Shown: one piece after another, positions 1 through 64,000 of the stretch | Layout of the letters: every line of letters starts with the position of its first letter | Position numbering within the stretch: the first letter of the stretch is position 1 | NCBI GenBank assembly: GCA_964358645.1 | Contig: CAYHPW010000004.1 | Span: 25,889 to 89,888, forward strand | Reading direction: 5' to 3' | DNA length: 64,000 nucleotides | From: an uncultured Bacteriovoracaceae bacterium | Lineage (GTDB): Bacteria > Bdellovibrionota > UBA1018 | Translations under genes and position numbers: made by a program | The notes under the pieces: generated by a model | Database searches by the model: none | What the model saw: only the letters and a program-made list of their open reading frames with translations | What the model was told of the DNA's origin: nothing

Positions 1-722
1 CCAGTCATGCCCCAGGTCTTTCCGAAAGTCCTGACAAGCACTGCACCAGGATCATGCTTTAGCCAACACTCATGCGGATGATCATATGAAAAGTGATCGT
101 AAACCTCGTCTGATATAACCTGCAGCCCTATCCGCCTTGCAGCTTGCGCAAGCGTTGAAATTTCTGCCGCCGTATAAGCAACACCGGTGGGATTCACCGG
201 GGAATTAAAAAGCAGCACTCCAGGACGTCCCTTCTTGGGATGTCCGCGCACTGAGCTAGACGCCGTGGCATTTACAGCACTTTCCAACCTTTCAGCAGTG
301 AACCTAAAATCAGGATAAGTATCGATCCACCTTGGCACTCCGCCAGCCAGACTGATCATATGTCCATAGGTCGCGAAATACGGGTCCGGCACGAATACAT
401 CAGTGCCAGGATCCACCAATGAAAGAAGCGCAAGCACTAGCCCACCGGATCCGCCAGCTACGGCTATCATATCTTCGCTGTGCACTCCTTCTTCTGACAA
501 GCTGGCCCTGATTGCCTCACGGAACTCAGGGACACCTCCTGTCACCGTGTATCTGTTACGTCCTTCTAGAATCGACTTTATAGCAACATCCTTTACCCGC
601 TGTGGAACATCAAAATGAGGTTGACCGAGTGAAAAATCAATCGGGTTTTTCATACTGGCAGCAAGCTCGAACATCTTGCGAACGCCAGAGGCCTCCAGGG
701 ATTTCATTCTTTCAGCAATCAT
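1..722 (-). CDS. PLP-dependent class I/II aminotransferase (partial, 3' end outside window)
   Basis: Minus-strand translation of 1-120 gives VISDEVYDHFSYDHPHESVGLKHDPGAVLVRTFGKTWGMTG, which is the aminotransferase PLP-lysine region (SxSK / FGKTWGMTG). ATG at 722-720 overlaps the upstream stop as ATGA; N-terminus MIAERMKSLEASGVRKMFELA. Confidence 0.8.
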   Translation of the reverse strand, partial: MIAERMKSLEASGVRKMFELAASMKNPIDFSLGQPHFDVPQRVKDVAIKSILEGRNRYTVTGGVPEFREAIRASLSEEGVHSEDMIAVAGGSGGLVLALLSLVDPGTDVFVPDPYFATYGHMISLAGGVPRWIDTYPDFRFTAERLESAVNATASSSVRGHPKKGRPGVLLFNSPVNPTGVAYTAAEISTLAQAARRIGLQVISDEVYDHFSYDHPHECWLKHDPGAVLVRTFGKTWGMT

Positions 723-1528
723 ACAGAATCTCCATGCATCAAGCCGTAAAGCGCCGCTCCTATAGCACCACAATACTGGGCGTCCTTTGCCAAAATTATT
801 TTCTTACCAGGCAGTTGTTTACGAAATATTTTAAGCAATGCTGGATGATAATTCATCACTCCGCCTGAAAAAACAACTTTATCAGAACTGATGACTGTCA
901 TCTCAAGCACTCTTTTTACAACGGACATATAAAGTGCGTGGATCAGATTTTCAACTTTCTCACCTTGCATCAAAATCTTGATGACTTCTTGTCCGGCAAA
1001 TACCGTGCAATAGCTGTTTAACACGAGATCCTTGTCATGCTTCTTCTGAAGTCCTGACATTGCTTCAAGACTGATTTCCAAGCGATGCGCCAGCTCTTCG
1101 ATGTAGGCTCCTGTCCCGGCCGCACATTTGCGGTTCATCACGAAACTTCGTATTTCATCATCATCAGCTTGTATGACCTTGGAGTCCTGCCCGCCTATAT
1201 CTATTATAGTGAACGTTCCAGAGACATCCGTCTGGTGCCTGACACCGATATGGTGTGCTTTTATTTCCGTGAGCCTGTGCGAGGCAAAATTAAGATGATT
1301 CCTTCCGTAGCCAGTAACAGTGATAACATGCCCGTTTCTGACGGTCAGGTCATCACTTTCAAAAGGCGAGTCTGAAAGTGCCCTCTTCACATGCTCTATC
1401 AACGGAAACAGAGTTTTTTGTTTGGTCTTACTGATGATCTTCCCTGACTGATCACACGAGACGACCTTGATTTCTGAACTCCCGCAATCAACACCCCAGT
1501 AATGTTTACGCTTGGTTTTAGCCGCCAT
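719..1528 (-). CDS. BadF/BadG/BcrA/BcrD-type ATPase, HgdC-like activase (archerase) of 2-hydroxyacyl-CoA dehydratase family
   Basis: 269 aa. N-terminal HYWGVDCGSSEIKVV and TIIDIGGQDSKV actin-like ATPase motifs, CAAGTGAYIEE, about 260 aa like HgdC/YjiL. Translationally coupled to neighbours. Confidence 0.8.
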   Translation of the reverse strand: MAAKTKRKHYWGVDCGSSEIKVVSCDQSGKIISKTKQKTLFPLIEHVKRALSDSPFESDDLTVRNGHVITVTGYGRNHLNFASHRLTEIKAHHIGVRHQTDVSGTFTIIDIGGQDSKVIQADDDEIRSFVMNRKCAAGTGAYIEELAHRLEISLEAMSGLQKKHDKDLVLNSYCTVFAGQEVIKILMQGEKVENLIHALYMSVVKRVLEMTVISSDKVVFSGGVMNYHPALLKIFRKQLPGKKIILAKDAQYCGAIGAALYGLMHGDSV

Positions 1529-1538
1529 ATTTGCCCTC

Positions 1539-2726
1539 TTAGATCATCTCCAAAAAGGCCTCTATAAGATTTGTTGCCTGTTCATCCGAAAAACAGCGCA
1601 AATCGCACAGATCGCCATTGATAACCACGGACGGGATCCCATTTCCCCTCAGCCTGCCTGGCAAATTATATTGGCTATTGGTGTTGTTCGGGCAGGTCTT
1701 TGATTCGTGAAATATCACTCCGTCAATCGCGAATTCTTTGATTGTCTTTGAAATATACTTTTCTTTGAAAGAATCGTTTCGATTGATGAAAATTTCAAGA
1801 TAAGCTTTTGCCATGCTGGCGAGTGGATCTGTGGCGTCAAACGCGGAGAAGATCCAGCTATTGCAATAAGTAGACGCAACCACGCAGGCTCGATGTCTCT
1901 GAAAAAGTTCAGATAGATTCCTAAGCCTTCCCCATACCGGCATCCCATCCCAATAAATACGCTTCATTTCTCCATGGACCGAAGCAACACCCGCTTTGAT
2001 TCTCTCCTTCATGTCTTTTAAAAGATGCTTGTAAAATGTCACAGCTTCCTCGGTTCCACGAAGAACCACAATCGGACCCATGAATACGGTGGAGTCAAAG
2101 AAATTAAGTGGGCTTGGTTTATGAGCACCGGTCAATAAAACTTCATTCCATAGATCAGTCGCCTTCTTTGAAAGAGCGACCGTGTGCTTGAGTTTTTCTA
2201 CATCCATCTTTTTTCTGGCCAACGCCTCAAGACGAGCAATTAGATTCTTAAACTGTGCAACCACATCATCTATGTGCCATTTTTCAACATTAGATAAATG
2301 GTTTGGGCTATGTATGCCGATAAGAGGCACATTAAATTTCCTGCTATAAAACTCAAACCAATGCATCACGTCTTTGCACTGGTTCGTATTGTAAACAAGT
2401 ACGTCAGGCCTGGGCACGTTCTTTATGCCGTACGCTTTGGTAAGCGGGGTGACACCTTTCATACACGCGCCGACATCACTTGTAAGATAACTGCATATAT
2501 CAGGTGAATATCCAAGCGCATTGGCTGCTGGAATGGTTTCACCTGACATTCTAGAGGCCCCAAGCATGGCTCCGTGATTTTCTGGAAAGAACACCTCAAA
2601 ATCCATTGCGCGTAAAATTTCAGCCGGCCCGACAGATGTGCACCACGCGACCAGCCTCCGCGGATCCCTCGATGCGGCATCAAGATCCAGGAAGTAACGC
2701 TTCATCACTTCCTTTACATCGCTCAT
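1539..2726 (-). CDS. 2-hydroxyacyl-CoA dehydratase D-component family protein (HgdB/BcrB/C-like), single subunit
   Basis: 395 aa. Shares family architecture with the BcrC/BcrB-like ORFs at 15731-18177 (LVAWCTSVGPAEILRAMDFEVFFPENHGA, Cys-containing ICSYLTSDVGACMKG, DLCDLRCFSDEQA). Paired with the adjacent activase like E. coli yjiM/yjiL. Confidence 0.65.
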   Translation of the reverse strand: MSDVKEVMKRYFLDLDAASRDPRRLVAWCTSVGPAEILRAMDFEVFFPENHGAMLGASRMSGETIPAANALGYSPDICSYLTSDVGACMKGVTPLTKAYGIKNVPRPDVLVYNTNQCKDVMHWFEFYSRKFNVPLIGIHSPNHLSNVEKWHIDDVVAQFKNLIARLEALARKKMDVEKLKHTVALSKKATDLWNEVLLTGAHKPSPLNFFDSTVFMGPIVVLRGTEEAVTFYKHLLKDMKERIKAGVASVHGEMKRIYWDGMPVWGRLRNLSELFQRHRACVVASTYCNSWIFSAFDATDPLASMAKAYLEIFINRNDSFKEKYISKTIKEFAIDGVIFHESKTCPNNTNSQYNLPGRLRGNGIPSVVINGDLCDLRCFSDEQATNLIEAFLEMI

Positions 2727-3721
2727 TGTTTCTCCAGCAATCTTTTTACACAGCGATTAATAAAAACAGCAATCATTTTCTTCTTATATGAAGGCGGGAA
2801 AAATTCCTGCTTAAGCGGTGTAACTGCTTTTGTAACCTCATGGCAAGCATTCAGAAGCATTTCATCAAAACCAACTGATTCATTAGTTGAAAAATTTAAA
2901 AGTACAGGGTGCGTATCCGCTCCACTCACCGCCACTCCCATGGACCATATCCCATGCACATCCGAAAGGCTAACCGCCACGCCAAGCGATGGAAAATCTA
3001 TCGCATTTCTGATCCTAAGTTTTTCGTAAGCTATCCGCTCGTACCGCGGCACGCGGACCTCCACATGTGTCAGAATCTCGCCCTTCTCAAGCCTGTTACG
3101 CTCAATCCCGTCCTTGATATAGAACTCAGCAAGCGGAACATGAATATAGCCGCTCGGCCCAGCGACCGACAAACGCGCATCCATGAGCATAAGCACGGGA
3201 GCAAGATCTGAAACGAAACGGGCCCTACATAAAGGTGCCTTGCCACGGACCGCGTTAGGTATCAAATGGCAAGCTTCACCACCGGATTTGAAGCACTCAC
3301 CGTGAGCCTTCCTGTTTGTCTCACTCTGATTGAAGAATATACAACGATTATTGACAAGAAGGTTCCCACCCGCGGTCGCCCTGTTGCGAATCTGCCTGGT
3401 CGCGACCAGGCTCGCTGCTTCAGAAACGGATGGTAGGAGCTTTCTGACAATGTTATTACCGATCAACTCATCAAGCGTTGTTTGAGAGCCGATGGAAACC
3501 GTTCTCTCATTCCTAAGCGCCACGCCACCAAGCTCCTTGATAGCTGTTAGCGAGATGATCGAGGAAGGGGCTATCAAACGGTTCTTAAGCAAAGGCACCA
3601 AATCAGTGCCACCACTACAAAAATTAAATTCCTCACTATCGGAAGCTAGTTTGCCGGCGATGCCTACCGCTTCATCCAGTGCGGTAGGCCGATAATATCT
3701 AAAGCCCGCCATCAGCGCCAT
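2723..3721 (-). CDS. hcrB: Molybdo-flavoprotein FAD-binding subunit with Cys-rich insertion (4-hydroxybenzoyl-CoA reductase beta, HcrB-like)
   Basis: CoxM/XdhB-like FAD subunit (FNFCSGGTDLVPLLK, ATAGGNL). A four-Cys insertion (C140, C156, C164, C178: NNRC...GEC...EAC...PLC) is typical of the extra [4Fe-4S] loop of HcrB. Start chosen at MALMAGFRYYRP (ATG 3721), one nt after the hcrA stop. Confidence 0.7.
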   Translation of the reverse strand: MALMAGFRYYRPTALDEAVGIAGKLASDSEEFNFCSGGTDLVPLLKNRLIAPSSIISLTAIKELGGVALRNERTVSIGSQTTLDELIGNNIVRKLLPSVSEAASLVATRQIRNRATAGGNLLVNNRCIFFNQSETNRKAHGECFKSGGEACHLIPNAVRGKAPLCRARFVSDLAPVLMLMDARLSVAGPSGYIHVPLAEFYIKDGIERNRLEKGEILTHVEVRVPRYERIAYEKLRIRNAIDFPSLGVAVSLSDVHGIWSMGVAVSGADTHPVLLNFSTNESVGFDEMLLNACHEVTKAVTPLKQEFFPPSYKKKMIAVFINRCVKRLLEKQ

Positions 3722-3722
3722 G

Positions 3723-6167
3723 TTAGCGGCCTCCCTCGCGGACTTTCGAAATCGCCTCAAGAACTTTATCGGGGGTCATCGGCACCGACATGAGCCTGAT
3801 CCCAACAGCATCGTAAATCGCGTTCGCCACGGAGGGCACAAGCGGCGCAAGAGCGCCCTCGCCTACTTCCTTAGCGCCGAAAGGGCCTTCGCTTTCGTCG
3901 CTCCTAGGACAAATGATGTCAATCTTGGGCTGCTCAAAAGGCGATGGGATCTTGTATTCAAGGAACGAAGGATTCTGAATAGCTCCATCGACGTAGTTCA
4001 TGGACTCCATAAGCGCCTGTCCCAAACCCATATGTATCGAACCCTCGATCTGCCCTTCCACCGCAAGCGGATTTATCGGCGTTCCGCAATCATGCGCACA
4101 CGTAACTTTATCAACTTTAACAAAACCAGTATCTGGATCCACGCTCACTTCGGTTATAAACGCGGTAAAGCTGTAACTCGGGCTAAGCCCCGCCCCTGCG
4201 CCCTTGAACTTGCCGCCCATTTTTGGCGAAACATAAATTCCACTAGCTTGAAGGGCACCTCCTTCAAGCGCTTTAGAAACAGCCTCCATGTAACTAATAC
4301 TTTTTCCGCTACCAGAGGCGCTACCAGATGCGCTCACACATCCTATCTTCATGTCCTTGAATATAAACCCATCCGAATAATCCGGATTAGGACCAAGATA
4401 TACGCTGCTGAAATCAGGTTTTCTCCCACCTTGTCTAAAAAAATTCACAGGCTCTTCCGGCCTTTTGTAGACTGGCGGCGGCAATCCCATCAGCTTACAA
4501 GCGGCTTCGGTGAGCGCCTTTCGCATTCTTATAGCGGCATTCCTGGCGGCATTGCCAGCCATGAATGTAACCCGTGAACTGTAACTGCCAAAATCAACCG
4601 GGCAAAGTCGCGTATCCGCGGCAATAATTTTTATCATCGAAAGCGGGATGCCGAGCACCTCTGCCACCATCATCGCTATGACAGTGTCACTGCCCTGGCC
4701 AATGTCAGAGGCACCGGTATAAACCGTCACACCGCCGTCAAAATCTATGGTGAGCCTGACAGTGGACTGAGTCGCCTCGCTCTTGTCCTTACCGCCCTGA
4801 TTGTTCCAAAGTATTGGAAGCGCGCTTCCGCTGATAAAAAAACCGCAGGCAACACCAATGCCTTTTCCGTACGGGAGTTTTCCATGCTTCTCTCCATATT
4901 TTTCTCGCCATCCTGAACGCTCCATCGCGGTCTTAAGGCCCTCTGATAGCCCGCAAGAAGTGATCCTGAACTCATTCGCGGTAATCGTGTTTTCCTGGAG
5001 CAAAAACTTAAGCCTGGCTTCGCACGGATCTATTCCAGCTTTCACGCATGCCATATCAAGCAACACTTCGCTTGCGAAACGTGGGTTCACACCTCCATGG
5101 CCGCGCATGGCCCCACACATCGGCTTATTGGTATATACCCTGTCACATTTAAATGAAAAATTTGGTACCCTGTACGGTCCCTGAAGAAGCACGCCATTGT
5201 AATACGAGGTCACCACACCGAAGCTGCCATATGCCCCGCCGTCAATCAGTGCCTCAGTCTCCAGTGCTGTGATGCCGCATTCAGGATGAAGCCCAAGCTT
5301 CATTTTAATCTCAGTCGGGTGCCTGCCATGATTTGTGAAAAAAACTTCCTCACGCGAGAGCGCTAGTTTTGTATTCCTACCGGTCATAAGCGCGAGCTTC
5401 GCGCATATCATCTCATGGCCAAATGGATCGCTCTTGCCGCCGAAGCCACCACCGAGAAAAGGCTTCACTACCCTGATTCGGTGAAGCGGGAACTCAAGAA
5501 CTTCCGACAAAGCAATATGAAGATAATGCGGCACCTGAGTCGATGAATAGACCGTGAGATCGCCGCTTCCGTCGATTTCCACTTGTGTGGCATGCGGTTC
5601 TGTAAAAGCATGATTGAGTGGTTTAAATTCAAAACTGCCTTCAACCACGGCGCTGGCATTCTTGAATCCTTCACTCATGTCACCAAACTGCTGATGCGCG
5701 GATTTGTGAAGATTTGTATCCCGTTTAAGTTCAGGATGTATAGTGGACCCTGTTTTTTCAAGAGCCTGCCTTGAATCCAGGCACGGCTTGATGTCAGTGT
5801 ACTTCACATATATCAAGCGCATGGCTTCTTCCGCGGCTTTGGCATTTTCGGCCGCGACCGCTGCCACAGGCTCACCTATGTACCTCACAACGTCCTTCGC
5901 TATCGCTGGCTCATCCTTGCTGATCGGTAAAACGCCAAACGTGTTTTTAAAATCCTTCCCGGTGATAGCGGCCTTAACACCCGGAAACCGTTCTGCCAGC
6001 GTGGTGTCTATCTCCTTAATCTTCGCGCTTGCACGCGTTGAGCGCAGGATCCTTACGATCAACGGATTATGTAGAACAATATCGTCAGTGTACTGGGCGC
6101 GGCCCGTCACTTTATCAAGTGATCCGAGACATGGAGTAGGTTTTCCTATGACATTGTATCCGCTCAT
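3723..6167 (-). CDS. hcrA: Xanthine-dehydrogenase-family molybdopterin-binding large subunit (4-hydroxybenzoyl-CoA reductase alpha, HcrA-like)
   Basis: About 815 aa. N-terminus MSGYNVIGKPTPCLGSLDKVTGRAQYTDD, GGGFGGK motif, and the GAMRGHG active-site region. Start set at ATG 6167, preceded by GAGGAAG RBS; the ORF track gives a longer 6233 start. Confidence 0.8.
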   Translation of the reverse strand: MSGYNVIGKPTPCLGSLDKVTGRAQYTDDIVLHNPLIVRILRSTRASAKIKEIDTTLAERFPGVKAAITGKDFKNTFGVLPISKDEPAIAKDVVRYIGEPVAAVAAENAKAAEEAMRLIYVKYTDIKPCLDSRQALEKTGSTIHPELKRDTNLHKSAHQQFGDMSEGFKNASAVVEGSFEFKPLNHAFTEPHATQVEIDGSGDLTVYSSTQVPHYLHIALSEVLEFPLHRIRVVKPFLGGGFGGKSDPFGHEMICAKLALMTGRNTKLALSREEVFFTNHGRHPTEIKMKLGLHPECGITALETEALIDGGAYGSFGVVTSYYNGVLLQGPYRVPNFSFKCDRVYTNKPMCGAMRGHGGVNPRFASEVLLDMACVKAGIDPCEARLKFLLQENTITANEFRITSCGLSEGLKTAMERSGWREKYGEKHGKLPYGKGIGVACGFFISGSALPILWNNQGGKDKSEATQSTVRLTIDFDGGVTVYTGASDIGQGSDTVIAMMVAEVLGIPLSMIKIIAADTRLCPVDFGSYSSRVTFMAGNAARNAAIRMRKALTEAACKLMGLPPPVYKRPEEPVNFFRQGGRKPDFSSVYLGPNPDYSDGFIFKDMKIGCVSASGSASGSGKSISYMEAVSKALEGGALQASGIYVSPKMGGKFKGAGAGLSPSYSFTAFITEVSVDPDTGFVKVDKVTCAHDCGTPINPLAVEGQIEGSIHMGLGQALMESMNYVDGAIQNPSFLEYKIPSPFEQPKIDIICPRSDESEGPFGAKEVGEGALAPLVPSVANAIYDAVGIRLMSVPMTPDKVLEAISKVREGGR

Positions 6168-6183
6168 TAGCGCTTCCTCGAAT

Positions 6184-6693
6184 TCACGGCGAATCACTGG
6201 CCCGCATTTTTTTTGCAGCTTCCGCGACCGCATTCTCTATCTTCGTGTAACCGGTGCACCTACACACAGTGCCGGAAACACATTCCTTTATTTCTTCTTG
6301 TGAAGGATCCTTGTTTTCCTCCAGTAAATTGACAGCATTTAAAACCATGGCAGGCGTACAAAACCCGCATTGTATGGCGCCGGATGCGATCATTGATTCC
6401 TGCACCGGATGAAGCGAACCATCTTTTGCCACGCCTTCTATGGTCGTCACCTTCCTGCCATTTACTTCACAAGCAGGTAAAATACATGACAGTACCGGCT
6501 TCCCATCCAGAAGAACGCTGCAACACCCGCAATCACCGGTGTCACAGCCGCGCTTGACGCCAGTCAATTTAAGCTCATCTCTTAACATCTCAAGAAGTGT
6601 GGTTTCCGGCAAAACAGCACGGGCCATTTTAACGCCGTTCACCTCGATGTTAATAAGCTGCAACCGGCTTTGATCTGATGATTTATTCCTCAT
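6184..6693 (-). CDS. hcrC: [2Fe-2S]-binding small subunit of molybdo-enzyme (HcrC-like)
   Basis: GCDTGDCGCCSVLLDG and CGFCTPAMV ferredoxin-type and second 2Fe-2S motifs. Start placed at MRNKSS...INIEVNGVKM, since the track ORF begins further upstream inside the thiolase 3' region. Order C-A-B as in Thauera hcrCAB. Confidence 0.75.
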   Translation of the reverse strand: MRNKSSDQSRLQLINIEVNGVKMARAVLPETTLLEMLRDELKLTGVKRGCDTGDCGCCSVLLDGKPVLSCILPACEVNGRKVTTIEGVAKDGSLHPVQESMIASGAIQCGFCTPAMVLNAVNLLEENKDPSQEEIKECVSGTVCRCTGYTKIENAVAEAAKKMRASDSP

Positions 6694-6704
6694 ATTTATG
6701 GATT

Positions 6705-7886
6705 CTACCCCATGCGCCTCACAAGAGTCGCAACCCCTTGCCCGTGTCCGACACACATCGCTGTCACTCCGAATTCTTTATCGGTGCTTTCAAGAACATT
6801 GATCAATGTAGTGATTAAGCGCGTACCGGTGCACCCGAGTGGATGCCCAAGAGCGATAGCCCCTCCAAAGAGGTTGACTCTATCCTCTGAAATCTCAAGC
6901 TCACGCATGCATGCGATCGCCTGGGATGCGAATGCCTCATTCAGTTCAAAAACATCGATATCATTTACTTTAAAACCAGAGCGACCGAGAAGTTTTTGTA
7001 TCGCTGGAACGGGACCCATCCCCATAAGACAAGGATCAATACCAACGACCGCGTAATCCAAGATCTGCGCTCTCGCCTTTGCGCCAGTTCTTCTAAGCCC
7101 ATCCGCCGATAAAAGCGTAGTCAGACTGGCGCCGTCACTAAGCGGCGAGCTATTGCCAGCCGTGACCGTGCCGTTTTCTTTGAAGCTGCTCTTCAAAGCT
7201 AAAAGCGTCTCTATGTTTGTATCGGCACGAGGGAGCTGATCTTTTGAAAAAACACCATCAGGCGTAGTCACTGGGATTATCTCTCTGGCAAAGTGACCTT
7301 TGCTTTGTGCCTCAAGTGCCTTTTTGTGGCTTCGAAACGCGAACTCATCCTGCTCGCGCCTGCTGATGCCATAAACCTCGGCGACTTTTTCTGCAGTGAG
7401 CCCCATATTGTTAAAAGGGAATTCATACCGGCCAAGAAGCTCCTGGTTATAATCCAGCGCGGCCGCCATGGGCACGTGATGCATGTGTTCTACGCCGCCA
7501 GCTAAAATAATATCAGCATCACCACGGTCAAGCGTCATCGCGGCGAAATTAAGCGCCTGAAGACTGGATGCGCATAGCCTGTTGATAGTCACGCCTGGCA
7601 CTCTATCAGGCAGGCCGGCAAGCAAAGATGAAAGTCTAGCGATGTTCTTGCCCTGTTCCAGATGCTGACCAACGCAACCGATAAATACGTCATCAATAGC
7701 ATCTGGTGACACTGCTTTTGTCGTTGCTGCTTTTGTCGTTGCTGCTTTTGTCGTTGCTTCTTTTATGAGCATGGCAATGAGCGCATCCGCCCTTACGTTT
7801 CTTAAAGCACCCTTCTCAGGATGTGAACGACCTATCGCTGTCCTTCTTGCATCCACTACAAATGCATTTAGAAATTTTTTTTCCAC
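6705..7886 (-). CDS. Acetyl-CoA C-acyltransferase (thiolase)
   Basis: 393 aa. Active-site Cys motifs: NRLCASSLQAL, GHPLGCTGTRL, CVGHGQG. Contains an in-frame tandem repeat encoding TTKAA x3. Confidence 0.85.
   Translation of the reverse strand: MEKKFLNAFVVDARRTAIGRSHPEKGALRNVRADALIAMLIKEATTKAATTKAATTKAVSPDAIDDVFIGCVGQHLEQGKNIARLSSLLAGLPDRVPGVTINRLCASSLQALNFAAMTLDRGDADIILAGGVEHMHHVPMAAALDYNQELLGRYEFPFNNMGLTAEKVAEVYGISRREQDEFAFRSHKKALEAQSKGHFAREIIPVTTPDGVFSKDQLPRADTNIETLLALKSSFKENGTVTAGNSSPLSDGASLTTLLSADGLRRTGAKARAQILDYAVVGIDPCLMGMGPVPAIQKLLGRSGFKVNDIDVFELNEAFASQAIACMRELEISEDRVNLFGGAIALGHPLGCTGTRLITTLINVLESTDKEFGVTAMCVGHGQGVATLVRRMG
7712..7769. repeat. 15-bp tandem repeat (ctgcttttgtcgttg) x3 plus a degenerate fourth copy, in frame inside the thiolase CDS
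   Basis: Three perfect copies at 7712-7726, 7727-7741 and 7742-7756, followed by cttcttttatgag. The encoded peptide is ATTKAATTKAATTKAV. Confidence 0.9.
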
Positions 7887-7900
7887 CTACATTCCTCCCT

Positions 7901-8665
7901 TTAAAGCGACAAAATACCGCAGCTCTTGCCACCATCCACATGGAGCACCTGGCCCGTTATGAACCCAGCTTCCTCGGAAGCTAGAAAGGTAACCGCCGCA
8001 GCGATGTCATCAACACTGCCCATTTTGCCGGTGGGTTGCATCTTAAGCAGGCGTTCCCTTGCTTTGTCAGACATCCCTCTGGTCATTGGCGTATCAATCA
8101 GACCGGGCGCAACAGCGTTCACGTTTATATTGTAACGGGCGAACTCAAGCGCAAGTGTCTTTGTCAGGCTGACCATGCCACCCTTGCTTGCAGAATAATT
8201 GCTCTGGCCTATATTGCCAAGCCATGACCGCGACGTGATATTAACGATCTTTCCGCTAAGCCTTGCCTGCATGGCAGGGAATACGGCTTGGCAAAGCAAA
8301 AAAGCCCCCTTTAAGTTGACATTGATAACTGCGTCCCAGTCTTCCTCCGAAATGGATGATATAAATCCATCACGGATGATACCGGCGTTATTCACAAGAA
8401 CGTCTAGTTTGCCGAATTTTTTTAAAATGGATCCCACCACAGCCGTCACGTCATCTTTTTTAGCGACATCCCCGGTGAATGCAAACATCTGCTCTTTGCT
8501 ATTACCCTTAAAGCTACTGGCAGTAGCTTTAAGGGCCGCGCTGTCCATATCTATGAGCGCCACACTAGCGCCAAGACTTGCAAAACGTCCTGCTATCCCA
8601 GCACCAATCCCTTGCGCCGCTCCGGTGACGGCAACCACCTGACCTGAAAAATCACAGCATTTCAT
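7901..8665 (-). CDS. Short-chain dehydrogenase/reductase (3-oxoacyl reductase / 3-hydroxyacyl-CoA dehydrogenase type)
   Basis: 254 aa. VAVTGAAQGIGAGIA Rossmann motif, NNAG, and the S...YSASK catalytic triad pattern. Confidence 0.8.
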   Translation of the reverse strand: MKCCDFSGQVVAVTGAAQGIGAGIAGRFASLGASVALIDMDSAALKATASSFKGNSKEQMFAFTGDVAKKDDVTAVVGSILKKFGKLDVLVNNAGIIRDGFISSISEEDWDAVINVNLKGAFLLCQAVFPAMQARLSGKIVNITSRSWLGNIGQSNYSASKGGMVSLTKTLALEFARYNINVNAVAPGLIDTPMTRGMSDKARERLLKMQPTGKMGSVDDIAAAVTFLASEEAGFITGQVLHVDGGKSCGILSL

Positions 8666-8695
8666 AGTACCTTTCCTGATACCTCTCTGAAAACT

Positions 8696-9970
8696 TCACG
8701 CGACTTCAACAGCCATGGCAATGCCCTGCCCGCCTCCAATGCATGCCGAGACAATACCTAAGCGTCCATTCCTACGCTTAAGTTCTTTAAGGCACGTAGT
8801 TGCCAGCCTGCAACCAGAAGCAGCAAGCGGATGACCGATTGCAATCGCGCCGCCATTCACGTTTAGTTTGCTTAAATCCAGCTCGAGCTCCCTTGCTACG
8901 GCCAAGCACTGCGCGCCAAAGGCTTCGTTGATTTCAAACAAATCAATATCCTTCAATCCAAGCCCAAGCTCTGACAACAATGACCGGATTGCTGGAGCAG
9001 GACCGATGCCCATGATGCTAGGCTCTACACCAACCGAGACACAACCTAAAATTCTACCAATCGCTTTCAGCCCGTGCGCTTTGATGTACTCACCTGAAGC
9101 CGCCAGCACCGCACATGCACCATCTACAATCCCAGACGCGGATCCGGCAGTGGTAGGCCCTTCCTTGGTGAAAACAAACGGAAGGCTCCCTAGTTTTTCA
9201 AGCGTTGTCATGCGGGGATGCTCATCAGATTCAATCCCATCACTGCCTTTAAGACGGTACTTGCGCGGCTTGAGGCCAGAGCGTTCCAAAATACCTTCTT
9301 TTGAAACCTTTATCACCTCATTACTGAATACCCCTTTTTTCTGGGCGTTTGAGTATTTTTCCTGGCTTGAAATGGCGAACTCATCCACCTCCCGCCTGCC
9401 AAGCTTATACTCACGTGCAAGATTATCAGCGGTATGGCCCATGGGTACAGCGGCGGTATCATTCAACGCCTCCCATAGAAGGTCGACGAACCCTGGCTTA
9501 CCGAGCTGAAAACCTTGTCTGCCGTCAAACGACACAAGCGGAAATTTGCTCATCGTATCAGTCCCGCAACAAAGCACCAGCCTGCTCTTACCAAGCGCGA
9601 TCTGCTCCGCGGCCAGCCCGATTATTTCGATGCCGGAACCACAGATCCTTTGAGCGAGAAGGGCCGGGCTTTCAAGCGGCGCGCCGGAATAAATGCCAAT
9701 ATGCCTTGGCAGAAAAAAAGCATCAGCGCTTGATTGCCCGATATTCGCGACGATCGTCTGATCCACTTCGGAACCCGGGACACCCGCCGCCTCAAGCACC
9801 GCTCTAGACGACAAAATACCGAGGTCAGTGGGCGACAGCGTCGAGAGAGTACCGCAGTACTTGCCAAACGGCGTACGCCTACCTTCCACAATATAAATCC
9901 CTTCAAAAAGAGTCCCTAATCCATTCTTTTTTGATCCAAAACCACGAGCACCAGTTTTCATAATATTCAC
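8696..9970 (-). CDS. Thiolase-family acyl-CoA acetyltransferase (second copy)
   Basis: 424 aa. Motifs: RICGSGIE, NVNGGAIAIGHPLAASGCRL, CIGGGQGIAM. Confidence 0.8.
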   Translation of the reverse strand: MNIMKTGARGFGSKKNGLGTLFEGIYIVEGRRTPFGKYCGTLSTLSPTDLGILSSRAVLEAAGVPGSEVDQTIVANIGQSSADAFFLPRHIGIYSGAPLESPALLAQRICGSGIEIIGLAAEQIALGKSRLVLCCGTDTMSKFPLVSFDGRQGFQLGKPGFVDLLWEALNDTAAVPMGHTADNLAREYKLGRREVDEFAISSQEKYSNAQKKGVFSNEVIKVSKEGILERSGLKPRKYRLKGSDGIESDEHPRMTTLEKLGSLPFVFTKEGPTTAGSASGIVDGACAVLAASGEYIKAHGLKAIGRILGCVSVGVEPSIMGIGPAPAIRSLLSELGLGLKDIDLFEINEAFGAQCLAVARELELDLSKLNVNGGAIAIGHPLAASGCRLATTCLKELKRRNGRLGIVSACIGGGQGIAMAVEVA

Positions 9971-10914
9971 CTCCCGGAAAATACGAATTTTTCTTTTTTA
10001 AGGATGCCACTAAGACCGACCATGGCATCATCCGTGTTAAAAACCCATTTCAACGACCCGAGCTCCAGCTTCAACCCCTCATCGAGCGTGGCTTCTAGTC
10101 CGCGGTCAACAAGCTCCATTGCTTTCTTGAGCGCAAGCGGGGCCTTCCTTCTTAAAGCCTTCTCATAAATATGAAATATATCATTAGATAAAACCGTGTC
10201 ATTAAGTTCACCGGTAAAACTATAAAAAGCATTTTCAGGAAATAAGTCATTATAACTCCCAGGGGACTTCCCTGCCTGTGGATTAATGTCCTCTGGCAAT
10301 TCACACAACTCTTCAACACTCTCGAATGGTCCAGCCAACATATCAACTAGACCATACTTAAGCGCCATCTGCGCATCCACGAACTGTCCGGTGGCTATCA
10401 TAAACTTTGCCAGGCCTTTGCCGATCAGCCTCGGCGCTCTCTGCGTGCCTCCGAGGCCTGGATAGATGCCTATCCCGGTTTCTGGGAAGGCCAGCAAGGC
10501 TTTCGGGCTTGCAACCCTCCTGTGACATGCGAGTGCGAGTTCAAGTCCTCCACCCAGTGTCAGCCCGTTCAAGTAAGCGATAGCAGGTTTTTTGCAAGCG
10601 CTTACTTTGTTAAGGACATCATGTCCATAAGTAGTGAAGCGGTAAATCCTATCAATATCTCCTCTATCCATCGCATCGACAAAGAACTTGATATCGGCGC
10701 CAGCGACAAACGCCTTCCCACGGCCAAGTATGAATATGCGTTTAACGCTGGGATCACGTTCAAGCTTCTCGAAGTTCATGGCAAATTGCTCGACAACATC
10801 CTCACTGAGAGGATTCATCTTCTCAGGGATGTTGAAAATAACAAACCCGTTATGGTGATAGATATCGGAGACTACACAATCGATCTTAATCTTTTCGCTA
10901 CACTCATTCATCAT
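9967..10914 (-). CDS. Enoyl-CoA hydratase/isomerase (crotonase) family protein
   Basis: 315 aa. GKAFVAGADIKFF and LNGLTLGGGLELALACHRRVA crotonase signature. Confidence 0.75.
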   Translation of the reverse strand: MMNECSEKIKIDCVVSDIYHHNGFVIFNIPEKMNPLSEDVVEQFAMNFEKLERDPSVKRIFILGRGKAFVAGADIKFFVDAMDRGDIDRIYRFTTYGHDVLNKVSACKKPAIAYLNGLTLGGGLELALACHRRVASPKALLAFPETGIGIYPGLGGTQRAPRLIGKGLAKFMIATGQFVDAQMALKYGLVDMLAGPFESVEELCELPEDINPQAGKSPGSYNDLFPENAFYSFTGELNDTVLSNDIFHIYEKALRRKAPLALKKAMELVDRGLEATLDEGLKLELGSLKWVFNTDDAMVGLSGILKKEKFVFSGR

Positions 10915-10943
10915 TTTAAATATTCCTAGTTAAATATTCCTGG

Positions 10944-11885
10944 TTAAATGGTCCTTGTAAAATCATCTTCAATGCTCTTTAAAAAACCATAAACTGTTTC
11001 GGTAACAGGAACACGCATGCCGCTGTTTTCCGCATACTGCACGAGCTTTCCACAATGATAGTCATTCTCGGTCCTGCGCCTGTTTTCAATATCGACAAGC
11101 ATTGATGGTTTGTGATCGCCGCCACTGGATAAATAGCTCATAGCTTCGTTAAAAAAACCTGCACCAATTGCGATTTTTCTGACTTTAGCGATGCTTATCC
11201 CTTCCCGGACGATCTCCTCCACTATTCTTTTCAGAAACGGCCTATCGAGCACCGCCTTCATCGTCATTCCGGTAAGCGCGCAAACACTTGACAATGAGGA
11301 ATTTAAAATCGCCTTTCTGAAGATATCAGGCTGGTAATCTTCCTTGAGATCCGTCTTGAATCCTGCTGACGTCAGGTCCATGGCAACTTGCCTGGTCAAG
11401 GCCATATTTACGTCAATTCTCAATGAAAGGATTTGCGGGAAGATAAACGTGACATTGACCTCATTTTCACCAATAAGCGAACAACCAAGGTTCATCACCA
11501 TTCTAAGAGCGTTCTGCGATCCAAAGACATTGATGATCTGTTCTTCAACCCCCAACCCGTTCTGGCATGAAACAAAAACAGTTTTTTTGTCAAACTTAGC
11601 GCTTTGCTTGATGGTTTGAAGTATCGCCGGTGAATCACAACTCTTTGTCGCGATAAAAATCACATCAGGCTTGGTCTCCAAAAAGCTTTCCATCTGCATA
11701 TGCAGATTTCCAAACTTGGCATGCGCGGAGAGCTTTCCTTTCACAACAAGCGGACCACTGGCGAGTGCAGTATATTTGGCTTCATATCCGCATAGTATAG
11801 CTAAGTCATGACCGGCCTGTGCCAGATGAACTGCGATGGTGGAGCCCACAGGGCCCATGCCGATTATTGCGTACATGAGTCTCAT
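10944..11885 (-). CDS. Ketopantoate-reductase (ApbA/PanE) family NAD(P)-dependent oxidoreductase
   Basis: 313 aa. N-terminal Rossmann MYAIIGMGPVGSTIAVHLAQAGHDLAIL and KPR-like C-terminal domain. Its role in the pathway is uncertain. Confidence 0.6.
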   Translation of the reverse strand: MRLMYAIIGMGPVGSTIAVHLAQAGHDLAILCGYEAKYTALASGPLVVKGKLSAHAKFGNLHMQMESFLETKPDVIFIATKSCDSPAILQTIKQSAKFDKKTVFVSCQNGLGVEEQIINVFGSQNALRMVMNLGCSLIGENEVNVTFIFPQILSLRIDVNMALTRQVAMDLTSAGFKTDLKEDYQPDIFRKAILNSSLSSVCALTGMTMKAVLDRPFLKRIVEEIVREGISIAKVRKIAIGAGFFNEAMSYLSSGGDHKPSMLVDIENRRRTENDYHCGKLVQYAENSGMRVPVTETVYGFLKSIEDDFTRTI

Positions 11886-13564
11886 TTGCGCCTCACACTC
11901 TCAGCGGCCAACTCGACCACATATATATTGCCAGGGAGCTCATTAATCCTGTCAACTTCCAGTGAATGCATGAAAGTCCTGAAGTTCTCCTCAATCCTTT
12001 TCGGAATAAGTTTGAAGGACGGGGTCAGTTCATTTCTCTCGATGGTAAGCTCGGTATCGACGATCATCACCTTCTGGACGCGGTCTATTTTTCCACACGC
12101 TGTGTGATTCACATCCACGATACACTTGCCAAGACAGCGCGCAAACTCATTAAGACACGCCGGGAAACTGCAACCAGAACCACCACACTCACCGCTTCGC
12201 GCGGCCTCGATGAGCTCCGTGTTCGGAAAAATTATCGCAAGCGGATTACTCTGGCCCTGGCCAAACACGTAAGCATGCTTGATGAACCTGCACTTTGCCT
12301 TAAGGTTTTCCTCTATCACGGACGGAAAAATTTTCTCGCCATTGCTGAGTTTGAACATCCTGTCTTTTCGTGAAATTATTCTTAACCCGTCCTCGGTTAT
12401 TTCGCCGATATCACCGGTTTTAAACCAGCCTTCATTGTCTAAAACCCTGGCGGTGGCTTCCGGCTGCTTGAAGTAGCCCTTCATCACATTAGGCCCACGG
12501 ACCAAAATCTCATTCTCCTCGCCGATCTTGACTTCCACGCCAGGCATTGGGAACCCAACCACGCCAAGCTTCCTGTCCACATCCATGCTGGTCAGGGTAC
12601 AGCACGGGGATGTCTCCGTAAGCCCCCAACCCTCTATGACAGGGACTTTCTTAGCTTTAAATATTTCCGATGTACTTAAAGGAAGTGGCGCAGCAGCCGT
12701 AAAAATGAATTTAAGCCCGTCATGAAAAAAACCACGCTCAACAGCCTTTGACGACGCCATTCTGGCGGTGATCTCCTGGTAAATTTTAGGCACGCTGAAA
12801 AATATATTTGGCTTAATCTCAAGGTAGTTTTCAAGCAGCTTGTCCACGTTCTTACCGCCTGAATCATCCACCGCAAGGCAGCCGCCGGAACTAAGCGCGA
12901 AGAACCGCTCAAACAGCCCGCCAAAGCTGTGGTGCCAAGGCAGGTAGCATAAAAATCTCATCCCCGGCTCAGGGGCCCAGAGTATCTTAAGCGCCTTTTG
13001 CTGTGACATGAGATTTGCGTGTGTGAGCTGTACCCCCTTTGGTGAACCACTTGTCCCGGAAGTGAACATGATCACGGCTAGACTATCGTCATCAACGCCG
13101 GTCATTACATGTTCAATGTCACCGCCTGGAGTATATTTCGTCATGTCATCAAAAAACCGTAAGTCAAAAACCAGCGGCACATCCGCGGCATCATAACGGT
13201 AGCCATCCACTACAACAGCACTTACATCAGAGAATTTTATCAGCTCGCAAATAAGACCTTTCGAGTAGCCCGCGAAAACAGGCACACTAGTCATCCCTGA
13301 GCTCATAACCGCAAGTTCCGCCACAAGCCTTCTATATGAATTGCCAGCCAGAAATGCCACACGATCACCGGGCTTAAGCCCTTTTCCTGTCAAGAATCGG
13401 ATCACCCCGGTCACATCACTGATCAGCTCATTCCACATCCAATATTTATATTTACCACTTACTTTTTCGGCAAATGCTGGCATGTGACCGTGACATTCGC
13501 TGTTACCCAGCAACATTGTTCCGATATTTTTCTTAATCACGCCAAGAGACAGGTCGCACCTCAT
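11882..13564 (-). CDS. AMP-dependent acyl-CoA synthetase/ligase (aromatic or alicyclic acid-CoA ligase candidate)
   Basis: 560 aa. AMP-binding signature FTSGTSGSPKGV and the GWGLTE motif. ATGA overlap with bcrD-like stop. Confidence 0.8.
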   Translation of the reverse strand: MRCDLSLGVIKKNIGTMLLGNSECHGHMPAFAEKVSGKYKYWMWNELISDVTGVIRFLTGKGLKPGDRVAFLAGNSYRRLVAELAVMSSGMTSVPVFAGYSKGLICELIKFSDVSAVVVDGYRYDAADVPLVFDLRFFDDMTKYTPGGDIEHVMTGVDDDSLAVIMFTSGTSGSPKGVQLTHANLMSQQKALKILWAPEPGMRFLCYLPWHHSFGGLFERFFALSSGGCLAVDDSGGKNVDKLLENYLEIKPNIFFSVPKIYQEITARMASSKAVERGFFHDGLKFIFTAAAPLPLSTSEIFKAKKVPVIEGWGLTETSPCCTLTSMDVDRKLGVVGFPMPGVEVKIGEENEILVRGPNVMKGYFKQPEATARVLDNEGWFKTGDIGEITEDGLRIISRKDRMFKLSNGEKIFPSVIEENLKAKCRFIKHAYVFGQGQSNPLAIIFPNTELIEAARSGECGGSGCSFPACLNEFARCLGKCIVDVNHTACGKIDRVQKVMIVDTELTIERNELTPSFKLIPKRIEENFRTFMHSLEVDRINELPGNIYVVELAAESVRRK

Positions 13565-14418
13565 GCCGATTCTCCTGCTGACATGGCTTCACGCCCGCCT
13601 CGTATTTTTACGTGCCTGAATCCCGCCCAAAGCGCCGCTCCTATTGCTCCTGCAAAGACAGACTTATCATGACTGAAAATTTCAAGCCTTTGCTTGTCAT
13701 TATTAGCCAGCTCCTGCATTGCCTTAATCATGCCGATATCCTGTGCCAAACCACCGGTGATCAGCGCGCGCCCTTCGGCCTTAAGTACCCTAAGAAGGTT
13801 GATGAGTCTGCGTGCCATCGACAGATGAATGCCCTTTAAGATGTTTGCCGTTGTTATGCCCCTGCTCACCATATTGATTACATCGGTTTCAGCCAGCACC
13901 GCGCATATCCCGGACACCATTTCAGGCTTGTCAGCCTTGCTCGATAGCTCACCTATGTCTTCCGTCGCCACGCCAAGATACCGCGCGATGTTTTCGAGGA
14001 ACTGCCCGGAGCCGGACGCACATTGCGACGTCATCCTGTATGAGAGCACCTTGGAGCGATCATCAACGACCATCACCTTTGCGTGTAGGGCACCGATGTC
14101 AACCACGGCGCGGGCACTGCTATCTAGGAATAAAGCCCCCCTCGCATGGCAAGTCATCGAATAAAAATGCCCTTTACGGAAATCAACCATCTCACCTTCG
14201 CCGGTGCTCGCAACATATGCCACGCCATCTCGACGCATACCTTGCTGCTCCAAAACCCTGTCGAATAATTCATTAATAACATCCTTGGTGTTGCGCTTTC
14301 TGATCTTTTCGATCTCGCAGCCAAGAAGAGTTTCTGACTTTCCTAAATCATCAAAACTCATTGCGGCTGCTTTTATTGCGCTGGAACCGACATCCATACC
14401 GATAGTGTAAAACATCAC
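13561..14418 (-). CDS. bcrD: Benzoyl-CoA reductase class I subunit D-like (BadG/BcrD ATPase)
   Basis: 285 aa (BcrD about 30 kDa). YTIGMDVGSSAIKAA and CASGSGQFLE actin-fold ATPase/[4Fe-4S]-bridging Cys motifs. Final gene of a C-B-A-D order. Confidence 0.75.
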   Translation of the reverse strand: MMFYTIGMDVGSSAIKAAAMSFDDLGKSETLLGCEIEKIRKRNTKDVINELFDRVLEQQGMRRDGVAYVASTGEGEMVDFRKGHFYSMTCHARGALFLDSSARAVVDIGALHAKVMVVDDRSKVLSYRMTSQCASGSGQFLENIARYLGVATEDIGELSSKADKPEMVSGICAVLAETDVINMVSRGITTANILKGIHLSMARRLINLLRVLKAEGRALITGGLAQDIGMIKAMQELANNDKQRLEIFSHDKSVFAGAIGAALWAGFRHVKIRGGREAMSAGESA

Positions 14419-15734
14419 GAAGCCCTCATCGCAAACAACGAAGCACCAAGGGCGCCTGTGTATATGCTGTCGGAACTGATATTCATTTTCATTTCACCGT
14501 AATTCTCGACAAGGAGCTCCTTGAGCGCCGCCGTGGCAGCCTGATTCCTCGCCACACCGCCAGTGAAGGTGAATTCAGAAAACGCGCCGCCGCTTCTCGC
14601 GATCAGCGACATCGCTCTTAAAATAATCGCCCTGTGCAGGCCTGCTATTATATCCTCACGCTTTTCACCAAGCGAAAGCCTTTCACGCAGTTCTGCGCCT
14701 GCAAATACAGTGCATGTTGAATTAATCCTTGCTGGTTTTTTAGACTGCATGGCAAGCGGGCCCAGCTGATGGACTCCCATATTCATTTCGTCGGCAATGT
14801 AACCTAAATATCTCCCGCAGCCAGCCGCGCATCTGTCGTTCATCTGGAAGCCGGTGACAATCCCGTTCGCGTCGACCTGGATCGCCTTCGTGTCTTGCCC
14901 GCCTATATCAAGCACGGTCCTGGTCAAAGGGAACATATAATGCGCGCCAAGCCCGTGGCACAATATCTCAGAGCGGATCTGCTCTTTTGGAAACGGAAGA
15001 GTCAGCCTCCCATAACCTGTCCCGACCATGCTGACCACGTTAAAGCGGATGCCTGATATATCTTTTACGGCGCTTGCGATACCACCCCTCATCCCGGAAA
15101 ACTCCGGCACCTTAAGTGTCTCCTCACACGCAAATCCCAGGTAATCAGCAAAGTATGCGGCAAAGCTCCTGCTCTCGACGCGAAGAATAGCTTTGTCAAA
15201 AACACCAACAGCCCTGTCAAAAGACAGCCGCCTTTCCTTAGTGACTGCCTCAGCCTCCTTAAGAAACAAACTAGTCGCTATATCGCGGAAAAAATCACTC
15301 TGCGCCTTGCCGCCTGGCTGGAAGCTCATTTCAGAAACACTTGCGAGCCTTTCAAAAATCAATGACATCAGACCTTTGTAGAGTGCCTTTTCTTCTTCAC
15401 CCCTGTTCCACTCAACGATAACCTTCGCACATTCATCCTTGAGGGCTGAGAGCTGCTTTAAGTGTTCACCAAGGGCGTATTTACATGAGATATAAGACAA
15501 CAATTTGCCAGCAGATCTTGATATTTTTGCATCTTTCTTCAACCTGTCATCAAGCAACAAAAAGCGCGTGCTTGTTTCAGCTTCCTCGCGCGCAACCTGG
15601 CAAGCCACTTCGTAATTGCTGCGTGAATTGGTTATACCGCGCCCAAGAACTCTTTCACCGCGACCCATGACCACGGCCTTCGTCGTGGTTGAACCCAAGT
15701 CTATCCCGATAAAACAATCCGTCTGGCAATTCAT
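14415..15734 (-). CDS. bcrA: Benzoyl-CoA reductase class I subunit A-like (BadF/BcrA ATPase)
   Basis: 439 aa (BcrA about 48 kDa). IGIDLGSTTTKAVV, DIGGQDTKAI and DRCAAGCGRYL motifs. Long BadF/BcrA-type insertion relative to the D subunit. Confidence 0.75.
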   Translation of the reverse strand: MNCQTDCFIGIDLGSTTTKAVVMGRGERVLGRGITNSRSNYEVACQVAREEAETSTRFLLLDDRLKKDAKISRSAGKLLSYISCKYALGEHLKQLSALKDECAKVIVEWNRGEEEKALYKGLMSLIFERLASVSEMSFQPGGKAQSDFFRDIATSLFLKEAEAVTKERRLSFDRAVGVFDKAILRVESRSFAAYFADYLGFACEETLKVPEFSGMRGGIASAVKDISGIRFNVVSMVGTGYGRLTLPFPKEQIRSEILCHGLGAHYMFPLTRTVLDIGGQDTKAIQVDANGIVTGFQMNDRCAAGCGRYLGYIADEMNMGVHQLGPLAMQSKKPARINSTCTVFAGAELRERLSLGEKREDIIAGLHRAIILRAMSLIARSGGAFSEFTFTGGVARNQAATAALKELLVENYGEMKMNISSDSIYTGALGASLFAMRAS

Positions 15735-17035
15735 TTGGCCATCTCCTTCTGGGCACTGACGGACCGCTTTGCCTCTATCATCTGGAAATACGACTCAAGC
15801 CTGTTCTTGATATTTGCCGCGCTGAAATAGCGCGGATCAACAAGGTCCGACTCGATGAAGCCGCCCGCCTTGCCGGTGCGCTGCTCAAGCTCCCTCAATA
15901 TAAGCAGTTGTCCAACCGAGAATGAATTGCAGCTTTTTATCGAATTAATTAGGAATCCGTCAGCATCAAAATCTTTGATGTATTTTTCTATGATCTCTAT
16001 CCTGCTAGGCAGATTTCTGTTCGTATAACAACCAAGGCAGTAATCAGCCATCGTTTCAAACGGCCTGGACGGATCATGGCGAAAACCACGCTCATAAAGG
16101 CCGCCCACCTTGGTATAAGTCGACGACACAACGACAGCTTTCTCATCGGAGAACATCTTCCAAAATTCCCTGAAGCTTGTCCAATTAGGTGGGCCCTCCA
16201 CGACCAAGCGGAATTTCTGCTCCTTAAGCTCACCATCCGGGACGGTGGGACCCATCTTGTGCTTGATCCTGAACTCGACTTCACTTCTAAGTTCCCTGTA
16301 ATATTGCTCACACTCCGGCAGACCGCGGAACGCGCTGAAAATAGGCCCGACGTAATACACTCCGCCGAAATATGCATCAATCGGCGAAGGCTTGTGCTTG
16401 GCTGAATCCCATACCCAAACAAGATCATCCTCCGCACGTGCAGCGGACTCCAGCAAAGACTTTAGTTTTTCTTCATTGAGCTTTTTGCCGGAAATCTTCT
16501 CCATCATCGGGACAGCTGTTTCTCTTAGCTGCCTTACCACATACTGTCTCATTGAATCGGTGACTTCACCGTCACCCTGATACGGGATTTGAAGCATCAC
16601 AACAGGGCATTTGTATTCCTTCTCTAGCAGCTCGAACCACTTCATGAAAGTAAAGCAACCTGTGTAGCTGAGCAGGAGCAGATCCGGGGGAGGCAGCTTC
16701 TCTCCAGTCGGCCCGATATTGCCTTTTCTTAGCATTCCAATGTCACATTTGACGTATGTGCATACGTCTTCCGAGTGACCAAATTTTTCCGCTTCAAGTA
16801 TATAATTCCCACTAAGCTTTCGCATGCTGGATTGAAGGGCATTTATTTCAGGATGCACCGGCAGCATGTCGAAAGCCCAGATAAGCTCATTAAGGTTGCC
16901 TGGGACAAATGTATAAACAACTTTCTTCCCGTCTTCCTTCGCCCGCGCGAGCCTCCGGTAATGATCACTCAGCATCTGCTTCTGCAAAAGCATGCTGTTT
17001 TCTTTTTGCACTTCCTGTTTCATTTCGTCCCCCAC
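15731..17035 (-). CDS. bcrB: Benzoyl-CoA reductase class I subunit B-like (HGD-D family)
   Basis: 434 aa (BcrB about 49 kDa). 2-hydroxyglutaryl-CoA dehydratase D-component fold. Sits between the C-like and A-like genes. Confidence 0.7.
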   Translation of the reverse strand: MGDEMKQEVQKENSMLLQKQMLSDHYRRLARAKEDGKKVVYTFVPGNLNELIWAFDMLPVHPEINALQSSMRKLSGNYILEAEKFGHSEDVCTYVKCDIGMLRKGNIGPTGEKLPPPDLLLLSYTGCFTFMKWFELLEKEYKCPVVMLQIPYQGDGEVTDSMRQYVVRQLRETAVPMMEKISGKKLNEEKLKSLLESAARAEDDLVWVWDSAKHKPSPIDAYFGGVYYVGPIFSAFRGLPECEQYYRELRSEVEFRIKHKMGPTVPDGELKEQKFRLVVEGPPNWTSFREFWKMFSDEKAVVVSSTYTKVGGLYERGFRHDPSRPFETMADYCLGCYTNRNLPSRIEIIEKYIKDFDADGFLINSIKSCNSFSVGQLLILRELEQRTGKAGGFIESDLVDPRYFSAANIKNRLESYFQMIEAKRSVSAQKEMAK

Positions 17036-18177
17036 AGCTTGATGGAATCAGCAAACGTACCGGTCTCCTCCTTGATGACTTGTATCTGCCCGGTGTTTTC
17101 CGCGTATTTAAAACCTGTATATGGGATGTTGTGCTCCGAAAGCACCGCCTGCAACATCGGGCGCTCAAGCAATGCAGGATCACAAAAACTTGGAGCAGCA
17201 AAAACAACGCCCTCTGCTTGCCTCTCGCGCACCATTCTAAGCAGATACTGGCCCTTATCCTTGCCTTCCTCATATCTAGAAGCGGTTGAAACAGCACTCC
17301 TGATATAACTTTCCGCAAGCGCGTAGAATGGGTCACCATCCTCAGAAATATCTTTAATGAAATACCTGGAGCATAAAACCCAGTCATCATCCACGATATA
17401 GCAACCGCTGCTTTCAAGTGCTTTTATCAAATTTAAAGGCGGCTGCTCGCAAAATGCGCCAGAAACAATGACCCTGACATGATCCCGCTCTGGTCGCTTA
17501 ACTTCCTTAATGGCGCCGATATATTCATGTACAAGTTTGGTATGCTCGGATACTTCAAGAATATTCGACGCCCTCATTATGACATATGTTTCATAAGTCG
17601 TTACTTGATGAGGCAATCTCGACCTTAGCCTGTATAGCTCATCTATGGCTGCACGGTTTTCGTTATAAAGTTTTATGGAGTTTCTAAGCGCTTCATCAGT
17701 AACCGTGACGCCTGAAATGCCAGACAGGTCATCGCAAAGCCTCCTCAGCTCGGATTCATAAAATGATTTACCGGCATCATTATAGTCCTGTGGAAAATCA
17801 ATGTACTTTACGTATTTCCCTGGGAACATTACTTTCCACATCCCACTCAGGTTTCTTATCACATCACAAATAGCCGGGAACAGCATACCATCAAGCGAAT
17901 CGAGCTTACCGCAAACGCCAAGCTCGATCGTGGAGCGCGGAATCCGGCAAATATACGACTGAAAATACGCATCCCCCCTGATAATCTCGATCTCATCTCC
18001 GCCGCCCATGATGCCAACCGGCAGCATGCCAGCAGCATGGATAATTTCTCTTGGAACATAGACCGGCATATAACCAATAGCTTTTGCCGAATGTGCCTTC
18101 TTCCATTCAACTACATACTTGAAATCAAGATCGCGACAGAGTTCTTCACATCGCTCTATGATCGAACGCACGCTCAT
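17020..18177 (-). CDS. bcrC: Benzoyl-CoA reductase class I subunit C-like (HGD-D family)
   Basis: 385 aa (BcrC about 44 kDa). Motifs AIGYMPVYVPREIIHAAGMLPVG, ICRIPRSTIELGVCGK, FCDPALLERP. First gene of the four-gene set. Confidence 0.7.
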   Translation of the reverse strand: MSVRSIIERCEELCRDLDFKYVVEWKKAHSAKAIGYMPVYVPREIIHAAGMLPVGIMGGGDEIEIIRGDAYFQSYICRIPRSTIELGVCGKLDSLDGMLFPAICDVIRNLSGMWKVMFPGKYVKYIDFPQDYNDAGKSFYESELRRLCDDLSGISGVTVTDEALRNSIKLYNENRAAIDELYRLRSRLPHQVTTYETYVIMRASNILEVSEHTKLVHEYIGAIKEVKRPERDHVRVIVSGAFCEQPPLNLIKALESSGCYIVDDDWVLCSRYFIKDISEDGDPFYALAESYIRSAVSTASRYEEGKDKGQYLLRMVRERQAEGVVFAAPSFCDPALLERPMLQAVLSEHNIPYTGFKYAENTGQIQVIKEETGTFADSIKLWGTK

Positions 18178-18826
18178 CTACATTTACCTCTTGCGACATT
18201 ATACTTCCGCCTGACAACACACCTCTTGTGAACGTCTTGTAAATTTCACTTACCAGCTCATCGAGGGATCCATATTCCTTCGGCGTATACCAGCGGCAAA
18301 TCCAGTTCATCATTCCGAAAAGCAAAAAGCTCTTTCTGTGAAGTTCCATGCCGCAGGCCCTTTGCCCTGCATGCCTAGCCACAAACTCACCAACTATCTC
18401 ATGTCCCAGGGAGGCGTACTTTTTTCGCAATTCCCGTATGGCCTTACCGCGCGCCAGCCCCAGCTGCTGAGTGCTGAACAACATGACCTTCATCTCATCC
18501 ACATGCGTGGTGAAATAACTTACATGGCTGTTGATGAAGGCAAGCAACTTTTTTTCCGCTTCGTCACGCCGGCCGGATATCTCCTGCGCGCTCTCAAGCA
18601 ATGACGAAAAACCCCTCATGTTGATGAGCCACAAAAGCTCCTCCTTGTTGCGAAAATAATGATAAAGCCCAGCCAAGCTACGACCAGTTTCCTGCGCGAG
18701 ATTGCGCATGGTTGTGGCACTGTAGCCTTTTCTTGCCATTAAACGGCTTGATTTCTTAAGTATCCCATCAAGCCCTGTCTTAACGCCCGGTTTTATACCG
18801 GCGCGTGAACGTACGCGGCTAACCAT
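18146..18826 (-). CDS. TetR/AcrR-family transcriptional regulator
   Basis: 226 aa. N-terminal HTH LKKSSRLMARKGYSATTMRNLAQETGRSLAGLYHYFRNKEELL. Embedded between dch-like and bcrC-like genes. Confidence 0.8.
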   Translation of the reverse strand: MVSRVRSRAGIKPGVKTGLDGILKKSSRLMARKGYSATTMRNLAQETGRSLAGLYHYFRNKEELLWLINMRGFSSLLESAQEISGRRDEAEKKLLAFINSHVSYFTTHVDEMKVMLFSTQQLGLARGKAIRELRKKYASLGHEIVGEFVARHAGQRACGMELHRKSFLLFGMMNWICRWYTPKEYGSLDELVSEIYKTFTRGVLSGGSIMSQEVNVDERAFDHRAM

Positions 18827-18829
18827 GAC

Positions 18830-19612
18830 TCAATTACCAGTCCATTTAGGCTGACGCTTCTCCGTAAAGGCCCTGATCCCTTCAACCGCATCATGAGTGC
18901 TCATCAAATCAGCCAGATACAAGGACTCAAGTTTTGAAATCCATTGACTGTAATGATCCGCAAGTGTCATACGCGATGCTTGATTTGCTATACGCAGGGA
19001 CGAAGCACTCTTAGGCAAAATACACTTATCAATAAATGCCGCCACCGCAGCATCAAGACCACCGGTATCACAAACTTTCGTCACCAACCCTGCCTGCATA
19101 AGTTCAGCAGCACCAGCTCGCTCGCCGGTTAAAATCATCTGCTGGGACATGAATCCCCCTCCCAAAAATGGTAATAAAGCGGCAGCAACGGGCGGAAAGA
19201 CCCCAAGATGTATCTCGGGCACGGCGAACTTTGCATTTGGATCCGCGAATATGAAACCACATGCCAGCGCCAATTCAAATCCTCCACCAAGGCAAAAACC
19301 CTGCACCTGCGCAAGCGTCGGGACTTTGCAGCCTATCAGATCACCAATCATCCGGTGAAATGCTGGCAGCATTCCACCGACCTTCTCCGGCAGATGCTCT
19401 TCAACGCTGGCACCGAATGAAAAATTCTGCCCGACCGACCCTATAATTACCAGCTTGGTAGCAGCGTCCTTTTCGCTATCAGCAAGCGCAGCCTGGATCT
19501 CCGCTATCATCTTGGCAGTAAGGACATTTGACGGCGGGGAGTTGAGCAGAATTGCCTTCACCTGGCCGTCATACCGATTTTCATATTTGATTAGCTGTGA
19601 GTTCATGTTCAT
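18830..19612 (-). CDS. dch: Crotonase-family hydratase, cyclohexa-1,5-diene-1-carbonyl-CoA hydratase (Dch)-like
   Basis: 260 aa (Dch about 28 kDa). FSFGASVEEH and QGFCLGGGFELALACG crotonase motifs. Placed between oah-like and bcr genes. Confidence 0.65.
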   Translation of the reverse strand: MNMNSQLIKYENRYDGQVKAILLNSPPSNVLTAKMIAEIQAALADSEKDAATKLVIIGSVGQNFSFGASVEEHLPEKVGGMLPAFHRMIGDLIGCKVPTLAQVQGFCLGGGFELALACGFIFADPNAKFAVPEIHLGVFPPVAAALLPFLGGGFMSQQMILTGERAGAAELMQAGLVTKVCDTGGLDAAVAAFIDKCILPKSASSLRIANQASRMTLADHYSQWISKLESLYLADLMSTHDAVEGIRAFTEKRQPKWTGN

Positions 19613-19617
19613 TTGCT

Positions 19618-20739
19618 TTACAGTTTATTTTCCACGCGGCCCTTGGGGAGGATCTCGTCCACAAGCTCATCCGTCCACGGCATTGCGTTCGCAAGCGCCC
19701 TTCTCAGCTTTATGAAATCAACTTCACGGTTATCCTTCGGACCTTCATTGAAGGCACGGAAACCAGCACGCGCCTCTGTCATCATATTGAGCGCTAGCCA
19801 AGACCGATTGGTTTCGCAATTCCTCTGCCAGTGTTCCAATTTTTTCTTCCTCAGTGATTCAATGGTCTTGATCAGGCACTCAGGCATTGTCATAGCAAGA
19901 GAAAATGCAAATTTCTCAACTTCGCGATCAAGCATGCTGAGATCGACGACGCACTCTCCCGCGATCTTCGCGGCCTCTGATTTTTTCTGCCCTGTCTTGA
20001 ATGAGCCATAGCATAGATTACCCCACTCATCGTGTTCCTCGGTATGCACAAAAGGATTTAATATGAACTTGCCTTCCTTGTTTTTTAAAACCGGCACTAC
20101 CTTGTTGATTAATCCTATGGATGCGGCCTTATGGGCTGACCACGGCTCACACAGCACGCATGATTCGATGGCATGCCCGATCCCCACATATAAATGTAGA
20201 AAATCAGTTGATCCTCCATCAGGCGCCGACCCATGCTTCGGCCCCGCCTGCCCGAAACGCGCGGTATCAGCGGCAATCGAAAAATCACAGGCCATCCCGA
20301 TTTCCTGCCCGCCGCCGATCCTCATCCCGTTCACGCGGTTGATAACGGGCTTATCACACGTGAGAATCGTGGTTACCATGTCATTAAAAAGCCGCATGTA
20401 TTGCTTATATTCCTGCGGATTGCCGGCATAATATTCAGCATATTCCTTGGTATTCCCGCCGGTGCAAAATGATTTATCGCCAACAGCGGTAAAAACTACT
20501 GAAACCGCCGAACGATCACAGGAGGCCTCGCGGAAGGCCAATATTATTTCTTTAACTGCTTGGGTCGTATATGAATTAAACTGGCTTGGGTTGTTAATAA
20601 TGATCCAGTGGTTCACCAACCCTTCGATCGGCTTGCCGCTATGATCTAAGAGCGGCCGGCGCTCCACCTTGATATCTTTAAATTTGTACTCAGCAACCAG
20701 ATTGTGATCCTTTATATTGTCATGCATACTATTTGACAT
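19618..20739 (-). CDS. oah: 6-oxocyclohex-1-ene-1-carbonyl-CoA hydrolase (Oah/BamA)-like ring-cleaving crotonase
   Basis: 373 aa, an unusually long crotonase-fold protein (FCTGGNTKEYAEYY, MRIGGGQEIGMACD). Size and context match Oah/BamA. Confidence 0.65.
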   Translation of the reverse strand: MSNSMHDNIKDHNLVAEYKFKDIKVERRPLLDHSGKPIEGLVNHWIIINNPSQFNSYTTQAVKEIILAFREASCDRSAVSVVFTAVGDKSFCTGGNTKEYAEYYAGNPQEYKQYMRLFNDMVTTILTCDKPVINRVNGMRIGGGQEIGMACDFSIAADTARFGQAGPKHGSAPDGGSTDFLHLYVGIGHAIESCVLCEPWSAHKAASIGLINKVVPVLKNKEGKFILNPFVHTEEHDEWGNLCYGSFKTGQKKSEAAKIAGECVVDLSMLDREVEKFAFSLAMTMPECLIKTIESLRKKKLEHWQRNCETNRSWLALNMMTEARAGFRAFNEGPKDNREVDFIKLRRALANAMPWTDELVDEILPKGRVENKL

Positions 20740-20760
20740 TTAAGCCTCCTCCTTTTTATC

Positions 20761-21834
20761 TCAAGTTTGTGGCACCAAAACGGCTCTTTTATCAAGTCTA
20801 TGTGCATGAGCCATTTCTAAAACTTCATTTATTGAATCAAGTGGATATGACTTCACATTGTCGGCGACCTTGATCCCGCCGTCCAATGTAGCCTTCACAA
20901 CGTTTGTGTAATACTGCGGCTTGCAGCCCCAGTTACCAAAAACATCAGCATCAAAAGCCATGATATTGCTTAAACGAACGGGTAGCTTTTCCATCGTGAA
21001 TCCAACAATCCCCAAGGTCCCGGCAAATGTAAGGAGCGAGAACCCAAGACTTTGCCCGGCAGATGACCCGCTGGTTTCAAAGATTCTCCATTGGAAACGC
21101 GGCAGCCCTGAGTCAGCCACAATTCGCCGTATCGAATCTTTTATGTCCTTTTCCTGCATGCCTGCCGTGCTGATCACATAATCAGCGCCCTGTGATAGCG
21201 CCCACTGAAGTTTATTCTCATCTATATCCAAAGCTATTACTTTGGCACCGGCGTTTTTTGCATGCTGAACCATGTAAATACCGATACCACCGACTCCGAT
21301 GACAATAGCCAGCTCCCCTGATTTAAGACCGCTCCTTATCAATGCCTGGTACGGAGTAGTCACGGCATCCGCGATCACCGAAAGCTGCCAAAGTTCATTG
21401 CCTTTGAGATCCTGCGGTAGCTCACAGACATACTTTCCTGGCACTACGATATGGCTTGCAAACCCTCCATGAAAATCATTCCCAGGCATTTTTTGCTTCT
21501 GGCAGATATTATCTCTCCCAGCCCTGCAAAGTTCACATTCACCGCACGGAAGCACGGCTGGTATGATGACTTTTTTCCCTTCAATTAAACTGAGCCCAGC
21601 CGCGGCGCCAGAAGCTACAATGGCACCGCTAATTTCGTGCCCCAAGACGAGTGGCAGGGGATGTTTTGTCTTCACCGACCCGTTCAAAAATGTGATATCA
21701 GTATGGCAAAGCCCGCATCCTGCAACCTTTACGGCGATGTGGCCCGGCGGCAGATCTTCTATGACAAAATCCTTTTTTTCAAGTTTCTGGCCGACTTCCC
21801 GCATGAAATAACCATAGGCATTTATCTTATTCAT
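20761..21834 (-). CDS. had: Zn-dependent alcohol dehydrogenase, 6-hydroxycyclohex-1-ene-1-carbonyl-CoA dehydrogenase (Had)-like
   Basis: 357 aa. GCGLCHTDI and GHEISG zinc-ADH motifs, GVGGIGIYMVQ Rossmann. Context with oah/dch. Confidence 0.7.
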   Translation of the reverse strand: MNKINAYGYFMREVGQKLEKKDFVIEDLPPGHIAVKVAGCGLCHTDITFLNGSVKTKHPLPLVLGHEISGAIVASGAAAGLSLIEGKKVIIPAVLPCGECELCRAGRDNICQKQKMPGNDFHGGFASHIVVPGKYVCELPQDLKGNELWQLSVIADAVTTPYQALIRSGLKSGELAIVIGVGGIGIYMVQHAKNAGAKVIALDIDENKLQWALSQGADYVISTAGMQEKDIKDSIRRIVADSGLPRFQWRIFETSGSSAGQSLGFSLLTFAGTLGIVGFTMEKLPVRLSNIMAFDADVFGNWGCKPQYYTNVVKATLDGGIKVADNVKSYPLDSINEVLEMAHAHRLDKRAVLVPQT

Positions 21835-21849
21835 AAATCACCTTCATAA

Positions 21850-21873
21850 CCCCCCCCGAACAAACGTTCGTTC
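21850..21873. promoter_or_regulatory. Divergent promoter region element: C8 homopolymer followed by imperfect inverted repeat GAACAAACGTTCGTTC
   Basis: Lies in the 87-bp spacer between divergent had-like and gcdH genes. Half-sites GAACAAAC and GAACGAAC form a candidate regulator operator. Confidence 0.3.
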
Positions 21874-21921
21874 GATTTTTGATATTCAAACCAAAGGCAC
21901 ATGTCGAGTTAAAAATTTCTC

Positions 21922-23166
21922 ATGCTGAGAAAAAAACTATTGTCTATGGCGCGAGGATTTATAATACTCCACTACCGCATGAAAACAACAACACATAAGT
22001 CTGCTGAGCCACGCGAGCCGATTTTAGATGTATACGAATTAGATGACGACTGGTCAGAGGAGCAAAAAACTTTGATCAGACAAGTCAGGCGATTTGTTGA
22101 TCAGGAAATACTGCCAATCATGCGCGAGCATCACACGCAAGGCACATTCCCAGTCCAATTACTTCCAGGCATCGCGCGTCTTGGTATCTTGGAAGCCGTC
22201 GCCTCCGGCGACATAGACCCGATCACATACGGGCTTGCAATGCGGGAACTCGAGCGTGGAGGTTCGGAAATCCGGAGCCTTGCCAGCGTCCAAGGCTCGC
22301 TCGTGATGTCGGCAATCTCGATGTTTGGTTCCGCTGAACAAAAAAAAATCTGGCTTGAGCCGCTCGGTAAATTGGAATCAATCGGTTGTTTCGGCCTTAC
22401 TGAATCAGACTTCGGCAGCAACCCATCAGGTCTGCGCACCCGCGCCGAAGAGCACCAAAACTCTTACCGTATAACAGGCAGCAAGTGCTGGATAACCAAC
22501 GGCACGATGGCGGATGTCGCGATAATCTGGGCCCACTGCAACAACAAAAGCATAAGAGGCTTTCTTGTTGAAACAGATCGCAAAGGCTTCGAAGCAAGAG
22601 CCATAAAAGGCAAATGGAGCTTTCGCGCGAGTGACACAGCCGAGCTGTTCCTTGACAATGTGGAGGTGCCAAAATCAGCTCTTCTTCCCGAATCAACATC
22701 AGTAGGCAGCGCGCTTGCTTGCCTCAATCAGGCCAGATATGGCATCGCATGGGGGGTTATTGGAGCCGCTGCCGCGTGTATCGACGAAACCAGGCGCCAC
22801 CTTTTGGGGCGTCCGCAATTTGACGGAAAACCGCTCGCGTCCCACCAGCTCATTCAAAGCAAGCTTGCATGGATGGCGACCGACCTTACAGCCATGCAGC
22901 TTATAGCCAAGCGCCTCGGGGAATTAAAGCGCGACGGACGCGAACACTCGCACCATGTTTCGTTGGCAAAAATGAACAATTGCCGCAAAGCACTTGAAAT
23001 ATCGCGATGCTGCCGCGAACTGCTCGGGGCGAGCGGGATCCATGACGAGCACCACGTGGGCAGGCACATGGTCAACCTTGAAACCGTCGTGACTTACGAA
23101 GGCACAGAACATATCCACTCGTTGGTACTCGGCCACTACATGACGGGGATACGGGCATTTTCCTGA
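21922..23166 (+). CDS. gcdH: Glutaryl-CoA dehydrogenase (acyl-CoA dehydrogenase family)
   Basis: 414 aa. ACAD fold with GcdH-like C-terminus YEGTEHIHSLVLGHYMTGIRAFS, CFGLTESDFGSN, CWITNG. A later start at 21979 (MKTTTH) is possible. Confidence 0.75.
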   Translation: MLRKKLLSMARGFIILHYRMKTTTHKSAEPREPILDVYELDDDWSEEQKTLIRQVRRFVDQEILPIMREHHTQGTFPVQLLPGIARLGILEAVASGDIDPITYGLAMRELERGGSEIRSLASVQGSLVMSAISMFGSAEQKKIWLEPLGKLESIGCFGLTESDFGSNPSGLRTRAEEHQNSYRITGSKCWITNGTMADVAIIWAHCNNKSIRGFLVETDRKGFEARAIKGKWSFRASDTAELFLDNVEVPKSALLPESTSVGSALACLNQARYGIAWGVIGAAAACIDETRRHLLGRPQFDGKPLASHQLIQSKLAWMATDLTAMQLIAKRLGELKRDGREHSHHVSLAKMNNCRKALEISRCCRELLGASGIHDEHHVGRHMVNLETVVTYEGTEHIHSLVLGHYMTGIRAFS

Positions 23167-23208
23167 TAGAAATCCCAGCCTCTATTCGTTAAAATATTAA
23201 AGAAGGGA

Positions 23209-23643
23209 GTGGGATTGATACATCACTTAGAAAAAGATGCGGATCTTGCGCTTTTTAGCGGTGAAATACAACTTCTGGTTGCGGCACTTTACCGTAACGA
23301 AAGACCGCTTTACGGCTTGGCCGGCCTACTTGACTGGAGATTCCGCGGGCTGATCTCTGATTACATACGTTCTGGTTTTTTTTCAGGGGAAGCAGGTGAA
23401 TGCATCTATCTACCACTGATTCACAACGACTTGTTTTACCACATCATGCTGTTAGGAGTTGGCGACACTGACCGCCCCGGAACCAGGAAGATGGTCACTC
23501 AACATCCTCTACAGATCTTGCATAAAAATCTGGTATCACTTCGCAACAGCCGTGTCGCGGTTTCCCGCACTGACTTTGGGAATGCCAATGACAATTTCTT
23601 TTCAGAAAACCTGCCGGAGGTACCTTTATGGATCGTTCATTGA
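23209..23643 (+). CDS. Hypothetical protein (first gene of overlapping 5-gene operon)
   Basis: 144 aa with a GTG/TTG start downstream of an AGAAGGGAG RBS. No recognizable domain. Its stop overlaps the next ORF. Confidence 0.5.
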   Translation: MGLIHHLEKDADLALFSGEIQLLVAALYRNERPLYGLAGLLDWRFRGLISDYIRSGFFSGEAGECIYLPLIHNDLFYHIMLLGVGDTDRPGTRKMVTQHPLQILHKNLVSLRNSRVAVSRTDFGNANDNFFSENLPEVPLWIVH

Positions 23644-24029
23644 AGGAAGCGCTTTCAATTTTATCCTCGCTAGCCGACATCACGAAACAAAGCCTTGCAG
23701 GCATGAAGCATAAGTTCATACCTAAAAAACCGCTTATAGCGGCTCCCACAGCCGCTCCGACTCCACGTACAACCGCCACACTGACCTCACGCACAGAATA
23801 CAAGCCAGCCCTAAGCGACAAAATGGTTGTCGAAGCTTTACTTGAACTTAAGCAAAAATTAGGTGACAAACCCCCGCCTGAGCCTTCGAATTTTACACCA
23901 GTATCCCCCCCACGCGTAGAAGCAACGATTAAACATAATCCGCTATCACGCGGGACCGCGCGCAAAGGCGATGAGACAGCCTTCCCTATTTACAGATCCA
24001 CCAAAAAAGATAATGAAGACAAAATATAA
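23628..24029 (+). CDS. Hypothetical Pro/Thr-rich protein
   Basis: 133 aa with a low-complexity PTAAPTPRTTATLT...PPPEPSNFTPVSPP segment. Overlaps its neighbours on both sides. Confidence 0.45.
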   Translation: MDRSLKEALSILSSLADITKQSLAGMKHKFIPKKPLIAAPTAAPTPRTTATLTSRTEYKPALSDKMVVEALLELKQKLGDKPPPEPSNFTPVSPPRVEATIKHNPLSRGTARKGDETAFPIYRSTKKDNEDKI

Positions 24030-24651
24030 GGATGCCTTTTTACGCTGGAAGGCACTGGGCAGAAGGCACGATGCATCCGTACTGAAACTTGCCATACTCA
24101 GGAACATGAGCCGGGACGTCCACGCGCAAAAATCAAGGGACCTTTCAAGCAGCTCGCCGGGCGAGACAAGTGAAAATGACGCCGTTCTTTTGGAATTAGA
24201 ACGTATTCTTGATAATTTAAGAAGCTCCACGCTTGATAGCAATGATCTCGAAACCTTGCTTAAAAATACCGCACCACCACTCGCTGAGCGCACGCTCCCA
24301 AAAGGGCTTCTCGCGATTATTCCATCAGAAAAACTGCTACGTCGCGACAGGGTCTGGGAAGCCGCCATCATCGCGGAAGGACTGAATTACCATTGGCACA
24401 TATGGACACTTTCCGCGTCAATCCCGGTCGCTGAAGTTGAAAATTGGAACAACATCCTTGCTGATATTTTGTGGCCCGGCGGTATCCTTTTATATGTTGA
24501 AAGCCAAGACGACGGAACAAACGGCAAAACATGGCATGGCAAGTGGATCACGCTGCTTGCTCCTGAAATAGATCCATTAAAATTCCAGGCAAAATTGCAA
24601 ACATTTGATTCGAAACCACCGGTGTGGGAACTTATATATCCAGCGACATGA
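24013..24651 (+). CDS. Hypothetical protein
   Basis: About 212 aa from ATG 24013 (MKTKYKDAF...); the track ORF starts at 24 aa upstream at 23971. No TM segment and no known domain. Confidence 0.45.
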   Translation: MKTKYKDAFLRWKALGRRHDASVLKLAILRNMSRDVHAQKSRDLSSSSPGETSENDAVLLELERILDNLRSSTLDSNDLETLLKNTAPPLAERTLPKGLLAIIPSEKLLRRDRVWEAAIIAEGLNYHWHIWTLSASIPVAEVENWNNILADILWPGGILLYVESQDDGTNGKTWHGKWITLLAPEIDPLKFQAKLQTFDSKPPVWELIYPAT

Positions 24652-25154
24652 GACTAGTTAGATTTTTAATCCATGTGCTTGAGGCGCATGCAGAAACACT
24701 TAAAAGGCTTGCTGAAATCATCGGCGAAGATGCGCTGCTAAACGCGCTGGAAAACATGAACGCTCCCAACCCACAAAATCCTGGAAAAATCACCACTCTG
24801 GAAACCAACACGCCAACAGACGCGCCACCATACGATGAGTTGCAATCAACCGTGGCTGACTTTAAACTTTCTCCAGCGTTAGAAGACCACCTATGGTCCT
24901 ACCCATATTATCGGATGATAATCGAAAGCATGGCTGATCTTAATATGCAGCTTGATACTGGCCACAGTGAGTCACAAAACTCAGCGCGACAAATGGTTGA
25001 AGAAGCGTTTGATTATTCCCGCATTTGGATCAAATCATTAAAACCGCCCTTGGACTTCCCCGGTAAAGATACGGTTTCACAGGCTGCATGGCTGCAGTTT
25101 AGGAGTACGATACTGCGCAGACTAGGCTACCGACCACTTTCTCCTACTGCTTGA
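24648..25154 (+). CDS. Hypothetical protein
   Basis: About 168 aa. ATGA-type coupling with the upstream stop (gacATGAgac). Sequence MRLVRFLIHVLEAHAETLKRL... Confidence 0.45.
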   Translation: MRLVRFLIHVLEAHAETLKRLAEIIGEDALLNALENMNAPNPQNPGKITTLETNTPTDAPPYDELQSTVADFKLSPALEDHLWSYPYYRMIIESMADLNMQLDTGHSESQNSARQMVEEAFDYSRIWIKSLKPPLDFPGKDTVSQAAWLQFRSTILRRLGYRPLSPTA

Positions 25155-25189
25155 ACATAGCATCCCAGTTATATAATATCCCACTTTGT

Positions 25190-26074
25190 ATGCACTGGAG
25201 CGCTGCCATTTCAACAAATCGAAAATTCCCACGGTCATTTGTGTTTGCATTGATTGCAGCGCTTACACTGCATATATTTTTCCTCCTGCAAAAGTTACAT
25301 TGGACGACATCATCGCCGCCACGCGTTCCGCCACACATTCCGATGGAACAAATCGACATGAAAAAAATCGAAGCCATCAAGCAACGCTGGAAGCAACTCG
25401 TACTCTCAAAAGACAAGACCCCTTCTGAACAGACAGCCCCAAAAGATGCTAAATACATGTCAGACAAAAATAGAAGTGTGGAAAAAGAACAGCGTGCAAG
25501 AAATACATCCATACTGCCGGGCTCCACCACCCAAAGCCAGCCCATTGAAAAATCTGCCGATAGACCCACTAAACAATTGAATCTCGGCAAGTTCGGCATC
25601 CCATTGCGCATGAAACAAGTCGCGCCATACATGCAGTATGCGAAGGGAACACAAGGGGATCAGTACATCCACGCACCTGAGCTACCGGAGGGGGGCGAAA
25701 ACCTGCTCAACACGCAGGAGTCGGTCTATTACTCGTTTTATGCAAGAATGTATGAGGCTATCGCGCCTGTTTGGCAAAGCCGGGTCAGGGAAATTTCTTA
25801 TCAATATCGGCTCAAATCCGGTGAATACAACACTGTTGTCGACATAGTGCTTGATAGAAAAGGCAATGTTACAGCCATACGACTGCTTGAGAGCTCAGGT
25901 GTATACGAGCTTGACTATGCGGTTGAAAACTCGTGGTTCAAGATAGCAAGATTCCCCAACCCGCCACATGGGCTACTGGACAATAACGACGAAGTCCACA
26001 CCGGCTGGACTTTCAGGGTTGATATCGGCAACAACGCCGGGTTTCAATTCCTCCCGCCGGAGAGAAATTATTGA
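25190..26074 (+). CDS. TonB C-terminal-domain-like membrane-anchored protein
   Basis: N-terminal TM helix FVFALIAALTLHIFFLL, then a hydrophilic spacer and a C-terminal segment YSFYARMYEAIAPVWQ...YNTVVDIVLDRKGNVTAIRLLESSGVYELDYAVENSW...FPNPP resembling the TonB_C fold. The track gives a TTG start at 25151. Confidence 0.5.
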   Translation: MHWSAAISTNRKFPRSFVFALIAALTLHIFFLLQKLHWTTSSPPRVPPHIPMEQIDMKKIEAIKQRWKQLVLSKDKTPSEQTAPKDAKYMSDKNRSVEKEQRARNTSILPGSTTQSQPIEKSADRPTKQLNLGKFGIPLRMKQVAPYMQYAKGTQGDQYIHAPELPEGGENLLNTQESVYYSFYARMYEAIAPVWQSRVREISYQYRLKSGEYNTVVDIVLDRKGNVTAIRLLESSGVYELDYAVENSWFKIARFPNPPHGLLDNNDEVHTGWTFRVDIGNNAGFQFLPPERNY

Positions 26075-26079
26075 GAGAG

Positions 26080-26880
26080 TCACATCGCCTGCCAGGCTAG
26101 TACGACCGCGACAACAATAAGCCATGCGATAAGAATCCACTGCACATCGGGTCTTTTCGTAAAAGCTGACAGCGCTTCCATGACTGACCGCTGTGAAGGG
26201 GCCTTGTGTAAATAACCCCTCTTGCAAACGCTGGACAGATCTTTCAAGAAACTCTCATCACTCGGCTGCGGGATCAGGGTTTCAACAGCAAAGTACACTT
26301 CACGCGCTAGAGCAAGCCCCCTTCTACATGAGTCACACGCCATAAGATGATTCTGCAAAAATATCCGTTCCGTGCCGTTTACGATTTCGTCATCAAGGAA
26401 TCTCTGTGTCCATGGTTTAGCGGGATCATACGAAGGACAGTGCGGCCCGCCCGAACCAGCACCTACTGGATACGATACACGCATCGCTGAAAACGCAAGG
26501 CGCGTCCTGGCGGACCAGGCGACTTCTTCAAGCCTGAGGGACATAGCCTCATTTCCGGCTGCATGTAAAATGCGGGAGAGGCGTGAATACGACCACTTCC
26601 CGAAATGTAGCGCAATCAATATGAAGCGCTCTTCCGCGGACAAGCGGAAAAACGAATGAGTATTCAACGAAGACCGCGCTGCTTTGGCACTTATGGAATC
26701 ACCTTCCCTGACGGCACGCTTAAGCAACGCAACCGCCGCACGTTCGACTGCGCGATCAGGTTCCAAGTCCAGTAAAGAAACTGCTGCCAGCGTCTCGGCC
26801 GTTGTATGCCTTGAGTCTTCCGGCTTTGGCCAGATACCGTTCCCAATAACTGAAAATGTTTTAAGGTCTTCCGTTCTCAC
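26080..26880 (-). CDS. Membrane-anchored zf-HC2 anti-sigma-factor-like protein with N-terminal sigma-70 region-4-like HTH
   Basis: 266 aa with a GTG start. HLMACDSCRRGL zinc-finger (H-x3-C-x2-C) anti-sigma motif and a C-terminal TM helix VQWILIAWLIVVAVVLAW. The N-terminal segment LSAEERFILIALHFGKWSYSRLSRIL resembles sigma region 4. No ECF sigma gene is adjacent. Confidence 0.5.
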   Translation of the reverse strand: MRTEDLKTFSVIGNGIWPKPEDSRHTTAETLAAVSLLDLEPDRAVERAAVALLKRAVREGDSISAKAARSSLNTHSFFRLSAEERFILIALHFGKWSYSRLSRILHAAGNEAMSLRLEEVAWSARTRLAFSAMRVSYPVGAGSGGPHCPSYDPAKPWTQRFLDDEIVNGTERIFLQNHLMACDSCRRGLALAREVYFAVETLIPQPSDESFLKDLSSVCKRGYLHKAPSQRSVMEALSAFTKRPDVQWILIAWLIVVAVVLAWQAM

Positions 26881-27003
26881 TTGCTATGTATAATCTTATG
26901 ACACCTGCGCGTAACGTAAATAGATAAAGTGAAAAAAATCTATAACCAGCTTTCATGTGGTTTCTTGTTTTATTTCAACTAGTTTTAGCGCCTGGCGTCA
27001 TTA

Positions 27004-27019
27004 TGGCCCCACCCTTGCA
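27004..27019 (+). promoter_or_regulatory. Candidate sigma-54 -24/-12 element TGGCCCCACCCTTGCA
   Basis: The GG (27005-6) and GC (27017-18) are separated by exactly the canonical 12 nt (consensus TGGCACG-N4-TTGCA). It lies only about 15 nt upstream of the lipoprotein ATG at 27034, so it could be coincidental or imply a near-leaderless transcript. Confidence 0.25.
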
Positions 27020-27033
27020 CCACCAGACAACAA

Positions 27034-27708
27034 ATGAAAACCAATAAATTTAACATTTTTTATGTATTTTTCGCACTTAACCTCATGCTGCTCGTAAGCG
27101 GCTGTGGTGGCTACAACGACTCAGCCAAAAGAAACCTTGCATCTACAGACGAAGCCACGGGAATGATGCTGCCTGATTCGACGGACTTGGGTGACATATC
27201 CAACCCCGGCTATAAAGCACCTGTAAAAAATTCTGCTGAAGAAATAAAAGGGGTTCCACCGCTTGAATTCCTGGTAAGCGGGGTGGGTTACACTACATAT
27301 TCATTAACGGTGAAAGCAAACAAAACGATTAAAATTAAATTTTCACCAGGCGTCCAGACTGAAAAAATACAAAACACAGGCTATTCTCCTCAATATTCAA
27401 TAATGGGTATTTATATTTCAGTAGGCAACGAAACCAAACCAACAGAAATGCTTAAAAATGGCCTCAATGGCCCAAATGGCGGAGACGCCGAAGTAAGCAG
27501 CGTTCTTGACTTCTCAAATGCATTTACAAAGACATGCTCAAAAACCGAGGCCACCTGCCGCCAGGATGTCAAGATAACCATAAGCAAACCCAACAACGAT
27601 TACGTATGCCTGAACTCAGGGTGGTACTGTCCTTGGACAAGGGTGCAGGAAGGCCACCCATGGAATGGGACACTCACAGTTCAGACGGACGACACCGACC
27701 CGATTTAA
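27034..27708 (+). CDS. Lipoprotein, hypothetical
   Basis: 224 aa. Signal peptide plus lipobox LLVSGCGG. C-terminal motif YCPWTRVQEGHPWNGTLTVQTD is paralogous to the next gene. Confidence 0.6.
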   Translation: MKTNKFNIFYVFFALNLMLLVSGCGGYNDSAKRNLASTDEATGMMLPDSTDLGDISNPGYKAPVKNSAEEIKGVPPLEFLVSGVGYTTYSLTVKANKTIKIKFSPGVQTEKIQNTGYSPQYSIMGIYISVGNETKPTEMLKNGLNGPNGGDAEVSSVLDFSNAFTKTCSKTEATCRQDVKITISKPNNDYVCLNSGWYCPWTRVQEGHPWNGTLTVQTDDTDPI

Positions 27709-27745
27709 TGCTGTAAAGAATTTTTACACTTGTAGGATATAAAAT

Positions 27746-28522
27746 ATGAAACACGATTCGAACTTAAATAAAAAGGCCAATAGAAACAGCAAGATATCCC
27801 ATACCCATACTGGCTCCCATAGTGGCTCAATGATTGCACCATCAAAGCTTATTATGTTGGCTGGTAGAGACACTAAACAAACAAAGACCATGGCAATAGG
27901 ATTCCTAATGGCGATTTTCATGGCCAGCATTGCCTCTTGCGGAAAGCAGTCATACCGGGAATCACCACAAAACAACAATGTCTCAAGTACCGAAGGCTCC
28001 TCTAATGGCTCAGTTGACAACACGGACAATACCACGTCGAACTTGGAACCAGACCTCAATCCACCACTGACATTTAGTTTTAATATTAAAGGCTCAGGCG
28101 GTTACACCACACCCGCCATCGATACTGACAATGTTCTTAAAGTCAGAATTATATCAGGCCCGAGCGAAAAAATCAGCATACCGGGTTATTCGAACTTCAC
28201 CGCAAATTACGGATGTGTCAGTTATAAGATAACAGTCGCTGGCCGCAGCACGGTAACAAGCATACTCTCCGTGAGCGGATTTAACGGCTTATGCAAGGAG
28301 AGTTCGGACAACCAGGTGATAGATTTTTCTAACAGGCTCGGACAGGGACATAATTCAGTTGAAATCTCGGTGTCAGAAGCAAGATATGATTTTTACTGCC
28401 AGCTTTACATGGCTGGCTGGGTATGGGGGGACATGAATATGTTCTGCCCACTAAGAACAGTTTACCAGAATCACACCGTCACCGGCTCGCTTGAAATACA
28501 AGTGAACGGCACGTCTTTATAA
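27746..28522 (+). CDS. Lipoprotein, hypothetical (paralog of 27034-27708)
   Basis: 258 aa. Lipobox IASCGK after an internal Met (alternative start 27890); the AGGA RBS precedes 27746. C-terminus FCPLRTVYQNHTVTGSLEIQVNG parallels the neighbour. Confidence 0.55.
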   Translation: MKHDSNLNKKANRNSKISHTHTGSHSGSMIAPSKLIMLAGRDTKQTKTMAIGFLMAIFMASIASCGKQSYRESPQNNNVSSTEGSSNGSVDNTDNTTSNLEPDLNPPLTFSFNIKGSGGYTTPAIDTDNVLKVRIISGPSEKISIPGYSNFTANYGCVSYKITVAGRSTVTSILSVSGFNGLCKESSDNQVIDFSNRLGQGHNSVEISVSEARYDFYCQLYMAGWVWGDMNMFCPLRTVYQNHTVTGSLEIQVNGTSL

Positions 28523-28561
28523 ACGATAAACTAAAAAGCAAGCTTGACTCAACTGCACAAA

Positions 28562-28999
28562 CTAATCACGGCTGACAACGCTTATATTCGCAAATTCTTG
28601 AACGACTCCCGGCATACTCTCGACAACTACACGATAAGACCCAGCCTTCAAAAACCCTAGATCAACCGCCATAAGATAAGGAATAAGCGACATCGTGCAC
28701 ATCTGATACGAGTTAAAATCAGCAGAATTTGAAATCAAAATCTCCTTATTCTCCTCGTCTACAACGGCACTAACCGTTACATTGCTATAGCAACCGTTCG
28801 GTAACATTCCGCCAATCTGTATTCTAACAGATTCCTTGTCTGTATAAACACTGTGACAAAAAACATTGTGAGGCATTATATTTAAACGCTTGGCACCTTG
28901 TTCTTGAGTCATCTCAAGCGCGAAAGCAGTAACACACATATTTGGAACCATCAGCAAACAGGCAACCGCAGCCAATACAACAAATAGCTTGTTCATCAT
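28562..28999 (-). CDS. Small secreted hypothetical protein
   Basis: 145 aa with an N-terminal signal peptide MMNKLFVVLAAVACLLMVPNMCVTAFA. No known domain. Confidence 0.5.
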   Translation of the reverse strand: MMNKLFVVLAAVACLLMVPNMCVTAFALEMTQEQGAKRLNIMPHNVFCHSVYTDKESVRIQIGGMLPNGCYSNVTVSAVVDEENKEILISNSADFNSYQMCTMSLIPYLMAVDLGFLKAGSYRVVVESMPGVVQEFANISVVSRD

Positions 29000-29149
29000 A
29001 TCAATTCTCCTCTCTGGTCTCCTCTCTGAAACAAGAAGGCATACTACATTTGGAATGTTTGCTAAAAGTGAGGATATTTTGTTATTTTCTTAATAATTCT
29101 TTTGTGTCATATGGCGCAATACCCAAAGACCTGGTAGCTTTTATCAATT

Positions 29150-31138
29150 ATGGATCAGCAGAAAAAACCAAACACCTTGCGATACACATTATGTGAAATG
29201 GCCGTGTCAGACAAAGACCGCTGCTCATTTAAAGACAACTCCGATTTCACCAGCGCGATATTAAATGCCGCCCTGGACGCCATCGTGACAATAAATACTG
29301 ATGGGATAATCGAAACAGTGAATCCGGCATTCGAAAAAATATTCGGTTATTCATCAGATGAAGTACTCGGCAAGAGCGTAAATATGCTCATGCCAGAGCC
29401 CCACGCCCGTGAACACGATCAATACATCAAAAGATATCTCCACACGGGCGAAAGACGTATAATCGGCATTGGCCGCGAAACCGAGGCAATAAGAAAGGAC
29501 GGCAAGAAAATCCCGGTTGAATTGGCTATCAACGAGTTCACCTGGGGCGGCACAACCAGATTCGTGGGATTTGTGCGTGACCTGACAGTAGCAATAGAGG
29601 CACGCATGGCGATCGACAAGGCTAACCAGGCAAAAAGCGAATTCCTGGCCAATATGAGCCATGAAATCAGAACACCCATGAATGCCGTGATCGGCCTAAC
29701 CGACCTACTTTTAGAAACTCCATTAACACGAGAACAAAGGGAGTATCTCAGCATAATTAAATCTTCAGGTGATACCCTGCTCTCGATTGTTAACGACATT
29801 TTGGATTATTCCAAAATAGAAGCAGGCAAAATGACCATTGAGCATGTGGGGTTTGATCTCTTACAGGCAATAAAACACACCATAGCCCTTGTTACTGAAA
29901 ACGCGCGCACAAATAGCATCATTCTCGAGTTGCAAATCACGGACTACCCCGGCATCGTCAACGGTGACCCAGGGAAATTACGCCAAGTGTTGCTTAACCT
30001 ATTAAGCAATGCGGTTAAATTCACGAAAAATGGGAAAATCACCGTCGAAGTTTCAACCAAGCCCATAAACGACAACCGCATTGAAACAACAATCCAAGTT
30101 CATGATACCGGCATTGGGTTATCAACCGAGCAGCAGGCCAGGCTCTTCGCCCCATTCACGCAAGCAGACAGCACTACGACAAGAAGGTTCGGCGGGACAG
30201 GGCTTGGGCTTTCTATTTCCAAACGACTTATTGAAATGATGGGAGGCGAAATCTGGGTAGAGAGCCAGGAGAACAAAGGCTCAACGTTTGGATTTACAAT
30301 CCCAGTAGAACTATCAAAACTGGCAAAACTGGAAACAAAAGCTGCCGATACAGCAACTCCATCAGACACTATAATAAGCGCTGACACGCAGCCAATCCCA
30401 TTACACGTGCTCGTGGCAGAAGACAACATAGTCAATCAAAAAGTAATCATGCACATGCTAGAAAAACTTGGCTGTAAGGTCACGGCTGTTCCTGACGGCC
30501 AAAAAGCGGTCGCCGCCATGCAGGAAAATGATTTTGATCTGGTCTTAATGGATTGCCAGATGCCAATAATGGACGGCTATGAAGCAACAAAGCAGATCAG
30601 GTCTTTAGACGCAAGCAAGCGAGGAATCAAAATCATAGCCCTGACAGCAAATGCCTTTATCGAGGAAAAAGAAAAATGCATTATGTCGGGAATGGATGAG
30701 CACCTATCAAAGCCGATCGAATTTCAAAAATTGTCTCAAACTCTGCGCACCTTGGTTAAAAACACCGTGACAAAATCAACGATCGAAGCTGATTCATTAA
30801 CGCAAAGGCTTGAGACGCTTTTAAAAACAATAGGTGAACAAGCAATCAATGATATCATAGCCGCCTTCCTGCAAGACACACCCAAGTACATTACACTGCT
30901 GGAAAATTCCATTGCAAAAAAAGATTACCACTCACTTAAAAAAACGGCTCATTCATTGAAAGGAAGCTTTGGCAACATAGGTGCCTTAAATCTCATGCAC
31001 GACTGCGAAGCCCTTGAGGTACTCACCGGGTCTACGGCAAACTCAGGAGATCTCGACAAATGCGCCGTCTTGATAAATAAAATCAAATGTGATTATGCTG
31101 AAGTTTCAAAACTGCTTACTAACAAGATAAAGGTCTGA
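29150..31138 (+). CDS. Hybrid sensor histidine kinase (PAS-HisKA-HATPase-REC-Hpt)
   Basis: 662 aa. PAS (AALDAIVTINTDGIIETVNPAFEKIFGY), H-box SHEIRTPMNAVIGLTDLL, G-box GTGLGLSISKRL, receiver (VLVAEDN...DLVLMDCQMPIMDGYE), and Hpt HSLKGSFGNIGA. Confidence 0.9.
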   Translation: MDQQKKPNTLRYTLCEMAVSDKDRCSFKDNSDFTSAILNAALDAIVTINTDGIIETVNPAFEKIFGYSSDEVLGKSVNMLMPEPHAREHDQYIKRYLHTGERRIIGIGRETEAIRKDGKKIPVELAINEFTWGGTTRFVGFVRDLTVAIEARMAIDKANQAKSEFLANMSHEIRTPMNAVIGLTDLLLETPLTREQREYLSIIKSSGDTLLSIVNDILDYSKIEAGKMTIEHVGFDLLQAIKHTIALVTENARTNSIILELQITDYPGIVNGDPGKLRQVLLNLLSNAVKFTKNGKITVEVSTKPINDNRIETTIQVHDTGIGLSTEQQARLFAPFTQADSTTTRRFGGTGLGLSISKRLIEMMGGEIWVESQENKGSTFGFTIPVELSKLAKLETKAADTATPSDTIISADTQPIPLHVLVAEDNIVNQKVIMHMLEKLGCKVTAVPDGQKAVAAMQENDFDLVLMDCQMPIMDGYEATKQIRSLDASKRGIKIIALTANAFIEEKEKCIMSGMDEHLSKPIEFQKLSQTLRTLVKNTVTKSTIEADSLTQRLETLLKTIGEQAINDIIAAFLQDTPKYITLLENSIAKKDYHSLKKTAHSLKGSFGNIGALNLMHDCEALEVLTGSTANSGDLDKCAVLINKIKCDYAEVSKLLTNKIKV

Positions 31139-31140
31139 CG

Positions 31141-31821
31141 GTGGCAAATATTCTTCTAATAGAAGACAGCACTGACATACAAAAAACTATAAAGGCCATT
31201 CTTAATACGCACACATTATTCTCGGCATCCACCCTGAAAGAAGCAGAAAGACAGCTATCAGAACATGATTACGATCTTGTCTTGCTGGATCTGTCGCTCC
31301 CGGACGGAAACGGTATGGAGTTTTTAAGCCATATAAAAAGAACATCTGACATAACTGTCCCATTTATTATAATGACAGCGAGTTCAGCGGTTACAGATAA
31401 GGTTTTAGGATTTTCACTAGGGGTAGAGGACTATATCACAAAACCTTTTGACCCACTGGAGCTAAGGGCGCGTGTTGAGGCGCGGCTTTCACGCAGAGCT
31501 GAGAATCGTACGAAACAGAATCGCTTCACGGCAGGAGACCTACAGTTTGATCTGATAACACAATTCGTAACAGTATCCGATAGTGACCAGAAAAAACTCG
31601 ACCTGACCCCTTTTGAATTCAAACTTCTGCTTTGTTTCGCCAGGCATCGCAACCATGTTCTCAGCAGAGAGCAATTGCTGGAACTGGTCTGGACCAGCTC
31701 ATTACACGTTTCTGACCGTGTGATCGACACACATGTAAGCCATCTACGCAAGAAACTGTCAGAGTCCGAATGTTCAATAGAGCCTGTGTATGGCGCGGGC
31801 TACCGCTTCATTGTAAAATAA
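31141..31821 (+). CDS. OmpR-family response regulator (REC plus winged-helix)
   Basis: 226 aa with a GTG start. ILLIEDS...DLVLLDLSLPDGNGMEF receiver and a C-terminal trans_reg_C (LSREQLLELVW...GAGYRF). Confidence 0.85.
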   Translation: MANILLIEDSTDIQKTIKAILNTHTLFSASTLKEAERQLSEHDYDLVLLDLSLPDGNGMEFLSHIKRTSDITVPFIIMTASSAVTDKVLGFSLGVEDYITKPFDPLELRARVEARLSRRAENRTKQNRFTAGDLQFDLITQFVTVSDSDQKKLDLTPFEFKLLLCFARHRNHVLSREQLLELVWTSSLHVSDRVIDTHVSHLRKKLSESECSIEPVYGAGYRFIVK

Positions 31822-32143
31822 ACTCAGTCTCAATACGCTTCAAGGATCCCGCCGCTCCTTTGATCCAATCAGGCATCCTGTCGCAGAGTTCATTTGACAA
31901 TCTCTTCACAGCTCTATCTATGTCACTATCCATGGCAATCCCTGTAAGCTTTCCAAGAGCCGACGTTATCTCAACCCAAAAGCGATAGCTGTGCTTATTG
32001 CGCCATAGGCTTGCCTCCATTGACGAACCATACGGCGCATGCTCAAAAATACGCTCAAGTGCGATATTATACGTGACCATGCTGCCCGCCTCCGGCGTCA
32101 CGTTGACAAAACTCGTGCAATTGCTCAAATCAATCAAACCCAT
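31808..32143 (-). CDS. Hypothetical protein (possibly the 3' half of a frameshifted gene)
   Basis: The 31808-32200 ORF overlaps 32134-32505 by 67 nt in another frame. Start taken at the internal Met MGLIDL. No domain recognized. Confidence 0.35.
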   Translation of the reverse strand: MGLIDLSNCTSFVNVTPEAGSMVTYNIALERIFEHAPYGSSMEASLWRNKHSYRFWVEITSALGKLTGIAMDSDIDRAVKRLSNELCDRMPDWIKGAAGSLKRIETEFILQ

Positions 32144-32505
32144 ACTCTCTCCTTCCCTATCAAATCTAATTCCGACATCGGGATCATGTTGCTCAAGCAC
32201 TTAGAAAGCGCTTGGGGAAAATTTCCACCCATCTCACAACCAACCCAGAAAGACGCATCACTGATGATGTTCACTTGGCATTCCAAACCCGAATTGGACT
32301 GGGTGTCCGGATCCTGATGACGGTCAAATGTGATTGAATAATATAATCCACCCTTCTCGAACTCCTTGTCGTGCTGGCAAACCCAGCTACGTATCCTGCG
32401 CTTTAAGTTGCGTTTAATACGTGAAGGCGGATTCCTTAGATTCCTGAAAACAACCTCTCCACTCATTGCTACCATAATCCTCTCTCCCTTCTCCTGAAGG
32501 ATCAC
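32134..32505 (-). CDS. Hypothetical protein (possibly the 5' half of a frameshifted gene)
   Basis: 123 aa ORF. No recognizable domain. Overlaps the downstream ORF. Confidence 0.35.
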   Translation of the reverse strand: MILQEKGERIMVAMSGEVVFRNLRNPPSRIKRNLKRRIRSWVCQHDKEFEKGGLYYSITFDRHQDPDTQSNSGLECQVNIISDASFWVGCEMGGNFPQALSKCLSNMIPMSELDLIGKERVWV

Positions 32506-32632
32506 GGTACGCGTATCGAATTTAGTATTGATGGAGGAATTATTGAGATTTCTTAATGAATCATCATCGCCGTTGTAAATCCTTCAAAGAAAACTATTTA
32601 TATTTTTGTCATCGGCGATACCGACGGTTGAT

Positions 32633-33679
32633 TCAACACCCTTTTTCAACAAGAGGACTTAAAAGTATTCCAAAGTCCTCTTGTTGAGGTTGTTTAAAGT
32701 CTTCAGCCTTAATAGAGGCTATCAAACGCCAGAAACGTGGCCACTGACCACCGCATGCGTTCAGAAGCTTTTCAAACTGCTCCTTGTCTGAACGGTACTC
32801 CTTGAACTGAATCAGCGTGGCGTTATTGATATCGCGCTTGATACCGAGCTGTTCACGCAAAGCAAGCAACACCTCCTGCTTGACAGAAAGTTTTTCCTCA
32901 TCCGGCTTTTGCGAGGCATACAATGCGGAAAGCTTTGAATACGCATCATGCATTTCCTTTGCACGCTCACGCTCTGCTTTAAGTGAGGCCACATATGCTT
33001 TGTACTGTGTTGCATTGACGCCAACTTCCCGCTCCAGATAATTTAAAGTAAGTTTTTCAGCAGCGAATGAAGCCAGGCTCTCATTAAAAAACGCCTGCCC
33101 ATTCACATAGACAGTGGCATGTACTGACTCGTGGATGACGATGTCCACCAATTCACCTAATGCTTCATCACTTTCTGGTAACATCGTGGAAAGAATAGGA
33201 TCCCTGAACCACCCTAAGGTTGAAAACGCAGCAGCTCCACGCACATCCACATCCCAACCTTCAGCGGATAATTTTTCCCTGAAAGAAATAGCACGATGCC
33301 TGTCAAACCAGCCAAGGTAGGGAACCCTACCCAATATTGGAAAGCCCCACTCTTTTGACTTGAACCTTAATTTTTCAGCGCCACTTACTACCCACACCGC
33401 GGCAGGTCTATCAAGATTGACAAATTCCTCGTAATTCCTCGTTGGTTTTAGTCCGCTGTCTTGCCCAAATCTTTTAATCGAATGGACTTTTGCCAGGAGT
33501 TCTCTTACTCGCACCGGGATGCGCTGATCACGCACCACTTCTTCAATCGGCCTGGCTCTGTTCATAATGGCAAGCTGCCCACGGCCCGCCTGTAGGAGAT
33601 AACTTAAAGTAGCGCATCCGCTGCCGGTCAACGATAATGAAAATACACACAAAAACTGCAGCGACAGTAACGCACCCAT
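32633..33679 (-). CDS. Predicted zinc aminopeptidase-like lipoprotein (HExxH)
   Basis: 348 aa. Signal/lipobox LSLTGSGCA. HEXXH motif VIHESVHATV, consistent with the 'putative aminopeptidase' family. Confidence 0.55.
   Translation of the reverse strand: MGALLSLQFLCVFSLSLTGSGCATLSYLLQAGRGQLAIMNRARPIEEVVRDQRIPVRVRELLAKVHSIKRFGQDSGLKPTRNYEEFVNLDRPAAVWVVSGAEKLRFKSKEWGFPILGRVPYLGWFDRHRAISFREKLSAEGWDVDVRGAAAFSTLGWFRDPILSTMLPESDEALGELVDIVIHESVHATVYVNGQAFFNESLASFAAEKLTLNYLEREVGVNATQYKAYVASLKAERERAKEMHDAYSKLSALYASQKPDEEKLSVKQEVLLALREQLGIKRDINNATLIQFKEYRSDKEQFEKLLNACGGQWPRFWRLIASIKAEDFKQPQQEDFGILLSPLVEKGC
32649..32688. other. Perfect 14-bp inverted repeat hairpin (caacaagaggactt / aagtcctcttgttg, 12-nt loop) at the 3' end of the aminopeptidase-like CDS
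   Basis: Read directly in the sequence. No flanking U-tract, so it is not a canonical intrinsic terminator. Confidence 0.7.
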
Positions 33680-33737
33680 ATACTGGATATATTACTAATA
33701 AATTAAAATATATATCAGCTTTATTGAGTTGCAAGCG

Positions 33738-34310
33738 CTACAAATACAACGAAATGCCGGTGGTGAGGGACGTGTTATTTTTCCACGTACTGATGCTCCC
33801 GCCGGTAAGATAAGACATCACCTCTCCCCTTAAACCAAATGTGCGCGTGATGTGAATTTTCATACCGGCGCCCAAAATCCCCGTAAGCGAATCCACGATT
33901 GCGGGCGGAGATGCGCCGAACCAATATACACCAGAAGCCTCGCGGTTCAACTGCCCAACCCCGACCTTTACATACGGTTGGATGCCGGACGTACGTCCGG
34001 CAAACGCTTGCAGCCAGTTGGCTGAAAAAATCTTGTCATGAAAAGTCGTGTCTTCATAATTTGTGATCTGCGTTCTCTCAACGATGTCTTGGAAGCCGAG
34101 CTCAAGCTGCGATAATTCTGTTAAATGATAGCCTAAAGCCGCGCCCCACCGTCTGTTCCAACTAAAACTAGTCTCGGAGTAATGACTTTGTGTAAAAGAA
34201 AATCCTGCGGAAATCTCTATCACTCCAGCGGCAGCGTCCTTCGGTAAAAGTATGACGACCACTACTAGAATAAATATGAAAAAAACACCCCTCATTGGGT
34301 TAGTGATCAT
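33738..34310 (-). CDS. Outer-membrane beta-barrel protein (OmpW/OmpA-like small porin family)
   Basis: 190 aa. Signal peptide, alternating amphipathic beta-strand pattern, aromatic-rich C-terminus. Confidence 0.55.
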   Translation of the reverse strand: MITNPMRGVFFIFILVVVVILLPKDAAAGVIEISAGFSFTQSHYSETSFSWNRRWGAALGYHLTELSQLELGFQDIVERTQITNYEDTTFHDKIFSANWLQAFAGRTSGIQPYVKVGVGQLNREASGVYWFGASPPAIVDSLTGILGAGMKIHITRTFGLRGEVMSYLTGGSISTWKNNTSLTTGISLYL

Positions 34311-34311
34311 C

Positions 34312-35343
34312 TTATATTTCTTCCTTGAGATTTCTTAGTTCATTCAAAATCTTTTTCTTCTCCGAGCCATCAGCCGATGAAATCGAGCCGGCACCGCTCA
34401 CTTCCTCAATCTCCACTTTCGAAGCCTTGCTCCTCCCGCGTTTATGTGACGTCAAACCAGGCGACAGCATCTCTTCTCCGGCGCTTACCTCGCCAGTCAA
34501 CTTTCTGGTCAAGTGAGTATTTAGTTTTTCATCCACCTCCGTACTGCGATGTCTTTCATATGAGACGCGGGTGGAATCATCGGGTGGTGATTTTTTTTCT
34601 AGTACCGGCAACGCGGCCAGTTTGCGATCCTGTTGTTCCTTAGCCACATCCAATGCATTAGATCGCTCGTGCTCGTCCAATCCGAGTTCATGGAGCTTGG
34701 GCTTCAGGCTTGCCAATGAAACCGCACGAGCCGGCGACGGCACAACCCTCAGCAACTTAAAATTAAGGTTACTTGCCTGGCCTTCCGCAACGGTCATCTT
34801 CTTGGACGGCTCAAAACGGTTTTCGATGTACGCCAGTCTTTCTGTCGCTATGACCTGGCTTTCTTCATGCTCGCTGCTGAATAAAACTACCGCGGAACCA
34901 TTAACAACACGTATTCTTGCATTTGGAGTAATGACTTTAAGCTCGCGCTCTCCTCCACCCGCGCGGACAAAGACCTGGCCACGGAACAAAAGTACGGCAT
35001 CACCGGAAAACTTGCCGTCCATATTGTATTCAGGCAACCCGACAAATGACCCTGGCGAGATATTTATTTGGTAGCCATCGCGGTGCCTGATCTGCACCCA
35101 CCCTGATTCAACAGAGATCCATGAACCGCATTCCACCACAGAGTTTTTACCGATATCAGCCATGTATGTGCGCGACGAATCCATTAGCTGTGTTGCGCCG
35201 GAAAAAGCTTTTACCACTCCACAAGGAACAGGGGCTGCTTGTGACGCCTGTGGCTGCGCTGCAATGACACTATGAGAAATCATCACAGTAGCGATTACCG
35301 CTGCGATACAAAACTCTGTTCTAATGACTTGCAGCAGGCTCAC
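34312..35343 (-). CDS. Secreted FecR-domain protein with charged/coiled-coil C-terminal tail
   Basis: 343 aa. Signal peptide. FecR-like beta segment VVKAFSGATQLM...GDAVLLFRGQVFVRAGGGERELKVITPNARIRVVNGSAVVL. Confidence 0.55.
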   Translation of the reverse strand: MSLLQVIRTEFCIAAVIATVMISHSVIAAQPQASQAAPVPCGVVKAFSGATQLMDSSRTYMADIGKNSVVECGSWISVESGWVQIRHRDGYQINISPGSFVGLPEYNMDGKFSGDAVLLFRGQVFVRAGGGERELKVITPNARIRVVNGSAVVLFSSEHEESQVIATERLAYIENRFEPSKKMTVAEGQASNLNFKLLRVVPSPARAVSLASLKPKLHELGLDEHERSNALDVAKEQQDRKLAALPVLEKKSPPDDSTRVSYERHRSTEVDEKLNTHLTRKLTGEVSAGEEMLSPGLTSHKRGRSKASKVEIEEVSGAGSISSADGSEKKKILNELRNLKEEI

Positions 35344-36166
35344 GTGTCGCCTCTTTTGCGTTATTAATCAATTCAACCTCCCCGGAATGAGGATGATTAT
35401 CCACCAGATCGGTGAGCCAGTATTGAGAATGAACATGCTTGTTCGTACGCTCTGCGATCACGCCCTTCCAAAGCCTTGCCTGGGCACGAAACCTAGCAAG
35501 ACCTTCCTGGCCTTCTTGACTTTCTTGATTTGGGACTTTAAGGATTTTTTCCAAGTACGCATCCGCCATGCTGAAATTATCAAGCCTGTACCAGGCGATT
35601 GCCGCCATCAAATGGTTCTTTGGAGTCTTGTAAGCGTCGCTGTCCTCAAGAGTCGTCAGGAGCATGAATATCACCGCTGCTTTCTCGTCATCCCGCGATT
35701 GAAAATACGAAAGCCCGAGAGTATAAAGCTGGTTTGGCAACAAATGAGAAGGCGGTCTGTATTCTATGCTGGCAAGGTTGCGTCCCGTCCTGCTGCCTGT
35801 CTCCGCTTCGAGACTTGCCGCATTTTTCTTGGTAACTTGATCAGCACTCGAGGAACGACAGCCGAATTGAAGTGCTTCGACCTGGCTTCTAAGGTTCATA
35901 TTTTCCAATTTGAGGTTGTGATTTTCCTGATCAATACGATGCAGTTCATTCATGCGTGTAAAGATATTCTCAGCCGCCTGCTCATAAATCCCCAGGAAGC
36001 CTTGAACACCTTTTTTTCTTTCCTCTACACCGACAACGCCCTCGGCTTTTTTGAAGAAATATGGCCCGATCACGAAGACACCCACAACAACTGCCACTAC
36101 CGCGGCCGTGGGGCCAAACCAGCGTTTCAACCGAATTACTTTTTCAAATATTACACGACGATTCAT
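35321..36166 (-). CDS. Membrane-anchored coiled-coil/TPR-like protein
   Basis: 281 aa. N-terminal TM AAVVAVVVGVFVIGPYFF, coiled-coil LHRIDQENHNLKLENMNLRSQVEAL, TPR-like AAIAWYRLDNFSMADAYLEKIL. Preferred over the antisense 35324-36268 ORF, which is Cys/Arg/Phe-rich. Confidence 0.55.
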   Translation of the reverse strand: MNRRVIFEKVIRLKRWFGPTAAVVAVVVGVFVIGPYFFKKAEGVVGVEERKKGVQGFLGIYEQAAENIFTRMNELHRIDQENHNLKLENMNLRSQVEALQFGCRSSSADQVTKKNAASLEAETGSRTGRNLASIEYRPPSHLLPNQLYTLGLSYFQSRDDEKAAVIFMLLTTLEDSDAYKTPKNHLMAAIAWYRLDNFSMADAYLEKILKVPNQESQEGQEGLARFRAQARLWKGVIAERTNKHVHSQYWLTDLVDNHPHSGEVELINNAKEATREPAASH

Positions 36167-36299
36167 CTCAAACTACTGATCGGCCGGGGCATTCGAAACT
36201 TAATGTGTCAAAATATTGCCGGTATGCCGATTGATTTTTGCCTAGAAAACTCCATATCAGCGACTTAATATACTTCTTATATTCAAGGAGGAACCACTG

Positions 36300-37418
36300 A
36301 TGTTTTCACGAAAAAGCCTGCCATGGATATATCCATGGCTGTTTATAGTTACTTTATTTTCATCGTCATTAATCATTTATGGTTGTTCAAAAAATGATTC
36401 GACAACAACAAACACGATGTCAGCCCTGTCTGGGCAGCTTGATACCGTAAGCAAGAACTTCACCCCAAGTTCGCTTGATTACACTTCAAGCACTGTTATG
36501 AGCCTGAGTAGCTCGGGCAATATGCGTGCACAGGATAGCAATCCATGCGCTGGCTATGACTTGTTTGGTTGCCAACCGGTACTGCTCCGGATTTATATCA
36601 ATATGGCCAAGATGTTTCTTGATCTGACAAAGCAGATTGTTTCTGACACCAGCACACATCTGGGCCCGCTACAAGACGGGGCAACCGGAATAGTGAACCA
36701 AGATGACAAAACCATTTATTATAAAAAAACAAGTGACACCAACTACGAAATACTCATAAAAAGCAGCACTGCTTCTATGGGGCATATCAAAGTCACAAGC
36801 ACAGGCGCCACCGTGATAATGGATATGAGTCAACTCCCTGATTCTCCGGGTGGGAAGTTTAAAGTTGAAGTAAGCTATACTGATGAAAACAACTGGTCCA
36901 TTTCAGCAATGCTTGCAGGAATGAGCTGCCAACCGGACGACGTACGAGCACCGAGAAGCTTCTGGGTTAAAATGGCTAAAGCAAATGACATATGGAAGGG
37001 TAAGGCGATTATCTATAACCCAGTGTGGGCTAGCTTCGCTTCAGAGCCTACTTGCGACACTACCGCCACTGACAGCACATCCATGAACTTCTACACGGAT
37101 TTCGTTGGTGACAACACAGCAGCAAAGGCAAGCGTGTATATGATACAAAGGGACAAGACCAGCCTTTCAGATATCTCCACCTATGGCATGAGCAATCTTT
37201 GCACGAACTACTCGATTAACAATTGTGGTATGGGAGCGAGTTTAACAGCGTACCTAAATCCATTCTGCAACCCAGCCGCAACTGATGTCGCCGCATGGAA
37301 TAGTTCATGTTCTGGAACATCCACCGCGGTCAGCAATGCAGATTTCGGATCAGCAAGCGATTGGATAGTACCATATGATTTTTACCAGATAACTATTACA
37401 CTGCCAGACAGTATTTAA
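36300..37418 (+). CDS. Cys-rich lipoprotein, hypothetical
   Basis: 372 aa. Strong RBS AAGGAGGAA. Signal plus lipobox LIIYGCSKN. Ser/Thr/Cys-rich. Confidence 0.6.
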   Translation: MFSRKSLPWIYPWLFIVTLFSSSLIIYGCSKNDSTTTNTMSALSGQLDTVSKNFTPSSLDYTSSTVMSLSSSGNMRAQDSNPCAGYDLFGCQPVLLRIYINMAKMFLDLTKQIVSDTSTHLGPLQDGATGIVNQDDKTIYYKKTSDTNYEILIKSSTASMGHIKVTSTGATVIMDMSQLPDSPGGKFKVEVSYTDENNWSISAMLAGMSCQPDDVRAPRSFWVKMAKANDIWKGKAIIYNPVWASFASEPTCDTTATDSTSMNFYTDFVGDNTAAKASVYMIQRDKTSLSDISTYGMSNLCTNYSINNCGMGASLTAYLNPFCNPAATDVAAWNSSCSGTSTAVSNADFGSASDWIVPYDFYQITITLPDSI

Positions 37419-37439
37419 GTTTTTGCGCGTTCAAGCAAA

Positions 37440-37480
37440 CCTCTCCCAGACCGTAAGCATTACATACGGTCGGGGAGAGG
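37440..37480. terminator. Stem-loop (13/14-bp stem) between convergent lipoprotein gene and argS, overlapping the argS stop
   Basis: cctctcccagaccg-[13 nt loop]-cggtcggggagagg. No U-tract, so possibly a bidirectional transcript end or stabilizer. Confidence 0.4.
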
Positions 37481-39229
37481 AATTCCAAGAAGCCCCAACC
37501 CCCTAGCCAGGACTCTTCTGGTAGCTTCCACAAGGTTGAGCCTTGCCAACGTAAGCTCGGCATCATCACTAAGAACCCGGCATTCACGATAAAAACAGCT
37601 GAAGGCTTTGGTCAAGTCGATCAGGTAATGCGCCATTTGGCTTGCCTTCGCAAAACTTAGTGACCGCTCGAGATGGAGCGGGAACCGCCCAAGAACTCTG
37701 ACAAGCTGGATCTCTTCGGCGGCACCAAGCCGCATAACAAGCGCGGCATCATACGCCGGACACTGTGGTACACCAACCACGTCATGCGCTTTTCTGAGTA
37801 TACTCTTGCACCTCGTATGGGCGTATTGCAGGTATGGACCGGTTTCGCCTTCAAAGTCCACCACCCTATCAACCTCAAACTCGACATCACGCACTGGATC
37901 GGTATGAAGATCATGAAACACTACGGCACCCACCGCAATCGCCTCGCAAATGGCATCCGACGCGGCTACGTGGGCAGCCTCAGGTTTATCAGGATCCTTG
38001 GCACGCTCCAACATCAGCTCTGCAACGCGTTCCTTAGCTAAAGCAAGCACTTCCTCTAGCGTAACAAAATTGCCCTTCCTGGTGGACATCTTCGCATCTT
38101 TGAACCTGTAAAGGCCAAACGGTATGTGCTCACATTTCCCAGCCCATGGTAATCCCATCCGCCTAAGCACGCCAAATACCTGTTGGAAGTGAAGCTTCTG
38201 TTCAGCACCTACAATATAAGTCATCCGGTCAAAGTTAAATTTTTCATGGCGATAAATCGCAGCCGCCACGTCACGGGTTGCATAAATCGTAGCCCCGTCG
38301 CTCTTTTGCATGATACACGGGAGAAGATCATTTTCCTTTTCATCCTTGACTCTAACCACCCAAGCGCCTTCGCTTAGCTCAAGTAAGTTACGCTTTTTTA
38401 AATCATCAATCAGGGGCATTAATTTATCTTTGTAAAAACTTTCACCCCACACATGATCGAATTTGACACCAAGGCGCTGATAAATACGGTTGAATTCTTT
38501 TATCGAGATCTCAACGCATTTCTTCCATAAAGCGGTGATCTCAGGATCGCCCTGTTCGAGTTTTAGGAATGCATTTCTGGCCTCTGCTTCGAGTGACGGA
38601 TCAGCATCAACAGCCGCATTGGACTTGACGTATAGATCCACAAGCTCTGTCATTGTAAGCTTGTCATCAATCTTCCTGTTGAAAAGGCGAAAAGCCAAGG
38701 CAAGCATACCGTATTGCTTTCCCCAATCACCAAGGTGATTGATTGAAACTACATTAAAACCGCGATACCTCCCGATGCGGTCAAGCGCCGCTCCAAGGGC
38801 CGTTGGTCTTAAATGATAAATATTTAACGGCTTTGCAATATTCGGCGAACTGTACTCAAGCACCCATGTTCCCCTGGTACCTGCTGGCAACATCCCATAG
38901 GTGCCCAAAGAAGTATTAAGACCGTCGCCAGAAAGCATATCTTTTAAAAGCGCGCGCATGCACTCATCGGCTGCAACAACAAAGTTGACATAAGCCCCTG
39001 CCGCATTCACCGAAAGCCAGTCCGGTACGAGCTTCCGTGATTTCACTTCCGAAACGACATGTTTTGCGATTTCCGGGGGGCTTTTGCGAAACTCCTTTGA
39101 GAGTTTGAAGCATGGGAACCCAAAATCACCCATTGACGGGTCAGGGGGCGTCTCCAGATCCGCAGGTGTAATTTCACGGCCGAGCACAGCACTTATCGCC
39201 TGCGCAGCTATCTTCGCGAAGCGTTCCAT
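37460..39229 (-). CDS. argS: Arginine--tRNA ligase
   Basis: 589 aa. Class I aaRS with arginyl-tRNA synthetase N-terminal domain and HIGH-type region (SSPNIAKPLNIYHLR), plus the DALR anticodon-binding C-terminus. Confidence 0.9.
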   Translation of the reverse strand: MERFAKIAAQAISAVLGREITPADLETPPDPSMGDFGFPCFKLSKEFRKSPPEIAKHVVSEVKSRKLVPDWLSVNAAGAYVNFVVAADECMRALLKDMLSGDGLNTSLGTYGMLPAGTRGTWVLEYSSPNIAKPLNIYHLRPTALGAALDRIGRYRGFNVVSINHLGDWGKQYGMLALAFRLFNRKIDDKLTMTELVDLYVKSNAAVDADPSLEAEARNAFLKLEQGDPEITALWKKCVEISIKEFNRIYQRLGVKFDHVWGESFYKDKLMPLIDDLKKRNLLELSEGAWVVRVKDEKENDLLPCIMQKSDGATIYATRDVAAAIYRHEKFNFDRMTYIVGAEQKLHFQQVFGVLRRMGLPWAGKCEHIPFGLYRFKDAKMSTRKGNFVTLEEVLALAKERVAELMLERAKDPDKPEAAHVAASDAICEAIAVGAVVFHDLHTDPVRDVEFEVDRVVDFEGETGPYLQYAHTRCKSILRKAHDVVGVPQCPAYDAALVMRLGAAEEIQLVRVLGRFPLHLERSLSFAKASQMAHYLIDLTKAFSCFYRECRVLSDDAELTLARLNLVEATRRVLARGLGLLGIPLPDRM

Positions 39230-39235
39230 CCTGTT

Positions 39236-40051
39236 TTACGAACCGAACCAAAGAAGTTTCTTAAACGCGTGCAGCGTCGTTTTCTGGCTAACAACACCGA
39301 TTGATTCAGTAAGAGGGATGCTCTTGGGGCAAACTTTAACGCAGTTCTGCGCATCACCACAGTCGGTAATTCCTCCAGGCCCCATAACGGCCTCAAGGCG
39401 AGTGGCGGCGCTCATGGCACCGGAAGGGTGAGAATTAAACAAACGCACCTGGCTAATGGCCTGTGGACCGATGAACTTGGAATGAGGTCCATACTGCGGA
39501 CAGGCTTCAAGACAACAGCCGCAAGTCATGCACTCAGATAGCTTATATCTTTCTAACGCTAGACTCTGTGAGTAGCGCGGACCGGGTCCGATGTCATGCG
39601 TTCCGTCCATGTTAATCCAGGCCTTGACCGTCTTAAGATGCTCGAACATCCGCGACCTATCAACCATCAGATCACGCAGGACAGGGAACTTTGACATTGG
39701 CTCTAACCTTAGAGGCTGTTCAAGCTTATCGATAAGCGCAGTGCAAGCTTGTCTCGGGACACCGTTTATAATCATGGTACAAGCGCCACAGACTTCCTCA
39801 AGGCAAGCACAATCCCAAGCCGGTGGCGTGGTGGCTTTTCCATCAGCAGTGACAGGGTTGGCTCTTATGTCCATCAATACCGCTATGACATTGAGATTTG
39901 GCCGCCATTGTAATTGAAAAATTTCCCACCTTGGCTCGGCACCTGGTTTTTCCTGCCTCCTGATGTGCAGCTCAACGGTCCGTTCATTTCTCTTGGAATC
40001 CTGCATGAGAGTTCCTCCAAATCTTCTTGGCAAATCTTCTTGGCAAATCAT
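39236..40051 (-). CDS. frdB: Succinate dehydrogenase/fumarate reductase iron-sulfur subunit
   Basis: 271 aa. 2Fe-2S (CLEEVCGACTMIINGVPRQAC) and 4Fe-4S/3Fe-4S Cys clusters (CMTCGCCLEACPQYG, CGDAQNCVKVCP). Confidence 0.85.
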   Translation of the reverse strand: MICQEDLPRRFGGTLMQDSKRNERTVELHIRRQEKPGAEPRWEIFQLQWRPNLNVIAVLMDIRANPVTADGKATTPPAWDCACLEEVCGACTMIINGVPRQACTALIDKLEQPLRLEPMSKFPVLRDLMVDRSRMFEHLKTVKAWINMDGTHDIGPGPRYSQSLALERYKLSECMTCGCCLEACPQYGPHSKFIGPQAISQVRLFNSHPSGAMSAATRLEAVMGPGGITDCGDAQNCVKVCPKSIPLTESIGVVSQKTTLHAFKKLLWFGS

Positions 40052-40072
40052 CTCGCAACTTCTCTTGGCCCA

Positions 40073-41914
40073 TCACTTACTTGCTACTGGCTGCACAACC
40101 GCCGCCGCGCTAGCGCCCTTATCAACGTCATATTTGCGGGCCCGCGGCTTTATCAGCGAAACATCAACAGGCTCGTAGCTGAACGCGTGCTCACCGGCTT
40201 CCCTCGGCCGCCCAAATCCCACTCCTGGCACTCGCGGCGGTTCATACATTGCGATCGTAGTCTTTAAAAAATTAGCATCATCACGCTCTGGGGAATCTGG
40301 CTTATAGTGAGCTCCGCGGCTTTCGTTGCGTTTTAACGCGCCGATGGTGATCACTCGCGCGAGCTGCAGCATCGTATAGAGCTGCCTGGTATAATGCACG
40401 CACTGGTTGCCCCACTCACCACGATCTTTAACTCCGATTCTAAACCACCGCTCGATGAGTTCCTGGATTTTAGTGTCGGTTTCCTCAAGCTTTTTGTTGT
40501 AACGGACTACGGTCACGTTCCTAGTCATCCACTCGCCAAGCTCACGGCCGAGCTCGAACGGATTTTCAGGGCCATCCATCTTTTTAACGAAATCAATGCG
40601 CTGTGAATGCGCCTTAACTGCGCTCTCGTAAAGAGAAGCGGGCAGATCATCAGCATAGGTCTTGAGCTTCTTCGTCCACTTCGCCATCGCAGGCCCGGCA
40701 ACTATTCCGGCATAAATGCACGATAACAGCGAATTGGCCCCAAGCCTGTTCGCGCCATGGATTGAGTAATCAACCTCTCCAACCGCAAAAAGACCAGGGA
40801 CATTGGTCATCTGATCATAATCAACCCAGAGCCCACCCATGCTGTAGTGAACTGCCGGAAAAACCTGCATCGGAACTTTTGTCGGATCCACGCCCATGAA
40901 TTTTTCGTAAATCTCAAGAATAGCGCCAAGCTTCTTACGTAAAGTTTCAGCAGGAATATGTGAAAGATCTAGATATACGACTGGCTTGCCGTTTACACCT
41001 AGGCCCATGTCATAAACCACTTTATAAATAGCCCTGGTCGCGATATCGCGCGGAACCAAGTTGCCATAGGCCGGGTACATTTCCTCAAGGAAGTACCATG
41101 GCTTTCCGTTACGTGGCACCCAAACACGCCCGCCTTCACCGCGCGCGCTCTCGGACATCAACCGTAATTTATCTTCACCTGGGATCGCGGTTGGATGCAC
41201 TTGAATGAATTCGCCGTTAGCGTACTTAGCCCCCTGCATGTAAGACACAGCCGCTGCAAATCCAGTATTTATCATGGAATTTGTCGACTTCCCATAGATC
41301 AGCCCAGGCCCGCCGGTAGCTAGCGCCACCGCAGCAGCCCTGAATGCGCGGACTTCCATGGTCACGCAATTGGTAGCTACTATCCCGCAGCACTTTGCAT
41401 CCGCGCCGTCTGAATCTTTTACCATCCCAAGAAATTCCCAGCCTTCGAACTTACGCACCTTTCCGGCCACCTCGAATGCCCTTACCTGCTCGTCAAGCGC
41501 GTACAGAAGCTGCTGGCCAGTGGAAGCACCAGCAAAAGCCGTGCGGTGATGCTTGGTGCCGCCAAACCGCCTGAAGTCAAGAAGCCCTTCCGGTGTACGG
41601 CTGAAAGGCACCCCAAGCCGATCCATCAGATAAATTATTCCCGGTGCGGCTTCACACATTTTATGCGCCGGTGGCTGATTGGCCAGAAAATCACCCCCGT
41701 AAACAGTGTCGTCGAAATGCTCCCAAGGCGAATCACCTTCACCTTTAGTGTTAACAGCGCCGTTTATACCACCCTGCGCGCAAACCGAGTGGCTGCGCTT
41801 AACCGGAACCACCGAAAACAAATCAACATCCATTCCGGCTTCGCACGCCTTGATCGTGGTCATCAAACCAGCAAGGCCACCTCCGACAACTATCAATCGA
41901 TGGGATTTCGCCAT
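40073..41914 (-). CDS. frdA: Succinate dehydrogenase/fumarate reductase flavoprotein subunit
   Basis: 613 aa. FAD-binding IVVGGGLAGL, the HSVCAQGGINGA motif region, and a covalent-FAD-type fold. Confidence 0.9.
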   Translation of the reverse strand: MAKSHRLIVVGGGLAGLMTTIKACEAGMDVDLFSVVPVKRSHSVCAQGGINGAVNTKGEGDSPWEHFDDTVYGGDFLANQPPAHKMCEAAPGIIYLMDRLGVPFSRTPEGLLDFRRFGGTKHHRTAFAGASTGQQLLYALDEQVRAFEVAGKVRKFEGWEFLGMVKDSDGADAKCCGIVATNCVTMEVRAFRAAAVALATGGPGLIYGKSTNSMINTGFAAAVSYMQGAKYANGEFIQVHPTAIPGEDKLRLMSESARGEGGRVWVPRNGKPWYFLEEMYPAYGNLVPRDIATRAIYKVVYDMGLGVNGKPVVYLDLSHIPAETLRKKLGAILEIYEKFMGVDPTKVPMQVFPAVHYSMGGLWVDYDQMTNVPGLFAVGEVDYSIHGANRLGANSLLSCIYAGIVAGPAMAKWTKKLKTYADDLPASLYESAVKAHSQRIDFVKKMDGPENPFELGRELGEWMTRNVTVVRYNKKLEETDTKIQELIERWFRIGVKDRGEWGNQCVHYTRQLYTMLQLARVITIGALKRNESRGAHYKPDSPERDDANFLKTTIAMYEPPRVPGVGFGRPREAGEHAFSYEPVDVSLIKPRARKYDVDKGASAAAVVQPVASK

Positions 41915-41923
41915 TTAAAACTC

Positions 41924-42595
41924 CTACAATTTGATAACGATTGCTTTGCCGACAAAGGCAAAAAGCGAATTAACAGCAAAAAGCGCAAGCACCAAGCCTA
42001 TGGCAGCGCAAACATATCCTGAGCGCCGCATTGATTTCTCGGTTGTCGTGATCCCCCACCCAACCAGAAATGACCAGATCCCGTTGGCGAAGTGATAGAC
42101 CGCCGACACCATGCCCGCGAAGTAAAACCAAAACAGCCAGGGGGACCTAAGCGCCTCTTCCATGTATTCAAACGTGATAACCCTACCCTGGACTGCCATC
42201 GCAACCCTGGTTTCAATTACATGAAACACTATGTAGCAAAGCAAAATCACGCCCGTCACCCGCTGGAAAAGGTACATCCAGTTGCGCAGCCGGTTGTATT
42301 GCATGTTATTCGGCCTAGCTTGTGACGTTATCAGCAGGCCGTACAGACCATGGTAAAGCAGAGGCACTACAATAATGCCGATTTCAAGCAAGATCACGTA
42401 AGGCAATGATTGCAGATTTTTCACGGCTTCATTAAAAGATTCGGCCCCGTAAACCGCGTGGGAATTTGTCCAGATATGCTCAAGCAGAAAAACTCCGATC
42501 GGCACTATCCCAGAAAGACTATGGAGCTTGCGGGCCCAGAAGCTCCAGGAGATATCACTCTCCACCGCCACCGTAACAGAAGGTTCATCTGACAT
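41924..42595 (-). CDS. frdC: Fumarate reductase/succinate dehydrogenase di-heme cytochrome b membrane subunit (Wolinella-type, C-A-B order)
   Basis: 223 aa polytopic membrane protein with conserved His residues. First gene of the C-A-B triad. Confidence 0.75.
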   Translation of the reverse strand: MSDEPSVTVAVESDISWSFWARKLHSLSGIVPIGVFLLEHIWTNSHAVYGAESFNEAVKNLQSLPYVILLEIGIIVVPLLYHGLYGLLITSQARPNNMQYNRLRNWMYLFQRVTGVILLCYIVFHVIETRVAMAVQGRVITFEYMEEALRSPWLFWFYFAGMVSAVYHFANGIWSFLVGWGITTTEKSMRRSGYVCAAIGLVLALFAVNSLFAFVGKAIVIKL

Positions 42596-42659
42596 ATGAC
42601 TTCTATATACGCATTGGAATGAATGGAATCAATTAAAACGATGGCGGAAAATAAAGTTT

Positions 42660-43625
42660 TTAATCCCGCTTAAGGACAAACACCCCAGGCAAACGCGAAA
42701 TACGTCCAGTAAGAAGCAAAACTCCAGGGTGACGCACAAGCTCGGCATCAAAAGCAAGTTCCATGGAGTTGGTGTTACTGATACGTTTCACCAACGTCCC
42801 GGAAATTCTCGCGGCCTTGCCGGTTGTTTTTTGAATGCTGAATTTTTGCGACTGTTTTTTACGCTTTACCAGAAGTTCACCGCCAAGAACGGTGGTATTT
42901 TCTATATGTAAAGTCATAACGGCTTCATCACTGACAAGCGCGGTGGATGCGGCAGCTTTTGGCGCAATGAAATATCCCTTCCACGTACCGGAAAAATCCC
43001 TAGAAAAACTTAAGTCTGCTTTATCCTCGGAAGTGGACACCACAGGCAATTTGGCCCGTGGCACCGGGGGCTCTCCCTTAAGTTTTGCAACGATCCAGGA
43101 AGCTTTTTCCTCGGCCATGTATTTTTCTAAAACTTTATTGGCATTTTGATCGCCTATGCGGCGCAGAGCTTCAGCCGCAGTCAGTCTTGTTTGCGGGTCT
43201 TTGTGCCCTAAAAATTTTGAGATAAACTCCACGTCTTGCGTCCCGCGTGATGCGCCTATGCTTCGTATGGCAGCATTACGTATCACATCATCCCCTGTAC
43301 GCTCGGCTTGTTGTTTTATGAATTCCGAAGCTGCTCGGTCATTAAACCAGCCAAGAGCCTCGATCAACCTGACTCTGTGGTAAGTATGCGAAGTATTCTC
43401 ATACAATTTTACAATAATTCCAGGCGCAGACGGGCCGAGCACCCTCCACCACTCCGGCGTGTCCGTCGGGTGGCGCTGAGCAAGCACGTCTCTTATTGAT
43501 TCTTCGATCTCGGAATCAGTTGCGCAAAACACATTTTGCGGGACTGAGGCAACAATCCCTGCTGCTAAAATCACTGCTAATGCAAAAATTCTCATACATG
43601 AAAGCATAGCGCTTTTTCGTTTCAC
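42660..43625 (-). CDS. Secreted HEAT-repeat protein
   Basis: 321 aa. Signal peptide. PBS-lyase/HEAT-like repeats (IRNAAIRSIGASRG..., DPQTRLTAAEALRRIGDQ). ATGA-coupled to the upstream metzincin. Confidence 0.6.
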   Translation of the reverse strand: MKRKSAMLSCMRIFALAVILAAGIVASVPQNVFCATDSEIEESIRDVLAQRHPTDTPEWWRVLGPSAPGIIVKLYENTSHTYHRVRLIEALGWFNDRAASEFIKQQAERTGDDVIRNAAIRSIGASRGTQDVEFISKFLGHKDPQTRLTAAEALRRIGDQNANKVLEKYMAEEKASWIVAKLKGEPPVPRAKLPVVSTSEDKADLSFSRDFSGTWKGYFIAPKAAASTALVSDEAVMTLHIENTTVLGGELLVKRKKQSQKFSIQKTTGKAARISGTLVKRISNTNSMELAFDAELVRHPGVLLLTGRISRLPGVFVLKRD

Positions 43626-45442
43626 TGAACAAAAGGATTATAATTCAATATTAACCCTGATTGCGTTGAAAAAATATTGCCATCACCCGTGCCATTTCCT
43701 TCCTTGAAGTTTTTAGAGGTCCACCACATGAGATGGTTAAACTGGCACTCGGCCTTGGTGTCGCAAAACACCCCTTCCGTTGAATTGTAATCAGTACAGA
43801 CCTCACTGCACTTAAGGCCTGTCACTGGATGAACGTTCGTATCATTCACCCGGCACGACCTCACGGTCCTGTACAAAACCCCACCCACGCTCTGGGTCGC
43901 GGTACAAATCGGTGTATCAAGTACCACATCATGACCAGAATAATCAGACGAGCTGCCCGACTCACTTGGATGATTTAACCCAAGATAATGCCCTATCTCA
44001 TGACCGATGGTGGCGCCCATCTCGTTAAATGCGCTTTCCTGGCTTGTCAGCGGGCACACGGAGCTACCGGAGCAATTTGGGTTAAACGTATCCAACTTGT
44101 CGAAGCTTGAAAATATAAGACCACTTATTTCCGTGCCATTAACCATCGGACCACCAATCGCACCAGCAAGGCCTAGGATGGTGAGGTTGGAATTCAGGTC
44201 AGAGCTATTGATCGTTGAGACGAGGAAAATATTCAGCGCCTTTCCTTCCGTTGAAGACGGCACGAGGGCACTTCCGGTCTTAAACATATTGCCGATGCTG
44301 TTTAAAGAAACATTTGCATATGCATCGCCACCAGACTCGCAAGTCCATTCAAGAACATTGATGCTACCAACTTTTACGCCGCTGGCGGACTGAGACAAAT
44401 AGCTATGCACCATCGAAAGCAATGTATCTAGATTCTGCTGCCCTTTTATCGTGCGTGATGCGGTAATGTTTTTTGAACCAACAAGTATAATGTTCAAGTC
44501 CAAGGCACCGCTCACACTCGCAGAAGTGTCTTGCTTCTTTAGGATAGAAACCTTAAGCCCGGACTCCAGCCCATCCGTGACACTGGAGTAGTCGCTGGCG
44601 AGCAGAACATATTTTGCAGTGTACGTAACTCCATACCGGAGCCTTGCCGGAGAACCTTGAAAGAAATTCGTGTTAAAAGCACATGCCTCTGAAAGCTGCG
44701 TCGGTGGAGTGCTGCCGCCCCCCCAGTTACATGTCGGGAAAGTGGCCGTGCTTGAATAGCCGAAAGCCGCTACCTGGTGCTGCTCCCAATGCGATCGGTC
44801 CGTGAATGCGCTCGGCCAGCTTATCTTGCACTGAGAATTTGCAGTGCATAACCCATTCGTGCAAGTGTAATAACCACTGGCCGCGCAGTCACCGCCGCTA
44901 CCAGCCCTTGCGAGATTTACATACTCGTTAGTGCCGTCCGAGAGATATACAAGCACGGGATAAGCACTTCCTGAAATCGACGTGGATGGAAAATCTGTTA
45001 TCTCTGCAACTAGCGAAAGCGATCCAAGCGGTCCAAGGTCTTCAAGCATAGGGATTGAAATTGAAATCTCCCTGGCCGCGGTGGCGGCCTGCGAAAGCCC
45101 GGTCACCGGGCCACTGGTGGTATAGGTTTCTTTTGTTACCGTTACCGTTCCTTCATGATTTGAGGCACCGGCTCCAGTGACGTTAGGCACCCACGATGTT
45201 CCACTTAGCAGCTCGCACTGGCCGGAGGTGATGTTCGAGGATGTGCCGCTTTCTGATTCCTCTGTCTTTCCGCAGCCAGTGGAAACAACAAGCCCGCACA
45301 TAGCTAATACCAAAAACAACTCCAATGAACCGCACTTGCGAATCCGCAAATTTTGGATAATCCCTTGCCAAACTACATTACCTGCAACAAGACGTGCCAC
45401 TATTCGGTGATTCCCCGAAGCGACAGGACACCAGTCCTGCAC
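43622..45442 (-). CDS. Large extracellular metzincin zinc-metalloprotease lipoprotein
   Basis: 606 aa. Lipobox LVVSTGCGK. C-terminal HEIGHYLGLNH is an exact metzincin HEXXHXXGXXH motif. Long Ser/Thr/Gly-rich N-terminal region. Confidence 0.7.
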   Translation of the reverse strand: MQDWCPVASGNHRIVARLVAGNVVWQGIIQNLRIRKCGSLELFLVLAMCGLVVSTGCGKTEESESGTSSNITSGQCELLSGTSWVPNVTGAGASNHEGTVTVTKETYTTSGPVTGLSQAATAAREISISIPMLEDLGPLGSLSLVAEITDFPSTSISGSAYPVLVYLSDGTNEYVNLARAGSGGDCAASGYYTCTNGLCTANSQCKISWPSAFTDRSHWEQHQVAAFGYSSTATFPTCNWGGGSTPPTQLSEACAFNTNFFQGSPARLRYGVTYTAKYVLLASDYSSVTDGLESGLKVSILKKQDTSASVSGALDLNIILVGSKNITASRTIKGQQNLDTLLSMVHSYLSQSASGVKVGSINVLEWTCESGGDAYANVSLNSIGNMFKTGSALVPSSTEGKALNIFLVSTINSSDLNSNLTILGLAGAIGGPMVNGTEISGLIFSSFDKLDTFNPNCSGSSVCPLTSQESAFNEMGATIGHEIGHYLGLNHPSESGSSSDYSGHDVVLDTPICTATQSVGGVLYRTVRSCRVNDTNVHPVTGLKCSEVCTDYNSTEGVFCDTKAECQFNHLMWWTSKNFKEGNGTGDGNIFSTQSGLILNYNPFVQ

Positions 45443-45977
45443 ACTCAGGCTCCCTTCAAATAAGTTTATTCTATCATAATTATCGACCTATTTTGTCTAT
45501 TATTTAGTTGTTATTTAATATGTGTGTCACTATAGACACCGCGTGGCTTCAGACATACATGTGGTGCGGCTTAGCGTAACACGAGTTGCAGGTGTGTTCG
45601 ATCTGGCAATCCGATTCAGAAAAGGTTTCCTCGATCACATGATCTAGATATTGGCGTATTCAACTAGTGCTTCAATGGCTTCTTTTTTCCTATTGTAGTC
45701 TGGCATCTTGTTATGTGACTCAAGCTCCATACATGCATATGAAAGGTTGCTGATTAGTAATTTAGCAGAAGGAGATTTTGAGCTAGAATTTTTGGCAAAC
45801 AATGGCACCCCACACGCGGCAAGCGCCTCCTAATCCGGCTTAGATGATTCGGCCTCGTACATTACCTATATTATACCAGCATTATACTTGTAATATTCTA
45901 TGAAATTTCGACACCGACACTAAAATAAGTTGACCTTCGCACACTAACCGGATGAGACTTAAAATACTGGAGAATAT
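45443..45977. other. 535-bp AT-rich non-coding gap, the largest in the window, with a short minus-strand ORF remnant
   Basis: Visibly lower GC than its flanks and free of track ORFs. Minus strand 45643-45730 encodes MELESHNKMPDYNRKKEAIEALVEYANI with no start-to-stop ORF of 60 aa or more. Confidence 0.5.
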
Positions 45978-46709
45978 ATGCTTAAAAAAACTGTCCTTGT
46001 AACCATGTTGTTGGCGTTAGCAATATTTTCAGCAAACTGCGGCGGGAAAGTAAGCGATGAGGAAAAGACGGATGCTGCAAACATCGCCGCAGGATTAGCA
46101 GGAGGAATGATTTCAACAACCGACAGCAGCAGCTCGATGCTAAAAGCCAAGGACAATGATGTATCCACCATGGTTAGTGAAATGCGAAATATTGTAGAAG
46201 GAGCCATCTGGCTCGGGCAATTACGACTGGAAAGCCTACATGCAAACAATCTTACAATTCCCACACAAACCTGCAGCGCCTTGAGCAATACAACAACTGG
46301 CACTGCGAGCTGTACAAGCTCGTGCCCGACTGCAAGCAGTTTTAAGCTCGGTTGCTCTATACAAGACGGTAAAACCTCTACATGCAACAAGGTTATCTAT
46401 ACTTTTAACAGCACCTCTTTCTCCGTGACGATGGACTACGATGGAATCTCAGGCACTAGTGAGAGCAATTACACAGGAACACTCGGGGTTTCGCTTACCT
46501 TGAATACAAATGTGACAGGAGGAGTACTGGACGGGAAACTGCTAGAATGCTCAATGAGTTTTTCATTCGATATAGCTTCTTACAAATCAGCCGCTACAAG
46601 ACGTCTTACACCTTCTTGTGATGGTTTTTCATGCAAGTATAACGGAAATGAAATCAGCTGTGACGACATGAAAAACAAGATGATGATTTCAGAGACAAGT
46701 TGCAGCTGA
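45978..46709 (+). CDS. Cys/Ser/Thr-rich lipoprotein, hypothetical
   Basis: 243 aa. RBS GGAGAATATATG. Signal plus lipobox IFSANCGG. Confidence 0.6.
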   Translation: MLKKTVLVTMLLALAIFSANCGGKVSDEEKTDAANIAAGLAGGMISTTDSSSSMLKAKDNDVSTMVSEMRNIVEGAIWLGQLRLESLHANNLTIPTQTCSALSNTTTGTASCTSSCPTASSFKLGCSIQDGKTSTCNKVIYTFNSTSFSVTMDYDGISGTSESNYTGTLGVSLTLNTNVTGGVLDGKLLECSMSFSFDIASYKSAATRRLTPSCDGFSCKYNGNEISCDDMKNKMMISETSCS

Positions 46710-47811
46710 AAATCAGGACAAACATCATCAGACCGATGAATGCTATCAATGCGCCTACACCTATAAATAAAAGCGCAAAATGAGAAGCCGCACCAAAGCT
46801 AAAAGGAAATGGTGAATTATCAAACGTTATATCCCAATGCCCCGCAGGCACTTGAAAAATGCCGGCAACAATCATTGCGACCGACATAAGCGCGATGCCG
46901 GCTGCGAAGATATAAGGCTGAGCGATAACAATAACCTTAAACTTTGGATTCAAAGCTAACCTGTCAGAAATTATGTAATACATAAACGCCATAAATGCCA
47001 AAGACACGCCACCTGCAAGCTGGATGTGCATATGCCCAGACATAGCCAGTGTATAAAGCAGCGTATTATAACCGGCACCCACGAGTGCTAAAACCGCGCT
47101 ACCAGCAACAAAACAAGCACTAAGCATTAAGGATACAAAACAAGGATTTGATAAAAACACCTTCCTGACGGATGAAGTAAACACAAGGCCGTGTAACAGC
47201 AAAGCCGCCGTAGTGGCATACAAACCAAGTGATGAGTTCCATGTCTTCCAAGAATCGCCGAATAGAGGATCACTGAGCAGGTATTGCGCGCCACCAGTTC
47301 CACCACCAAGCGCAAGCAATATAAATGCGATGATGGCGAGCCAACCACGCTTAGGTTCAATGTCAAAAGCTGACTTCCCGAGTAGGTACCAAAAACCAAT
47401 CGCAGCGCACAGCGAGGAGATCATCATCTGGTGCCTAAATCCCAACCACATAAGCCTGTGCCACTCAGGATCGGCTTGCCCGTAAAATATACAAAATTTC
47501 ATGACCACGCCGTGAGCGATGCCAGATAGCATGATAAGCAAGGTGGTAACACCACCAAAAAAAGCCACATCACGCTTTAGGCCTTTTAACCAAAGAAAAT
47601 ATAAAAAAGCCGCATTAAAAAACAAAACAAAATATATCGACGCGCCAGAGCTGTGAATACCAAGCAAGCGATAATACCAGTCAGCCGGCAGCAGATGGAT
47701 TGCTTGCCATCTTGTCAACCCGAGAAGAACGGCAATCGCAGTTGCAAAAACAAAGAGTAAAAAAGCTCCGGCAAAAAGTGACCTTGTGGTTAATTCCCTA
47801 ATCTTCAACAA
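46654..47811 (-). CDS. 10-TM membrane protein with heme-copper-oxidase-subunit-I-like His motifs (divergent or truncated)
   Basis: 385 aa with about 10 predicted TM helices. IAHGVVMKF resembles COX1 helix II (AHAFVMIFF), SGHMHI resembles helix VII HHM, SHFALLF resembles helix X. Lacks the GHPEVY helix-VI signature. Overlaps and follows a CuA subunit gene. Confidence 0.45.
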   Translation of the reverse strand: MLKIRELTTRSLFAGAFLLFVFATAIAVLLGLTRWQAIHLLPADWYYRLLGIHSSGASIYFVLFFNAAFLYFLWLKGLKRDVAFFGGVTTLLIMLSGIAHGVVMKFCIFYGQADPEWHRLMWLGFRHQMMISSLCAAIGFWYLLGKSAFDIEPKRGWLAIIAFILLALGGGTGGAQYLLSDPLFGDSWKTWNSSLGLYATTAALLLHGLVFTSSVRKVFLSNPCFVSLMLSACFVAGSAVLALVGAGYNTLLYTLAMSGHMHIQLAGGVSLAFMAFMYYIISDRLALNPKFKVIVIAQPYIFAAGIALMSVAMIVAGIFQVPAGHWDITFDNSPFPFSFGAASHFALLFIGVGALIAFIGLMMFVLIFSCNLSLKSSSCFSCRHS

Positions 47812-48280
47812 CTATTCTCCCTGTCATCAAATGGTGGCCAAGCCCACAGTACTCGTTACAAAATATCGGCATTCCACCTGCTTCACGCGGTGATATGGTG
47901 ATAATCTGCTCATATCCAGGGATAATCTTAAAGTTAAGACCATCCTTGTAAAAACTTAACCCGTACAGCATGTCAGACGAGGAAATACGAAGACGATAGA
48001 CCCTGCCCTTTTTCATTTTAAAAAGCGGCACGAAACGCCACGAGTGCGCCAAAAGATAATTATCCCCTTCCTCGGCTGGCACCGCTGGGACCACCGGCGC
48101 GCCATTTACGATATCGGTCTTGTTTTTTTCAATCCATTCCATTGCTACTCTGCGGAATTCAGCAGGATCAACCCGCGAGACATCCTTAGGCAATGTCTTT
48201 AGCTCGCTAAGCCCCCAAAGTGTGTAAGAACAAAATGCAGCAAGACACGACATCACAAGGCATATCAACGCTGTACGCAT
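47798..48280 (-). CDS. Cytochrome oxidase subunit II-like CuA cupredoxin with single N-terminal TM
   Basis: 160 aa. LLAHSWRFVP (the HSW CuA His) and CNEYCGLGHHLM (C-x-E-x-C-G-x2-H-x2-M) form a complete binuclear CuA ligand set. Confidence 0.75.
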   Translation of the reverse strand: MRTALICLVMSCLAAFCSYTLWGLSELKTLPKDVSRVDPAEFRRVAMEWIEKNKTDIVNGAPVVPAVPAEEGDNYLLAHSWRFVPLFKMKKGRVYRLRISSSDMLYGLSFYKDGLNFKIIPGYEQIITISPREAGGMPIFCNEYCGLGHHLMTGRIVVED

Positions 48281-49476
48281 CTGGCTTCACCAAAGGAAGA
48301 TTTAAAAGCCTTCGCCGCTATCTCAAGGTGTTGTCGCTCATGCGTAGCCATTACAGTCACGCGGATCCTCGCAGTACCAGTCGGTACCGCTGGCGGCCTG
48401 ACCGGAAGAGCATAAACCCCCATCTCCTCAAGCGCTTCTGCTACCTTGACTGCTGCTCCTGCATCACCGACAACTATCGGGATTATCGGAGTGGGAGGCG
48501 TGCTTGGCAAATTAAAGCTGGCGCTCTTAAGACTTTCCTTTAAGAAATTTACATTATCCGCGAGTTTTAAAACCATGGCAGGCTCTTCAATTAGCATTCG
48601 CAATGATTCCCTTGATGCAGCGATCACAGGCGGCGGGAGAGATGTGGTAAAAACAAAAGGCCGAGCCTTGTTGATTAAAAAATTCTTAGTCATAACATCA
48701 CATGCAACAAAAGCTCCGAAGCTGCCAAAAGCTTTGCTGAAAGTACCCATCTGTACCAGGCCCGGTATCCCGAGTTGCTTGGCATCAGGCACGATCCCGA
48801 AATATTCAAAACTCCCGCGACCAGACTTACCAAGAACCCCTGTCGCGTGAGAATCATCCAGAACCAAAACAGCCTCGTATTTCCTGGCCAGCTCCAAAAG
48901 CTCAGGCAGCGGCGCAACATCACCATCCATGGAAAATACTCCATCAGTGACTATGAATCTTCTCCTTACGCCGATTGACGACGACAGGATATTTTCAGCG
49001 TCCTCGACTGACTTATGTGTAAACCACCGCACCTTGGCACCGGAGGCCCTCGCCCCATCGATAATCGAGGCATGATTCAACTTATCAGAAACAATCAGAT
49101 CCTCTTCGCCGGCCATGGCTGTCAGGATCGCCATATTCGCCACATAGCCAGAGTTAAACAAAAGCGCCGCCTCAGTCCCTTTAAATGCCGCGATTTCGTT
49201 CTCCAATGATTCATGGATCGATAAATTGCCGGACAGCAATCTTGAACCTGTTGATCCGCAGCCTGACCCAACGGCTGCATCACACGTGGCTTTAATAACT
49301 CTTGGATGAGTGCTGATGCCGAGATAGTTATTGGAAGCAAGACACACAAGCCATCTGCCCCGCACAAAAACAGTAGGCCCAGGTAATTCATATGACTTAG
49401 GTAAATGCCGTAGAAGGCCCTGAGTTTCTAACTCCGATAAATCTTTATAAAAGGGACTTTGCTTTTCCGGGCTCAT
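48265..49476 (-). CDS. bioF: 8-amino-7-oxononanoate synthase
   Basis: 403 aa. PLP-dependent alpha-oxoamine synthase with GTFSKAFGSFGAFV lysine motif. Confidence 0.85.
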   Translation of the reverse strand: MSPEKQSPFYKDLSELETQGLLRHLPKSYELPGPTVFVRGRWLVCLASNNYLGISTHPRVIKATCDAAVGSGCGSTGSRLLSGNLSIHESLENEIAAFKGTEAALLFNSGYVANMAILTAMAGEEDLIVSDKLNHASIIDGARASGAKVRWFTHKSVEDAENILSSSIGVRRRFIVTDGVFSMDGDVAPLPELLELARKYEAVLVLDDSHATGVLGKSGRGSFEYFGIVPDAKQLGIPGLVQMGTFSKAFGSFGAFVACDVMTKNFLINKARPFVFTTSLPPPVIAASRESLRMLIEEPAMVLKLADNVNFLKESLKSASFNLPSTPPTPIIPIVVGDAGAAVKVAEALEEMGVYALPVRPPAVPTGTARIRVTVMATHERQHLEIAAKAFKSSFGEARCVQR

Positions 49477-50732
49477 GCCAACAACTCCGCCATGACGTCA
49501 TAAATGCGGTTCACTTCATCATCTGTAACACAAAATGGCGGTACGGCATAAATCACTTTTCCAAGTGGCCTCAGGAGCACGCCAAGCTCGGTGGCTTTAT
49601 CCACTATGTCACGCCTAGCTGCTGAAAAATAATCAGGCCCGCCTTTTAACTCCACCGCACCAATGGTCCCAAAACACCTGGCGTTCATGCCAAGCCCACT
49701 GTCACAAAGTGAGGTTGTTCTTTCAGCGGTGATCTCGCTTATTTTTGCAATTCTTTGCTGGCATGAGGCGTCTTCCAAAAGCCCCCACGAGGCGACCGCA
49801 GCCGCGCATGCAATAGGGTTAGCGGTGTATGAGTGCCCATGCAAAAAAGCAAGCCGCATATCTTCAGCGTAAAACGCGGAGTAAATATCCTCACTGACCA
49901 GCGTCGCACCCAGTGGCATGAACCCGCCGGTGATACCCTTGGAAAGAACAATCATGTCGGGGGAAATACCTGCATGTTCGAACGCAAACCGCTTGCCGGT
50001 CCTGTAAAAACCAGTGAACACTTCATCAGCTATTGTCAATATCCCATCAGCCCAACAAAGATCCATAGCTTCCTTTAAAAAATCTTTCTGATAAATCCGC
50101 ATGCCGCCCGCGCCCTGAAGAAGTGGTTCAAAAATAAAAGCCGCGTACTCGCCACCGCGCGTCCGCAACAAAGCCCTAAGTGCGTCTAGGTCTCCAGGAT
50201 TCACAAAATCCACCGTTGGTAAAAGCGGCCTGAACACGGAATGAAATCCTTCAGGCTCACCTGCAGCCATAGCGCCGAACGTATCGCCATGATACGCATG
50301 CCTAAGCGCCAGGAACCGGCTTCGCCTACGCTCGCCTCCATTGATATGAAATTGATAAGCAAGCTTAAGCGCGACTTCAACCGCGGTAGAACCATTGTCG
50401 GAATAAAACACGCGAGAGACGCCAGCACCACTGTCACGAGCGCCTCCGATGAGAAGCGAAGCCAAGGTCACCGCAGGCTCGTGCGTAAAACCAGCAAACA
50501 TGACATGGTCAAGCCGCTTTGCTTGTGTTGCTATGGCTTCGGCTATAACGGGATGACTATGGCCATGTATATTGACCCACCATGATGAAATGGCATCAAG
50601 CAACTTGCCTCCGTCTGACAAGAAAATATATGCCCCCGAGGCCGAACTCACATGGATTATGCGCTCGCCAAAGCCGTGCTGGGTATAAGGATGCCAAAGC
50701 AAAAGTTTGTCCATATATTCAGTTTGGGTCAA
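49473..50732 (-). CDS. bioA: Adenosylmethionine-8-amino-7-oxononanoate aminotransferase
   Basis: 419 aa. Class III aminotransferase with ADEVFTGFYRTGKRFAFEH and LSKGITGG motifs. Confidence 0.85.
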   Translation of the reverse strand: MTQTEYMDKLLLWHPYTQHGFGERIIHVSSASGAYIFLSDGGKLLDAISSWWVNIHGHSHPVIAEAIATQAKRLDHVMFAGFTHEPAVTLASLLIGGARDSGAGVSRVFYSDNGSTAVEVALKLAYQFHINGGERRRSRFLALRHAYHGDTFGAMAAGEPEGFHSVFRPLLPTVDFVNPGDLDALRALLRTRGGEYAAFIFEPLLQGAGGMRIYQKDFLKEAMDLCWADGILTIADEVFTGFYRTGKRFAFEHAGISPDMIVLSKGITGGFMPLGATLVSEDIYSAFYAEDMRLAFLHGHSYTANPIACAAAVASWGLLEDASCQQRIAKISEITAERTTSLCDSGLGMNARCFGTIGAVELKGGPDYFSAARRDIVDKATELGVLLRPLGKVIYAVPPFCVTDDEVNRIYDVMAELLA

Positions 50733-51375
50733 ACATTTCTCCCAGTACCCGCATTGGGAAATATTCTTTCGCGTAATTTGCCACGCTTGAGTGGTTAACC
50801 TCCATAACAGGTATATGCGCCAAAACCGGAACTCGCGTAAAATCTGAAAGCACTCTTATTGCTTCCTTATCTTGTGGACCTGTCAAGATCACACCTGCAA
50901 TTTTTAAAGAATCACGGGCAGCGGCTTCAAGCGTTAAAAGAGTATGATTGATCATCCCCAGCCTCGTGGAAGCAACAACAACAAGAGGAAGATTCAATAT
51001 ACGTATGAGATCCCTCATAGTCACCGTATCAGAAAGAGGTGTGAGCAAGCCACCTGCCCCTTCGACCACCCAGCGGCATGTAGGCAGTTCATCCCACTTG
51101 CGGCGTATAAACCCAATATCTATTGAAGCGCCCTCCGCTTGTGCGGCAATGCTAGGCGCGGCTGGTTTTTTAAACTTGTACACCGGTCTAACACTTTTGA
51201 TACCGGTAAGACCGGTTACCATTCCAGTGTCTCCGCTCTCATCTGAACCGGTTTGGACAGGTTTAAAATAGCCGGTAGTATGGCCTTGGGCATTCCCGGC
51301 CGCGACAATCAAAGCACTCACCACGGTCTTGCCAACCCCGGTGTCTGTTCCTGAAACAAATATGCCTTTCTTCAT
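50719..51375 (-). CDS. bioD: Dethiobiotin synthase
   Basis: 218 aa. P-loop GTDTGVGKTVVS and overall BioD length. Confidence 0.85.
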   Translation of the reverse strand: MKKGIFVSGTDTGVGKTVVSALIVAAGNAQGHTTGYFKPVQTGSDESGDTGMVTGLTGIKSVRPVYKFKKPAAPSIAAQAEGASIDIGFIRRKWDELPTCRWVVEGAGGLLTPLSDTVTMRDLIRILNLPLVVVASTRLGMINHTLLTLEAAARDSLKIAGVILTGPQDKEAIRVLSDFTRVPVLAHIPVMEVNHSSVANYAKEYFPMRVLGEMFDPN

Positions 51376-51401
51376 AATAAGCGAGATATATACGAACGCG
51401 T

Positions 51402-51743
51402 CTATTTCGCCATGTCTATCTCAAATGCCGCGGAAATTTTTTCTTTTTCAGAAACTTCCGCTTCCCAATAAATACCAGATTTCTTGCTGAGCGGCTTGTT
51501 AATTACAGACCGGAGCGAATCTTCGGGCAATCTCATCTTTACGCATCCAGTGTCAAAAAAAAGCGCTGGGCCACTGGATTCAGCGACACTCACACATTCA
51601 GCGGCGAAGCAAAAAAATCCTCCCCCGGGGAACAAGACTTGTTCCTCAAGATTTCTACCATTAATCCCACCCTCAATCAAAGACACGCATTCAGCTTTGG
51701 TCACGCGGATCCTCACTGACCCCTTAGAAAGACGAATATTCAT
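51402..51743 (-). CDS. Small hypothetical protein
   Basis: 113 aa between mobA and bioD. No recognizable domain. Confidence 0.4.
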   Translation of the reverse strand: MNIRLSKGSVRIRVTKAECVSLIEGGINGRNLEEQVLFPGGGFFCFAAECVSVAESSGPALFFDTGCVKMRLPEDSLRSVINKPLSKKSGIYWEAEVSEKEKISAAFEIDMAK

Positions 51744-52338
51744 TGCGCCACTCCTCTGGTGTATTTAGATTATTAAAAGCTCTTTTCGATCCCTCCGGGA
51801 CATCAATACAATCAACCCTGATACGACCGAGCAACTCATTGATTGACCTCTGAGAACCTGATCCGCGCAAGCACATGGCTTCAAGCGCGTTAACAACCAC
51901 TGGAGAATTTCTTAGCATGAGCGGCAACTGATAACCGCTAAACATAATCGCCTCGGCATCGCGCTCGTGGCGGCTGGCGTGGACAAGTTTCATTAACAGC
52001 TCGACTTCAAGCAGCGGCATATCAACAGGGACAAACAAAAACCACTCCACAAGAGCGTGCGCAAAACTTGATATCACCGACCACATCCCGCCTATCGGAC
52101 CAATATCGGCTTGTCTGTCGGATACACATAGGTAGCCATCCACATTCCCGCTGACTACGACTTCACCACCAAAAGGCTCGATCACATCAGAGATCACGTC
52201 CGCGACGTGATCGATAAGACGAACACCTTTTGCATGGATTTTTGCATTAATAAGAAGCGTTGCCTTATCCCGTCCCATGCGGGTGGACTTGCCGCCCGCC
52301 ATGATCACGCCCATCACAGGCTTCTGTAACACCGTCAT
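51724..52338 (-). CDS. mobA: Molybdenum cofactor guanylyltransferase
   Basis: MGVIMAGGKSTRMGRDKATL nucleotidyltransferase motif. Start taken at MTVLQKPVMG; the track ORF extends to 52389. Confidence 0.8.
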   Translation of the reverse strand: MTVLQKPVMGVIMAGGKSTRMGRDKATLLINAKIHAKGVRLIDHVADVISDVIEPFGGEVVVSGNVDGYLCVSDRQADIGPIGGMWSVISSFAHALVEWFLFVPVDMPLLEVELLMKLVHASRHERDAEAIMFSGYQLPLMLRNSPVVVNALEAMCLRGSGSQRSINELLGRIRVDCIDVPEGSKRAFNNLNTPEEWRNEYSSF

Positions 52339-52798
52339 AACCTCCCGCCGAACAAAGGGCATGGCCGCGCACCCAGCCGCTATCTCCATCTATGTAAAAT
52401 TCCTTCTTCCAGATTGGCGCGCGGATTTTAATCTCCTCGATTACATACCGTGAAGCTTTGTAGGCTTCATCCCGGTGCGGTGAACTCACACAAATAGCCA
52501 CGCTGATTTCACCGACTTTTAGTTCACCGATCCTATGCAGAACAGCAAGACACAAATCTTGACCGAACCTGGCTCTCGCTTCAGTGGCTATTTCGAGCAA
52601 AATATTTTTTGCAAGCGGGATAAAGGCGTCATACAGCACCGACTTCACGTCCTTGCCCGCATTGTGATCACGCACGACACCAAGGAACAGCACTTCCGCG
52701 CCATGGGAATTCCCTGCACGTGAGTGTCTTGCAACAGACGATATAATTTCGGCTGGATTAATAATTTTTTCGGAAATATCACAAAAACAATTATCCAT
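52265..52798 (-). CDS. moaE: Molybdopterin synthase catalytic subunit
   Basis: VRDHNAGKDV...HRIGELKVGEISVAICVSSPHRDEAYKASRYVIEEIKIRAPIWKKE. Start taken at MDNCFC. Carries an unusually long C-terminal extension that overlaps mobA. Confidence 0.75.
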   Translation of the reverse strand: MDNCFCDISEKIINPAEIISSVARHSRAGNSHGAEVLFLGVVRDHNAGKDVKSVLYDAFIPLAKNILLEIATEARARFGQDLCLAVLHRIGELKVGEISVAICVSSPHRDEAYKASRYVIEEIKIRAPIWKKEFYIDGDSGWVRGHALCSAGGYDGVTEACDGRDHGGRQVHPHGTG

Positions 52799-52800
52799 TT

Positions 52801-53064
52801 TTAGCCTCCGCAGACCGGCGGAATAACGGCCACGGTGCAACTGTCACGGATGATGGCTTCATCGCACAAAATGCTTTTTTCATCAGCAAACGCACTTTCG
52901 GAAAGCAGGCTTCCAAATTCATGCGAATTTTTTTGGAGCTTGGTAAAAAGTTCCTGCCTCAACTGTTTAACTGAAGACCCAGCCTCAAGCTTCAAAACCA
53001 TCCCGCTGCCATATCTCCTGAATGCACCAAAAAATTTAACATTCACGTCAATCATATAAACCAC
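52801..53064 (-). CDS. moaD: Molybdopterin synthase sulfur-carrier subunit
   Basis: 87 aa ubiquitin-like protein ending in Gly-Gly (...VIPPVCGG). Confidence 0.75.
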   Translation of the reverse strand: MVYMIDVNVKFFGAFRRYGSGMVLKLEAGSSVKQLRQELFTKLQKNSHEFGSLLSESAFADEKSILCDEAIIRDSCTVAVIPPVCGG

Positions 53065-54301
53065 TCCTTAGGGGCGCAACCTCAACCAAGACACCCGGAG
53101 GGAACTCGCCACAATCTTCCTTCAACACAACCCATGCGTTGGAATCAAGCATGGGGCTTATCATAAACGACGCTTGTCCCGGCAAAATATCCACGACCAC
53201 ACTGCCATCCTTCATGGCAAGCCTGGCTTTGTAAAATGCCCTAAGCCAGTCTGGTTTTTTAACATTGTTTTTTAAAAAAGCATTAGTAGGCACTTCATCT
53301 TCACAACCTAGAACGGACCTAATGTAAGGTTCCAAAAAAAATCTCAGACCCACTGCGGTGGAAACAGGATTCCCAGGCATGGAGAAAACAACTGCTTGAC
53401 CGCCGTCATCACGTTTAGGCGCGAGTGCGAACAATATCGGCTTACCTGGTCTGATCGCGCATTTATGGAAAAGAACGGTGGCATCGATGCTTCTAAGTGA
53501 ATCAGCTACAAAATCATGATCACCCATCGAAACCGCTCCGGTTGTGATGATAATATCAGCGCCGTCATCCATCATGCGAAACATGATCTCTTTAAACTGC
53601 TCGGGATCATCCTCTACAACGCCGTAATATCTCGCCTCCGCGCCGATTTCTGACAATGCAGCCATGATGAATGGCGCCGTTGAATTGCGAACCATTCCAG
53701 GCTCTAGCTCAGGCACATCATGCGGCACAATTTCCTTGCCCGTTGAAAGTACTCCCACGCGCGGCGGTTGCCTAACCGCTACCTCAGCCACGCCAACGCT
53801 GGCCAAGGCCATGATGTGGTGTGCGCCAAGCCTCGTACCGGCTCTGACGACAATCTGCCCGGGCTTGAAATCCTCGCCTTTTCGCCTTATGTTGTCACCA
53901 ACGCCTGTCTTATTAAGAATATTATCAGGAATTATGATCGTATCTCCTTCAATCAAAACGTCCTCAACTTTTATAACAGAGTTAAAGTAAAATTCCGGAA
54001 CAGGCGCGCCGGTCATGATTTTAACCGCTACTGGCTGGTTCCCAGCGATCGCAGGATCATGATTGATATTTTCACCAGCAGCTATGTAACCGGCCACCAC
54101 GGCTCTTGATGGTTTTGACTCACAGTTGATGGCAAAGCCGTCCATTGCCGAATTATCAAATGCCGGCACATAACATTGGCTGATGACATCCACAGCGCTC
54201 ACGCGTCCCAAGCATTTCTCAAGCGGCAGGGATTCGATTTGCAAAAGACGCCCTATTGCTGCGTCACTGATGATTTTTAAAGCGTCTGGATATCTGATCA
54301 T
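53048..54301 (-). CDS. moeA: Molybdopterin molybdotransferase
   Basis: 417 aa. MoeA N-terminal and MoCF-biosynthesis domains (GDHDFVADSL, GLSMPGNPVSTAV). Confidence 0.85.
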   Translation of the reverse strand: MIRYPDALKIISDAAIGRLLQIESLPLEKCLGRVSAVDVISQCYVPAFDNSAMDGFAINCESKPSRAVVAGYIAAGENINHDPAIAGNQPVAVKIMTGAPVPEFYFNSVIKVEDVLIEGDTIIIPDNILNKTGVGDNIRRKGEDFKPGQIVVRAGTRLGAHHIMALASVGVAEVAVRQPPRVGVLSTGKEIVPHDVPELEPGMVRNSTAPFIMAALSEIGAEARYYGVVEDDPEQFKEIMFRMMDDGADIIITTGAVSMGDHDFVADSLRSIDATVLFHKCAIRPGKPILFALAPKRDDGGQAVVFSMPGNPVSTAVGLRFFLEPYIRSVLGCEDEVPTNAFLKNNVKKPDWLRAFYKARLAMKDGSVVVDILPGQASFMISPMLDSNAWVVLKEDCGEFPPGVLVEVAPLRSGLYD

Positions 54302-55418
54302 TTACACAGATCCTTTCAACAAATTCAAACACGACCCCAGTCAAAAGAACGGCAAGCATGTTGCGCGTAAACAGCACGACTGCAGCTGCCACTAAGAGCT
54401 TGATCCTGCCAAAGCCGCCACGCCAAGTGGGGGCCGCAAGCAGCATGTGGAAGATTCCGGTAGTAATAAGCAGAACGGATGTAAGAACTGCGGGGTATTG
54501 AAATGCAACGTTATCGCCCGCACGGTTTGTGATGTATGCGACATAAGCCATCAGCAAAAGTGTTGAACCAATAATTCCGTTCGCGGCCCAGCTTGTGGCA
54601 CCTCCACGTACATGCGCCGTAACACCGCCGGCGCCATGGCAAAGCGGCAACCCACCAATCAGTGCGGAAAAAATATTTAAACCTCCGATCGATCTGAGCA
54701 GTGCCCTTACTGTCACCCTGCTGGCTGATTGACCGAAGTACCGCTTTGCAACGTCTTTAGTCCCTATAACCGAATTAGCAAGCGTCAACGCCATTTGTGG
54801 AACAAGCAAAGACACTACTAACCATGGCCTTATTTGCTCGGTTTGTGGAATTTGTGCGCCATCATGATTCACGCCTGAAAACACTGCCCATAAAATACCT
54901 GCAGTGGCAATCAATCCAAGCAGCGGGAATGAAGCGAACCTGATAGCAAGACCGGCAATGCCAAGCCATCCCGCGGCGGCTAAACTTAAACTAAGGACAC
55001 CAGCTCCCACACCTTGCATACAAAGAAGAACCCCAAGCGCGAGTTGCAATGAGTGAATCAAGGAGGCTGGCACTTTTTCACTCCACTGGTTAACGGCACC
55101 TAGACTAAGAAGCAGGCAAAACAACCCCAGCATCGCTCCGCTATACCTGACTTCAGCTACTGATGCGCCAACCGCGACAGCAGCGACAGCTACTGATTTA
55201 AGAGGCTGGACTGACATCGGCACGCGGAACACGATCCCAGCCACCCAGTAAGCAACTCCAGCGCTGGCTAAAAGCACCGCGCCGGAAAACCCTGTCTTCA
55301 TCGCGAGCAAGGCGAGAAGCGGGAATAAAACCGCTCCATCAGCGAATGCCCCTAATACATTCCCAAATATTTTATCTCCGCGCATGATGCGCGCCACCGC
55401 GCATAATATGGAAAGCAT
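54264..55418 (-). CDS. Polytopic membrane transporter, putative molybdate/sulfate-permease-like
   Basis: 384 aa with 10 or more TM helices. Location inside the Moco biosynthesis cluster suggests molybdate uptake; the family assignment is tentative. Confidence 0.4.
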
Positions 55419-56328
55419 GCACTAACAAACCACCAAGAATGTCCAGCCCTTCTTGCACCGCCTTAGGGCTTCCAGGCAACGTTACGATAAGCGTCTTTCC
55501 TAAAAGACCGGCCCCACCTCTGCTTAGCCATGATCTATCTGTATGCAAAGCCCCTTTGCTTCTAAGCAGCTCACCGATGCCTGGCACTGGCCTGAGGTTT
55601 AGCTCATGCATGGCCTCAGGAGTAACATCACGCGGGCCAAGCCCGGTTCCTCCTGTAGTCACGATCAGGTCAACGCCTCCACTGGCAAGACTATCTATTG
55701 CATGTTTAATAATTTCTTTGTCATCCGGCAACAGCATTAACTCTACTTCAATGGCACCATGGGCCTTCAGCCAATCGACAAGCTGAGGTCCTGAGATATC
55801 GCTGGCCTCTTTCTTAAAACTGCTATCACTTATGGTGATAGCCGCCGCGCGAATGCCAGCTCCAGCGCTGGAGAGATCTATCTTGATGCTTGACTTCCCG
55901 CCCTCTTTTAACTGCAACCGTATGTCAGATATGGAAAGCGCAGAATCTATGCCCTTCAAAAGGTCATATATACAAAGAAGTGCCGCGCTCACGGCGCAAA
56001 GCGCCTCCATTTCAACTCCTGTCCTTGCTGTAGCCGATGCTTCGCAGGAAACAAGAATGGATTTTTCCTCAACTTTACATTTTAGTCTCACTGAATCCAA
56101 TTGAAGCGGGTGACACATTGGCAACATCGCGGGAGTGTTCTTTGCGGCTATCATCCCGGCGACTTCAGCAATAGCGAGCACATTGCCTTTCGGGACGGTG
56201 CCCGCTCTGACTCTGGCAATAGTCTCGGCCAAAGCGCTGATCCTGCCGCTTGCAACGGCCCTGCGCCTTGTCGGCAGCTTGCCGCCAATGTCCACCATAT
56301 TATAATTTGGCATAATATAACTTGGCAT
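55372..56328 (-). CDS. moaC: Bifunctional MoaC (cyclic pyranopterin monophosphate synthase) and MogA/MoaB-like fusion protein
   Basis: The N-terminal half matches MoaC, with TGVEMEAL identical to E. coli MoaC and the CHPL loop. The C-terminal half carries the MogA/MoaB motif [22 protein letters not shown]. Start set at MPSYIM (56328); the track ORF extends to 56421. Confidence 0.8.
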
Positions 56329-56341
56329 ATCAAAATTTGAA

Positions 56342-57319
56342 TCAGCCGCCGATTGCGGAAAGGCTTCTTGCATTGCCATACTTCTCCTCGTGCAGGAAAT
56401 GTGACTTCGGTTTGCGCTCAATCAAGCTCCTTATCAACTCGACCGCGGCAGGCACGTCTGATTCGCTGCCAAGCAATGGCCGAAGTGGATAATCCGACTC
56501 GCCGAACAGACAAAGCCTTAGGTTGCCTAAACTGTCAACTCTCAAGCGGTTGCAGTCCTTGCAAAAATCCTGGGAATAAGGCGCGATAACCCCTATCCTT
56601 ACCTTGTAATCAGGATGAGCAAACTCAACAGCAGGGCCATCACCTGGCTTTTTTAAAATGCTGAGCCAGCCTTTTTCAGAAAGTATTTTTCGGACACCAT
56701 CACCGGATAAATGGCTTTTTTGGAAAAAAACCTTGTTTGCGCCGGTTCTCATTAATTCAATAAAGCGAATTGAAAGATCCTTATGCCGACCCCACTCCAT
56801 AAAAGAACCGATATCCTCGTCGTTAACTCCTTTAAGCAACACCACATTAACCTTAAGGGACTCGAACCCGGCACTAAGCGCTGCGTCCAAGCCGTTCAAT
56901 ACTCCACTCAACGCATCTTTGCCGGTTATCTCGCGGAACTTGTCATCCTTAAGACTATCAATACTCACATTCAAGGAATGAAGGCCCGCTTCCTTGAGAG
57001 CGAGGACCAGCTTAGACAAACGATGCCCGTTGGTTGTTAGGGCCACTTTTCTTATGCCAGGAACTGACGAAACCACACGGACGATTTCCACGATGTCACG
57101 GCGGACGGTAGGCTCGCCTCCGGTGAGCCTGACCTTCCAAAAACCAAGCTTTGAAAACGCAATGACCAGATTTTTTATTTCTTCTACTGAAAGTGGTGAT
57201 GTACCACTTTTCTTGAAATATCCGTTTGGGAGACAGTAAACGCAGCGGAAATTACATATATCCGTCACGGATAATCTTAAATAATCGAACGATCTTCCAA
57301 GCGGGTCTGTAAGATTCAA
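56342..57319 (-). CDS. moaA: GTP 3',8-cyclase (radical SAM)
   Basis: RSFDYLRLSVTDICNFRCVYC radical-SAM CxxxCxxC and a C-terminal second cluster region. TTG start with the AAAGGGGA RBS, and an in-frame TGA immediately upstream. Confidence 0.85.
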   Translation of the reverse strand: MNLTDPLGRSFDYLRLSVTDICNFRCVYCLPNGYFKKSGTSPLSVEEIKNLVIAFSKLGFWKVRLTGGEPTVRRDIVEIVRVVSSVPGIRKVALTTNGHRLSKLVLALKEAGLHSLNVSIDSLKDDKFREITGKDALSGVLNGLDAALSAGFESLKVNVVLLKGVNDEDIGSFMEWGRHKDLSIRFIELMRTGANKVFFQKSHLSGDGVRKILSEKGWLSILKKPGDGPAVEFAHPDYKVRIGVIAPYSQDFCKDCNRLRVDSLGNLRLCLFGESDYPLRPLLGSESDVPAAVELIRSLIERKPKSHFLHEEKYGNARSLSAIGG

Positions 57320-57463
57320 TCAGAATCCCCTTTCCAAAATGGGAGGCTGCATCGTTTCCTCAAACAGCCCCGGCAAGCCGCAATCTGCGCCTGCGGTCCG
57401 GCACCCATGCCCAAATGGGGTTAGGCTGCCAGACTCGGAGAATTAATATATCACTTCTTACTG
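57320..57463 (-). ncRNA. Candidate Moco riboswitch / structured 5' leader of moaA
   Basis: 144-nt spacer between tatA and moaA, with several local stems (ccgcag/ctgcgg, gccgg/ccggggc, ccc-attt-ggg) and a CCUCCC tract next to the RBS. The Moco RNA motif classically precedes moaA. Confidence 0.3.
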
Positions 57464-57670
57464 CTAATTAACTTTATCACTATTGTCCGCAAGAAGAGTC
57501 TTGTTTTCACGCTTCTCTTCAAGAGGCCCGGCATTCTTGCCATCCATAGCGTCTTTGAATGCCTTCAAACCTTTACCTAAGCTTGAACCAAGCTCGGGGA
57601 TTCTCCTGCTTCCAAACAAAAGAACTATTAATCCGAGTATAAGAAGATGACTACCACTTAAGCCAAACAT
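57464..57670 (-). CDS. tatA: Twin-arginine translocase subunit TatA/E
   Basis: 68 aa. MFGLSGSHLLILGLIVLLFGSRRIPELGSSLGKGLKAFKDA is canonical TatA. Confidence 0.85.
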   Translation of the reverse strand: MFGLSGSHLLILGLIVLLFGSRRIPELGSSLGKGLKAFKDAMDGKNAGPLEEKRENKTLLADNSDKVN

Positions 57671-57709
57671 AATTCATTCTTATAACATCTTCTAAAAAAA
57701 TGGGAGTAC

Positions 57710-58861
57710 TCATTTTTCTGACCTGGACTTAAGCAGGAATATCCGTGGGACGAACCCCACACTCCAGACAAGCACGGCTAAAACCCAGACCAGACCAGCG
57801 TACATCAGGTGACGCATGTACATTGCTGCTACTAATGGCGCCGTTACTCGCGTAAATGCGGCGACTATTACTAGAATGCCAGTTGCAAGTATAACCTTTG
57901 ACTTATGCTCAATAATCAGATCATAACCGCCGTGAGCAAGCGTCACACGTGATGCTATCATCAGGGTCATTAAGCCAAAACCGGAAACAAACACTATATG
58001 AAACGCATGCATCCCGAAACTTGGCAAAAGCGCATGAGTCCATAACCCAACAACCAGCCCCCATGTGGCCACCCAAAGCCATCTGGCAAGTTGACCTTTT
58101 ATCCTGGGGAAGCGGTAGATCTTCCAACTCGTAACAGCCAACCAGCTTACTGCAATGGCTTTAATCACCCTTCCAAAGGGAATTGACCAGAAGAATTCAA
58201 CAAAAAAACCAGCAATCAATAATGTACATAGAATAAAAGAAACTGCCATAGCCGATCCCTTTTGTTCACCAAACTGCACAACAGGGGGACCCCAGCCAAG
58301 AAGTGCCCTGACCAGCCGGCCACCAATCCCTAAAATAAGAAACAGCATCGTAGCCTGGTTAAGCAACGTACTAGCCGGCCATAAAACAGCGGCCGGTAAC
58401 AAGCCTACATCATATGCAAGCAACATTGCTCCGCCAAAAAGGCCAAAGCCGATTCCAGCACCGACAAAAATAAAATTATCCGGCACTTTCATGGTGCTCG
58501 TAAGGACCCTCCTCGCAAAAAAGACCACGAGGAACGAAAGCGTTAAAACAGCAGCCAGGTGAAAAATCACCGGTGCAACGGCTGCCAGCGCGGGCAAGAC
58601 GACCATGAAAGGACAGAGATTTATTAAAAACGCCGTAACAATCTCAGATGGCCTTGCCGCAACAGTGCCCGTGAACCGCGGTATGGCAGTAAGCAGGAAC
58701 CCGGTCGCGAAATTAAGCAAGAAGCCGCTTATCATAAGCCCTGAGTGCAAAGAGACCGGATAACTTGATCCGTATTGAAGCACAAACCATGGCCAAACCA
58801 GTGCGCCCCAAATTGAGTAAACAAGACCCAGCGGAAAAAATATCTGATAAGGTTGAATCAT
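57710..58861 (-). CDS. NnrS-family heme-copper membrane protein
   Basis: 383 aa with about 12 TM helices. LHSGLMISGFLLNFATGFLLTAIPRFTG matches the NnrS N-terminal signature (H..MLFGF...GFLLTA.P.WTG). Confidence 0.55.
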   Translation of the reverse strand: MIQPYQIFFPLGLVYSIWGALVWPWFVLQYGSSYPVSLHSGLMISGFLLNFATGFLLTAIPRFTGTVAARPSEIVTAFLINLCPFMVVLPALAAVAPVIFHLAAVLTLSFLVVFFARRVLTSTMKVPDNFIFVGAGIGFGLFGGAMLLAYDVGLLPAAVLWPASTLLNQATMLFLILGIGGRLVRALLGWGPPVVQFGEQKGSAMAVSFILCTLLIAGFFVEFFWSIPFGRVIKAIAVSWLAVTSWKIYRFPRIKGQLARWLWVATWGLVVGLWTHALLPSFGMHAFHIVFVSGFGLMTLMIASRVTLAHGGYDLIIEHKSKVILATGILVIVAAFTRVTAPLVAAMYMRHLMYAGLVWVLAVLVWSVGFVPRIFLLKSRSEK

Positions 58862-58928
58862 AGAGAATATTTAAATGCCCATTTTTTCGCGCCTTGTCTA
58901 TCATTAAAAATTATCATAAGAACCTGAC

Positions 58929-61130
58929 ATGATAGGCACTTCCGCAATCCGCAAGGAAGCACGTGAAAAAGTGACAGGTCGGGCACTTTATATCGACGAT
59001 ATAAAATTCAACGGAATGCTTCATGGCGCTACGGTCAGGAGCAAAATCGCCCGTGGGCACATAAAACAAATCAATTTTAAACCAGGCATGCCATGGGATG
59101 AATTCACTATAGTCACCGCTAAAAACATCACTGGCAAAAATCATGTCGCTCTTATCATGGATGACCAGCCCTTTTTGGCTGAAACAGCGATCAACCATGC
59201 TGAAGAACCAATCCTACTGCTAGCTCACCACGAGAAGGATCTTGTCGAGGAAGCGCGAAACCACATTGATATCGAGATTGAACCAACGACACCTGTATTG
59301 ACAATCGAAGAGGCGCTTCTTTCAAACAAAATAATTAAATCAATACGCGTTGTAAAAGGCGATTTCAACAAGGCACTATCCGAAGCTGACCATATTATAG
59401 ATGGCGAATATACAACAGGTCTGCAAGAAACCCTCTACATCGAAAACCACGGAATCATCGCGGTGGCAGACCCCCAAAAAGGCATCACCGTCTGGGGATC
59501 CATGCAATGTCCATATTATGTTCACAAAGCATTAGTCGGATTGTTCGGCCTACCTAAGGACAAGATACGCGTGATCCAAACTGAAACCGGCGGAGGATTC
59601 GGAGGCAAAGAAGACTACCCGTCCTTGATTGCCGGTCATGCGGCGCTGCTGGCTTGGAAATCCGGCAAGCCGGTCAAAATGATTTACGACCGTTCGGAAG
59701 ACATGGCCGCCACCACAAAGCGCCACCCTTCCCGCACAAGGCACCGCACGGCCTTAACCAAGGATGGCAGGATCATAGGAATGGAAATAGATTTCGTCAT
59801 TGACGGTGGCGCGTACGCCACGGTTTCGCCAGTCGTGCTTTCAAGAGGGACACTTCACGCAACCGGCCCGTACTACTGCCCAAATATCAGCATAACAAGC
59901 AGCGCGGTCAGGACTAACACACCGCCCAATGGCGCATTCCGCGGCTTCGGCGCTCCACAGAGCCTGTTTGCGATAGAACGGCACATGGACAAAATAGCAA
60001 TGAAACTCGGCATTACGCCGGATGAAATACGAAGGCGCAATTTCATCCGCGATGGTGAGACTACCGCGACCGGCCAATTGATCCGCGACCGCGTGGACAT
60101 GGTGAACCTGCTTGAGCGCGCGCTAGAACTGAGCGGATACAGAAACAAGCTTGAATCATTCAAGACCAACAACTTAAAAAACCATATCAAAAAAGGGATA
60201 GGCCTCGCTGCCTTCATGCATGGAGCGGGCTTCACCGGTTCAGGTGAAAAATTCCTAGCCTCGGTCGTGTCTGTCGAGGTGACCCCGGTTGAAGTAGCAG
60301 CCGGAGGAAAAGTTCGCGTACTTGCTTCAAGCACCGAAATAGGACAAGGGACCAATACGATATTTTCGCAGATAGCAGCCGAGGCCTTAGGCATCGGTTT
60401 AGAAGAAATAGAGGTTGTAAGACCGGATACGGCCATTGTGCCAGATAGCGGCCCCACCGTAGCTTCGCGCACATGCATGGTGGTGGGCAAATTAGTGCAA
60501 TCCGCGTGTGAAGCCCTCAAGCAGATGCTGATTCAAGGCGGGTTTCTGCCTGAAAAATACAGCCAAGCCGTGTTCCGCCAAGCATGCGCGAATTATATCG
60601 AAAAATTCGGCAAGCTTAAGGCCTCAAGCCAATACAAACAGCCGTCATTCATAAGCTGGGATGACGAAAGTTACCGCGGTGACGCATATGCCGCGTTCTC
60701 CTGGGCTGTGTATGTGGCGGAAGTAAGTGTAGATACACATACATTCCAAACAACGGTGGACCGCTTCACAGCGCTTCAGGACATCGGTCGCGTGATCAAT
60801 CCAGTGCTGGCGGAAGGCCAGATCCAAGGAGGAATCACGCAAGGGATCGGTTACACTCTATACGAAAACGTCATCCGCAAGAATGGGCGCATGATCAACA
60901 ACCAGCTCTCAAACTACATTATTCCAACTGCCGCTGACGTCCCTGATACCACTGTATTTTTTGAGGAAACTCCATATGAAAACGGCCCTGGTGGCGCCAA
61001 GGGCATAGGTGAACTACCAATGGACGGCCCTGCCCCGGCAATCCTGAACGCCGTTGAAAATGCGACAGGCGTTCACATGACAAGTATCCCACTTATGCCG
61101 GAAAAATTAGCTGAGGCGATGAAAAAATGA
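58929..61130 (+). CDS. Xanthine-dehydrogenase-family molybdopterin-binding large subunit (second Mo-hydroxylase)
   Basis: 733 aa. GGGFGGKED and AFRGFGAPQ motifs, and the EIGQGTNT Moco-binding region. Confidence 0.85.
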   Translation: MIGTSAIRKEAREKVTGRALYIDDIKFNGMLHGATVRSKIARGHIKQINFKPGMPWDEFTIVTAKNITGKNHVALIMDDQPFLAETAINHAEEPILLLAHHEKDLVEEARNHIDIEIEPTTPVLTIEEALLSNKIIKSIRVVKGDFNKALSEADHIIDGEYTTGLQETLYIENHGIIAVADPQKGITVWGSMQCPYYVHKALVGLFGLPKDKIRVIQTETGGGFGGKEDYPSLIAGHAALLAWKSGKPVKMIYDRSEDMAATTKRHPSRTRHRTALTKDGRIIGMEIDFVIDGGAYATVSPVVLSRGTLHATGPYYCPNISITSSAVRTNTPPNGAFRGFGAPQSLFAIERHMDKIAMKLGITPDEIRRRNFIRDGETTATGQLIRDRVDMVNLLERALELSGYRNKLESFKTNNLKNHIKKGIGLAAFMHGAGFTGSGEKFLASVVSVEVTPVEVAAGGKVRVLASSTEIGQGTNTIFSQIAAEALGIGLEEIEVVRPDTAIVPDSGPTVASRTCMVVGKLVQSACEALKQMLIQGGFLPEKYSQAVFRQACANYIEKFGKLKASSQYKQPSFISWDDESYRGDAYAAFSWAVYVAEVSVDTHTFQTTVDRFTALQDIGRVINPVLAEGQIQGGITQGIGYTLYENVIRKNGRMINNQLSNYIIPTAADVPDTTVFFEETPYENGPGGAKGIGELPMDGPAPAILNAVENATGVHMTSIPLMPEKLAEAMKK

Positions 61131-61624
61131 AGCTGACACTTAAGTGCACCATAAACGGCGAACCACATATGCTGACAGCGCATGCGATGGACCGCCTGAT
61201 AGATGTGCTGCGCGAGCAGCTTAATCTCACAGGGACCAAGGAAGGCTGTGGCGAAGGCGAATGCGGCGCCTGTGCCGTGATCCTGGACGGAAAACTGGTT
61301 AATAGCTGTCTTGTGCCCTTCGCCCAACTGGATGGCGCAGAAATAATAACCATAGAGGGGCTGGCCAAGACAGAAAGATTCAACATTATTCAAGATGCTT
61401 TCATTAAAAGTGGCGCCATACAGTGCGGCATGTGTACGCCTGGCATGGCCGTAACTGCTGCAAGCCTGCTTGACCGCGCCACCACCACGCCCGAATCGCT
61501 TACCCACGACGAGATCAAGGCCGCATTCGCCGGTAACCTCTGCCGCTGCACAGGATATACGAAGATATTTGATGCTTTAAAAAGCGCTGCTGTAGTTTAT
61601 AAACAGCAAAAAGGTAGCGAATGA
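61127..61624 (+). CDS. (2Fe-2S)-binding small subunit
   Basis: 165 aa. CGEGECGACAV and CGMCTPGM motifs. Confidence 0.85.
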   Translation: MKLTLKCTINGEPHMLTAHAMDRLIDVLREQLNLTGTKEGCGEGECGACAVILDGKLVNSCLVPFAQLDGAEIITIEGLAKTERFNIIQDAFIKSGAIQCGMCTPGMAVTAASLLDRATTTPESLTHDEIKAAFAGNLCRCTGYTKIFDALKSAAVVYKQQKGSE

Positions 61625-62472
61625 AAAATCTAGTAAAACCATCCTCGCTCAAAGAAGCGCTCACGATGCTAAACACGCAGCCCGGTGTGTTTAGGCCTTT
61701 TGCAGGCGGAACTGACCTCATGGTTCTTCTTAAAGCAGGTAAGCTGGAGCACAAAAACTTTTTAAGCATACTTCACTTTGACGAATTACGCGGAATCACC
61801 AAAACCGATACACACCTGGCCATAGGAGCGCTCACTACATTTTACGAAATTCAAGATAACCCGCTAATCAAAAAGTTTTTCCCGGTACTAGCCAAAGCGT
61901 CTTCACATATCGGCGCATGGGCCATTCAAAACCGGGCGACCATCGGTGGCAACATTGCCAACGCTTCACCCGCAGCTGACTCATCGCCGGCCCTGCTCGC
62001 TTATGACGCGGAAATCGATCTTGTTTCAGTCTTAGGAGTAAGAACAATCCCGTACAGCACCTTCCATCTAGGCTACAAAAAACTGGCATCAAAGCCCACC
62101 GAACTCATCGCGGCAATACGCCTGCCTATTCCACAACAAGGATTGTTTCAATATTTCAGTAAGGTCGGAGCACGCGCCGCCCAGGCAATCTCAAAGGTCA
62201 GTTTCGCGGGTATCGGGGCACTCTCTTCAAATAAAGTCAGCCATATCAGAATAGCCATGGGCAGTGTAGCACCAACCCCGATAAGATGCCTTAATGTTGA
62301 AACAGCTTTAACCAACCAGCCATTCAATGATGCCACTATAAGAGCAGCTGTAACGGCACTTACCAAGGACATTACGCCGATCGACGATATCCGTTCCACT
62401 GCATTTTATCGCTCACTGACCTGCGCTAATCTGCTAAATGAATTTTTATTGAAGTTATGTGGAACTGGGTAA
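61621..62472 (+). CDS. FAD-binding subunit (CoxM/XdhB-like)
   Basis: 283 aa. FAGGTDLMVLLK and ATIGGNIANASP motifs. Lacks the Cys insertion seen in the HcrB-like protein. Confidence 0.8.
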   Translation: MKNLVKPSSLKEALTMLNTQPGVFRPFAGGTDLMVLLKAGKLEHKNFLSILHFDELRGITKTDTHLAIGALTTFYEIQDNPLIKKFFPVLAKASSHIGAWAIQNRATIGGNIANASPAADSSPALLAYDAEIDLVSVLGVRTIPYSTFHLGYKKLASKPTELIAAIRLPIPQQGLFQYFSKVGARAAQAISKVSFAGIGALSSNKVSHIRIAMGSVAPTPIRCLNVETALTNQPFNDATIRAAVTALTKDITPIDDIRSTAFYRSLTCANLLNEFLLKLCGTG

Positions 62473-63236
62473 CAAAACTAGATGAACTTAAGAGGCAAGG
62501 CCACCCGGTGGCCATTGCCACCATCACTAGGTGCAGCGGATCCACCCCGCGCGAGGTCGGTACCAAAATGCTCGTCTGTGGCAGCGGTGAAATATTCGGC
62601 ACGATCGGCGGCGGGCAACTAGAACAACTTGTTATCAAGGACGCGCTTTCATGTTTTTCAGATGGCCCGGCAAAAGTCATAAATTATCCGCTTGCCGCCA
62701 AGGCCGGCCAATGTTGTGGGGGGACCGTGGACGTGATGATTGAAACGATTAATACAGGACCGCGTTTATACCTGTTCGGCGCCGGGCACGTCGGGCAGGC
62801 TCTCTGCTCCATGCTTAAAGACACGCCATTTATTGTCAGCGCCATTGATGAAAGACTTGGTGATGAAAGACTTGGCCCGGGCGGCGCCATCAGCCTGCCC
62901 GATGGCGTAATGAACTACAGCGAAACATGGGAGGATTTCATCGAGGACGCCACATGGAATGAACAAAACACCTACGTCGCCGTAATGACGCACAGACATG
63001 ATCTCGACCAGAAGATAATTGCCAAGGTGATCAAGAAACCCACGCGCTACATTGGCCTTATCGGCAGCAAACCTAAATGGGAGAAGTTTAAGCAACGCCT
63101 GTTATTACGTAACTTCACTCCTGATGAACTTGCAAAAGTTAGATGCCCCATCGGCTTGGATACCGGTGGCAAAGCACCACAAGAAGTCGCGATCAGCGTA
63201 GCAGCGGAATTGCTAAAGACCCACTATGGAAAATAA
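62457..63236 (+). CDS. XdhC/CoxI-family molybdo-enzyme maturation factor
   Basis: 259 aa. XdhC N-terminal (IATITRCSGSTPRE) and Rossmann-like C-terminal (LYLFGAGHVGQAL) domains. Confidence 0.75.
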   Translation: MWNWVTKLDELKRQGHPVAIATITRCSGSTPREVGTKMLVCGSGEIFGTIGGGQLEQLVIKDALSCFSDGPAKVINYPLAAKAGQCCGGTVDVMIETINTGPRLYLFGAGHVGQALCSMLKDTPFIVSAIDERLGDERLGPGGAISLPDGVMNYSETWEDFIEDATWNEQNTYVAVMTHRHDLDQKIIAKVIKKPTRYIGLIGSKPKWEKFKQRLLLRNFTPDELAKVRCPIGLDTGGKAPQEVAISVAAELLKTHYGK

Positions 63237-63963
63237 AACGCTTCTGATCCTTGCCGCAGGAAAAGGCTCGCGGATGGGGATGCCAAAAGGCCTGGTGCCT
63301 TGCATCCGACACCTCCGATACCTCCGATATCAGGGGGGCCGCCCATGGCTTATGTGGCAGATCGAAGCCGCAAGCTTAGTCGGAATTCGGAGAATCATAC
63401 TGGTTCTGGGCCATGAAATGGAGGCACACTACGCCGCCATTCCCGCACTCAAAAATCCAAGTGATAACCGGTCATGTTTCAATAATGTAAATTTAGCGGT
63501 CGCTATAAACCCAGCACCAGAGCGTGGCCAGTTCTCATCTCTCCAATGTGGGCTGCAAGAGTGGCTAAAGCAAAAACATCAAAAAAACAGCTCAAACCTG
63601 AGCCTGAGCCAAAGTCAAGATGCCGTTTTCATACTGCCAGTGGACGTGCCGTGCCCACAAAGTGATGTTTGGCTAAAACTTCTCCTAGCGCGTTCAGCAC
63701 AGACCATGGTTTGCATTCCACAACACAAAGGCCATGGCGGTCACCCGGTTCTCATATCACCAAAATTCGCTGCACATTTGTTACAAATTCCAATTGAAAG
63801 CGATAATGCGCGGCTTGATACCCAAATCCGTCTACTAGCAGCAGACTCCGTTGCCAACGTAGCGGTTTCAGATCCCAAAGTGGTCGCTAATATCAATACG
63901 CCAGACGACCTAAAGCTTGATCACCATACCCTCACGGGCGAAGGACCATTCAACATCATTTAA
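63226..63963 (+). CDS. MobA-like nucleotidyltransferase, probable molybdenum cofactor cytidylyltransferase (MocA-like)
   Basis: 245 aa. LLILAAGKGSRMGMPKGL NTP-transferase motif. Co-operonic with XDH-family genes, whereas the canonical mobA sits elsewhere at 51724. Confidence 0.6.
   Translation: MENKTLLILAAGKGSRMGMPKGLVPCIRHLRYLRYQGGRPWLMWQIEAASLVGIRRIILVLGHEMEAHYAAIPALKNPSDNRSCFNNVNLAVAINPAPERGQFSSLQCGLQEWLKQKHQKNSSNLSLSQSQDAVFILPVDVPCPQSDVWLKLLLARSAQTMVCIPQHKGHGGHPVLISPKFAAHLLQIPIESDNARLDTQIRLLAADSVANVAVSDPKVVANINTPDDLKLDHHTLTGEGPFNII
63311..63328. repeat. 9-bp direct tandem duplication (acctccgat x2) inside the MocA-like CDS, encoding LRYLRY
   Basis: Read directly in the sequence. Confidence 0.8.
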
Positions 63964-64000
63964 ATCCAACCCCATCCTCCGGGCGCTCTTGATCTGGCTT

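Follow-up and report, generated by a model that had tools for sequence, protein, structure and literature searches.

A lone 2-hydroxyacyl-CoA dehydratase-family protein and its ATPase beside an Hcr-like molybdenum reductase: a possible aryllactyl-CoA dehydratase in an anaerobic aromatic-catabolism operon

The window, a stretch of 64,000 nucleotides from an uncultured Bacteriovoracaceae bacterium, carries on the minus strand between 719 and 6693 the genes for HcrC-, HcrA- and HcrB-like subunits, followed by one HGD-D family protein and one ATPase, at the coordinates given in the earlier note (Table 1). These five genes close a same-strand array of 20 genes (about 21.8 kb) in the order had-oah-dch-tetR-bcrCBAD, CoA ligase, ApbA-type reductase, hydratase, thiolase, SDR, thiolase, hcrCAB, HGD, ATPase and aminotransferase, the last being a class-I/II gene with which the operon continues past 719 until the window end truncates it. 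Intergenic gaps are 30 nt or less throughout the 20 genes (21834 down to 1), and promoter-like and terminator-like sites showed no excess over shuffles along this array. Gene content, order and family assignments, like the cofactor-binding residues and co-occurrence statistics given below, are observations; the five genes are best explained as the distal portion of a single long operon for anaerobic aromatic catabolism that holds two independent enzymes, the Mo enzyme and the HGD/ATPase pair.

Table 1. Features of the 20-gene array, from the window edge towards the head of the array
Feature	Position	Strand	Basis
Class-I/II aminotransferase, 5' part (gene cut by window edge)	1..722	minus	direct sequence reading
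HgdC/BcrAD-type ATPase, 269 aa	719..1528	minus	PF01869 E=2e-40
Lone alpha-type HGD-D family iron-sulfur protein, 395 aa	1539..2726	minus	PF06050 E=1e-65
HcrB-like FAD subunit, 332 aa	2723..3721	minus	FAD_binding_5; four-Cys [4Fe-4S] loop
HcrA-like molybdopterin subunit, 814 aa	3723..6167	minus	Pfam Ald_Xan_dh_C, MoCoBD_1, MoCoBD_2
HcrC-like [2Fe-2S] small subunit, 169 aa	6184..6693	minus	Pfam Fer2_2 + Fer2
Beta-oxidation block	6705..10914	minus	Pfam ECH_1/2, Thiolase_N/C, adh_short
Thiolase (in block)	6705-7886	minus	
SDR (in block)	7901-8665	minus	
Thiolase (in block)	8696-9970	minus	
Enoyl-CoA hydratase (in block)	9967-10914	minus	
ApbA/PanE-family NAD(P)H ketoreductase, 313 aa	10944..11885	minus	Pfam ApbA + ApbA_C
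AMP-forming acyl-CoA ligase, 560 aa	11882..13564	minus	Pfam AMP-binding + AMP-binding_C_3
bcrCBAD, Thauera-type class I benzoyl-CoA reductase (BCR)	13561..18177	minus	NCBIfam equivalogs
tetR-family regulator	18146-18826	minus	Pfam
dch, benzoyl-CoA lower pathway, array head	18830-19612	minus	Pfam
oah, benzoyl-CoA lower pathway, array head	19618-20739	minus	Pfam
had, benzoyl-CoA lower pathway, array head	20761-21834	minus	Pfam

The HcrC-like ATG at 6693 lies 11 nt past the thiolase stop, the HcrC/HcrA and HcrA/HcrB spacers measure 16 nt and 1 nt, and the true HcrA-like start is the ATG at 6167, preceded by a GAGGAAG Shine-Dalgarno site. The earlier claim that ATGA overlaps couple the molybdenum enzyme to both following genes holds at the HcrB stop/HGD start (2726-2723) but not between HGD and ATPase, which are separated by a 10-nt spacer with GAGGG; a further ATGA joins the ATPase stop to the aminotransferase start (722-719). 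At the array head, the had/oah/dch block scores 430 with TIGR03201 (cut-off 339), 540 with TIGR03200 (464) and 212 with TIGR03189 (below its 292.5), while the bcr genes exceed their equivalog cut-offs for BcrC (557 against 421), BcrB (704 against 487) and BcrD (334 against 313), with BcrA just short (546 against 578). The ligase belongs to the long-chain/FadD11-like group of adenylate-forming enzymes. The ApbA-type reductase (TIGR00745 score 153, cut-off 141) is proposed to catalyze the step from 2-oxo to 2-hydroxy acid. The beta-oxidation block recurs in identical order in related loci at 59-69% identity; the lower benzoyl-CoA pathway (3-hydroxypimeloyl-CoA to acetyl-CoA) could wholly explain it, a point against the dehydratase discussed below. 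The aminotransferase is nearest to aspartate-type models, and its full-length orthologue, directly after the ATPase in the locus of the closest homologue (L087, 71% identity), matches Aminotran_1_2 and aspartate/aromatic-type aminotransferase models.

The closest family of all three Hcr-like subunits is 4-hydroxybenzoyl-CoA reductase, which is the best hit for alpha and beta. The enzyme shares with HcrCAB of Thauera aromatica (PDB 1RM6), HbaBCD and PcmRST the three subunits in gamma-alpha-beta order, and with 1RM6 the benzoyl-CoA operon setting and the unique four-Cys [4Fe-4S] loop of the beta subunit. The HcrA-like subunit scores 570 bits with 1rm6_A (next structure, 251), and the HcrB-like subunit matches 1rm6_B along its whole length (E=2e-48), keeping all four loop cysteines (NNRC..GEC..EAC..PLC against DTRC..GYC..DKC..DRC). 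The hcrCAB gene order and the HcrB-specific cysteine insertion reported in the earlier note are both borne out. However, all three subunits fall below their NCBIfam equivalog cut-offs (TIGR03194, alpha, 784 against 995; TIGR03195, beta, 226 against 405; TIGR03193, gamma, 154 against 258), and the HcrA-like protein, which carries an insertion of about 57 aa rich in Gly and Ser, falls into a subclade of its own whose members share 61-71% identity, compared with about 52% to canonical Hcr-type proteins. This subclade differs further in that it regularly follows a ligase/beta-oxidation block and often precedes the HGD/ATPase pair, and in some members gamma and alpha are fused. The enzyme would strip the para-hydroxyl from 4-hydroxybenzoyl-CoA, with low-potential electrons entering through the extra [4Fe-4S] loop, and so supply benzoyl-CoA to the BcrCBAD encoded upstream.

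The best solved relative of the 395-aa protein is HadB, the alpha subunit of HadBC from Clostridioides difficile (3o3m_A; E=3e-51, Foldseek TM 0.89, 29% identity), followed by the substrate-binding BzdO and MbdO (TM 0.85-0.87), with beta-type subunits far behind. The NCBIfam scores run in the same order (HadB 225, BcrB 161 and DCCP, NF040772, 73 bits), although all are below their cut-offs of 750, 487 and 350, and identity to the window's own BcrB (28%) nearly equals that to HadB. The protein carries the HadB-like motifs W-x-T-S-V-x-P and P-E-N and six conserved cysteines (C29, C78, C117, C288, C345 and C378); across 210 sequences the three cluster cysteines and the catalytic Glu E49 (HadB E55, BzdO E65) are 100% conserved. 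Two extra invariant cysteines, C29 and C288, occupy the positions of the distal-subcluster ligands of the [8Fe-9S] double cubane of BzdN and DCCP, so that five strictly conserved cysteines cover five of its six ligand positions (family/BzdN: C29/C36, C78/C73, C117/C100, C288/C263 and C345/C327). The sixth (BzdN C293) is not a cysteine, and the substitute C378 is missing in 7 of the 210 members. The BzdO residue Trp46, which fills the lost distal-subcluster site, is replaced by an invariant Gly33, and the BzdO proton-relay His131 by Val. In fold and motifs the protein matches a substrate-binding, alpha-type subunit and not a mere electron carrier, and we propose it as the catalytic component, probably a homodimer because a second HGD-D gene is absent. 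In the grouping of Jeoung et al. (PMC7317905), its overall alpha-type sequence corresponds to cluster III and not to the beta-type-related cluster IV.

The ATPase, with its PF01869 match and a TIGR00241 score of 183 bits over a 125-bit cut-off, is indeed of the archerase type, just as the 395-aa protein is a member of the HGD-D family with its cluster-binding cysteines present. Its PDB matches are MbdQ (131 bits), HadI (112) and HgdC (108), and this slightly closer likeness to a BCR subunit is not what a dehydratase would favor. It may act as a homodimer with a bridging [4Fe-4S] cluster that, on ATP hydrolysis, injects one low-potential electron into the cluster of the 395-aa protein.

The pair's family occurs in at least 579 species genomes, and the HGD-D gene is the only one in 160 of 162 related loci, which confirms the single subunit suggested before. 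We counted neighbors within 10 kb in the 68 loci flanked on each side by 5 kb or more. In 67 of them the ATPase adjoins the HGD gene, whereas an Hcr-like enzyme is near in only 7. A CoA-activating enzyme is found in 47, a role filled by three non-homologous types, namely an AMP-forming ligase (the type in the window's clade), an ADP-forming synthetase (the immediate neighbor in 22 of the 56 low-identity loci) and a CoA-transferase. Orthologues of the AMP-forming ligase (at least 45% identity) are present in 10 of 12 well-flanked high-identity loci and are the pair's one constant partner in the window's clade. An ApbA/PanE-type reductase is near the pair in 24 of the 68 loci, with stand-alone ligase-ApbA-HGD-ATPase operons in L090-L094 (L093 checked) and both enzymes fused into one 910-aa protein in L171, while L087 lacks it and L170 has it but lacks the pair, which speaks against a dehydratase. 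The recurrent specific neighbors are aromatic markers (IorAB, PaaK, Had, Dch, Oah, Hcr and BCR), including an IorAB-type arylpyruvate:ferredoxin oxidoreductase in 18 of 68 loci and a PaaK-type ligase in 15, and among the neighborhoods are had, dch and oah genes proper as well as feruloyl-esterase/tannase. In the window, L087, L008 and L171 the operon also encodes a complete class I BCR. An aminotransferase, coupled in translation to the ATPase both in the window and in L087, occurs in just 1 of the other 68 loci, which again does not favor a dehydratase.

The earlier note had also proposed a radical enzyme pair of the YjiL/YjiM type recruited into aromatic catabolism. The architecture and setting agree with this: as in DCCP/DCCP-R of Carboxydothermus (PDB 6ENO, 7YYL) and Escherichia coli YjiM/YjiL, a lone, presumably homodimeric HGD-D protein has its own ATPase, and the pair recurs beside benzoyl-CoA-pathway, arylpyruvate and CoA-activation genes. 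Strict YjiM/DCCP membership does not hold, as NF040772 gives only 73 bits, TM is only 0.76, the sequence alignment is limited to the C-terminal half, the seven-Cys motif is incomplete and HadB is closer. With the HadBC/HadI and FldBC/FldI (C. sporogenes) systems the pair has in common the three [4Fe-4S] cysteines, the catalytic Glu, both motifs, a separate HgdC-type ATPase encoded next door and, as in the clostridial pathways, neighbors for 2-oxo acid reduction and CoA activation. It differs in having no beta subunit and two or three extra conserved cysteines, in using ligases or ADP-forming synthetases instead of a family III CoA-transferase, and in its setting, which is respiratory/oxidative benzoyl-CoA catabolism in Proteobacteria-like MAGs and not Stickland fermentation. 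The class I BCRs BzdNOPQ (PDB 8S02), MbdONPQ (PDB 9G87/9GAI) and Thauera BcrCBAD belong to the same superfamily and share the genomic company of had, dch and oah, but have four genes and not two.

The pair would form a radical enzyme of two components, complete in itself, within the BCR-I/2-hydroxyacyl-CoA-dehydratase superfamily, and the reading that we tentatively prefer, at a probability of about 0.45, is that of an ATP-primed, probably homodimeric aryllactyl-CoA dehydratase. The HadB-type substrate-binding match and the invariant catalytic Glu are best explained by a catalytic, CoA-ester-binding type; the frequent CoA-activating enzyme is best explained by action on a freshly made CoA ester; the ApbA-type reductases, their operons with the ligase and the L171 fusion by a 2-oxo/2-hydroxy acid origin; and the coupled aminotransferase and the IorAB, PaaK, had, dch, oah and BCR neighbors by an aromatic and amino-acid link. 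In the proposed route, which gives every gene of the window's operon a role, the aminotransferase would convert Tyr or Phe to arylpyruvate, the ApbA-type reductase would form aryllactate, the co-encoded ligase would provide the aryllactyl-CoA thioester, and the HGD protein with its ATPase would dehydrate (R)-4-hydroxyphenyllactyl-CoA or phenyllactyl-CoA through a ketyl radical to p-coumaroyl-CoA or cinnamoyl-CoA. Hydratase, SDR and thiolase would then yield (4-hydroxy)benzoyl-CoA and acetyl-CoA, Hcr would form benzoyl-CoA, and BCR, Dch, Had and Oah would carry on. BbsCD and BbsAB are a precedent for an SDR and a thiolase acting on benzylic 3-hydroxyacyl-CoA. A point against this reading is that, to our knowledge, every 2-hydroxyacyl-CoA dehydratase characterized to date is an alpha/beta heterodimer, and a homodimer would have no precedent among them. 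The homodimeric state, the substrate, dehydration in preference to reduction and each step of the route are inferred. The chemistry has a precedent in Clostridium sporogenes, whose phenyllactate dehydratase FldBC works with FldI, as cited in PMC13416013.

The main competitor, which we consider rather unlikely, is a minimal ATP-dependent aryl-CoA reductase in which an alpha-type homodimer bearing a double-cubane-like cluster, together with a homodimeric ATPase, would dearomatize a substituted benzoyl-CoA (e.g., 3-hydroxybenzoyl-CoA) or catalyze a reductive dehydroxylation, standing in for the four-subunit class I enzyme in some lineages and, in the window, complementing BcrCBAD and Hcr for substituted rings. 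The five double-cubane positions and the invariant Gly33 agree with it and tell against a dehydratase, since with a double cubane the Fe site to which HadB binds the thioester carbonyl would no longer be accessible, and reductase chemistry would be indicated. The homodimeric DCCPs are reductases, MbdQ is the best solved match of the ATPase, and identity to BcrB equals that to HadB. Some had-dch-ATPase-HGD-(ADP-forming CoA synthetase) operons, several with the pair directly after had and dch, contain Had and Dch that clear their equivalog cut-offs by wide margins, and we found no BCR within 10 kb, which again disfavors a dehydratase. However, with a full BCR already in the operon a substrate would have to be postulated ad hoc for a second dearomatizing enzyme, the sixth ligand position and the proton-relay His are lost, HadB outscores BCR and DCCP in both sequence and fold, and the ligase-ApbA-HGD-ATPase operons, the fusion and the coupled aminotransferase better fit a 2-oxo/2-hydroxy acid route.

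It is improbable that the pair is instead a dehydratase of non-aromatic or hydroaromatic substrates, turning 2-hydroxyglutaryl-CoA into glutaconyl-CoA, 2-hydroxy fatty acyl-CoA into enoyl-CoA for beta-oxidation or quinoyl-CoA into shikimoyl-CoA; Hcr and BCR would then lie nearby because later steps are held in common and not because of a side-chain route for aromatics. A HadB-like fold with its motifs fits this equally well, the nearby 3HCDH/ECH fusion and FadA-like thiolase are generic beta-oxidation enzymes, the ligase is of the long-chain/FadD11-like group, and an aminotransferase of aspartate type would yield 2-oxoglutarate. The lower benzoyl-CoA pathway passes through glutaconyl-CoA and crotonyl-CoA, and some loci, such as those in Desulfomonile/Syntrophales contexts alongside DUF4178, spermidine synthase and P5C reductase, have no aromatic genes. 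Against this, the annotated recurrent neighbor clusters yielded neither a glutaconate CoA-transferase nor a glutaconyl-CoA decarboxylase, nor any other gene that marks the breakdown of glutamate, fatty acids or quinate, and their specific members are aromatic markers; the quinate idea leaves the thiolase unexplained, and the glutamate and fatty-acid ideas leave Hcr unexplained.

Ferredoxin and 2-oxoacid:ferredoxin oxidoreductase are the normal electron supply for Hcr and activases. The original proposal that the pair is an ATP-driven pump delivering electrons to the Hcr-like [4Fe-4S] loop, in place of the ferredoxin/2-oxoglutarate:ferredoxin oxidoreductase system of Thauera, would fit the fixed hcrCAB-HGD-ATPase order with the HcrB/HGD overlap wherever both occur, the at least 19 contigs shared by the Hcr subclade (61-71% identity, with the insertion) and HGD homologues, and cysteines that could hold a very low-potential cluster, but we abandon it as very improbable, given that Hcr is absent beside the pair in 61 of the 68 loci and in the otherwise similar L087 operon (bcrAD-ligase-beta-oxidation-HGD-ATPase-aminotransferase), that the same Hcr subclade and operon occur without the pair in L170 and a 249-kb JGI contig, that the protein has an alpha-type fold of the substrate-binding kind and an invariant catalytic Glu, that the constant partner is a CoA-activating and not a redox enzyme, and that in L002 genes for ferredoxin and 2-oxoacid:ferredoxin oxidoreductase directly follow the pair. 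The expected linkage of the pair to related hcr loci does exist, but it is facultative in both directions.

We found no paper describing this lone HGD-D/ATPase family. The pair represents a widespread, uncharacterized and autonomous two-gene enzyme family which, as the tentatively preferred aryllactyl-CoA dehydratase, would channel Tyr/Phe-derived 2-hydroxy acids via beta-oxidation to 4-hydroxybenzoyl-CoA, Hcr and BCR.

The genes for the three subunits of the Mo enzyme, the 395-aa HGD-D protein and the 269-aa ATPase (the last two are called the pair below) form the tail of a 20-gene array of approximately 21.8 kb, since no gap within it is larger than 30 nt. The array starts, on the same strand, with had, oah, dch and a tetR-family gene, followed by bcrCBAD, which codes for a Thauera-type class I benzoyl-CoA reductase (BCR) that passes or nearly passes the equivalog cut-offs. 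Next come an AMP-forming CoA ligase and an ApbA/PanE-type ketoreductase, and then an enoyl-CoA hydratase, a thiolase, an SDR and a second thiolase. The earlier note had delimited the five genes as 719-6693; its gene set stands, but the end at 719 does not, as the operon runs on into an aminotransferase gene that crosses the window edge. Read from the sequence, the junctions are ATGA overlaps at HcrB/HGD and ATPase/aminotransferase, spacers of 16 nt (HcrC/HcrA) and 1 nt (HcrA/HcrB), and a 10-nt spacer with a GAGGG Shine-Dalgarno site at HGD/ATPase, so the ATGA coupling proposed before holds into the HGD gene but not from there to the ATPase. Inside the array, promoter-like and terminator-like sites were no more frequent than in shuffled sequence, and the intergenic stretches gave no signal. 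The window matches a MAG labelled Bdellovibrionota at 100% identity.

Features of the window, with window positions
Feature	Position	Strand	Basis
BcrAD/BadFG ATPase, 269 aa	719-1528	-	Pfam E=2e-40; TIGR00241 183 bits, cut-off 125
HGD-D protein, 395 aa	1539-2726	-	Pfam PF06050, E=1e-65
FAD subunit, xanthine-dehydrogenase family (HcrB-like)	2723-3721	-	Pfam
Molybdopterin large subunit (HcrA-like)	3723-6167	-	Pfam
12-nt tandem repeat in HcrA-like gene	4307-4334		
[2Fe-2S] small subunit (HcrC-like)	6184-6693	-	Pfam
15-nt tandem repeat in second thiolase gene	7712-7764		
Enoyl-CoA hydratase	9967-10914		
14-nt tandem repeat at ApbA-type/hydratase spacer	10916-10949		
tetR-family gene	18146-18826	-	
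Dienoyl-CoA hydratase (Dch)	18830-19612	-	TIGR03189
MoeA and MOT1-type molybdate transporter	53048-55418	-	
NnrS protein	57710-58861		
Second xanthine-dehydrogenase-family Mo enzyme	58929-63236	+	

NCBIfam scans returned generic names only for the aminotransferase, ApbA-type protein, SDR, thiolases, hydratase and a divergent acyl-CoA dehydrogenase. The CoA ligase has merely generic matches as well (long-chain or FadD11-like) and no close solved relative, the best being malonyl-CoA and feruloyl-CoA synthetases at 113 bits, so its substrate cannot be read from these comparisons. The tetR-family gene lies between dch and bcrC and overlaps the annotated bcrC start by 32 nt. The window Dch reaches only 212 bits on TIGR03189 (cut-off, 292.5), while the Dch proteins adjoining the pair in two homologous loci of other genomes (L102 and L026) reach 414-460 bits. 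In the related loci that were examined (L002, L003, L087, L088, L170 and L171), the hydratase is fused to an N-terminal 3-hydroxyacyl-CoA dehydrogenase domain and the whole protein has about 665 aa, but the window hydratase (315 aa) is devoid of this domain; here the dehydrogenase step may fall to the SDR or to the ApbA-type protein. Two short tandem repeats were found in this region, a 15-nt unit in 3.5 copies (97% matches) within the second thiolase gene, where it encodes an insertion of the (ATTKA)3 kind close to the N-terminus (...EATTKAATTKAATTKAVS...), and a 14-nt unit (TTAAATATTCCTAG) in 2.4 copies, which fills the 29-nt spacer between the ApbA-type and hydratase genes and extends into both gene ends.

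The Mo enzyme has three xanthine-dehydrogenase-family subunits ([2Fe-2S], Mo-pterin and FAD) in gamma-alpha-beta order, and Pfam domains and gene order thereby confirm the hcrCAB arrangement recognized earlier. The HcrB-like subunit can be aligned over its full length with Thauera HcrB (1rm6_B, 2e-48), and all four Cys of the loop for the extra [4Fe-4S] cluster are kept in this alignment, which bears out the HcrB-specific insertion. On 1rm6_A the alpha subunit reaches 570 bits, versus 251 for the next family, and 4-hydroxybenzoyl-CoA reductase is the top NCBIfam family for the alpha and beta subunits, with all three subunits below the equivalog cut-offs (TIGR03194, 784 versus 994.55; TIGR03195, 226 versus 404.55; TIGR03193, 154 versus 257.8). 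What separates these enzymes from Thauera HcrA is a Gly/Ser-rich insertion of about 57 residues in the alpha subunit; the 12-nt tandem repeat (2.3 copies) in the HcrA-like gene encodes the SGSASGSASG part of it. The HcrA-like subclade is sharply bounded, with about 88 proteins at 61-71% identity and then a fall to about 52%, and we can assign the Mo enzyme by its sequence to a new subclade of a known enzyme, 4-hydroxybenzoyl-CoA reductase. The window also codes for a second Mo enzyme of the xanthine dehydrogenase family (733-aa large subunit), then three further ORFs, with MoeA and a MOT1-type molybdate transporter upstream on the opposite strand and an NnrS protein close by.

Among solved structures, the closest relative of the 395-aa protein by sequence is HadB (3e-51), which is the alpha subunit of 2-hydroxyisocaproyl-CoA dehydratase and binds the substrate. 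MbdO and BzdO, which have this role in class I BCRs, come next, with the double-cubane cluster protein (DCCP) and beta-type subunits far behind in the comparison with the family profile. Fold comparison on an AlphaFold2 model (pLDDT 84, pTM 0.86) gave the same ranking, with TM-scores of 0.89 for HadB, 0.87 for BzdO, 0.85 for MbdO, 0.76 for DCCP (6ENO) and 0.67-0.73 for beta-type subunits. The earlier note had singled out the match to an HGD-D model and the cluster-binding cysteines as points to check, and both are in place: the protein matches PF06050, and the alpha-type [4Fe-4S] ligands C78, C117 and C345 (BzdO C95/C128/C380) are invariant in 210 family members, as is the catalytic Glu E49 (BzdO E65, HadB E55; 100% of 210 sequences). 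The motifs WCTSVGP and FPENHGA are closer to those of HadB (WSTSVFP and YPENQAA) than to any BCR subunit, and in the sequence alignment BzdO His131 is replaced by Val120 and BzdO Trp46 by Gly33, the latter invariant in the family. With alpha- and beta-type queries (phmmer, E<1e-3), exactly one HGD-D-family ORF was found in 160 of 162 loci within the fetched flanks, both exceptions having a complete BCR elsewhere in the locus, and because of this single ORF the 395-aa protein would most naturally be a homodimer.

Beyond the three standard ligands, further Cys residues are conserved among the 210 family members (C29, 100%; C288, 99%; C378, 97%). In BzdN, the [8Fe-9S] double cubane is held by C36, C73, C100, C263, C293 and C327 (PMC11971306). 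C29, within vawCtsvgPaE, corresponds to BzdN C36 (vatmCtytPEE) and to the first ligand of DCCP, and C288 matches the ligand that DCCP and BzdN have in eetCigery/ddqCsgsry; both are positions that ligate the distal subcluster of the double cubane in BzdN and DCCP. By this alignment the family has Cys at five of the six double-cubane ligand positions, the sixth (BzdN C293) being Asn or Arg. At the C29 position HadB has Ser and at the C288 position Pro, and the window BcrB carries Thr at both. The near-invariant C378 lies elsewhere in the sequence and is without a counterpart in HadB or DCCP. In the AlphaFold2 model each of the six Cys lies at the C-terminal end of a beta-strand and faces the inter-domain cleft, and the loops with C288, C345 and C378 are its lowest-confidence parts, as expected of cofactor-dependent loops. 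From this pattern, the family looks like an intermediate between the homodimeric double-cubane proteins and the BzdO/HadB type.

Compared with the characterized groups, the 395-aa protein shares with the 2-hydroxyacyl-CoA dehydratases (HgdAB, HadBC, FldBC and LcdAB) the HGD-D alpha-type fold, the three Cys plus Glu and an adjacent HgdC-type activator, but those enzymes need adjacent alpha and beta genes and here a beta partner is missing. With DCCP and YjiM it shares the lone HGD-D gene accompanied by one ATPase gene, which bears out in general terms the suggested YjiL/YjiM-type pair; however, the seven-Cys DCCP motif (CX19CX18-19CX29CX166-170CX32-34CX32C) is incomplete and differently spaced, and the protein scores 73 bits on NF040772 against a cut-off of 350. 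Class I BCRs, with BcrB or BzdO as the catalytic subunit, are encoded by four genes and not two, and a separate complete bcrCBAD lies upstream; the scores on the BCR models are low (TIGR02260, 161 versus 487; TIGR03191, 71 versus 449), and the proton-relay His and the Trp are absent. By these scores and motifs the protein fails membership in all three groups; it plainly is a member of their superfamily. The ATPase, above the cut-off of the acyl-CoA dehydratase activase model, is by the same measure an ordinary member of its own family. G. metallireducens is without HGD-D catalytic genes (PMC1924859). No description of a lone HGD-D/ATPase pair tied to hcrCAB was found in the literature searched.

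Homologs of the 395-aa protein at 55-72% identity are very common, with one encoded in at least 579 species-level genomes and, in metagenomes, in at least 579 stretches. We sampled 162 nonredundant loci, scoring stop-to-stop ORFs against the window proteins by BLASTP or phmmer, and counted neighbors within 10 kb (1.5 kb for the ATPase) in the 68 loci that have 5 kb or more of sequence on each side. The ATPase is next to the HGD gene in 67/68 loci, while the Hcr-like large subunit is present in only seven (5/12 in the clade of 62-72% identity, 2/56 elsewhere). The steadiest functional neighbor is an enzyme that turns a free acid into a CoA thioester (any CoA-activating enzyme, 47/68). It belongs to three nonhomologous types: the window's clade has an AMP-forming ligase, 22 of the 56 other loci have an ADP-forming acyl-CoA synthetase (about 700 aa) immediately downstream, and the third type is a CoA-transferase. 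Other neighbors are ApbA-type reductases (24/68), IorAB-type 2-oxoacid:ferredoxin oxidoreductases (18/68), PaaK-type ligases (15/68), had (11/68) and oah (8/68).

Ligase, ApbA, beta-oxidation block, Hcr, HGD/ATPase and aminotransferase are freely combining modules, the ligase being the constant one in the window's clade. The closest relative (L087, 71% identity) has bcrAD, ligase, 3HCDH/ECH, thiolase, SDR, thiolase, HGD, ATPase and aminotransferase, i.e., the window operon minus hcrCAB and ApbA; two genes after its aminotransferase lies a bona fide urocanate hydratase, hutU (13729-15360, 903 bits). The linkage of the pair to related hcr loci expected earlier is partial: at least 19 members of the HcrA subclade share a contig with an HGD homolog, but a Bdellovibrionaceae locus (L170, 2.2-Mb contig) and a 249-kb JGI contig contain ligase, (ApbA), 3HCDH/ECH, thiolase, SDR and hcrCAB with the pair absent. 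Locus L171 has all modules, with the ligase fused to ApbA (2014-4746, 910 aa) and the [2Fe-2S] subunit HcrC fused to the HcrA-like subunit (10001-12934, 977 aa); the same HcrC-HcrA fusion occurs in several other proteins of the HcrA subclade (P0127, P0130, P0140 and P0150; about 980 aa). A four-gene operon, ligase-ApbA-HGD-ATPase, stands alone in L090-L094 (L093 inspected). Directly 3' of the pair, L002 codes for a small ferredoxin, a two-subunit 2-oxoacid:ferredoxin oxidoreductase, a 4HBT thioesterase and a MobA-like nucleotidyltransferase (12068-16281), a plausible local source of reduced ferredoxin and Mo cofactor. A few genes downstream of ATPase-HGD-ACD, L045 (14187-15896) and L018 (15877-17532) carry tannase/feruloyl-esterase and carboxylesterase (BD-FAE-like) genes, which hints at phenolic-acid esters as upstream substrates in some lineages.

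From this genomic context, the reading that we favor, with a probability of roughly 0.45, is that the pair acts as an aryllactyl-CoA dehydratase feeding Tyr- and Phe-derived acids to the benzoyl-CoA pathway. On the input side, a 2-oxo acid would be converted to the (R)-2-hydroxy acid, its CoA ester and the enoyl-CoA. This matches the input side of the clostridial 2-hydroxyacyl-CoA dehydratases, because of the frequent ApbA/PanE neighbors, the stand-alone four-gene operon and the ligase-ApbA fusion; the ApbA/PanE-type family includes D-2-hydroxyacid dehydrogenases. The substrate is probably aromatic, judging by the neighbor genes, since the aminotransferase is translationally coupled to the ATPase (window and L087), IorAB and PaaK are frequent, and had, dch, oah, BCR and Hcr lie nearby. 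Dehydration of phenyllactyl-CoA is known chemistry (FldBC/FldI). Cinnamoyl- or p-coumaroyl-CoA would then be processed to benzoyl- or 4-hydroxybenzoyl-CoA via hydratase, SDR and thiolase, the latter product requiring the Hcr step ahead of BCR. The scheme gives every gene of the window operon a use, and it makes Hcr optional, to be expected with 4-hydroxyphenyl substrates and absent in L087.

A possible though unlikely alternative is that the pair is itself an ATP-dependent aryl-CoA reductase, as suggested by the double-cubane-like cysteines of the 395-aa family and by the ATPase, whose best solved match is the BCR subunit MbdQ (131 bits; HadI, 112; HgdC, 108). Operons of the type iorAB-had-dch-ATPase-HGD-ACD point the same way, as their Had (461-598 versus 339) and Dch (414-460 versus 292.5) lie far above the equivalog cut-offs and no BCR is in view; a had-dch-ATPase-HGD operon is present, for instance, in Geothermobacter hydrogeniphilus HR-1 (L063). 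However, the full bcrCBAD in the window's own operon, the better score of the 395-aa protein to HadB, and the ligase-ApbA and aminotransferase links argue against it. We regard as quite unlikely a version in which the 395-aa family is an evolutionary and functional missing link of the BCR-I/HAD superfamily, homodimeric and of substrate-binding type but still with a (variant) double cubane. In this version it would use a single homodimeric ATPase for the ATP-driven reduction of an aryl-CoA, as a minimal benzoyl-CoA-type reductase or meta-dehydroxylase made from two genes; these genes would be common among anaerobic Proteobacteria-like lineages and would follow had and dch immediately in their operons. 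Generic beta-oxidation neighbors and the long-chain-type ligase would permit a dehydratase with a different alpha-hydroxy acid as its substrate (for example 2-hydroxyglutarate, 2-hydroxy fatty acids or quinate), but marker genes for glutamate, fatty acids or quinate are not among the recurrent annotated neighbor clusters and Hcr or the thiolase would be unexplained, which makes this reading distinctly improbable. The electron-activation module that the earlier note pictured, with the pair feeding Hcr, is highly improbable given the scarcity of Hcr among the 68 loci and the free combination of modules in which the ligase is the constant one. We also discarded quinoyl-CoA dehydration, prompted by the feruloyl-esterase/tannase genes near the pair in L045 and L018, as it leaves thiolase and aminotransferase unexplained, and mandelyl-CoA, a candidate in view of the possibility that the IorAB-like genes encode phenylglyoxylate oxidoreductases, as its chemistry would go against the catabolic direction.

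If the dehydratase reading is true, this would be the first 2-hydroxyacyl-CoA dehydratase with a single kind of catalytic subunit, and tyrosine, phenylalanine or aryllactates would reach benzoyl-CoA by a new route that is both anaerobic and oxidative. In denitrifiers, the established route proceeds via phenylacetyl-CoA and phenylglyoxylate. In the literature found, an oxidative phenyllactyl-CoA route is not described apart from a speculative scheme in a 2026 study of anaerobic benzene degradation, which postulated a step from phenyllactyl-CoA to cinnamoyl-CoA (PMC13416013), and the pair would supply the type of enzyme postulated there. If instead the reductase reading is true, the pair would be a new and far simpler class of ATP-dependent aryl-CoA reductase. 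The Hcr subclade together with the side-chain beta-oxidation block is a useful metagenome marker for the anaerobic degradation of 4-hydroxyphenyl-C3 acids. Either way, this is an uncharacterized family, present in at least 579 species genomes and with a Cys pattern midway between double-cubane proteins and HadB/BzdO, that is of interest for the fields of radical FeS enzymes and anaerobic aromatic catabolism.

Follow-up and report, generated by a model that had tools for sequence, protein, structure and literature searches.

The five consecutive plus-strand genes at positions 23209-26074 of the window (the whole 64,000-nt stretch of DNA analysed here), which we designate O1 to O5, very probably belong to two independent, vertically inherited modules that were put side by side by a rearrangement in this lineage. 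The initial annotation had treated the five genes as one operon and as a candidate envelope-energised or signalling system. However, O5 did not follow O4 in any of ~24 loci carrying the O1-O4 cassette, O1-O4 did not lie upstream of O5 in any of ~40 other O5 loci, and the O4-O5 juxtaposition was seen in this organism only. On one 1.68-Mb contig that carries both, the cassette (locus L014) and O5 (locus L001) were ~120 kb apart. The separate neighbourhoods of O1-O4 and O5 therefore place a synteny breakpoint exactly between O4 and O5. Neither the conserved five-gene unit nor the single system survived this comparison. O1-O4 are cytoplasmic and normally travel with nusB, and O5 has other neighbours. 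The suggested Desulfobacterota setting was also incorrect, as the organism is a metagenome-assembled genome (MAG) of the Bdellovibrionota.

An ORF survey of the window showed O1-O5 in a row on the plus strand. All five are genuine genes, as homologues were found for each, and PGAP places all five on this strand. When coding scores were compared between frames, O1, O3, O4 and O5 scored highest in their own frame, while the frame of O2 (0.123) was no better than one antisense frame (0.135). Homologues, PGAP and frame scores bear out translation of the plus strand, with no clear edge for the frame of O2. Strong support for genes on the minus strand, named earlier as the alternative for 23495-23965 and 25144-25632, was looked for in homology and codon scores and was not found. 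The minus-strand ORFs 23495-23965 and 23946-24371 were without homologues, the matches to 25144-25632 were weak antisense shadows of O5 and nothing else, and the codon scores of these three ORFs were no better than those of the plus frames.

The tight coupling of the five genes by overlapping stops and starts, including an ATGA, was confirmed, with the O4/O5 overlap depending on the start of O5. At the O1/O2 coupling junction (23616..23643, plus strand), O2 begins 16 nt ahead of the O1 stop, giving a 16-nt overlap, and a Shine-Dalgarno (SD) sequence, GGAGG at 23616-23620, lies within O1 codons 7 nt 5′ of ATG 23628. O2 and O3 overlap by 17 nt with the O3 start at ATG 24013, which is the PGAP call and identical to the public gene call. 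O3 and O4 share an ATGA, and the O4 start at 24648 matches residue 1 to residue 1 in most of 149 homologue clusters. For O4 and O5, a 'TTGA' overlap exists only if O5 starts at TTG 25151; a start at ATG 25190 leaves a 35-nt gap. Promoter and terminator scans of the locus gave counts at chance level, and no terminator-like hairpin above chance was found between O4 and O5. A perfect TATAAT occurs at 25172-25177. Separated by 35 nt or less and without such a hairpin, O4 and O5 may be co-transcribed in this organism.

The O1-O4 cassette (23215-25154) was found in the same gene order in ~24 Bdellovibrionota loci or genomes, almost always directly 3′ of nrdR-nusB. At the informative Bdellovibrionota loci, nusB was immediately 5′ of the cassette in ~20 of 22, and the gap between nusB and O1 in locus L044 was just 6 nt. 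Elsewhere in the phylum, the cassette is the distal part of a glyA-nrdR-nusB cluster; nusB, nrdR, glyA and polA are all absent from the 64-kb window. The window cassette has all four genes in order, together with the -16 junction and its SD sequence. This O1/O2 junction (16-nt overlap plus embedded Shine-Dalgarno sequence) is kept phylum-wide in the Bdellovibrionota, the overlap occurring with AAAGGAG inside K-G-V codons in ~20 of 24 related loci. The cassette has O1 and O4 as its core, with O2 and O3 as accessory members. Also 5′ of O1-like genes in ~50 Myxococcota loci is nusB; O2-O4 had no matches in Myxococcota, even in --max HMM searches, and the gene 3′ of O1 there was weakly Nudix-like (E=0.009, below cut-off). 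A defence or phage origin was considered and rejected, as PADLOC models gave no match and the sole PHROG match (E=0.017) was insignificant and to a family of unknown function. A literature search found no description of the O1-O4 cassette.

The initial annotation had described the first four proteins as lacking any recognizable domain. This holds for O2, O3 and O4, for which no Pfam, NCBIfam, PHROG or PADLOC family was found, but not for O1, which matches Peptidase_M17_N at the family level. O1 (23215..23643, plus strand; 142 aa; alternative start GTG 23209) is homologous to the N-terminal domain of M17 leucyl aminopeptidase (PepA) but stands alone. Window O1 alone scored 20.8 bits against Peptidase_M17_N, under the cut-off of 23.4, whereas its Myxococcota relatives pass Pfam PF02789 with 47.6-54.8 bits. 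Many of its 21 homologues (40-51% identity) carry precomputed PF02789 assignments, and the O1 family profile matched PDB entries for the PepA N-domain, 3h8e at E=1.4e-5 (residues 24-137 against 17-134) and 1gyt at 3e-4. The catalytic Peptidase_M17 domain with its two-metal site had no match in O1-O4. Because O1 ends after the N-domain, at 142 aa, and lacks the catalytic domain, it is not an aminopeptidase. O1 was also compared by hhalign with the DNA polymerase III chi subunit, using an E. coli HolC sequence, and this identity was rejected (E=0.39).

The other three cassette proteins are described chiefly by composition, alignment and structure prediction. O2 (23628..24029, plus strand; 133 aa) has short conserved motifs and is probably largely disordered, judging from composition and hydropathy. 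It is the ORF that had been called Pro/Thr-rich, a bias that proved moderate only (11% Pro and 10% Thr). An O2 HMM found a same-position protein in 20 loci, and alignment with these relatives showed that the window copy is without ~45 of their N-terminal residues. O3 (24013..24651, plus strand; 212 aa) is predicted to be helical in its N-terminal domain and to have a ferredoxin/ACT-like fold (beta-alpha-beta-beta-alpha-beta) in its C-terminal one. Homologues were present in 18 loci and missing from ~5 cassette genomes. Its sequence had no match in Pfam or PDB, and its AF2 model (pLDDT 89, pTM 0.87) matched generic ferredoxin-like folds in a Foldseek search of PDB, at best with E=9e-3. O4 (24648..25154, plus strand; 168 aa) is predicted to be all-helical, with seven helices in its AF2 model (pLDDT 90, pTM 0.87), for which Foldseek found nothing in PDB better than E=0.37. 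Truncated haemoglobins headed the profile-PDB list for O4, but with an insignificant E=0.01 over 38 residues; the Foldseek globin matches had E≥0.37 and TM 0.2-0.3, no His is conserved in the O4 family, and O4 was rejected as a globin. A comparison of O3 with O4 as possible paralogues was negative. No nucleic-acid-binding domain was detected in O1-O4.

The position after O4 is variable. A few lineages link O4 to an exported M19 dipeptidase: in proteins P0164 and P0207 a membrane helix joins O4 to this enzyme, and an M19 gene comes after O4 in loci L006 and L027. The link comprises fusions in 2 of 149 clusters and adjacencies in 2-3 of ~23. A 622-aa secreted protein follows O4 in L005 and L015. 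With the M19 genes, this makes three other arrangements that place an exported protein after O4, so that a loose rule of a cytoplasmic cassette with an exported fifth gene is conceivable.

O5 (25151..26074 from TTG or 25190..26074 from ATG, plus strand) is a predicted bitopic inner-membrane protein of the TonB/TolA type. As the initial annotation had proposed, hydropathy gave no transmembrane segment in O1-O4 and a single N-terminal one in O5, at residues 29-47 (25235..25291, plus strand; KD19 hydropathy 2.14). O5 belongs to a widespread family of ~310 residues, with 128 homologues at 38-50% identity and query coverage up to 96%, including the transmembrane region, and the single N-terminal helix is conserved across the family alignment. 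The public PGAP start of O5 at Met70 is probably wrong; an annotation from this residue loses both the membrane helix and the motor-contact region. A C-terminal domain of the TonB_2/TonB_C type (residues ~196-289; 25736..26017, plus strand) was delimited by Pfam, NCBIfam and the HasB alignment. O5 passes Pfam TonB_2 PF13103 (29.5 bits, cut-off 22) and falls under the cut-offs of PF03544 (18.9 bits against 24.6) and TIGR01352 (26.4 bits against 27.1). The O5 family profile matched the HasB C-terminal domain 2m2k (E=1.4e-3), and hhalign aligned O5 in register with E. coli TonB residues 184-213 (E=0.079). The helix and the above-cut-off TonB_2 match thus support, at the level of sequence, the earlier reading of O5 as a membrane-anchored TonB_C-type protein. 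The reported lack of ExbB/ExbD partners near O5 was likewise upheld, as neither MotA_ExbB (PF01618) nor ExbD (PF02472) was found in the ~39 window proteins scanned (10.9-51.4 kb). Motor genes were also absent within ±8 kb of O5 in loci L001 and L003.

The neighbours of O5 in the ~40 other loci differ from those of the cassette. These loci carry metG, U484 (an uncharacterised protein of ~480-540 aa and the usual upstream gene of O5), an optional methyltransferase gene, O5, the convergent gene AS, lipoproteins and PF10023. The 64-kb window has neither U484 nor the methyltransferase; it retains only the downstream part of this neighbourhood, beyond 23209-26074, and is syntenic as far as argS. AS (26080..26880, minus strand) is the next gene 3′ of O5, convergent with it, in the majority of loci that extend far enough. 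Downstream of AS, the related lipobox-bearing lipoproteins LP1 and LP2 (27034..28522, plus strand) are conserved, with homologues at the same position in L003, L086, L087, L090, L092, L101-L103, L107, L109, L120 and L122. The remainder of the block (32633..39229, minus strand) was assigned by Pfam to a PF10023 putative aminopeptidase, an outer-membrane protein (OMP) beta-barrel, a FecR-like protein and argS, and the order of these genes is the same in L001 and L003.

Based on these neighbourhoods, the first module, O1-O4, would comprise translationally coupled soluble cytoplasmic proteins relocated here as one block. Their translational coupling suggests that they may assemble in fixed proportions into one complex, in which O1 would be an alpha/beta domain of the PepA-N/macro-like type, O2 a disordered tether that carries short motifs, O3 a helical and a ferredoxin-like part, and O4 a helical bundle. 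Given the homology of O1 to the M17 N-domain and the fusion or adjacency of O4 to an exported M19 dipeptidase, O1-O4 could conceivably be an adaptor or regulatory complex that cooperates with peptidases at the membrane's inner face, although we consider this doubtful; a role tied to NusB or RNA is our next guess and a fainter one. A broader proposal, which we find plausible but still short of probable, is that O1-O4 form an undescribed stoichiometric cytoplasmic complex of the Bdellovibrionota, with a detached PepA-N-like domain at its centre that was linked to nusB before the Myxococcota split. The function of such a complex would be a distinct one, possibly to link cytoplasmic events with the exported peptidases or envelope proteins of the variable slot after O4, here O5. 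The second module, O5, would be a protein of the periplasmic force-transducer type, with an invariant-His helix, a possible D-box-like strand just after it, a linker and a TonB_2 domain; the motor that drives it, of the ExbBD/TolQR/Agl type, would have its genes at another place in the genome. O5 would then belong with AS, LP1/LP2, PF10023 and the outer-membrane barrel and not with O1-O4, although a lineage-specific functional link between O4 and O5 may exist.

One explanation for the arrangement in the window is that the five genes are a single operon encoding a new envelope-energised or signalling system in which O1-O4 are cytoplasmic partners of O5. All five lie in a row on one strand, overlapping or separated by no more than 35 nt, with no above-chance terminator between O4 and O5, several other arrangements have an exported or membrane protein after O4, and the membrane-helix fusions in P0164 and P0207 join O4 to an exported enzyme. 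However, we consider this explanation very unlikely and largely refuted already by the missing conservation: the combination was absent from every cassette locus and every other O5 locus, the two modules are far apart on a single contig in one genome, and the usual gene 5′ of O5 is U484 rather than O1-O4. It is also scarcely credible that the O4/O5 junction is an assembly chimera and the juxtaposition not biological. Although the source is a MAG and the synteny breakpoint falls within a gap of ≤35 nt, window positions 21257-30651 are 100% identical to NCBI contig JBBTDV010000034.1, spanning ADH-histidine kinase and the junction, and an artificial join would be unlikely to preserve both reading frames. 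The order ACD-O1-O2-O3-O4 has independent confirmation from a Logan assembly of run ERR3858133, which stops before O5.

Two further explanations concern the modules separately. O1-O4 could be a NusB-linked RNA or transcription module, for example an accessory to rRNA antitermination, and not peptidase-linked. The position of O1 right after nusB in both Bdellovibrionota and Myxococcota, with the 6-nt gap in L044, favours this possibility. The N-domain of E. coli PepA participates in DNA binding, which also favours it. We nevertheless regard it as unlikely, as the ribH-nusB pairing shows that gene order beside nusB can be conserved without a necessarily shared function, Myxococcota are without O2-O4, the cassette in the window functions, or at least persists, apart from nusB, and O1-O4 show no nucleic-acid-binding domain. 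For O5, Bdellovibrio genomes contain several (four) TonB-like/Agl motor operons or clusters (PMC2797640; see also PMC3169522), and the bitopic topology and TonB_C-type domain of O5 are those of GltG/GltJ, which raises the possibility that O5 is a protein of this type from an Agl-Glt gliding machine. This assignment appears very improbable, because no agl, glt or motor genes occur within ±8 kb in the L001 and L003 gene tables or in the window, and metG, AS, lipoproteins, PF10023 and argS make up a housekeeping-type block.

As the link between O1-O4 and O5 is very probably an accident of rearrangement in one genome, it would be a mistake to follow up the five genes as a new envelope-energised system. 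They amount to a conserved cassette that is uncharacterised but ordinary, adjoining a protein of a known kind. O1-O4 nonetheless form a clean cassette, translationally coupled and found phylum-wide, to which no function has been assigned; it is carried also by non-predatory and magnetotactic lineages and is hence a well-defined target for the core biology of the Bdellovibrionota. Judging from their models, O3 and O4 offer confident structure predictions, O4 without a solved structural relative and O3 with generic ferredoxin-like matches only. In being vertically inherited at a fixed nusB-adjoining position across the phylum, O1-O4 resemble conserved-hypothetical operons of the ribH-nusB type; they differ in that O2-O4 are family-less, and in the scarcity of structural relatives just described for O3 and O4.

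Comparison with M17 PepA showed that the O1 family profile aligns with the PepA N-domain (PF02789, macro-like fold) over nearly the full length of O1. In contrast to PepA, O1 (~140 aa) stands alone without an M17 catalytic domain and has an invariant GLAGLLDWRF of its own within the conserved motif ERPLxGLAGLLDWRFxG; its gene follows nusB and is coupled to those of three family-less proteins. The neighbour of O5, AS, combines a sigma-region-4-like helix-turn-helix, an H-x3-C-x2-C zinc anti-sigma motif and a C-terminal tail anchor, with weak matches to zf-HC2 (17.4 bits, under the cut-off of 22.2) and RsiW (E=0.034). AS shares the H-x3-C-x2-C motif, an upstream Cys and a membrane anchor with zinc-binding anti-sigma factors (ZAS; RsiW, RsrA), but its anchor is at the extreme C-terminus with almost no periplasmic part, its N-terminal half resembles sigma region 4, and no sigma gene adjoins it.

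O5 resembles TonB, TolA and HasB (PF03544, PF13103, PF06519) in its single N-terminal helix, where a His is invariant, in its variable linker rich in Pro and Gln, and in its TonB_2 domain at the C-terminus. The equivalent of His41, which matches the essential His of the SHLS motif, was present in 39 of 39 helix-bearing family members. However, the Ser (-4), Leu (+7) and Ser (+11) of the SHLS motif of TonB/TolA-type helices, as defined in PMC12204202, were not conserved among these 39; the -4 position is Ala in 29 and Ser or Thr in 7. Just after the helix, O5 has a short, putatively beta-prone, proline-flanked motif that may be a counterpart of the TonB D-box QPISVTMVTPAD. Its family consensus, P-[RP]-V-E-[VI]-x-Q-[IV]-D-P, lies 10-15 residues past the helix and runs hydrophobic-polar-hydrophobic-polar-polar-hydrophobic-polar, compared with hydrophobic-polar-hydrophobic-polar-hydrophobic-hydrophobic-polar for the D-box (PMC10907165); the window copy, IPMEQIDM, is less regular than the consensus. 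Unlike TonB and TolA, O5 has no adjoining exbBD or tolQR here or in the related loci examined, and unlike TolA it lies outside any tol-pal operon. O5 is further distinguished from TonB, TolA and HasB by an extra, strongly conserved membrane-proximal segment, KLEAIRxQW...SDRNIRVEKEQRA.

Five consecutive open reading frames (ORFs) occupy the plus strand between 23209 and 26074: the cytoplasmic O1-O4 (23215-25154) and O5 (from 25151 or 25190 to 26074). O2 begins at ATG 23628, 16 nt before the O1 stop and 7 nt past a GGAGG, O3 at ATG 24013, 17 nt before the O2 stop, and O4 at ATG 24648 in an ATGA overlap with the O3 stop. The tight coupling described in the initial annotation is therefore real for the O1-O4 junctions; at the last junction it holds if O5 starts at TTG 25151 (TTGA overlap), and there is otherwise a 35-nt gap before ATG 25190. 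Past the O4 stop, 12 nt before ATG 25190, is a perfect TATAAT hexamer (25172-25177), with TTGAAC 15 nt upstream of it; a single hexamer of this kind is within chance expectation, and a near-leaderless transcript of O5 alone might arise here.

Minus-strand genes at 23495-23965 and 25144-25632 had been named as the alternative. A codon-usage log-odds score derived from 37 long window ORFs put O1, O3, O4 and O5 highest in their own frame; for O2 the own frame did no better than one antisense frame (0.123 versus 0.135). The strand question was settled by homology searches, because each of the five plus-strand ORFs has relatives and the minus-strand ORFs have none of their own, the matches to 25144-25632 being weaker antisense shadows of O5 matches. 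PGAP calls the same five plus-strand genes on NCBI contig JBBTDV010000034.1, from a Bdellovibrionota MAG, which is 100% identical to window positions 21257-30651 and places the organism in Bdellovibrionota, not in Desulfobacterota as first supposed. The order ACD-O1-O2-O3-O4 was independently reproduced in the Logan assembly of run ERR3858133.

Scanning species-representative genomes with the O1 alignment yielded 79 loci. About 24 of these, from Bdellovibrionota, Oligoflexia or Bacteriovoracaceae, carry the cassette in the order seen in the window, with O2 in 20 (by HMM), O3 in 18 and O4 in 23. L005/L018 (one FG-2 locus fetched twice), L010, L014, L015 and L025 lack O3, and L026 lacks O2, so that O1 and O4 form the core. 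The canonical Bdellovibrionota order is glyA-nrdR-nusB-O1-O2-O3-O4, followed by a variable slot, convergent polA and an RDD protein. The slot holds an exported M19 dipeptidase (L006, L027), a secreted 622-aa protein (L005, L015, L018) or an epimerase (L004, L009, L026, L029), and is empty in the remaining arrangements; in none of the approximately 24 loci is it O5 that follows O4. Conversely, O1-O4 are in none of the O5 loci compared (3 from genomes, 39 from metagenomes), and in one 1.68-Mb contig the cassette (L014) and O5 (L001) lie about 120 kb apart. Because the set is not conserved as a unit elsewhere, the proposal of a novel five-gene envelope-energised or signalling system is unsupported. 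Instead, the block most probably brings together, in this lineage only, two conserved modules, and the synteny breakpoint falls exactly between O4 and O5. The cassette moved intact, which itself speaks for O1-O4 being a separate unit. Parts of both modules were seen near each other in a single other case, MAG KLAP30, in which a homologue of AS, the anti-sigma-like gene 3′ of O5, lies 1.5 kb 3′ of an O1-O3-O4 cassette without O5 (L026 10273-11085). Upstream of the cassette in the Oligoflexia locus L014 (62-3406) are genes resembling those of mobile elements, named by eye from ORF translations and not by domain search: an IS607-like recombinase, a TnpB-like ORF accompanying it, and a reverse transcriptase of the group II intron kind.

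The pattern common to the O5 loci is a histidine kinase, divergent metG, an uncharacterised protein of about 480-540 aa (U484) with or without a methyltransferase, and O5, then convergent AS (about 265 aa), one or two lipoproteins (LP1/LP2) and a PF10023 putative aminopeptidase. Of this pattern, the downstream half survives in the window: AS (26080-26880, minus strand), the related lipoproteins (27034-27708 and 27746-28522, plus strand; lipoboxes LVSGC and IASCG) and the PF10023 protein (32633-33679), followed by an OMP barrel, a FecR-like protein and argS. U484, the methyltransferase and metG were not found in the window. A hybrid PAS-HisKA-HATPase-REC-Hpt kinase and OmpR-type regulator (29150-31821, plus strand), accompanied by a 145-aa gene (28562-28999), look like a local insertion in the otherwise syntenic block. 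O5 is conserved in company with AS, LP1/LP2 and the rest of the block as far as argS; since synteny extends over all of this block throughout the phylum, adjacency by itself is no proof of joint function. AS combines a segment resembling sigma region 4 (FFRLxPEERFxLxALHxGRWSYxRLARIL), a zinc anti-sigma motif (CPEY...HLMACDSCR) and a tail anchor at the extreme C-terminus, which leaves hardly any of the protein in the periplasm; there is no sigma gene beside AS. LP1/LP2 are conserved 3′ of AS in many Bdellovibrionota loci and match no Pfam family.

On the other side of the cassette is a catabolic island (10944-23166). It comprises two BcrAD/BadFG-type ATPases and two HGD-D subunits (benzoyl-CoA-reductase or 2-hydroxyacyl-CoA-dehydratase type), along with a CoA ligase, two enoyl-CoA hydratases, TetR, Zn-ADH and an acyl-CoA dehydrogenase, a gene content unusual in Bdellovibrionota, a phylum known mainly for predators. 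Elsewhere in the window, a Moco (molybdenum/tungsten cofactor) riboswitch (57311-57452, minus strand; 78.3 bits, gathering 36) precedes the minus-strand gene that ends at 57319.

The initial annotation saw neither a recognisable domain nor a TM segment in O1-O4. A hydropathy scan likewise found no hydrophobic segment, and the lack of a domain holds for O2-O4. O1 is the exception: many of its 21 word-index homologues carry PF02789, and nearly the whole of its profile can be aligned to the PepA-type M17 aminopeptidase N-terminal domain (3h8e, E=1.4e-5). O2 has a conserved N-terminal segment, a second motif (T-x-EY-x-x-AL-x-D-x-x-[VI]-x-ALL) and a C-terminal motif (PG-x4-P-[IV]-L-R); because these alternate with Pro-rich linkers, it is predicted to be disordered. 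The window copy (23628-24029) lacks a segment of ~45 residues near the N-terminus (LA..LLS.S..FEP...) that is present in nearly all other O2 proteins. In the O3 model (15 sequences; pLDDT 89, pTM 0.87), a helical domain at the N-terminus is followed by a C-terminal domain built beta-alpha-beta-beta-alpha-beta, and its neighbours are solely generic ferredoxin/ACT/PII-like folds (E about 0.01-0.07). For O4, an exhaustive HMMER search gathered 149 clusters of homologues, which are about 165-185 aa long and align with it from residue 1; it is modelled as seven helices (81-sequence alignment; pLDDT 90, pTM 0.87), for which Foldseek found nothing better than E=0.37 among PDB chains. Neither the O3 nor the O4 family matched Pfam, NCBIfam, PADLOC or PDB sequences, and PHROG gave a single insignificant match, to O4 (E=0.017).

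In about 20 of the 24 loci, O2 starts precisely 16 nt ahead of the O1 stop and the K-G-V codons of O1 contain AAAGGAG. Such conserved overlaps argue for coupled translation, and we infer that O1-O4 may form a stoichiometric complex. Two leads on the role of the cassette can be weighed. A link to peptidases, tentative at best, is suggested by the M17 homology of O1, by two separate protein clusters (P0164 and P0207) in which a membrane helix joins the O4 domain to an M19 dipeptidase, and by exported M19 genes (signal peptide or lipobox) overlapping the O4 stop (L006 10043-11224; L027 9006-10235). A link to nusB, which we regard as unlikely, draws on the very old nusB-O1 adjacency: in the other roughly 55 loci, all Myxococcota, an O1-like gene directly after ribBA-ribH-nusB is the sole cassette gene, with no detectable relatives of O2-O4. 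Both leads are inferred, and we place the peptidase one slightly ahead. In about 50 Myxococcota genomes (L031-L085) this gene encodes a stand-alone Peptidase_M17_N protein of about 172 aa (for example, L044 6947-7462), often followed by a protein (about 275 aa) with weak Nudix-likeness (E=0.009); the two side by side, one macro-like and one Nudix-like, hint at metabolism of nucleotide derivatives. O1-O4 are a conserved cassette without assigned function, of moderate interest, mainly to specialists.

O5 has the N-terminal anchor and TonB_C-like domain first ascribed to it. Residues 196-273 match Pfam TonB_2 (29.5 bits, cut-off 22), and TIGR01352 scores just below its cut-off. The 128 homologues, about 310 aa long and aligned over up to 96% of the protein, are nearly all from Bdellovibrionota or Oligoflexia. 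A 40-sequence alignment gives the family layout: a variable N-terminal tail, a membrane helix, a conserved strand-like P-[RP]-V-E-[VI]-x-Q-[IV]-D-P followed by KLEAIRxQW...SDRNIRVEKEQRA, a variable Pro/Gln-rich linker and the C-terminal domain. The PGAP start, Met70 (238 aa), lies past the helix and is probably wrong; the helix and D-box-like motif are conserved in frame upstream of it, leaving the annotated protein 56-69 residues short (25151-25360). As noted initially, ExbB/ExbD-type genes are not nearby, none being found among the about 39 window proteins scanned (10.9-51.4 kb); several TonB-like/Agl motor clusters occur elsewhere in Bdellovibrio genomes (PMC2797640). The best reading of O5 is a force transducer of TonB/TolA type that works with a motor whose genes lie elsewhere; it is a further member of an already known protein kind. 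By the family criteria for TonB-type proteins (PMC12204202, PMC10907165), the O5 family keeps the helix His of the SHLS motif without exception (39/39) but not its Ser, Leu and Ser; the family profile matches HasB, a TonB paralogue, in its C-terminal domain (E=1.4e-3) and is in register with E. coli TonB over residues 184-213.

Follow-up and report, generated by a model that had tools for sequence, protein, structure and literature searches.

What becomes of a heme-copper enzyme when the operon that encodes it loses its active site and yet its reading frames stay open? This question is raised by two overlapping genes in a DNA stretch of 64,000 nucleotides (hereafter the window) from an uncultured Bacteriovoracaceae bacterium. 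The original prediction described a CuA-bearing, COX2-like protein of 160 aa and a shortened COX1-like protein of 385 aa that might together form a reduced or novel electron-transfer membrane complex. We consider it probable, though well short of certain, that the pair is instead a remnant, specific to this lineage and catalytically dead, of an operon for an NO reductase of the eNOR type (for which Hemp and Gennis (2008) is reportedly the reference), and that the cells probably continue to produce it as a heme protein of the membrane.

Genomic context of the gene pair

The two minus-strand ORFs have exactly the coordinates and lengths that had been reported for them (Table 1), and the predicted overlaps are also present. 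The ORFs share 14 nt, and the last 16 nt of bioF, including its stop codon, overlap the start of the 160-aa gene. The DNA carries GGTGA upstream of the ATG of this gene, and the Shine-Dalgarno-like sequence GGGAG precedes the TTG start of the 385-aa gene. The arrangement at the junction of the two genes fits translational coupling, judging from its sequence, and overlaps are also seen in intact operons of the family (-4 and -14 nt between the subunit II and subunit I genes). No promoter or terminator belonging to the pair itself was apparent, as motif counts were no higher than in shuffled controls. NCBI annotates both proteins as 'hypothetical'.

Upstream on the same strand lies the expected string of biotin and Moco genes (bioD, bioA, bioF and the Moco genes), and a true NnrS gene (115 bits) is located 10 kb upstream of the pair, again on the same strand. 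A benzoyl-CoA-reductase/2-hydroxyacyl-CoA-dehydratase-type cluster in the window lends no more than indirect support to the description of the host as an anaerobe. On its downstream side the remnant is bounded by a convergent ORF of 243 aa, for which Pfam, NCBIfam and PADLOC gave no family assignment. Recent horizontal acquisition of the pair is argued against by its GC3 and codon preference, which, like its codon usage and composition, resemble those of the neighbouring genes.

Given that the source MAG has a low coverage of about 5, it is appropriate to ask whether the unusual gene structures result from an error of assembly, binning or gene calling. However, two independent ENA assemblies and the NCBI MAG agree on the locus with 0-2 differences over 15-20 kb, the composition and codon usage of the pair match those of the flanking genes, and the deletions described below are in frame, with their junctions inside one continuous ORF. 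We therefore find an artefact scarcely credible.

Table 1. Features of the eNOR-type gene pair and its immediate surroundings (positions in the window)
Feature	Position	Strand	Basis or remark
Subunit II-like gene, 160 aa	47798..48280	-	ORF list
Subunit I-like gene, 385 aa, TTG start, 10 TM helices	46654..47811	-	ORF list
bioF (8-amino-7-oxononanoate synthase)	48265..49476	-	TIGR00858, 434 bits; context
Cys-rich lipoprotein-like ORF, 243 aa, convergent	45978..46709	+	ORF list; context
Junction of subunit II and subunit I genes	47798..47825	-	TTG of 385-aa gene 14 nt inside end of subunit II gene
Tyr106, codon TAC, at position of first CuA His	47963..47965	-	Alignments and DNA read
CuA loop C141-N-E143-Y-C145-G-L-G-H149-H-L-M152, intact	47825..47860	-	64 relatives and ba3 alignment
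His53, helix II, axial ligand of low-spin heme, kept	47653..47655	-	His in 72/72 family sequences
Helix VI motif H127-Q-M-M-I131	47419..47433	-	His kept, eNOR Gln lost
Gln176-Tyr177 in place of helix VII His-His (CuB/FeB)	47281..47286	-	H in 71/72 and 72/72
His260-Met-His262, helix X H-x-H, kept	47026..47034	-	H in 71/72 and 72/72
Ala323-Gly324 in place of Arg-Arg, XI-XII loop	46840..46845	-	R in 72/72 at both positions
Deletion junction, residues 77-81	47569..47583	-	About 85 residues (helices III and IV) missing in frame
Non-homologous tail, 18-19 residues and stop codon	46654..46710	-	tblastn end points, DNA, alignment

A subunit II-like protein with an altered CuA site

The 160-aa protein is predicted to consist of a single N-terminal TM helix (residues 2-29) followed by a cupredoxin domain folded as a beta-sandwich (pLDDT 88), and the top matches of this model in a fold search are to Thermus ba3 subunit II. 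The same protein is found by sequence in a PDB search (E 1e-10), COX2 relatives are matched at an E of 1e-37 with 46% identity or less, and profile searches return CoxB (TIGR02866, 34 bits) and, under its cutoff of 22, Pfam COX2 (16.6 bits). Its size had been called minimal, but one TM helix plus a cupredoxin is the normal build of B-family and eNOR subunits II, with lengths of 172-194 aa among the relatives and 166-168 aa in Thermus ba3. The N-terminal motif 'WW..LG.DER.W', conserved in these relatives, is absent.

Homology and fold thus uphold the assignment to COX2-like proteins, but the CuA ligands align with those of COX2 only in the loop, and the ligand set that had been thought complete is not. 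A full set (His ... Cys-x-Glu/Gln(carbonyl)-x-Cys-x3-His-x2-Met) has six members, of which five are present. These are the loop positions C141, E143, C145, H149 and M152, which are identical to those of all 64 relatives and align to CNQYCGLGHQNM of ba3. The column of the first His, by contrast, is occupied by Tyr106 (in 'DMLYGL'), although His is found there in 17/17 and 64/64 relatives. Alignment to the CuA domain of Thermus ba3 places 'DVIHGF' opposite this segment, the His being presumably His114 of that protein. The 'HSW' residue that had been counted among the CuA ligands, His79, aligns with Phe86 of ba3 in a non-conserved column that holds R, Q or M in the relatives. In N2O reductase, CuA can stay dicopper while the equivalent His is unbound (PMC8179356), and by analogy the cupredoxin would be perturbed at CuA and possibly still dicopper.

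A subunit I-like protein that has lost helices

When searched with phmmer, the 385-aa protein matches full-length COX1 proteins with E values of about 1e-45 to 1e-49. The original prediction had suggested HMM comparisons with COX1, NnrS and CopD, and among these COX1 alone responds: it is the sole family returned by Pfam (28.2 bits, under the cutoff of 34.8), and neither NnrS (PF05940) nor CopD matches at Pfam E values up to 1. NCBIfam likewise offers COX1 alone and PADLOC nothing, and assignment to a non-oxidase family was rejected. A direct PDB sequence search gave one spurious match (E 0.59). The AlphaFold model (pTM 0.78) has 10 long helices, in agreement with the TM count made earlier, and its top Foldseek matches are all subunits I of heme-copper oxidases or NORs (TM 0.54-0.72); taken together, the two models match ba3, cbb3 and NOR subunits. 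Homology and predicted fold therefore place the 385-aa protein among the subunits I of the heme-copper superfamily, and the pairing of a COX2-like with a reduced COX1-like protein stands.

The core of heme-copper subunit I comprises 12 helices arranged as three four-helix arcs, but only 10 helices are present here. Alignment reveals that helices III-IV, a loop and family helix XIII have been removed by clean in-frame deletions. The gap at helices III-IV (columns of about 112-200 in alignment A1) takes out exactly one helix pair and preserves the topology. When family proteins were compared with the whole window by tblastn, no leftover, out-of-frame or split-gene pieces corresponding to helices III-IV or XIII were found. 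Family homology stops at 46711, the C-terminal ~75 residues of the family that include helix XIII are absent, and the tail of the 385-aa gene shares 56 nt with the convergent gene. The outer ends of both genes of the pair are thus truncated and butt into neighbouring genes.

Metal and heme ligands

Subunit I of heme-copper enzymes carries six characteristic His residues: those of helices II and X that bind the low-spin heme, another in helix X that binds the high-spin heme, and three, one from helix VI and a pair from helix VII, that bind CuB/FeB. As judged from residue-column profiles of 72 family sequences, four of the six are kept in the 385-aa protein (H53, H127, H260 and H262). Both the high-spin and the low-spin heme draw axial ligands from the H-x-H of helix X, and all three heme axial His (H53, H260 and H262) survive, the first of them inside the highly conserved LTRWQAIHLLPADWYYRLL segment.

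The non-heme metal site has fared differently. Of the three His that bind this metal in eNOR, His127 alone remains. The helix VI profile has H in 72/72 sequences and Q in 71/72 at both the +3 and +4 positions, and the eNOR-diagnostic Gln at His+4 is Ile131 here as opposed to Gln in 71/72 relatives. Opposite this second family Gln, 7deg_A has the Tyr of 'GHPVVY', which is the cross-link position, and so the redox-active cross-linked Tyr of A-, B- and C-family oxygen reductases has no counterpart in the 385-aa protein, just as its parent family has Gln there. The reported absence of a GHPEVY signature in helix VI is therefore correct, and so is the judgement that this cannot be a standard heme-copper oxidase. 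The earlier map of retained His errs in its details, as the helix VII pair is gone and the helix VI His is present; the residue presumed to belong to helix VII was probably a misreading of His207, a family-conserved His of helix VIII that is kept.

Two further losses concern the heme surroundings. The Arg pair of the XI-XII loop binds heme propionates in heme-copper structures, and it is replaced here (Table 1), while the 'HNT' motif, family-invariant in the loop before helix X, has lost its His. Judged by these residues, the binuclear heme/non-heme-metal centre appears to be absent, in which case the protein cannot carry out canonical NO or O2 reduction.

One might nevertheless imagine an enzyme that still reduces NO or O2 at a non-canonical site, built either from a high-spin heme and a metal on His127, Gln176 and Tyr177 or from heme only. 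His127 and the proximal His260 are kept, Tyr177 occupies a former metal-ligand position, an NnrS gene is encoded upstream, and several active-site structures in the superfamily are compatible with NO reduction, including that of gNOR in which a His is changed to Asp (PMC11214002). However, the other families of the superfamily keep at least two of the three His, with gNOR alone replacing one (PMC11214002), whereas two of three are lost here along with the eNOR Gln, the Arg pair and the HNT His. The helices of the binuclear site are massively changed, with merely 33-43% of their invariant positions kept, and the CuA entry site is perturbed as well. We consider such an enzyme very improbable.

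Descent from eNOR-type genes

A Gln at the cross-link Tyr position is diagnostic of eNOR (PMC8756737), a B-family-derived enzyme with a CuA subunit (PMC11214002). The relatives of the 385-aa protein carry GHxSQQ, with Gln at this position. By sequence, both subunits stand closest to the eNOR type, which shares the gene order II then I and short or negative spacing, and the close subunit II relatives adjoin full-length subunit I genes of 587-588 aa. The best relatives of the 385-aa protein have 527-594 aa and 33-36% identity, eNOR-type subunits I being about 575 aa long, and a full-length relative (P0005) matches B-family structures at 1e-41 to 1e-46 in a PDB search. The subunit II tree places the 160-aa protein within the eNOR-type family, with L003/P0122 as its neighbours.

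The subunit I gene has diverged far more strongly. From the divergence of its partner, an identity of at least 48.5% would be expected, as opposed to the 34-36% observed. Its terminal branch in a neighbour-joining tree is 0.775 compared with a family maximum of 0.227, and its smallest distance to eNOR-type sequences is 1.27 compared with a largest distance of 0.85 among them, so that it roots outside them, although neighbour-joining placement of such long branches is unreliable. The protein keeps 56/141 and 59/145 (41%) of family-invariant positions, whereas all intact relatives keep at least 96.6%. At the same time, stretches nearly identical to the family persist. On sequence grounds, we regard it as established that both proteins descend from the eNOR-type family, a B-family-derived branch of the heme-copper superfamily. 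This descent, combined with the deletions and the loss of about 60% of invariant positions, gives the pair the look of degeneration and not that of a designed minimal complex.

Extensive searches for a second reduced copy returned none among 5.8 billion clustered or 1.84 billion representative proteins, among 185,579 species genomes or in JGI metagenome DNA. A candidate second degenerate member (L024) proved to be a frameshifted gene or an artefact of ORF extraction, and a candidate intact paralogue in the same genome (L097) was assigned to another organism by its GC content of 0.71 and tetranucleotide correlation of 0.06. The nearest other bioF is only 57% identical, and no close genomes are available for a synteny comparison. 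The proposal of a novel electron-transfer complex therefore lacks comparative support, since the architecture is a singleton derived from eNOR via deletions.

These findings also bear on whether the pair might represent a new, deep-branching heme-copper family, in which a minimal CuB-less diheme subunit and a variant CuA protein serve a function of their own without being a degraded eNOR. The distance of subunit I and its rooting outside the eNOR types would agree with this, as would the signs of selection on frame and membrane character and the preferential conservation of the low-spin heme side that are presented below. However, no second member was found in the collections named above, subunit II nests within the eNOR-type family, near-identical segments such as LTRWQAIHLLPADWYYRLL fit recent descent with acceleration better than deep divergence, and the outer ends seem to have been truncated by neighbouring genes. 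We find a separate family quite improbable.

Selection or decay

The strength of purifying selection can be gauged only indirectly because the pair is a singleton without a sister copy; there are 0-2 SNPs between the window, L001 and L002, which are too few for dN/dS. Some indications come from comparison with neutral drift. Amino acids have changed at 50% of the formerly invariant sites of subunit I, and among 5,000 neutral simulations at 50% amino-acid replacement, none keeps the frame open. Drift should have produced 7-12 stop codons in this gene and 9-15 charged residues in hydrophobic columns, as compared with none and 4 observed. Frameshifts are absent, and all deletions preserve the reading frame. 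Of the invariant positions in helices I, II, X, XI and XII, which frame the low-spin heme, 30/45 are kept, compared with 31/78 elsewhere (Fisher p = 0.005, for a split chosen after the data were seen). The neighbour-like codon usage and the confident models with their heme-copper folds point the same way. From these patterns we infer that the pair is still under some selection. Alternatively, the gene could have served an altered function for a long time and been inactivated only recently, which would also leave its frame open.

Some observations are less favourable to a maintained protein and recommend the possibility that the genes are a functionless, decaying pair of pseudogenes, in which the operon was inactivated and trimmed from both flanks and the ORFs are open since the last loss was recent. 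The pair has no orthologue of its reduced form, about 60% of the invariant positions are lost or deleted, metal ligands are gone in both subunits, and both outer ends are truncated against neighbouring genes. Moreover, hydropathy correlates with that of the family at r = 0.55, which is as much as neutral drift at 50% replacement leaves, and at the 135 positions with a residue found in no relative the correlation is 0.03. Against this view stand the missing stop codons and frameshifts, the scarcity of charged residues in hydrophobic columns, the removal of one exact helix pair with preservation of topology, the three retained heme axial His, the skew of retention towards the low-spin heme helices, and the Shine-Dalgarno-like sites and coupled starts. 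A pseudogene pair is thus unlikely in our estimation, although it deserves to be taken seriously.

At the other extreme, the pair could be a functional minimal module maintained by selection. A CuB-less, 10-helix protein with a low-spin (perhaps also a high-spin) heme and a CuA-type cupredoxin with five ligands might then perform periplasm-facing electron transfer or bind NO or O2 for sensing or scavenging. If true, the superfamily would thereby gain its first demonstrated member without a binuclear centre and two core helices. We judge such a module to be distinctly unlikely.

Our favoured reading, that of a catalytically dead eNOR-type remnant, can be cast as the following history. The ancestral operon would have encoded a CuA subunit II followed by a heme subunit I of the eNOR type. 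From subunit I, in-frame deletions have removed helices III-IV, a loop and helix XIII, and two of its three non-heme-metal His, the eNOR Gln, the HNT His and the propionate Arg pair are gone as well; subunit II has lost one CuA His, now a Tyr, and its N-terminal motif. Because the frames are open, the overlapping starts are coupled and preceded by Shine-Dalgarno-like sequences, and codon usage resembles that of the host, both genes are probably still translated. Their product would include a 10-helix membrane protein in which the helices that frame the low-spin heme have been preferentially kept. Retention of these helices and of the three axial His suggests that at least a low-spin heme is most likely still bound, although without the propionate Arg pair and the HNT His the protein may be unable to bind heme at all. 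If a role remains, it would not be respiration but simple heme-based electron transfer or ligand binding, under weak and altered selection.

Comparison with known systems and significance

The closest characterised system is eNOR, of which the Rhodothermus marinus enzyme has been described (Murali et al. 2024, PMC11214002). Its subunit II has the same single TM helix and cupredoxin with a CNEYCGLGHHLM loop as the 160-aa protein, and the 385-aa protein shares its helix II, VI, VIII and X His and long identical stretches (LTRWQAIHLLPADWYYRLL). Unlike eNOR, the 385-aa protein is without the diagnostic Gln, two metal His, the Arg pair, the HNT His and helices III-IV and XIII, and the 160-aa protein has Tyr for the first CuA His and is without the N-terminal motif. 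The best relatives of solved structure, by sequence for the 160-aa protein and by fold for both proteins, are the B-family oxygen reductases ba3 of Thermus thermophilus (1ehk) and the enzyme from Aquifex aeolicus (7deg), which also have a single-TM subunit II, but the pair lacks their cross-linked Tyr and complete CuB site and has 10 TM helices compared with 13.

Precedents for replacement of a metal His (His to Asp in gNOR) and for a subunit II that loses CuA ligands are provided by gNOR and NOD (PMC11214002). However, those are conserved families with multiple members, in which one defined substitution is seen and the 12-helix core is complete, whereas the 385-aa protein has lost two His and two helices through changes common to no relative. 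NnrS and CopD are multi-pass membrane heme or copper proteins of similar size, but no profile match links them to the 385-aa protein.

This is an observation from a single organism, and its wider significance is limited: the pair is an evolutionary curiosity of that organism and not a new kind of enzyme. If it is made and binds heme, however, the pair would show how far the heme-copper scaffold can shrink and yet persist, and would offer a natural 'minimal' construct for learning what subunit I needs for folding and for binding of the low-spin heme. The locus also captures an NO-reductase-type operon in the course of being dismantled in a poorly sampled groundwater lineage of Bdellovibrionota. 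For the metabolic reconstruction of MAGs, it serves as a warning that neither a weak COX1 match nor a CNEYCGLGHHLM loop implies respiratory capacity.

Homology of the pair to eNOR

The 160-aa cupredoxin protein (subunit II) and the 385-aa COX1-like protein (subunit I) are clearly homologous to subunits II and I of eNOR, an NO reductase branch of the heme-copper (HCO) superfamily that is their closest family. Curated models detect both weakly, at 28.2 bits for Pfam COX1 (cutoff 34.8) on subunit I, and at 16.6 bits for Pfam COX2 (cutoff 22) and 34 bits for TIGR02866 CoxB on subunit II, while direct searches leave no ambiguity. Subunit I has hundreds of COX1 matches (E about 1e-45, all at 33-36% identity), and the complete relatives that were aligned span 527-594 aa. 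One relative, P0005, matches B-family oxidases (Aquifex 7deg, 1.5e-46; Thermus ba3, 1e-40). The relatives carry GHxSQQ in helix VI, with the second Gln in the column of the cross-link Tyr of GHPVVY, and a Gln at this position is diagnostic of eNOR subunit I (PMC8756737). PMC11214002 describes eNOR as an NO reductase that derives from the B family and has a CuA subunit; its biochemistry was done on the Rhodothermus marinus enzyme. At least 587 loci of eNOR-type subunit I turned up when species-representative genomes were scanned, with hosts that include Myxococcota, Opitutaceae, Gemmatimonadota, Rhodothermales and two Bdellovibrionota.

The best relatives of subunit II are 176-194 aa long, share at most 46% identity with it, and are encoded directly 5' of subunit I genes of full length (587-588 aa); genes for CtaG, a PCuAC-like protein and heme O synthase lie near these operons. 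Among solved structures, subunit II matches that of Thermus ba3 best. In three intact eNOR-type operons of other genomes (L003, 4454-4636; L004, 589-771; L005, 2-235), an ORF of 60-77 aa just 5' of subunit II might be a counterpart of the third subunit IIa of B-type oxidases; the window has no such ORF, and bioF occupies that place. A Rhodothermales MAG (L024, JBLHLC010000024.1, 5905-7528) has an eNOR-type subunit I whose first ~95 residues are in the family frame and the rest out of frame; this frameshift marks a pseudogene or is a sequencing error, and apart from it the locus looks intact. The eNOR-type gene L097, which is intact and comes from the window's own sample, belongs to another organism (71% GC).

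The locus and its neighbourhood

The original prediction of two ORFs overlapping each other and bioF was borne out by ORF calls, which place both on the minus strand, with 14 nt shared between the two and 16 nt between subunit II and the end of bioF. GGTGA and GGGAG motifs precede the subunit II and subunit I starts, respectively, and the codon usage and GC3 of the pair are like those of neighbouring genes. An identical protein is found in two independent ENA assemblies from Hainich groundwater well H43 and in one NCBI MAG, labelled Bdellovibrionota bacterium, in which both proteins are annotated 'hypothetical'. Because this sequence recurs in independent assemblies, with 0-2 base differences from the window over 15-20 kb, the locus is real and an assembly accident is ruled out; at this distance the assemblies offer no usable population variation. 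Their sole notable difference is a 24-nt (8-codon) in-frame length polymorphism inside a large gene for a secreted-looking protein with weak M43/leptolysin-type metallopeptidase matches alone.

Features of the window, including the gene string that ends in the pair
Feature	Coordinates	Strand	Details
NnrS (string, 1)	57710-58861	-	PF05940, 115 bits
moaA, moaC/mog, MOT1 molybdate transporter (string, 2-4)		-	
moeA, moaD, moaE, mobA-like gene (string, 5-8)		-	
DUF7009 ORF (string, 9)	51402-51743	-	113 aa; 24.8 bits, cutoff 27 (weak)
bioD, bioA, bioF, subunit II, subunit I (string, 10-14)		-	
bioF, upstream of the pair	48265-49476	-	TIGR00858, 434 bits
Subunit II ORF	47798-48280	-	160 aa, ATG start
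Subunit I ORF	46654-47811	-	385 aa, TTG start
Convergent lipoprotein-like ORF	45978-46709	+	243 aa
Metallopeptidase-like gene	43622-45442	-	606 aa
Length polymorphism	43822-43856		35 nt in the window, 11 nt in L001 (same locus, other assembly)
BcrAD/BadFG and HGD-D cluster	719-21834	-	
Molybdenum-related genes	51724-57319	-	
Molybdenum-related genes	58929-63963	+	
Molybdenum-related genes	2723-6233	-	
Five ORFs without Pfam match	23971-28522	both	176-266 aa
TonB_2-domain ORF	25151-26074		lies among the five ORFs above
Positive AT skew, lower GC	about 22-32 kb		

The pair forms the last two genes of a long, tightly packed string. NnrS-family proteins are heme/copper membrane proteins tied to the NO stress response, and the NnrS gene at the head of the string may be a trace of an earlier NO-related gene neighbourhood. 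A tblastn search revealed no further HCO genes in the window, and the scanned ORFs, which comprise most, not all, of those of at least 170 aa, gave no match to nitrite-reductase, N2O-reductase or cytochrome c families. The molybdenum cofactor set is complete and joined to the biotin genes by the DUF7009 ORF, which stands between the mobA-like gene and bioD; with two xanthine-dehydrogenase-family enzymes, XdhC and a second MobA-like gene beside it, the investment in molybdenum enzymes is heavy.

A separate cluster holds three BcrAD/BadFG-type ATPase and three HGD-D genes (benzoyl-CoA reductase or 2-hydroxyacyl-CoA dehydratase type), together with thiolases, enoyl-CoA hydratases, an SDR, a CoA ligase, a TetR regulator and an XDH-family molybdoenzyme. 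It resembles an oxygen-sensitive pathway for degrading aromatics or hydroxyacids, an unusual feature for a genome with a Bdellovibrionota label. Together with the beta-oxidation-like genes and two xanthine-dehydrogenase-family enzymes that accompany it, this cluster indirectly suggests an anaerobic or facultative lifestyle. Elsewhere, five consecutive ORFs lack a Pfam match at E <= 0.001, despite a TonB_2-domain ORF in their midst, and lie within a region of markedly positive AT skew and GC below the rest of the window.

What the two subunits have kept and lost

Three independent, concordant alignments (21, 30 and 73 sequences) reveal that subunit I keeps helix I, the highly conserved LTRWQAIHLLPADWYYRLL segment, His53 (helix II), His100 of the helix V 'HG', His127 (helix VI), His207 (helix VIII), His260-x-His262 of helix X, and helices XI and XII. 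Three in-frame losses have removed helices III and IV (about 85 residues), a loop of 17 residues from between helices VIII and IX, and ~75 residues at the C terminus, helix XIII among them. At positions identical in 71-72 of 72 relatives, Gln176-Tyr177 stands in place of the helix VII His-His pair, Met130-Ile131 in place of the helix VI Gln-Gln, Tyr in place of the His of 'HNT', and Ala323-Gly324 in place of the Arg-Arg of the XI-XII loop. In HCO enzymes, the axial ligands of the low-spin heme come from helix II (one His) and helix X (its second His), and the first His of helix X serves the high-spin heme; CuB or FeB is coordinated by the His of helix VI and two in helix VII, and an Arg pair binds the heme propionates. 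Given these roles, all three heme axial ligands are kept but only one of three non-heme-metal ligands.

With six family proteins as tblastn queries, no other family fragment was found in the window, which rejects frameshifts or a split gene as the cause of the losses; since homology also stops at 46711, they are clean deletions. Past this point, a 19-residue unrelated tail extends 56 nt into the convergent gene, whose Cys-rich product has a lipoprotein-like signal (…SANCGG) and zero matches in Pfam, NCBIfam and PADLOC. The AlphaFold model (pLDDT 71, pTM 0.78) predicts 10 long helices, as had been proposed, and its top Foldseek matches are exclusively HCO/NOR subunit I chains. Retained His motifs had been claimed for helices II, VII and X; those of helices II and X are present, but that of helix VII is gone.

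Subunit II agrees with 64 of 64 relatives in the loop C141-N-E-Y-C145-G-L-G-H149-H-L-M152, Asp103 and Gly107. However, the claim of a complete CuA set fails at the first His, which is Tyr106 here ('DMLYGL', codon TAC) and His in 64/64 relatives, 17/17 database relatives and Thermus ba3 ('DVIHGF'). The 'HSW' His79 aligns with ba3 Phe86 in a column where relatives have R/Q/M; Trp81 is the residue usual in the family. Nor is the protein 'minimal', since one TM helix plus a cupredoxin domain at this size is ordinary B-family/eNOR architecture. The relatives' conserved N-terminal 'WW..LG.DER.W' motif is missing because the gene begins at the TM helix, abutting bioF. In N2O reductase, CuA stays dicopper with the equivalent His rotated away (PMC8179356), and by this analogy subunit II may bind copper despite Tyr106.

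Probable accelerated divergence within the family

Among 141 subunit I positions invariant in 20 relatives, 56 are kept, 56 changed and 29 deleted, whereas leave-one-out testing gives 96-100% kept for each relative. In a larger set of 71 intact sequences from named genomes, subunit I keeps 59/145 positions (41%) and all others at least 96.6%. Subunit II keeps 21 of 26. In 88% of intact operon pairs, conservation is higher in subunit I than in subunit II, and where subunit II is at 30-45% identity, subunit I is at least 48.5% identical; the window's is 34-36%. Its terminal branch in an NJ tree is 0.775 (family maximum 0.227), and it lies at least 1.27 from every member, while any two members are at most 0.85 apart. 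The subunit II branch is also long (0.80, maximum 0.36), and is nested within the family beside L003/P0122. This nesting favours acceleration within the eNOR-type family, as far as tree placement can indicate, over early separation as a lineage of its own. Searches for another reduced form found none in 5.8 billion clustered proteins, in an exhaustive search of 1.84 billion representative proteins, or in 185,579 species genomes or JGI metagenome DNA.

Decay or continued maintenance

Sites invariant across many phyla can change only once the original constraint is lifted, and half have changed. With high confidence, the original catalytic function has been lost. A serious rival to continued maintenance is that the pair is a recently dead pseudogene. 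Several points count against continued function: subunit I hydropathy correlates with the family at 0.55, close to the value left by drift after 50% replacement, and at 0.03 at novel-residue positions; the propionate-binding Arg pair is gone; and the outer ends of the pair look trimmed by neighbouring genes. Neutral simulation to 50% amino-acid replacement, however, yields a mean of 8.8 stop codons and no open frame in 5,000 (0.4% open at 30% replacement). When four real family genes are left to drift, 7-12 stops arise and 9-15 charged residues enter the 185 hydrophobic columns; subunit I has 0 stops and 4 charged residues in those columns. Invariant residues are kept at 30/45 positions in helices I, II, X, XI and XII versus 31/78 in other segments (Fisher p = 0.005, with the partition picked after seeing the data), and these five helices frame the low-spin heme in HCO structures. 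In our reading, the genes have long retained an open frame and a membrane-like character.

The pair lacks the Gln and the full set of three His that define eNOR, as well as the cross-link Tyr and CuB of oxygen reductases, and subunit II is one His short of a canonical CuA protein. In its working the pair resembles nothing characterised. The original observation is confirmed in part, and its interpretation holds in part: the pair is a COX2-like protein with a reduced COX1-like partner and is no standard heme-copper oxidase. PMC11214002 presents gNOR as the first HCO family in which an active-site His has been replaced at all, and the literature searched contained no description of a subunit I without two active-site His and two core helices. 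A functional CuB-less minimal heme/CuA module seems unlikely. The most probable product of the pair is a heme-binding membrane protein with a weakly constrained role, partnered by a perturbed cupredoxin, and we class the pair as a new, degenerate eNOR-type variant known from one organism.
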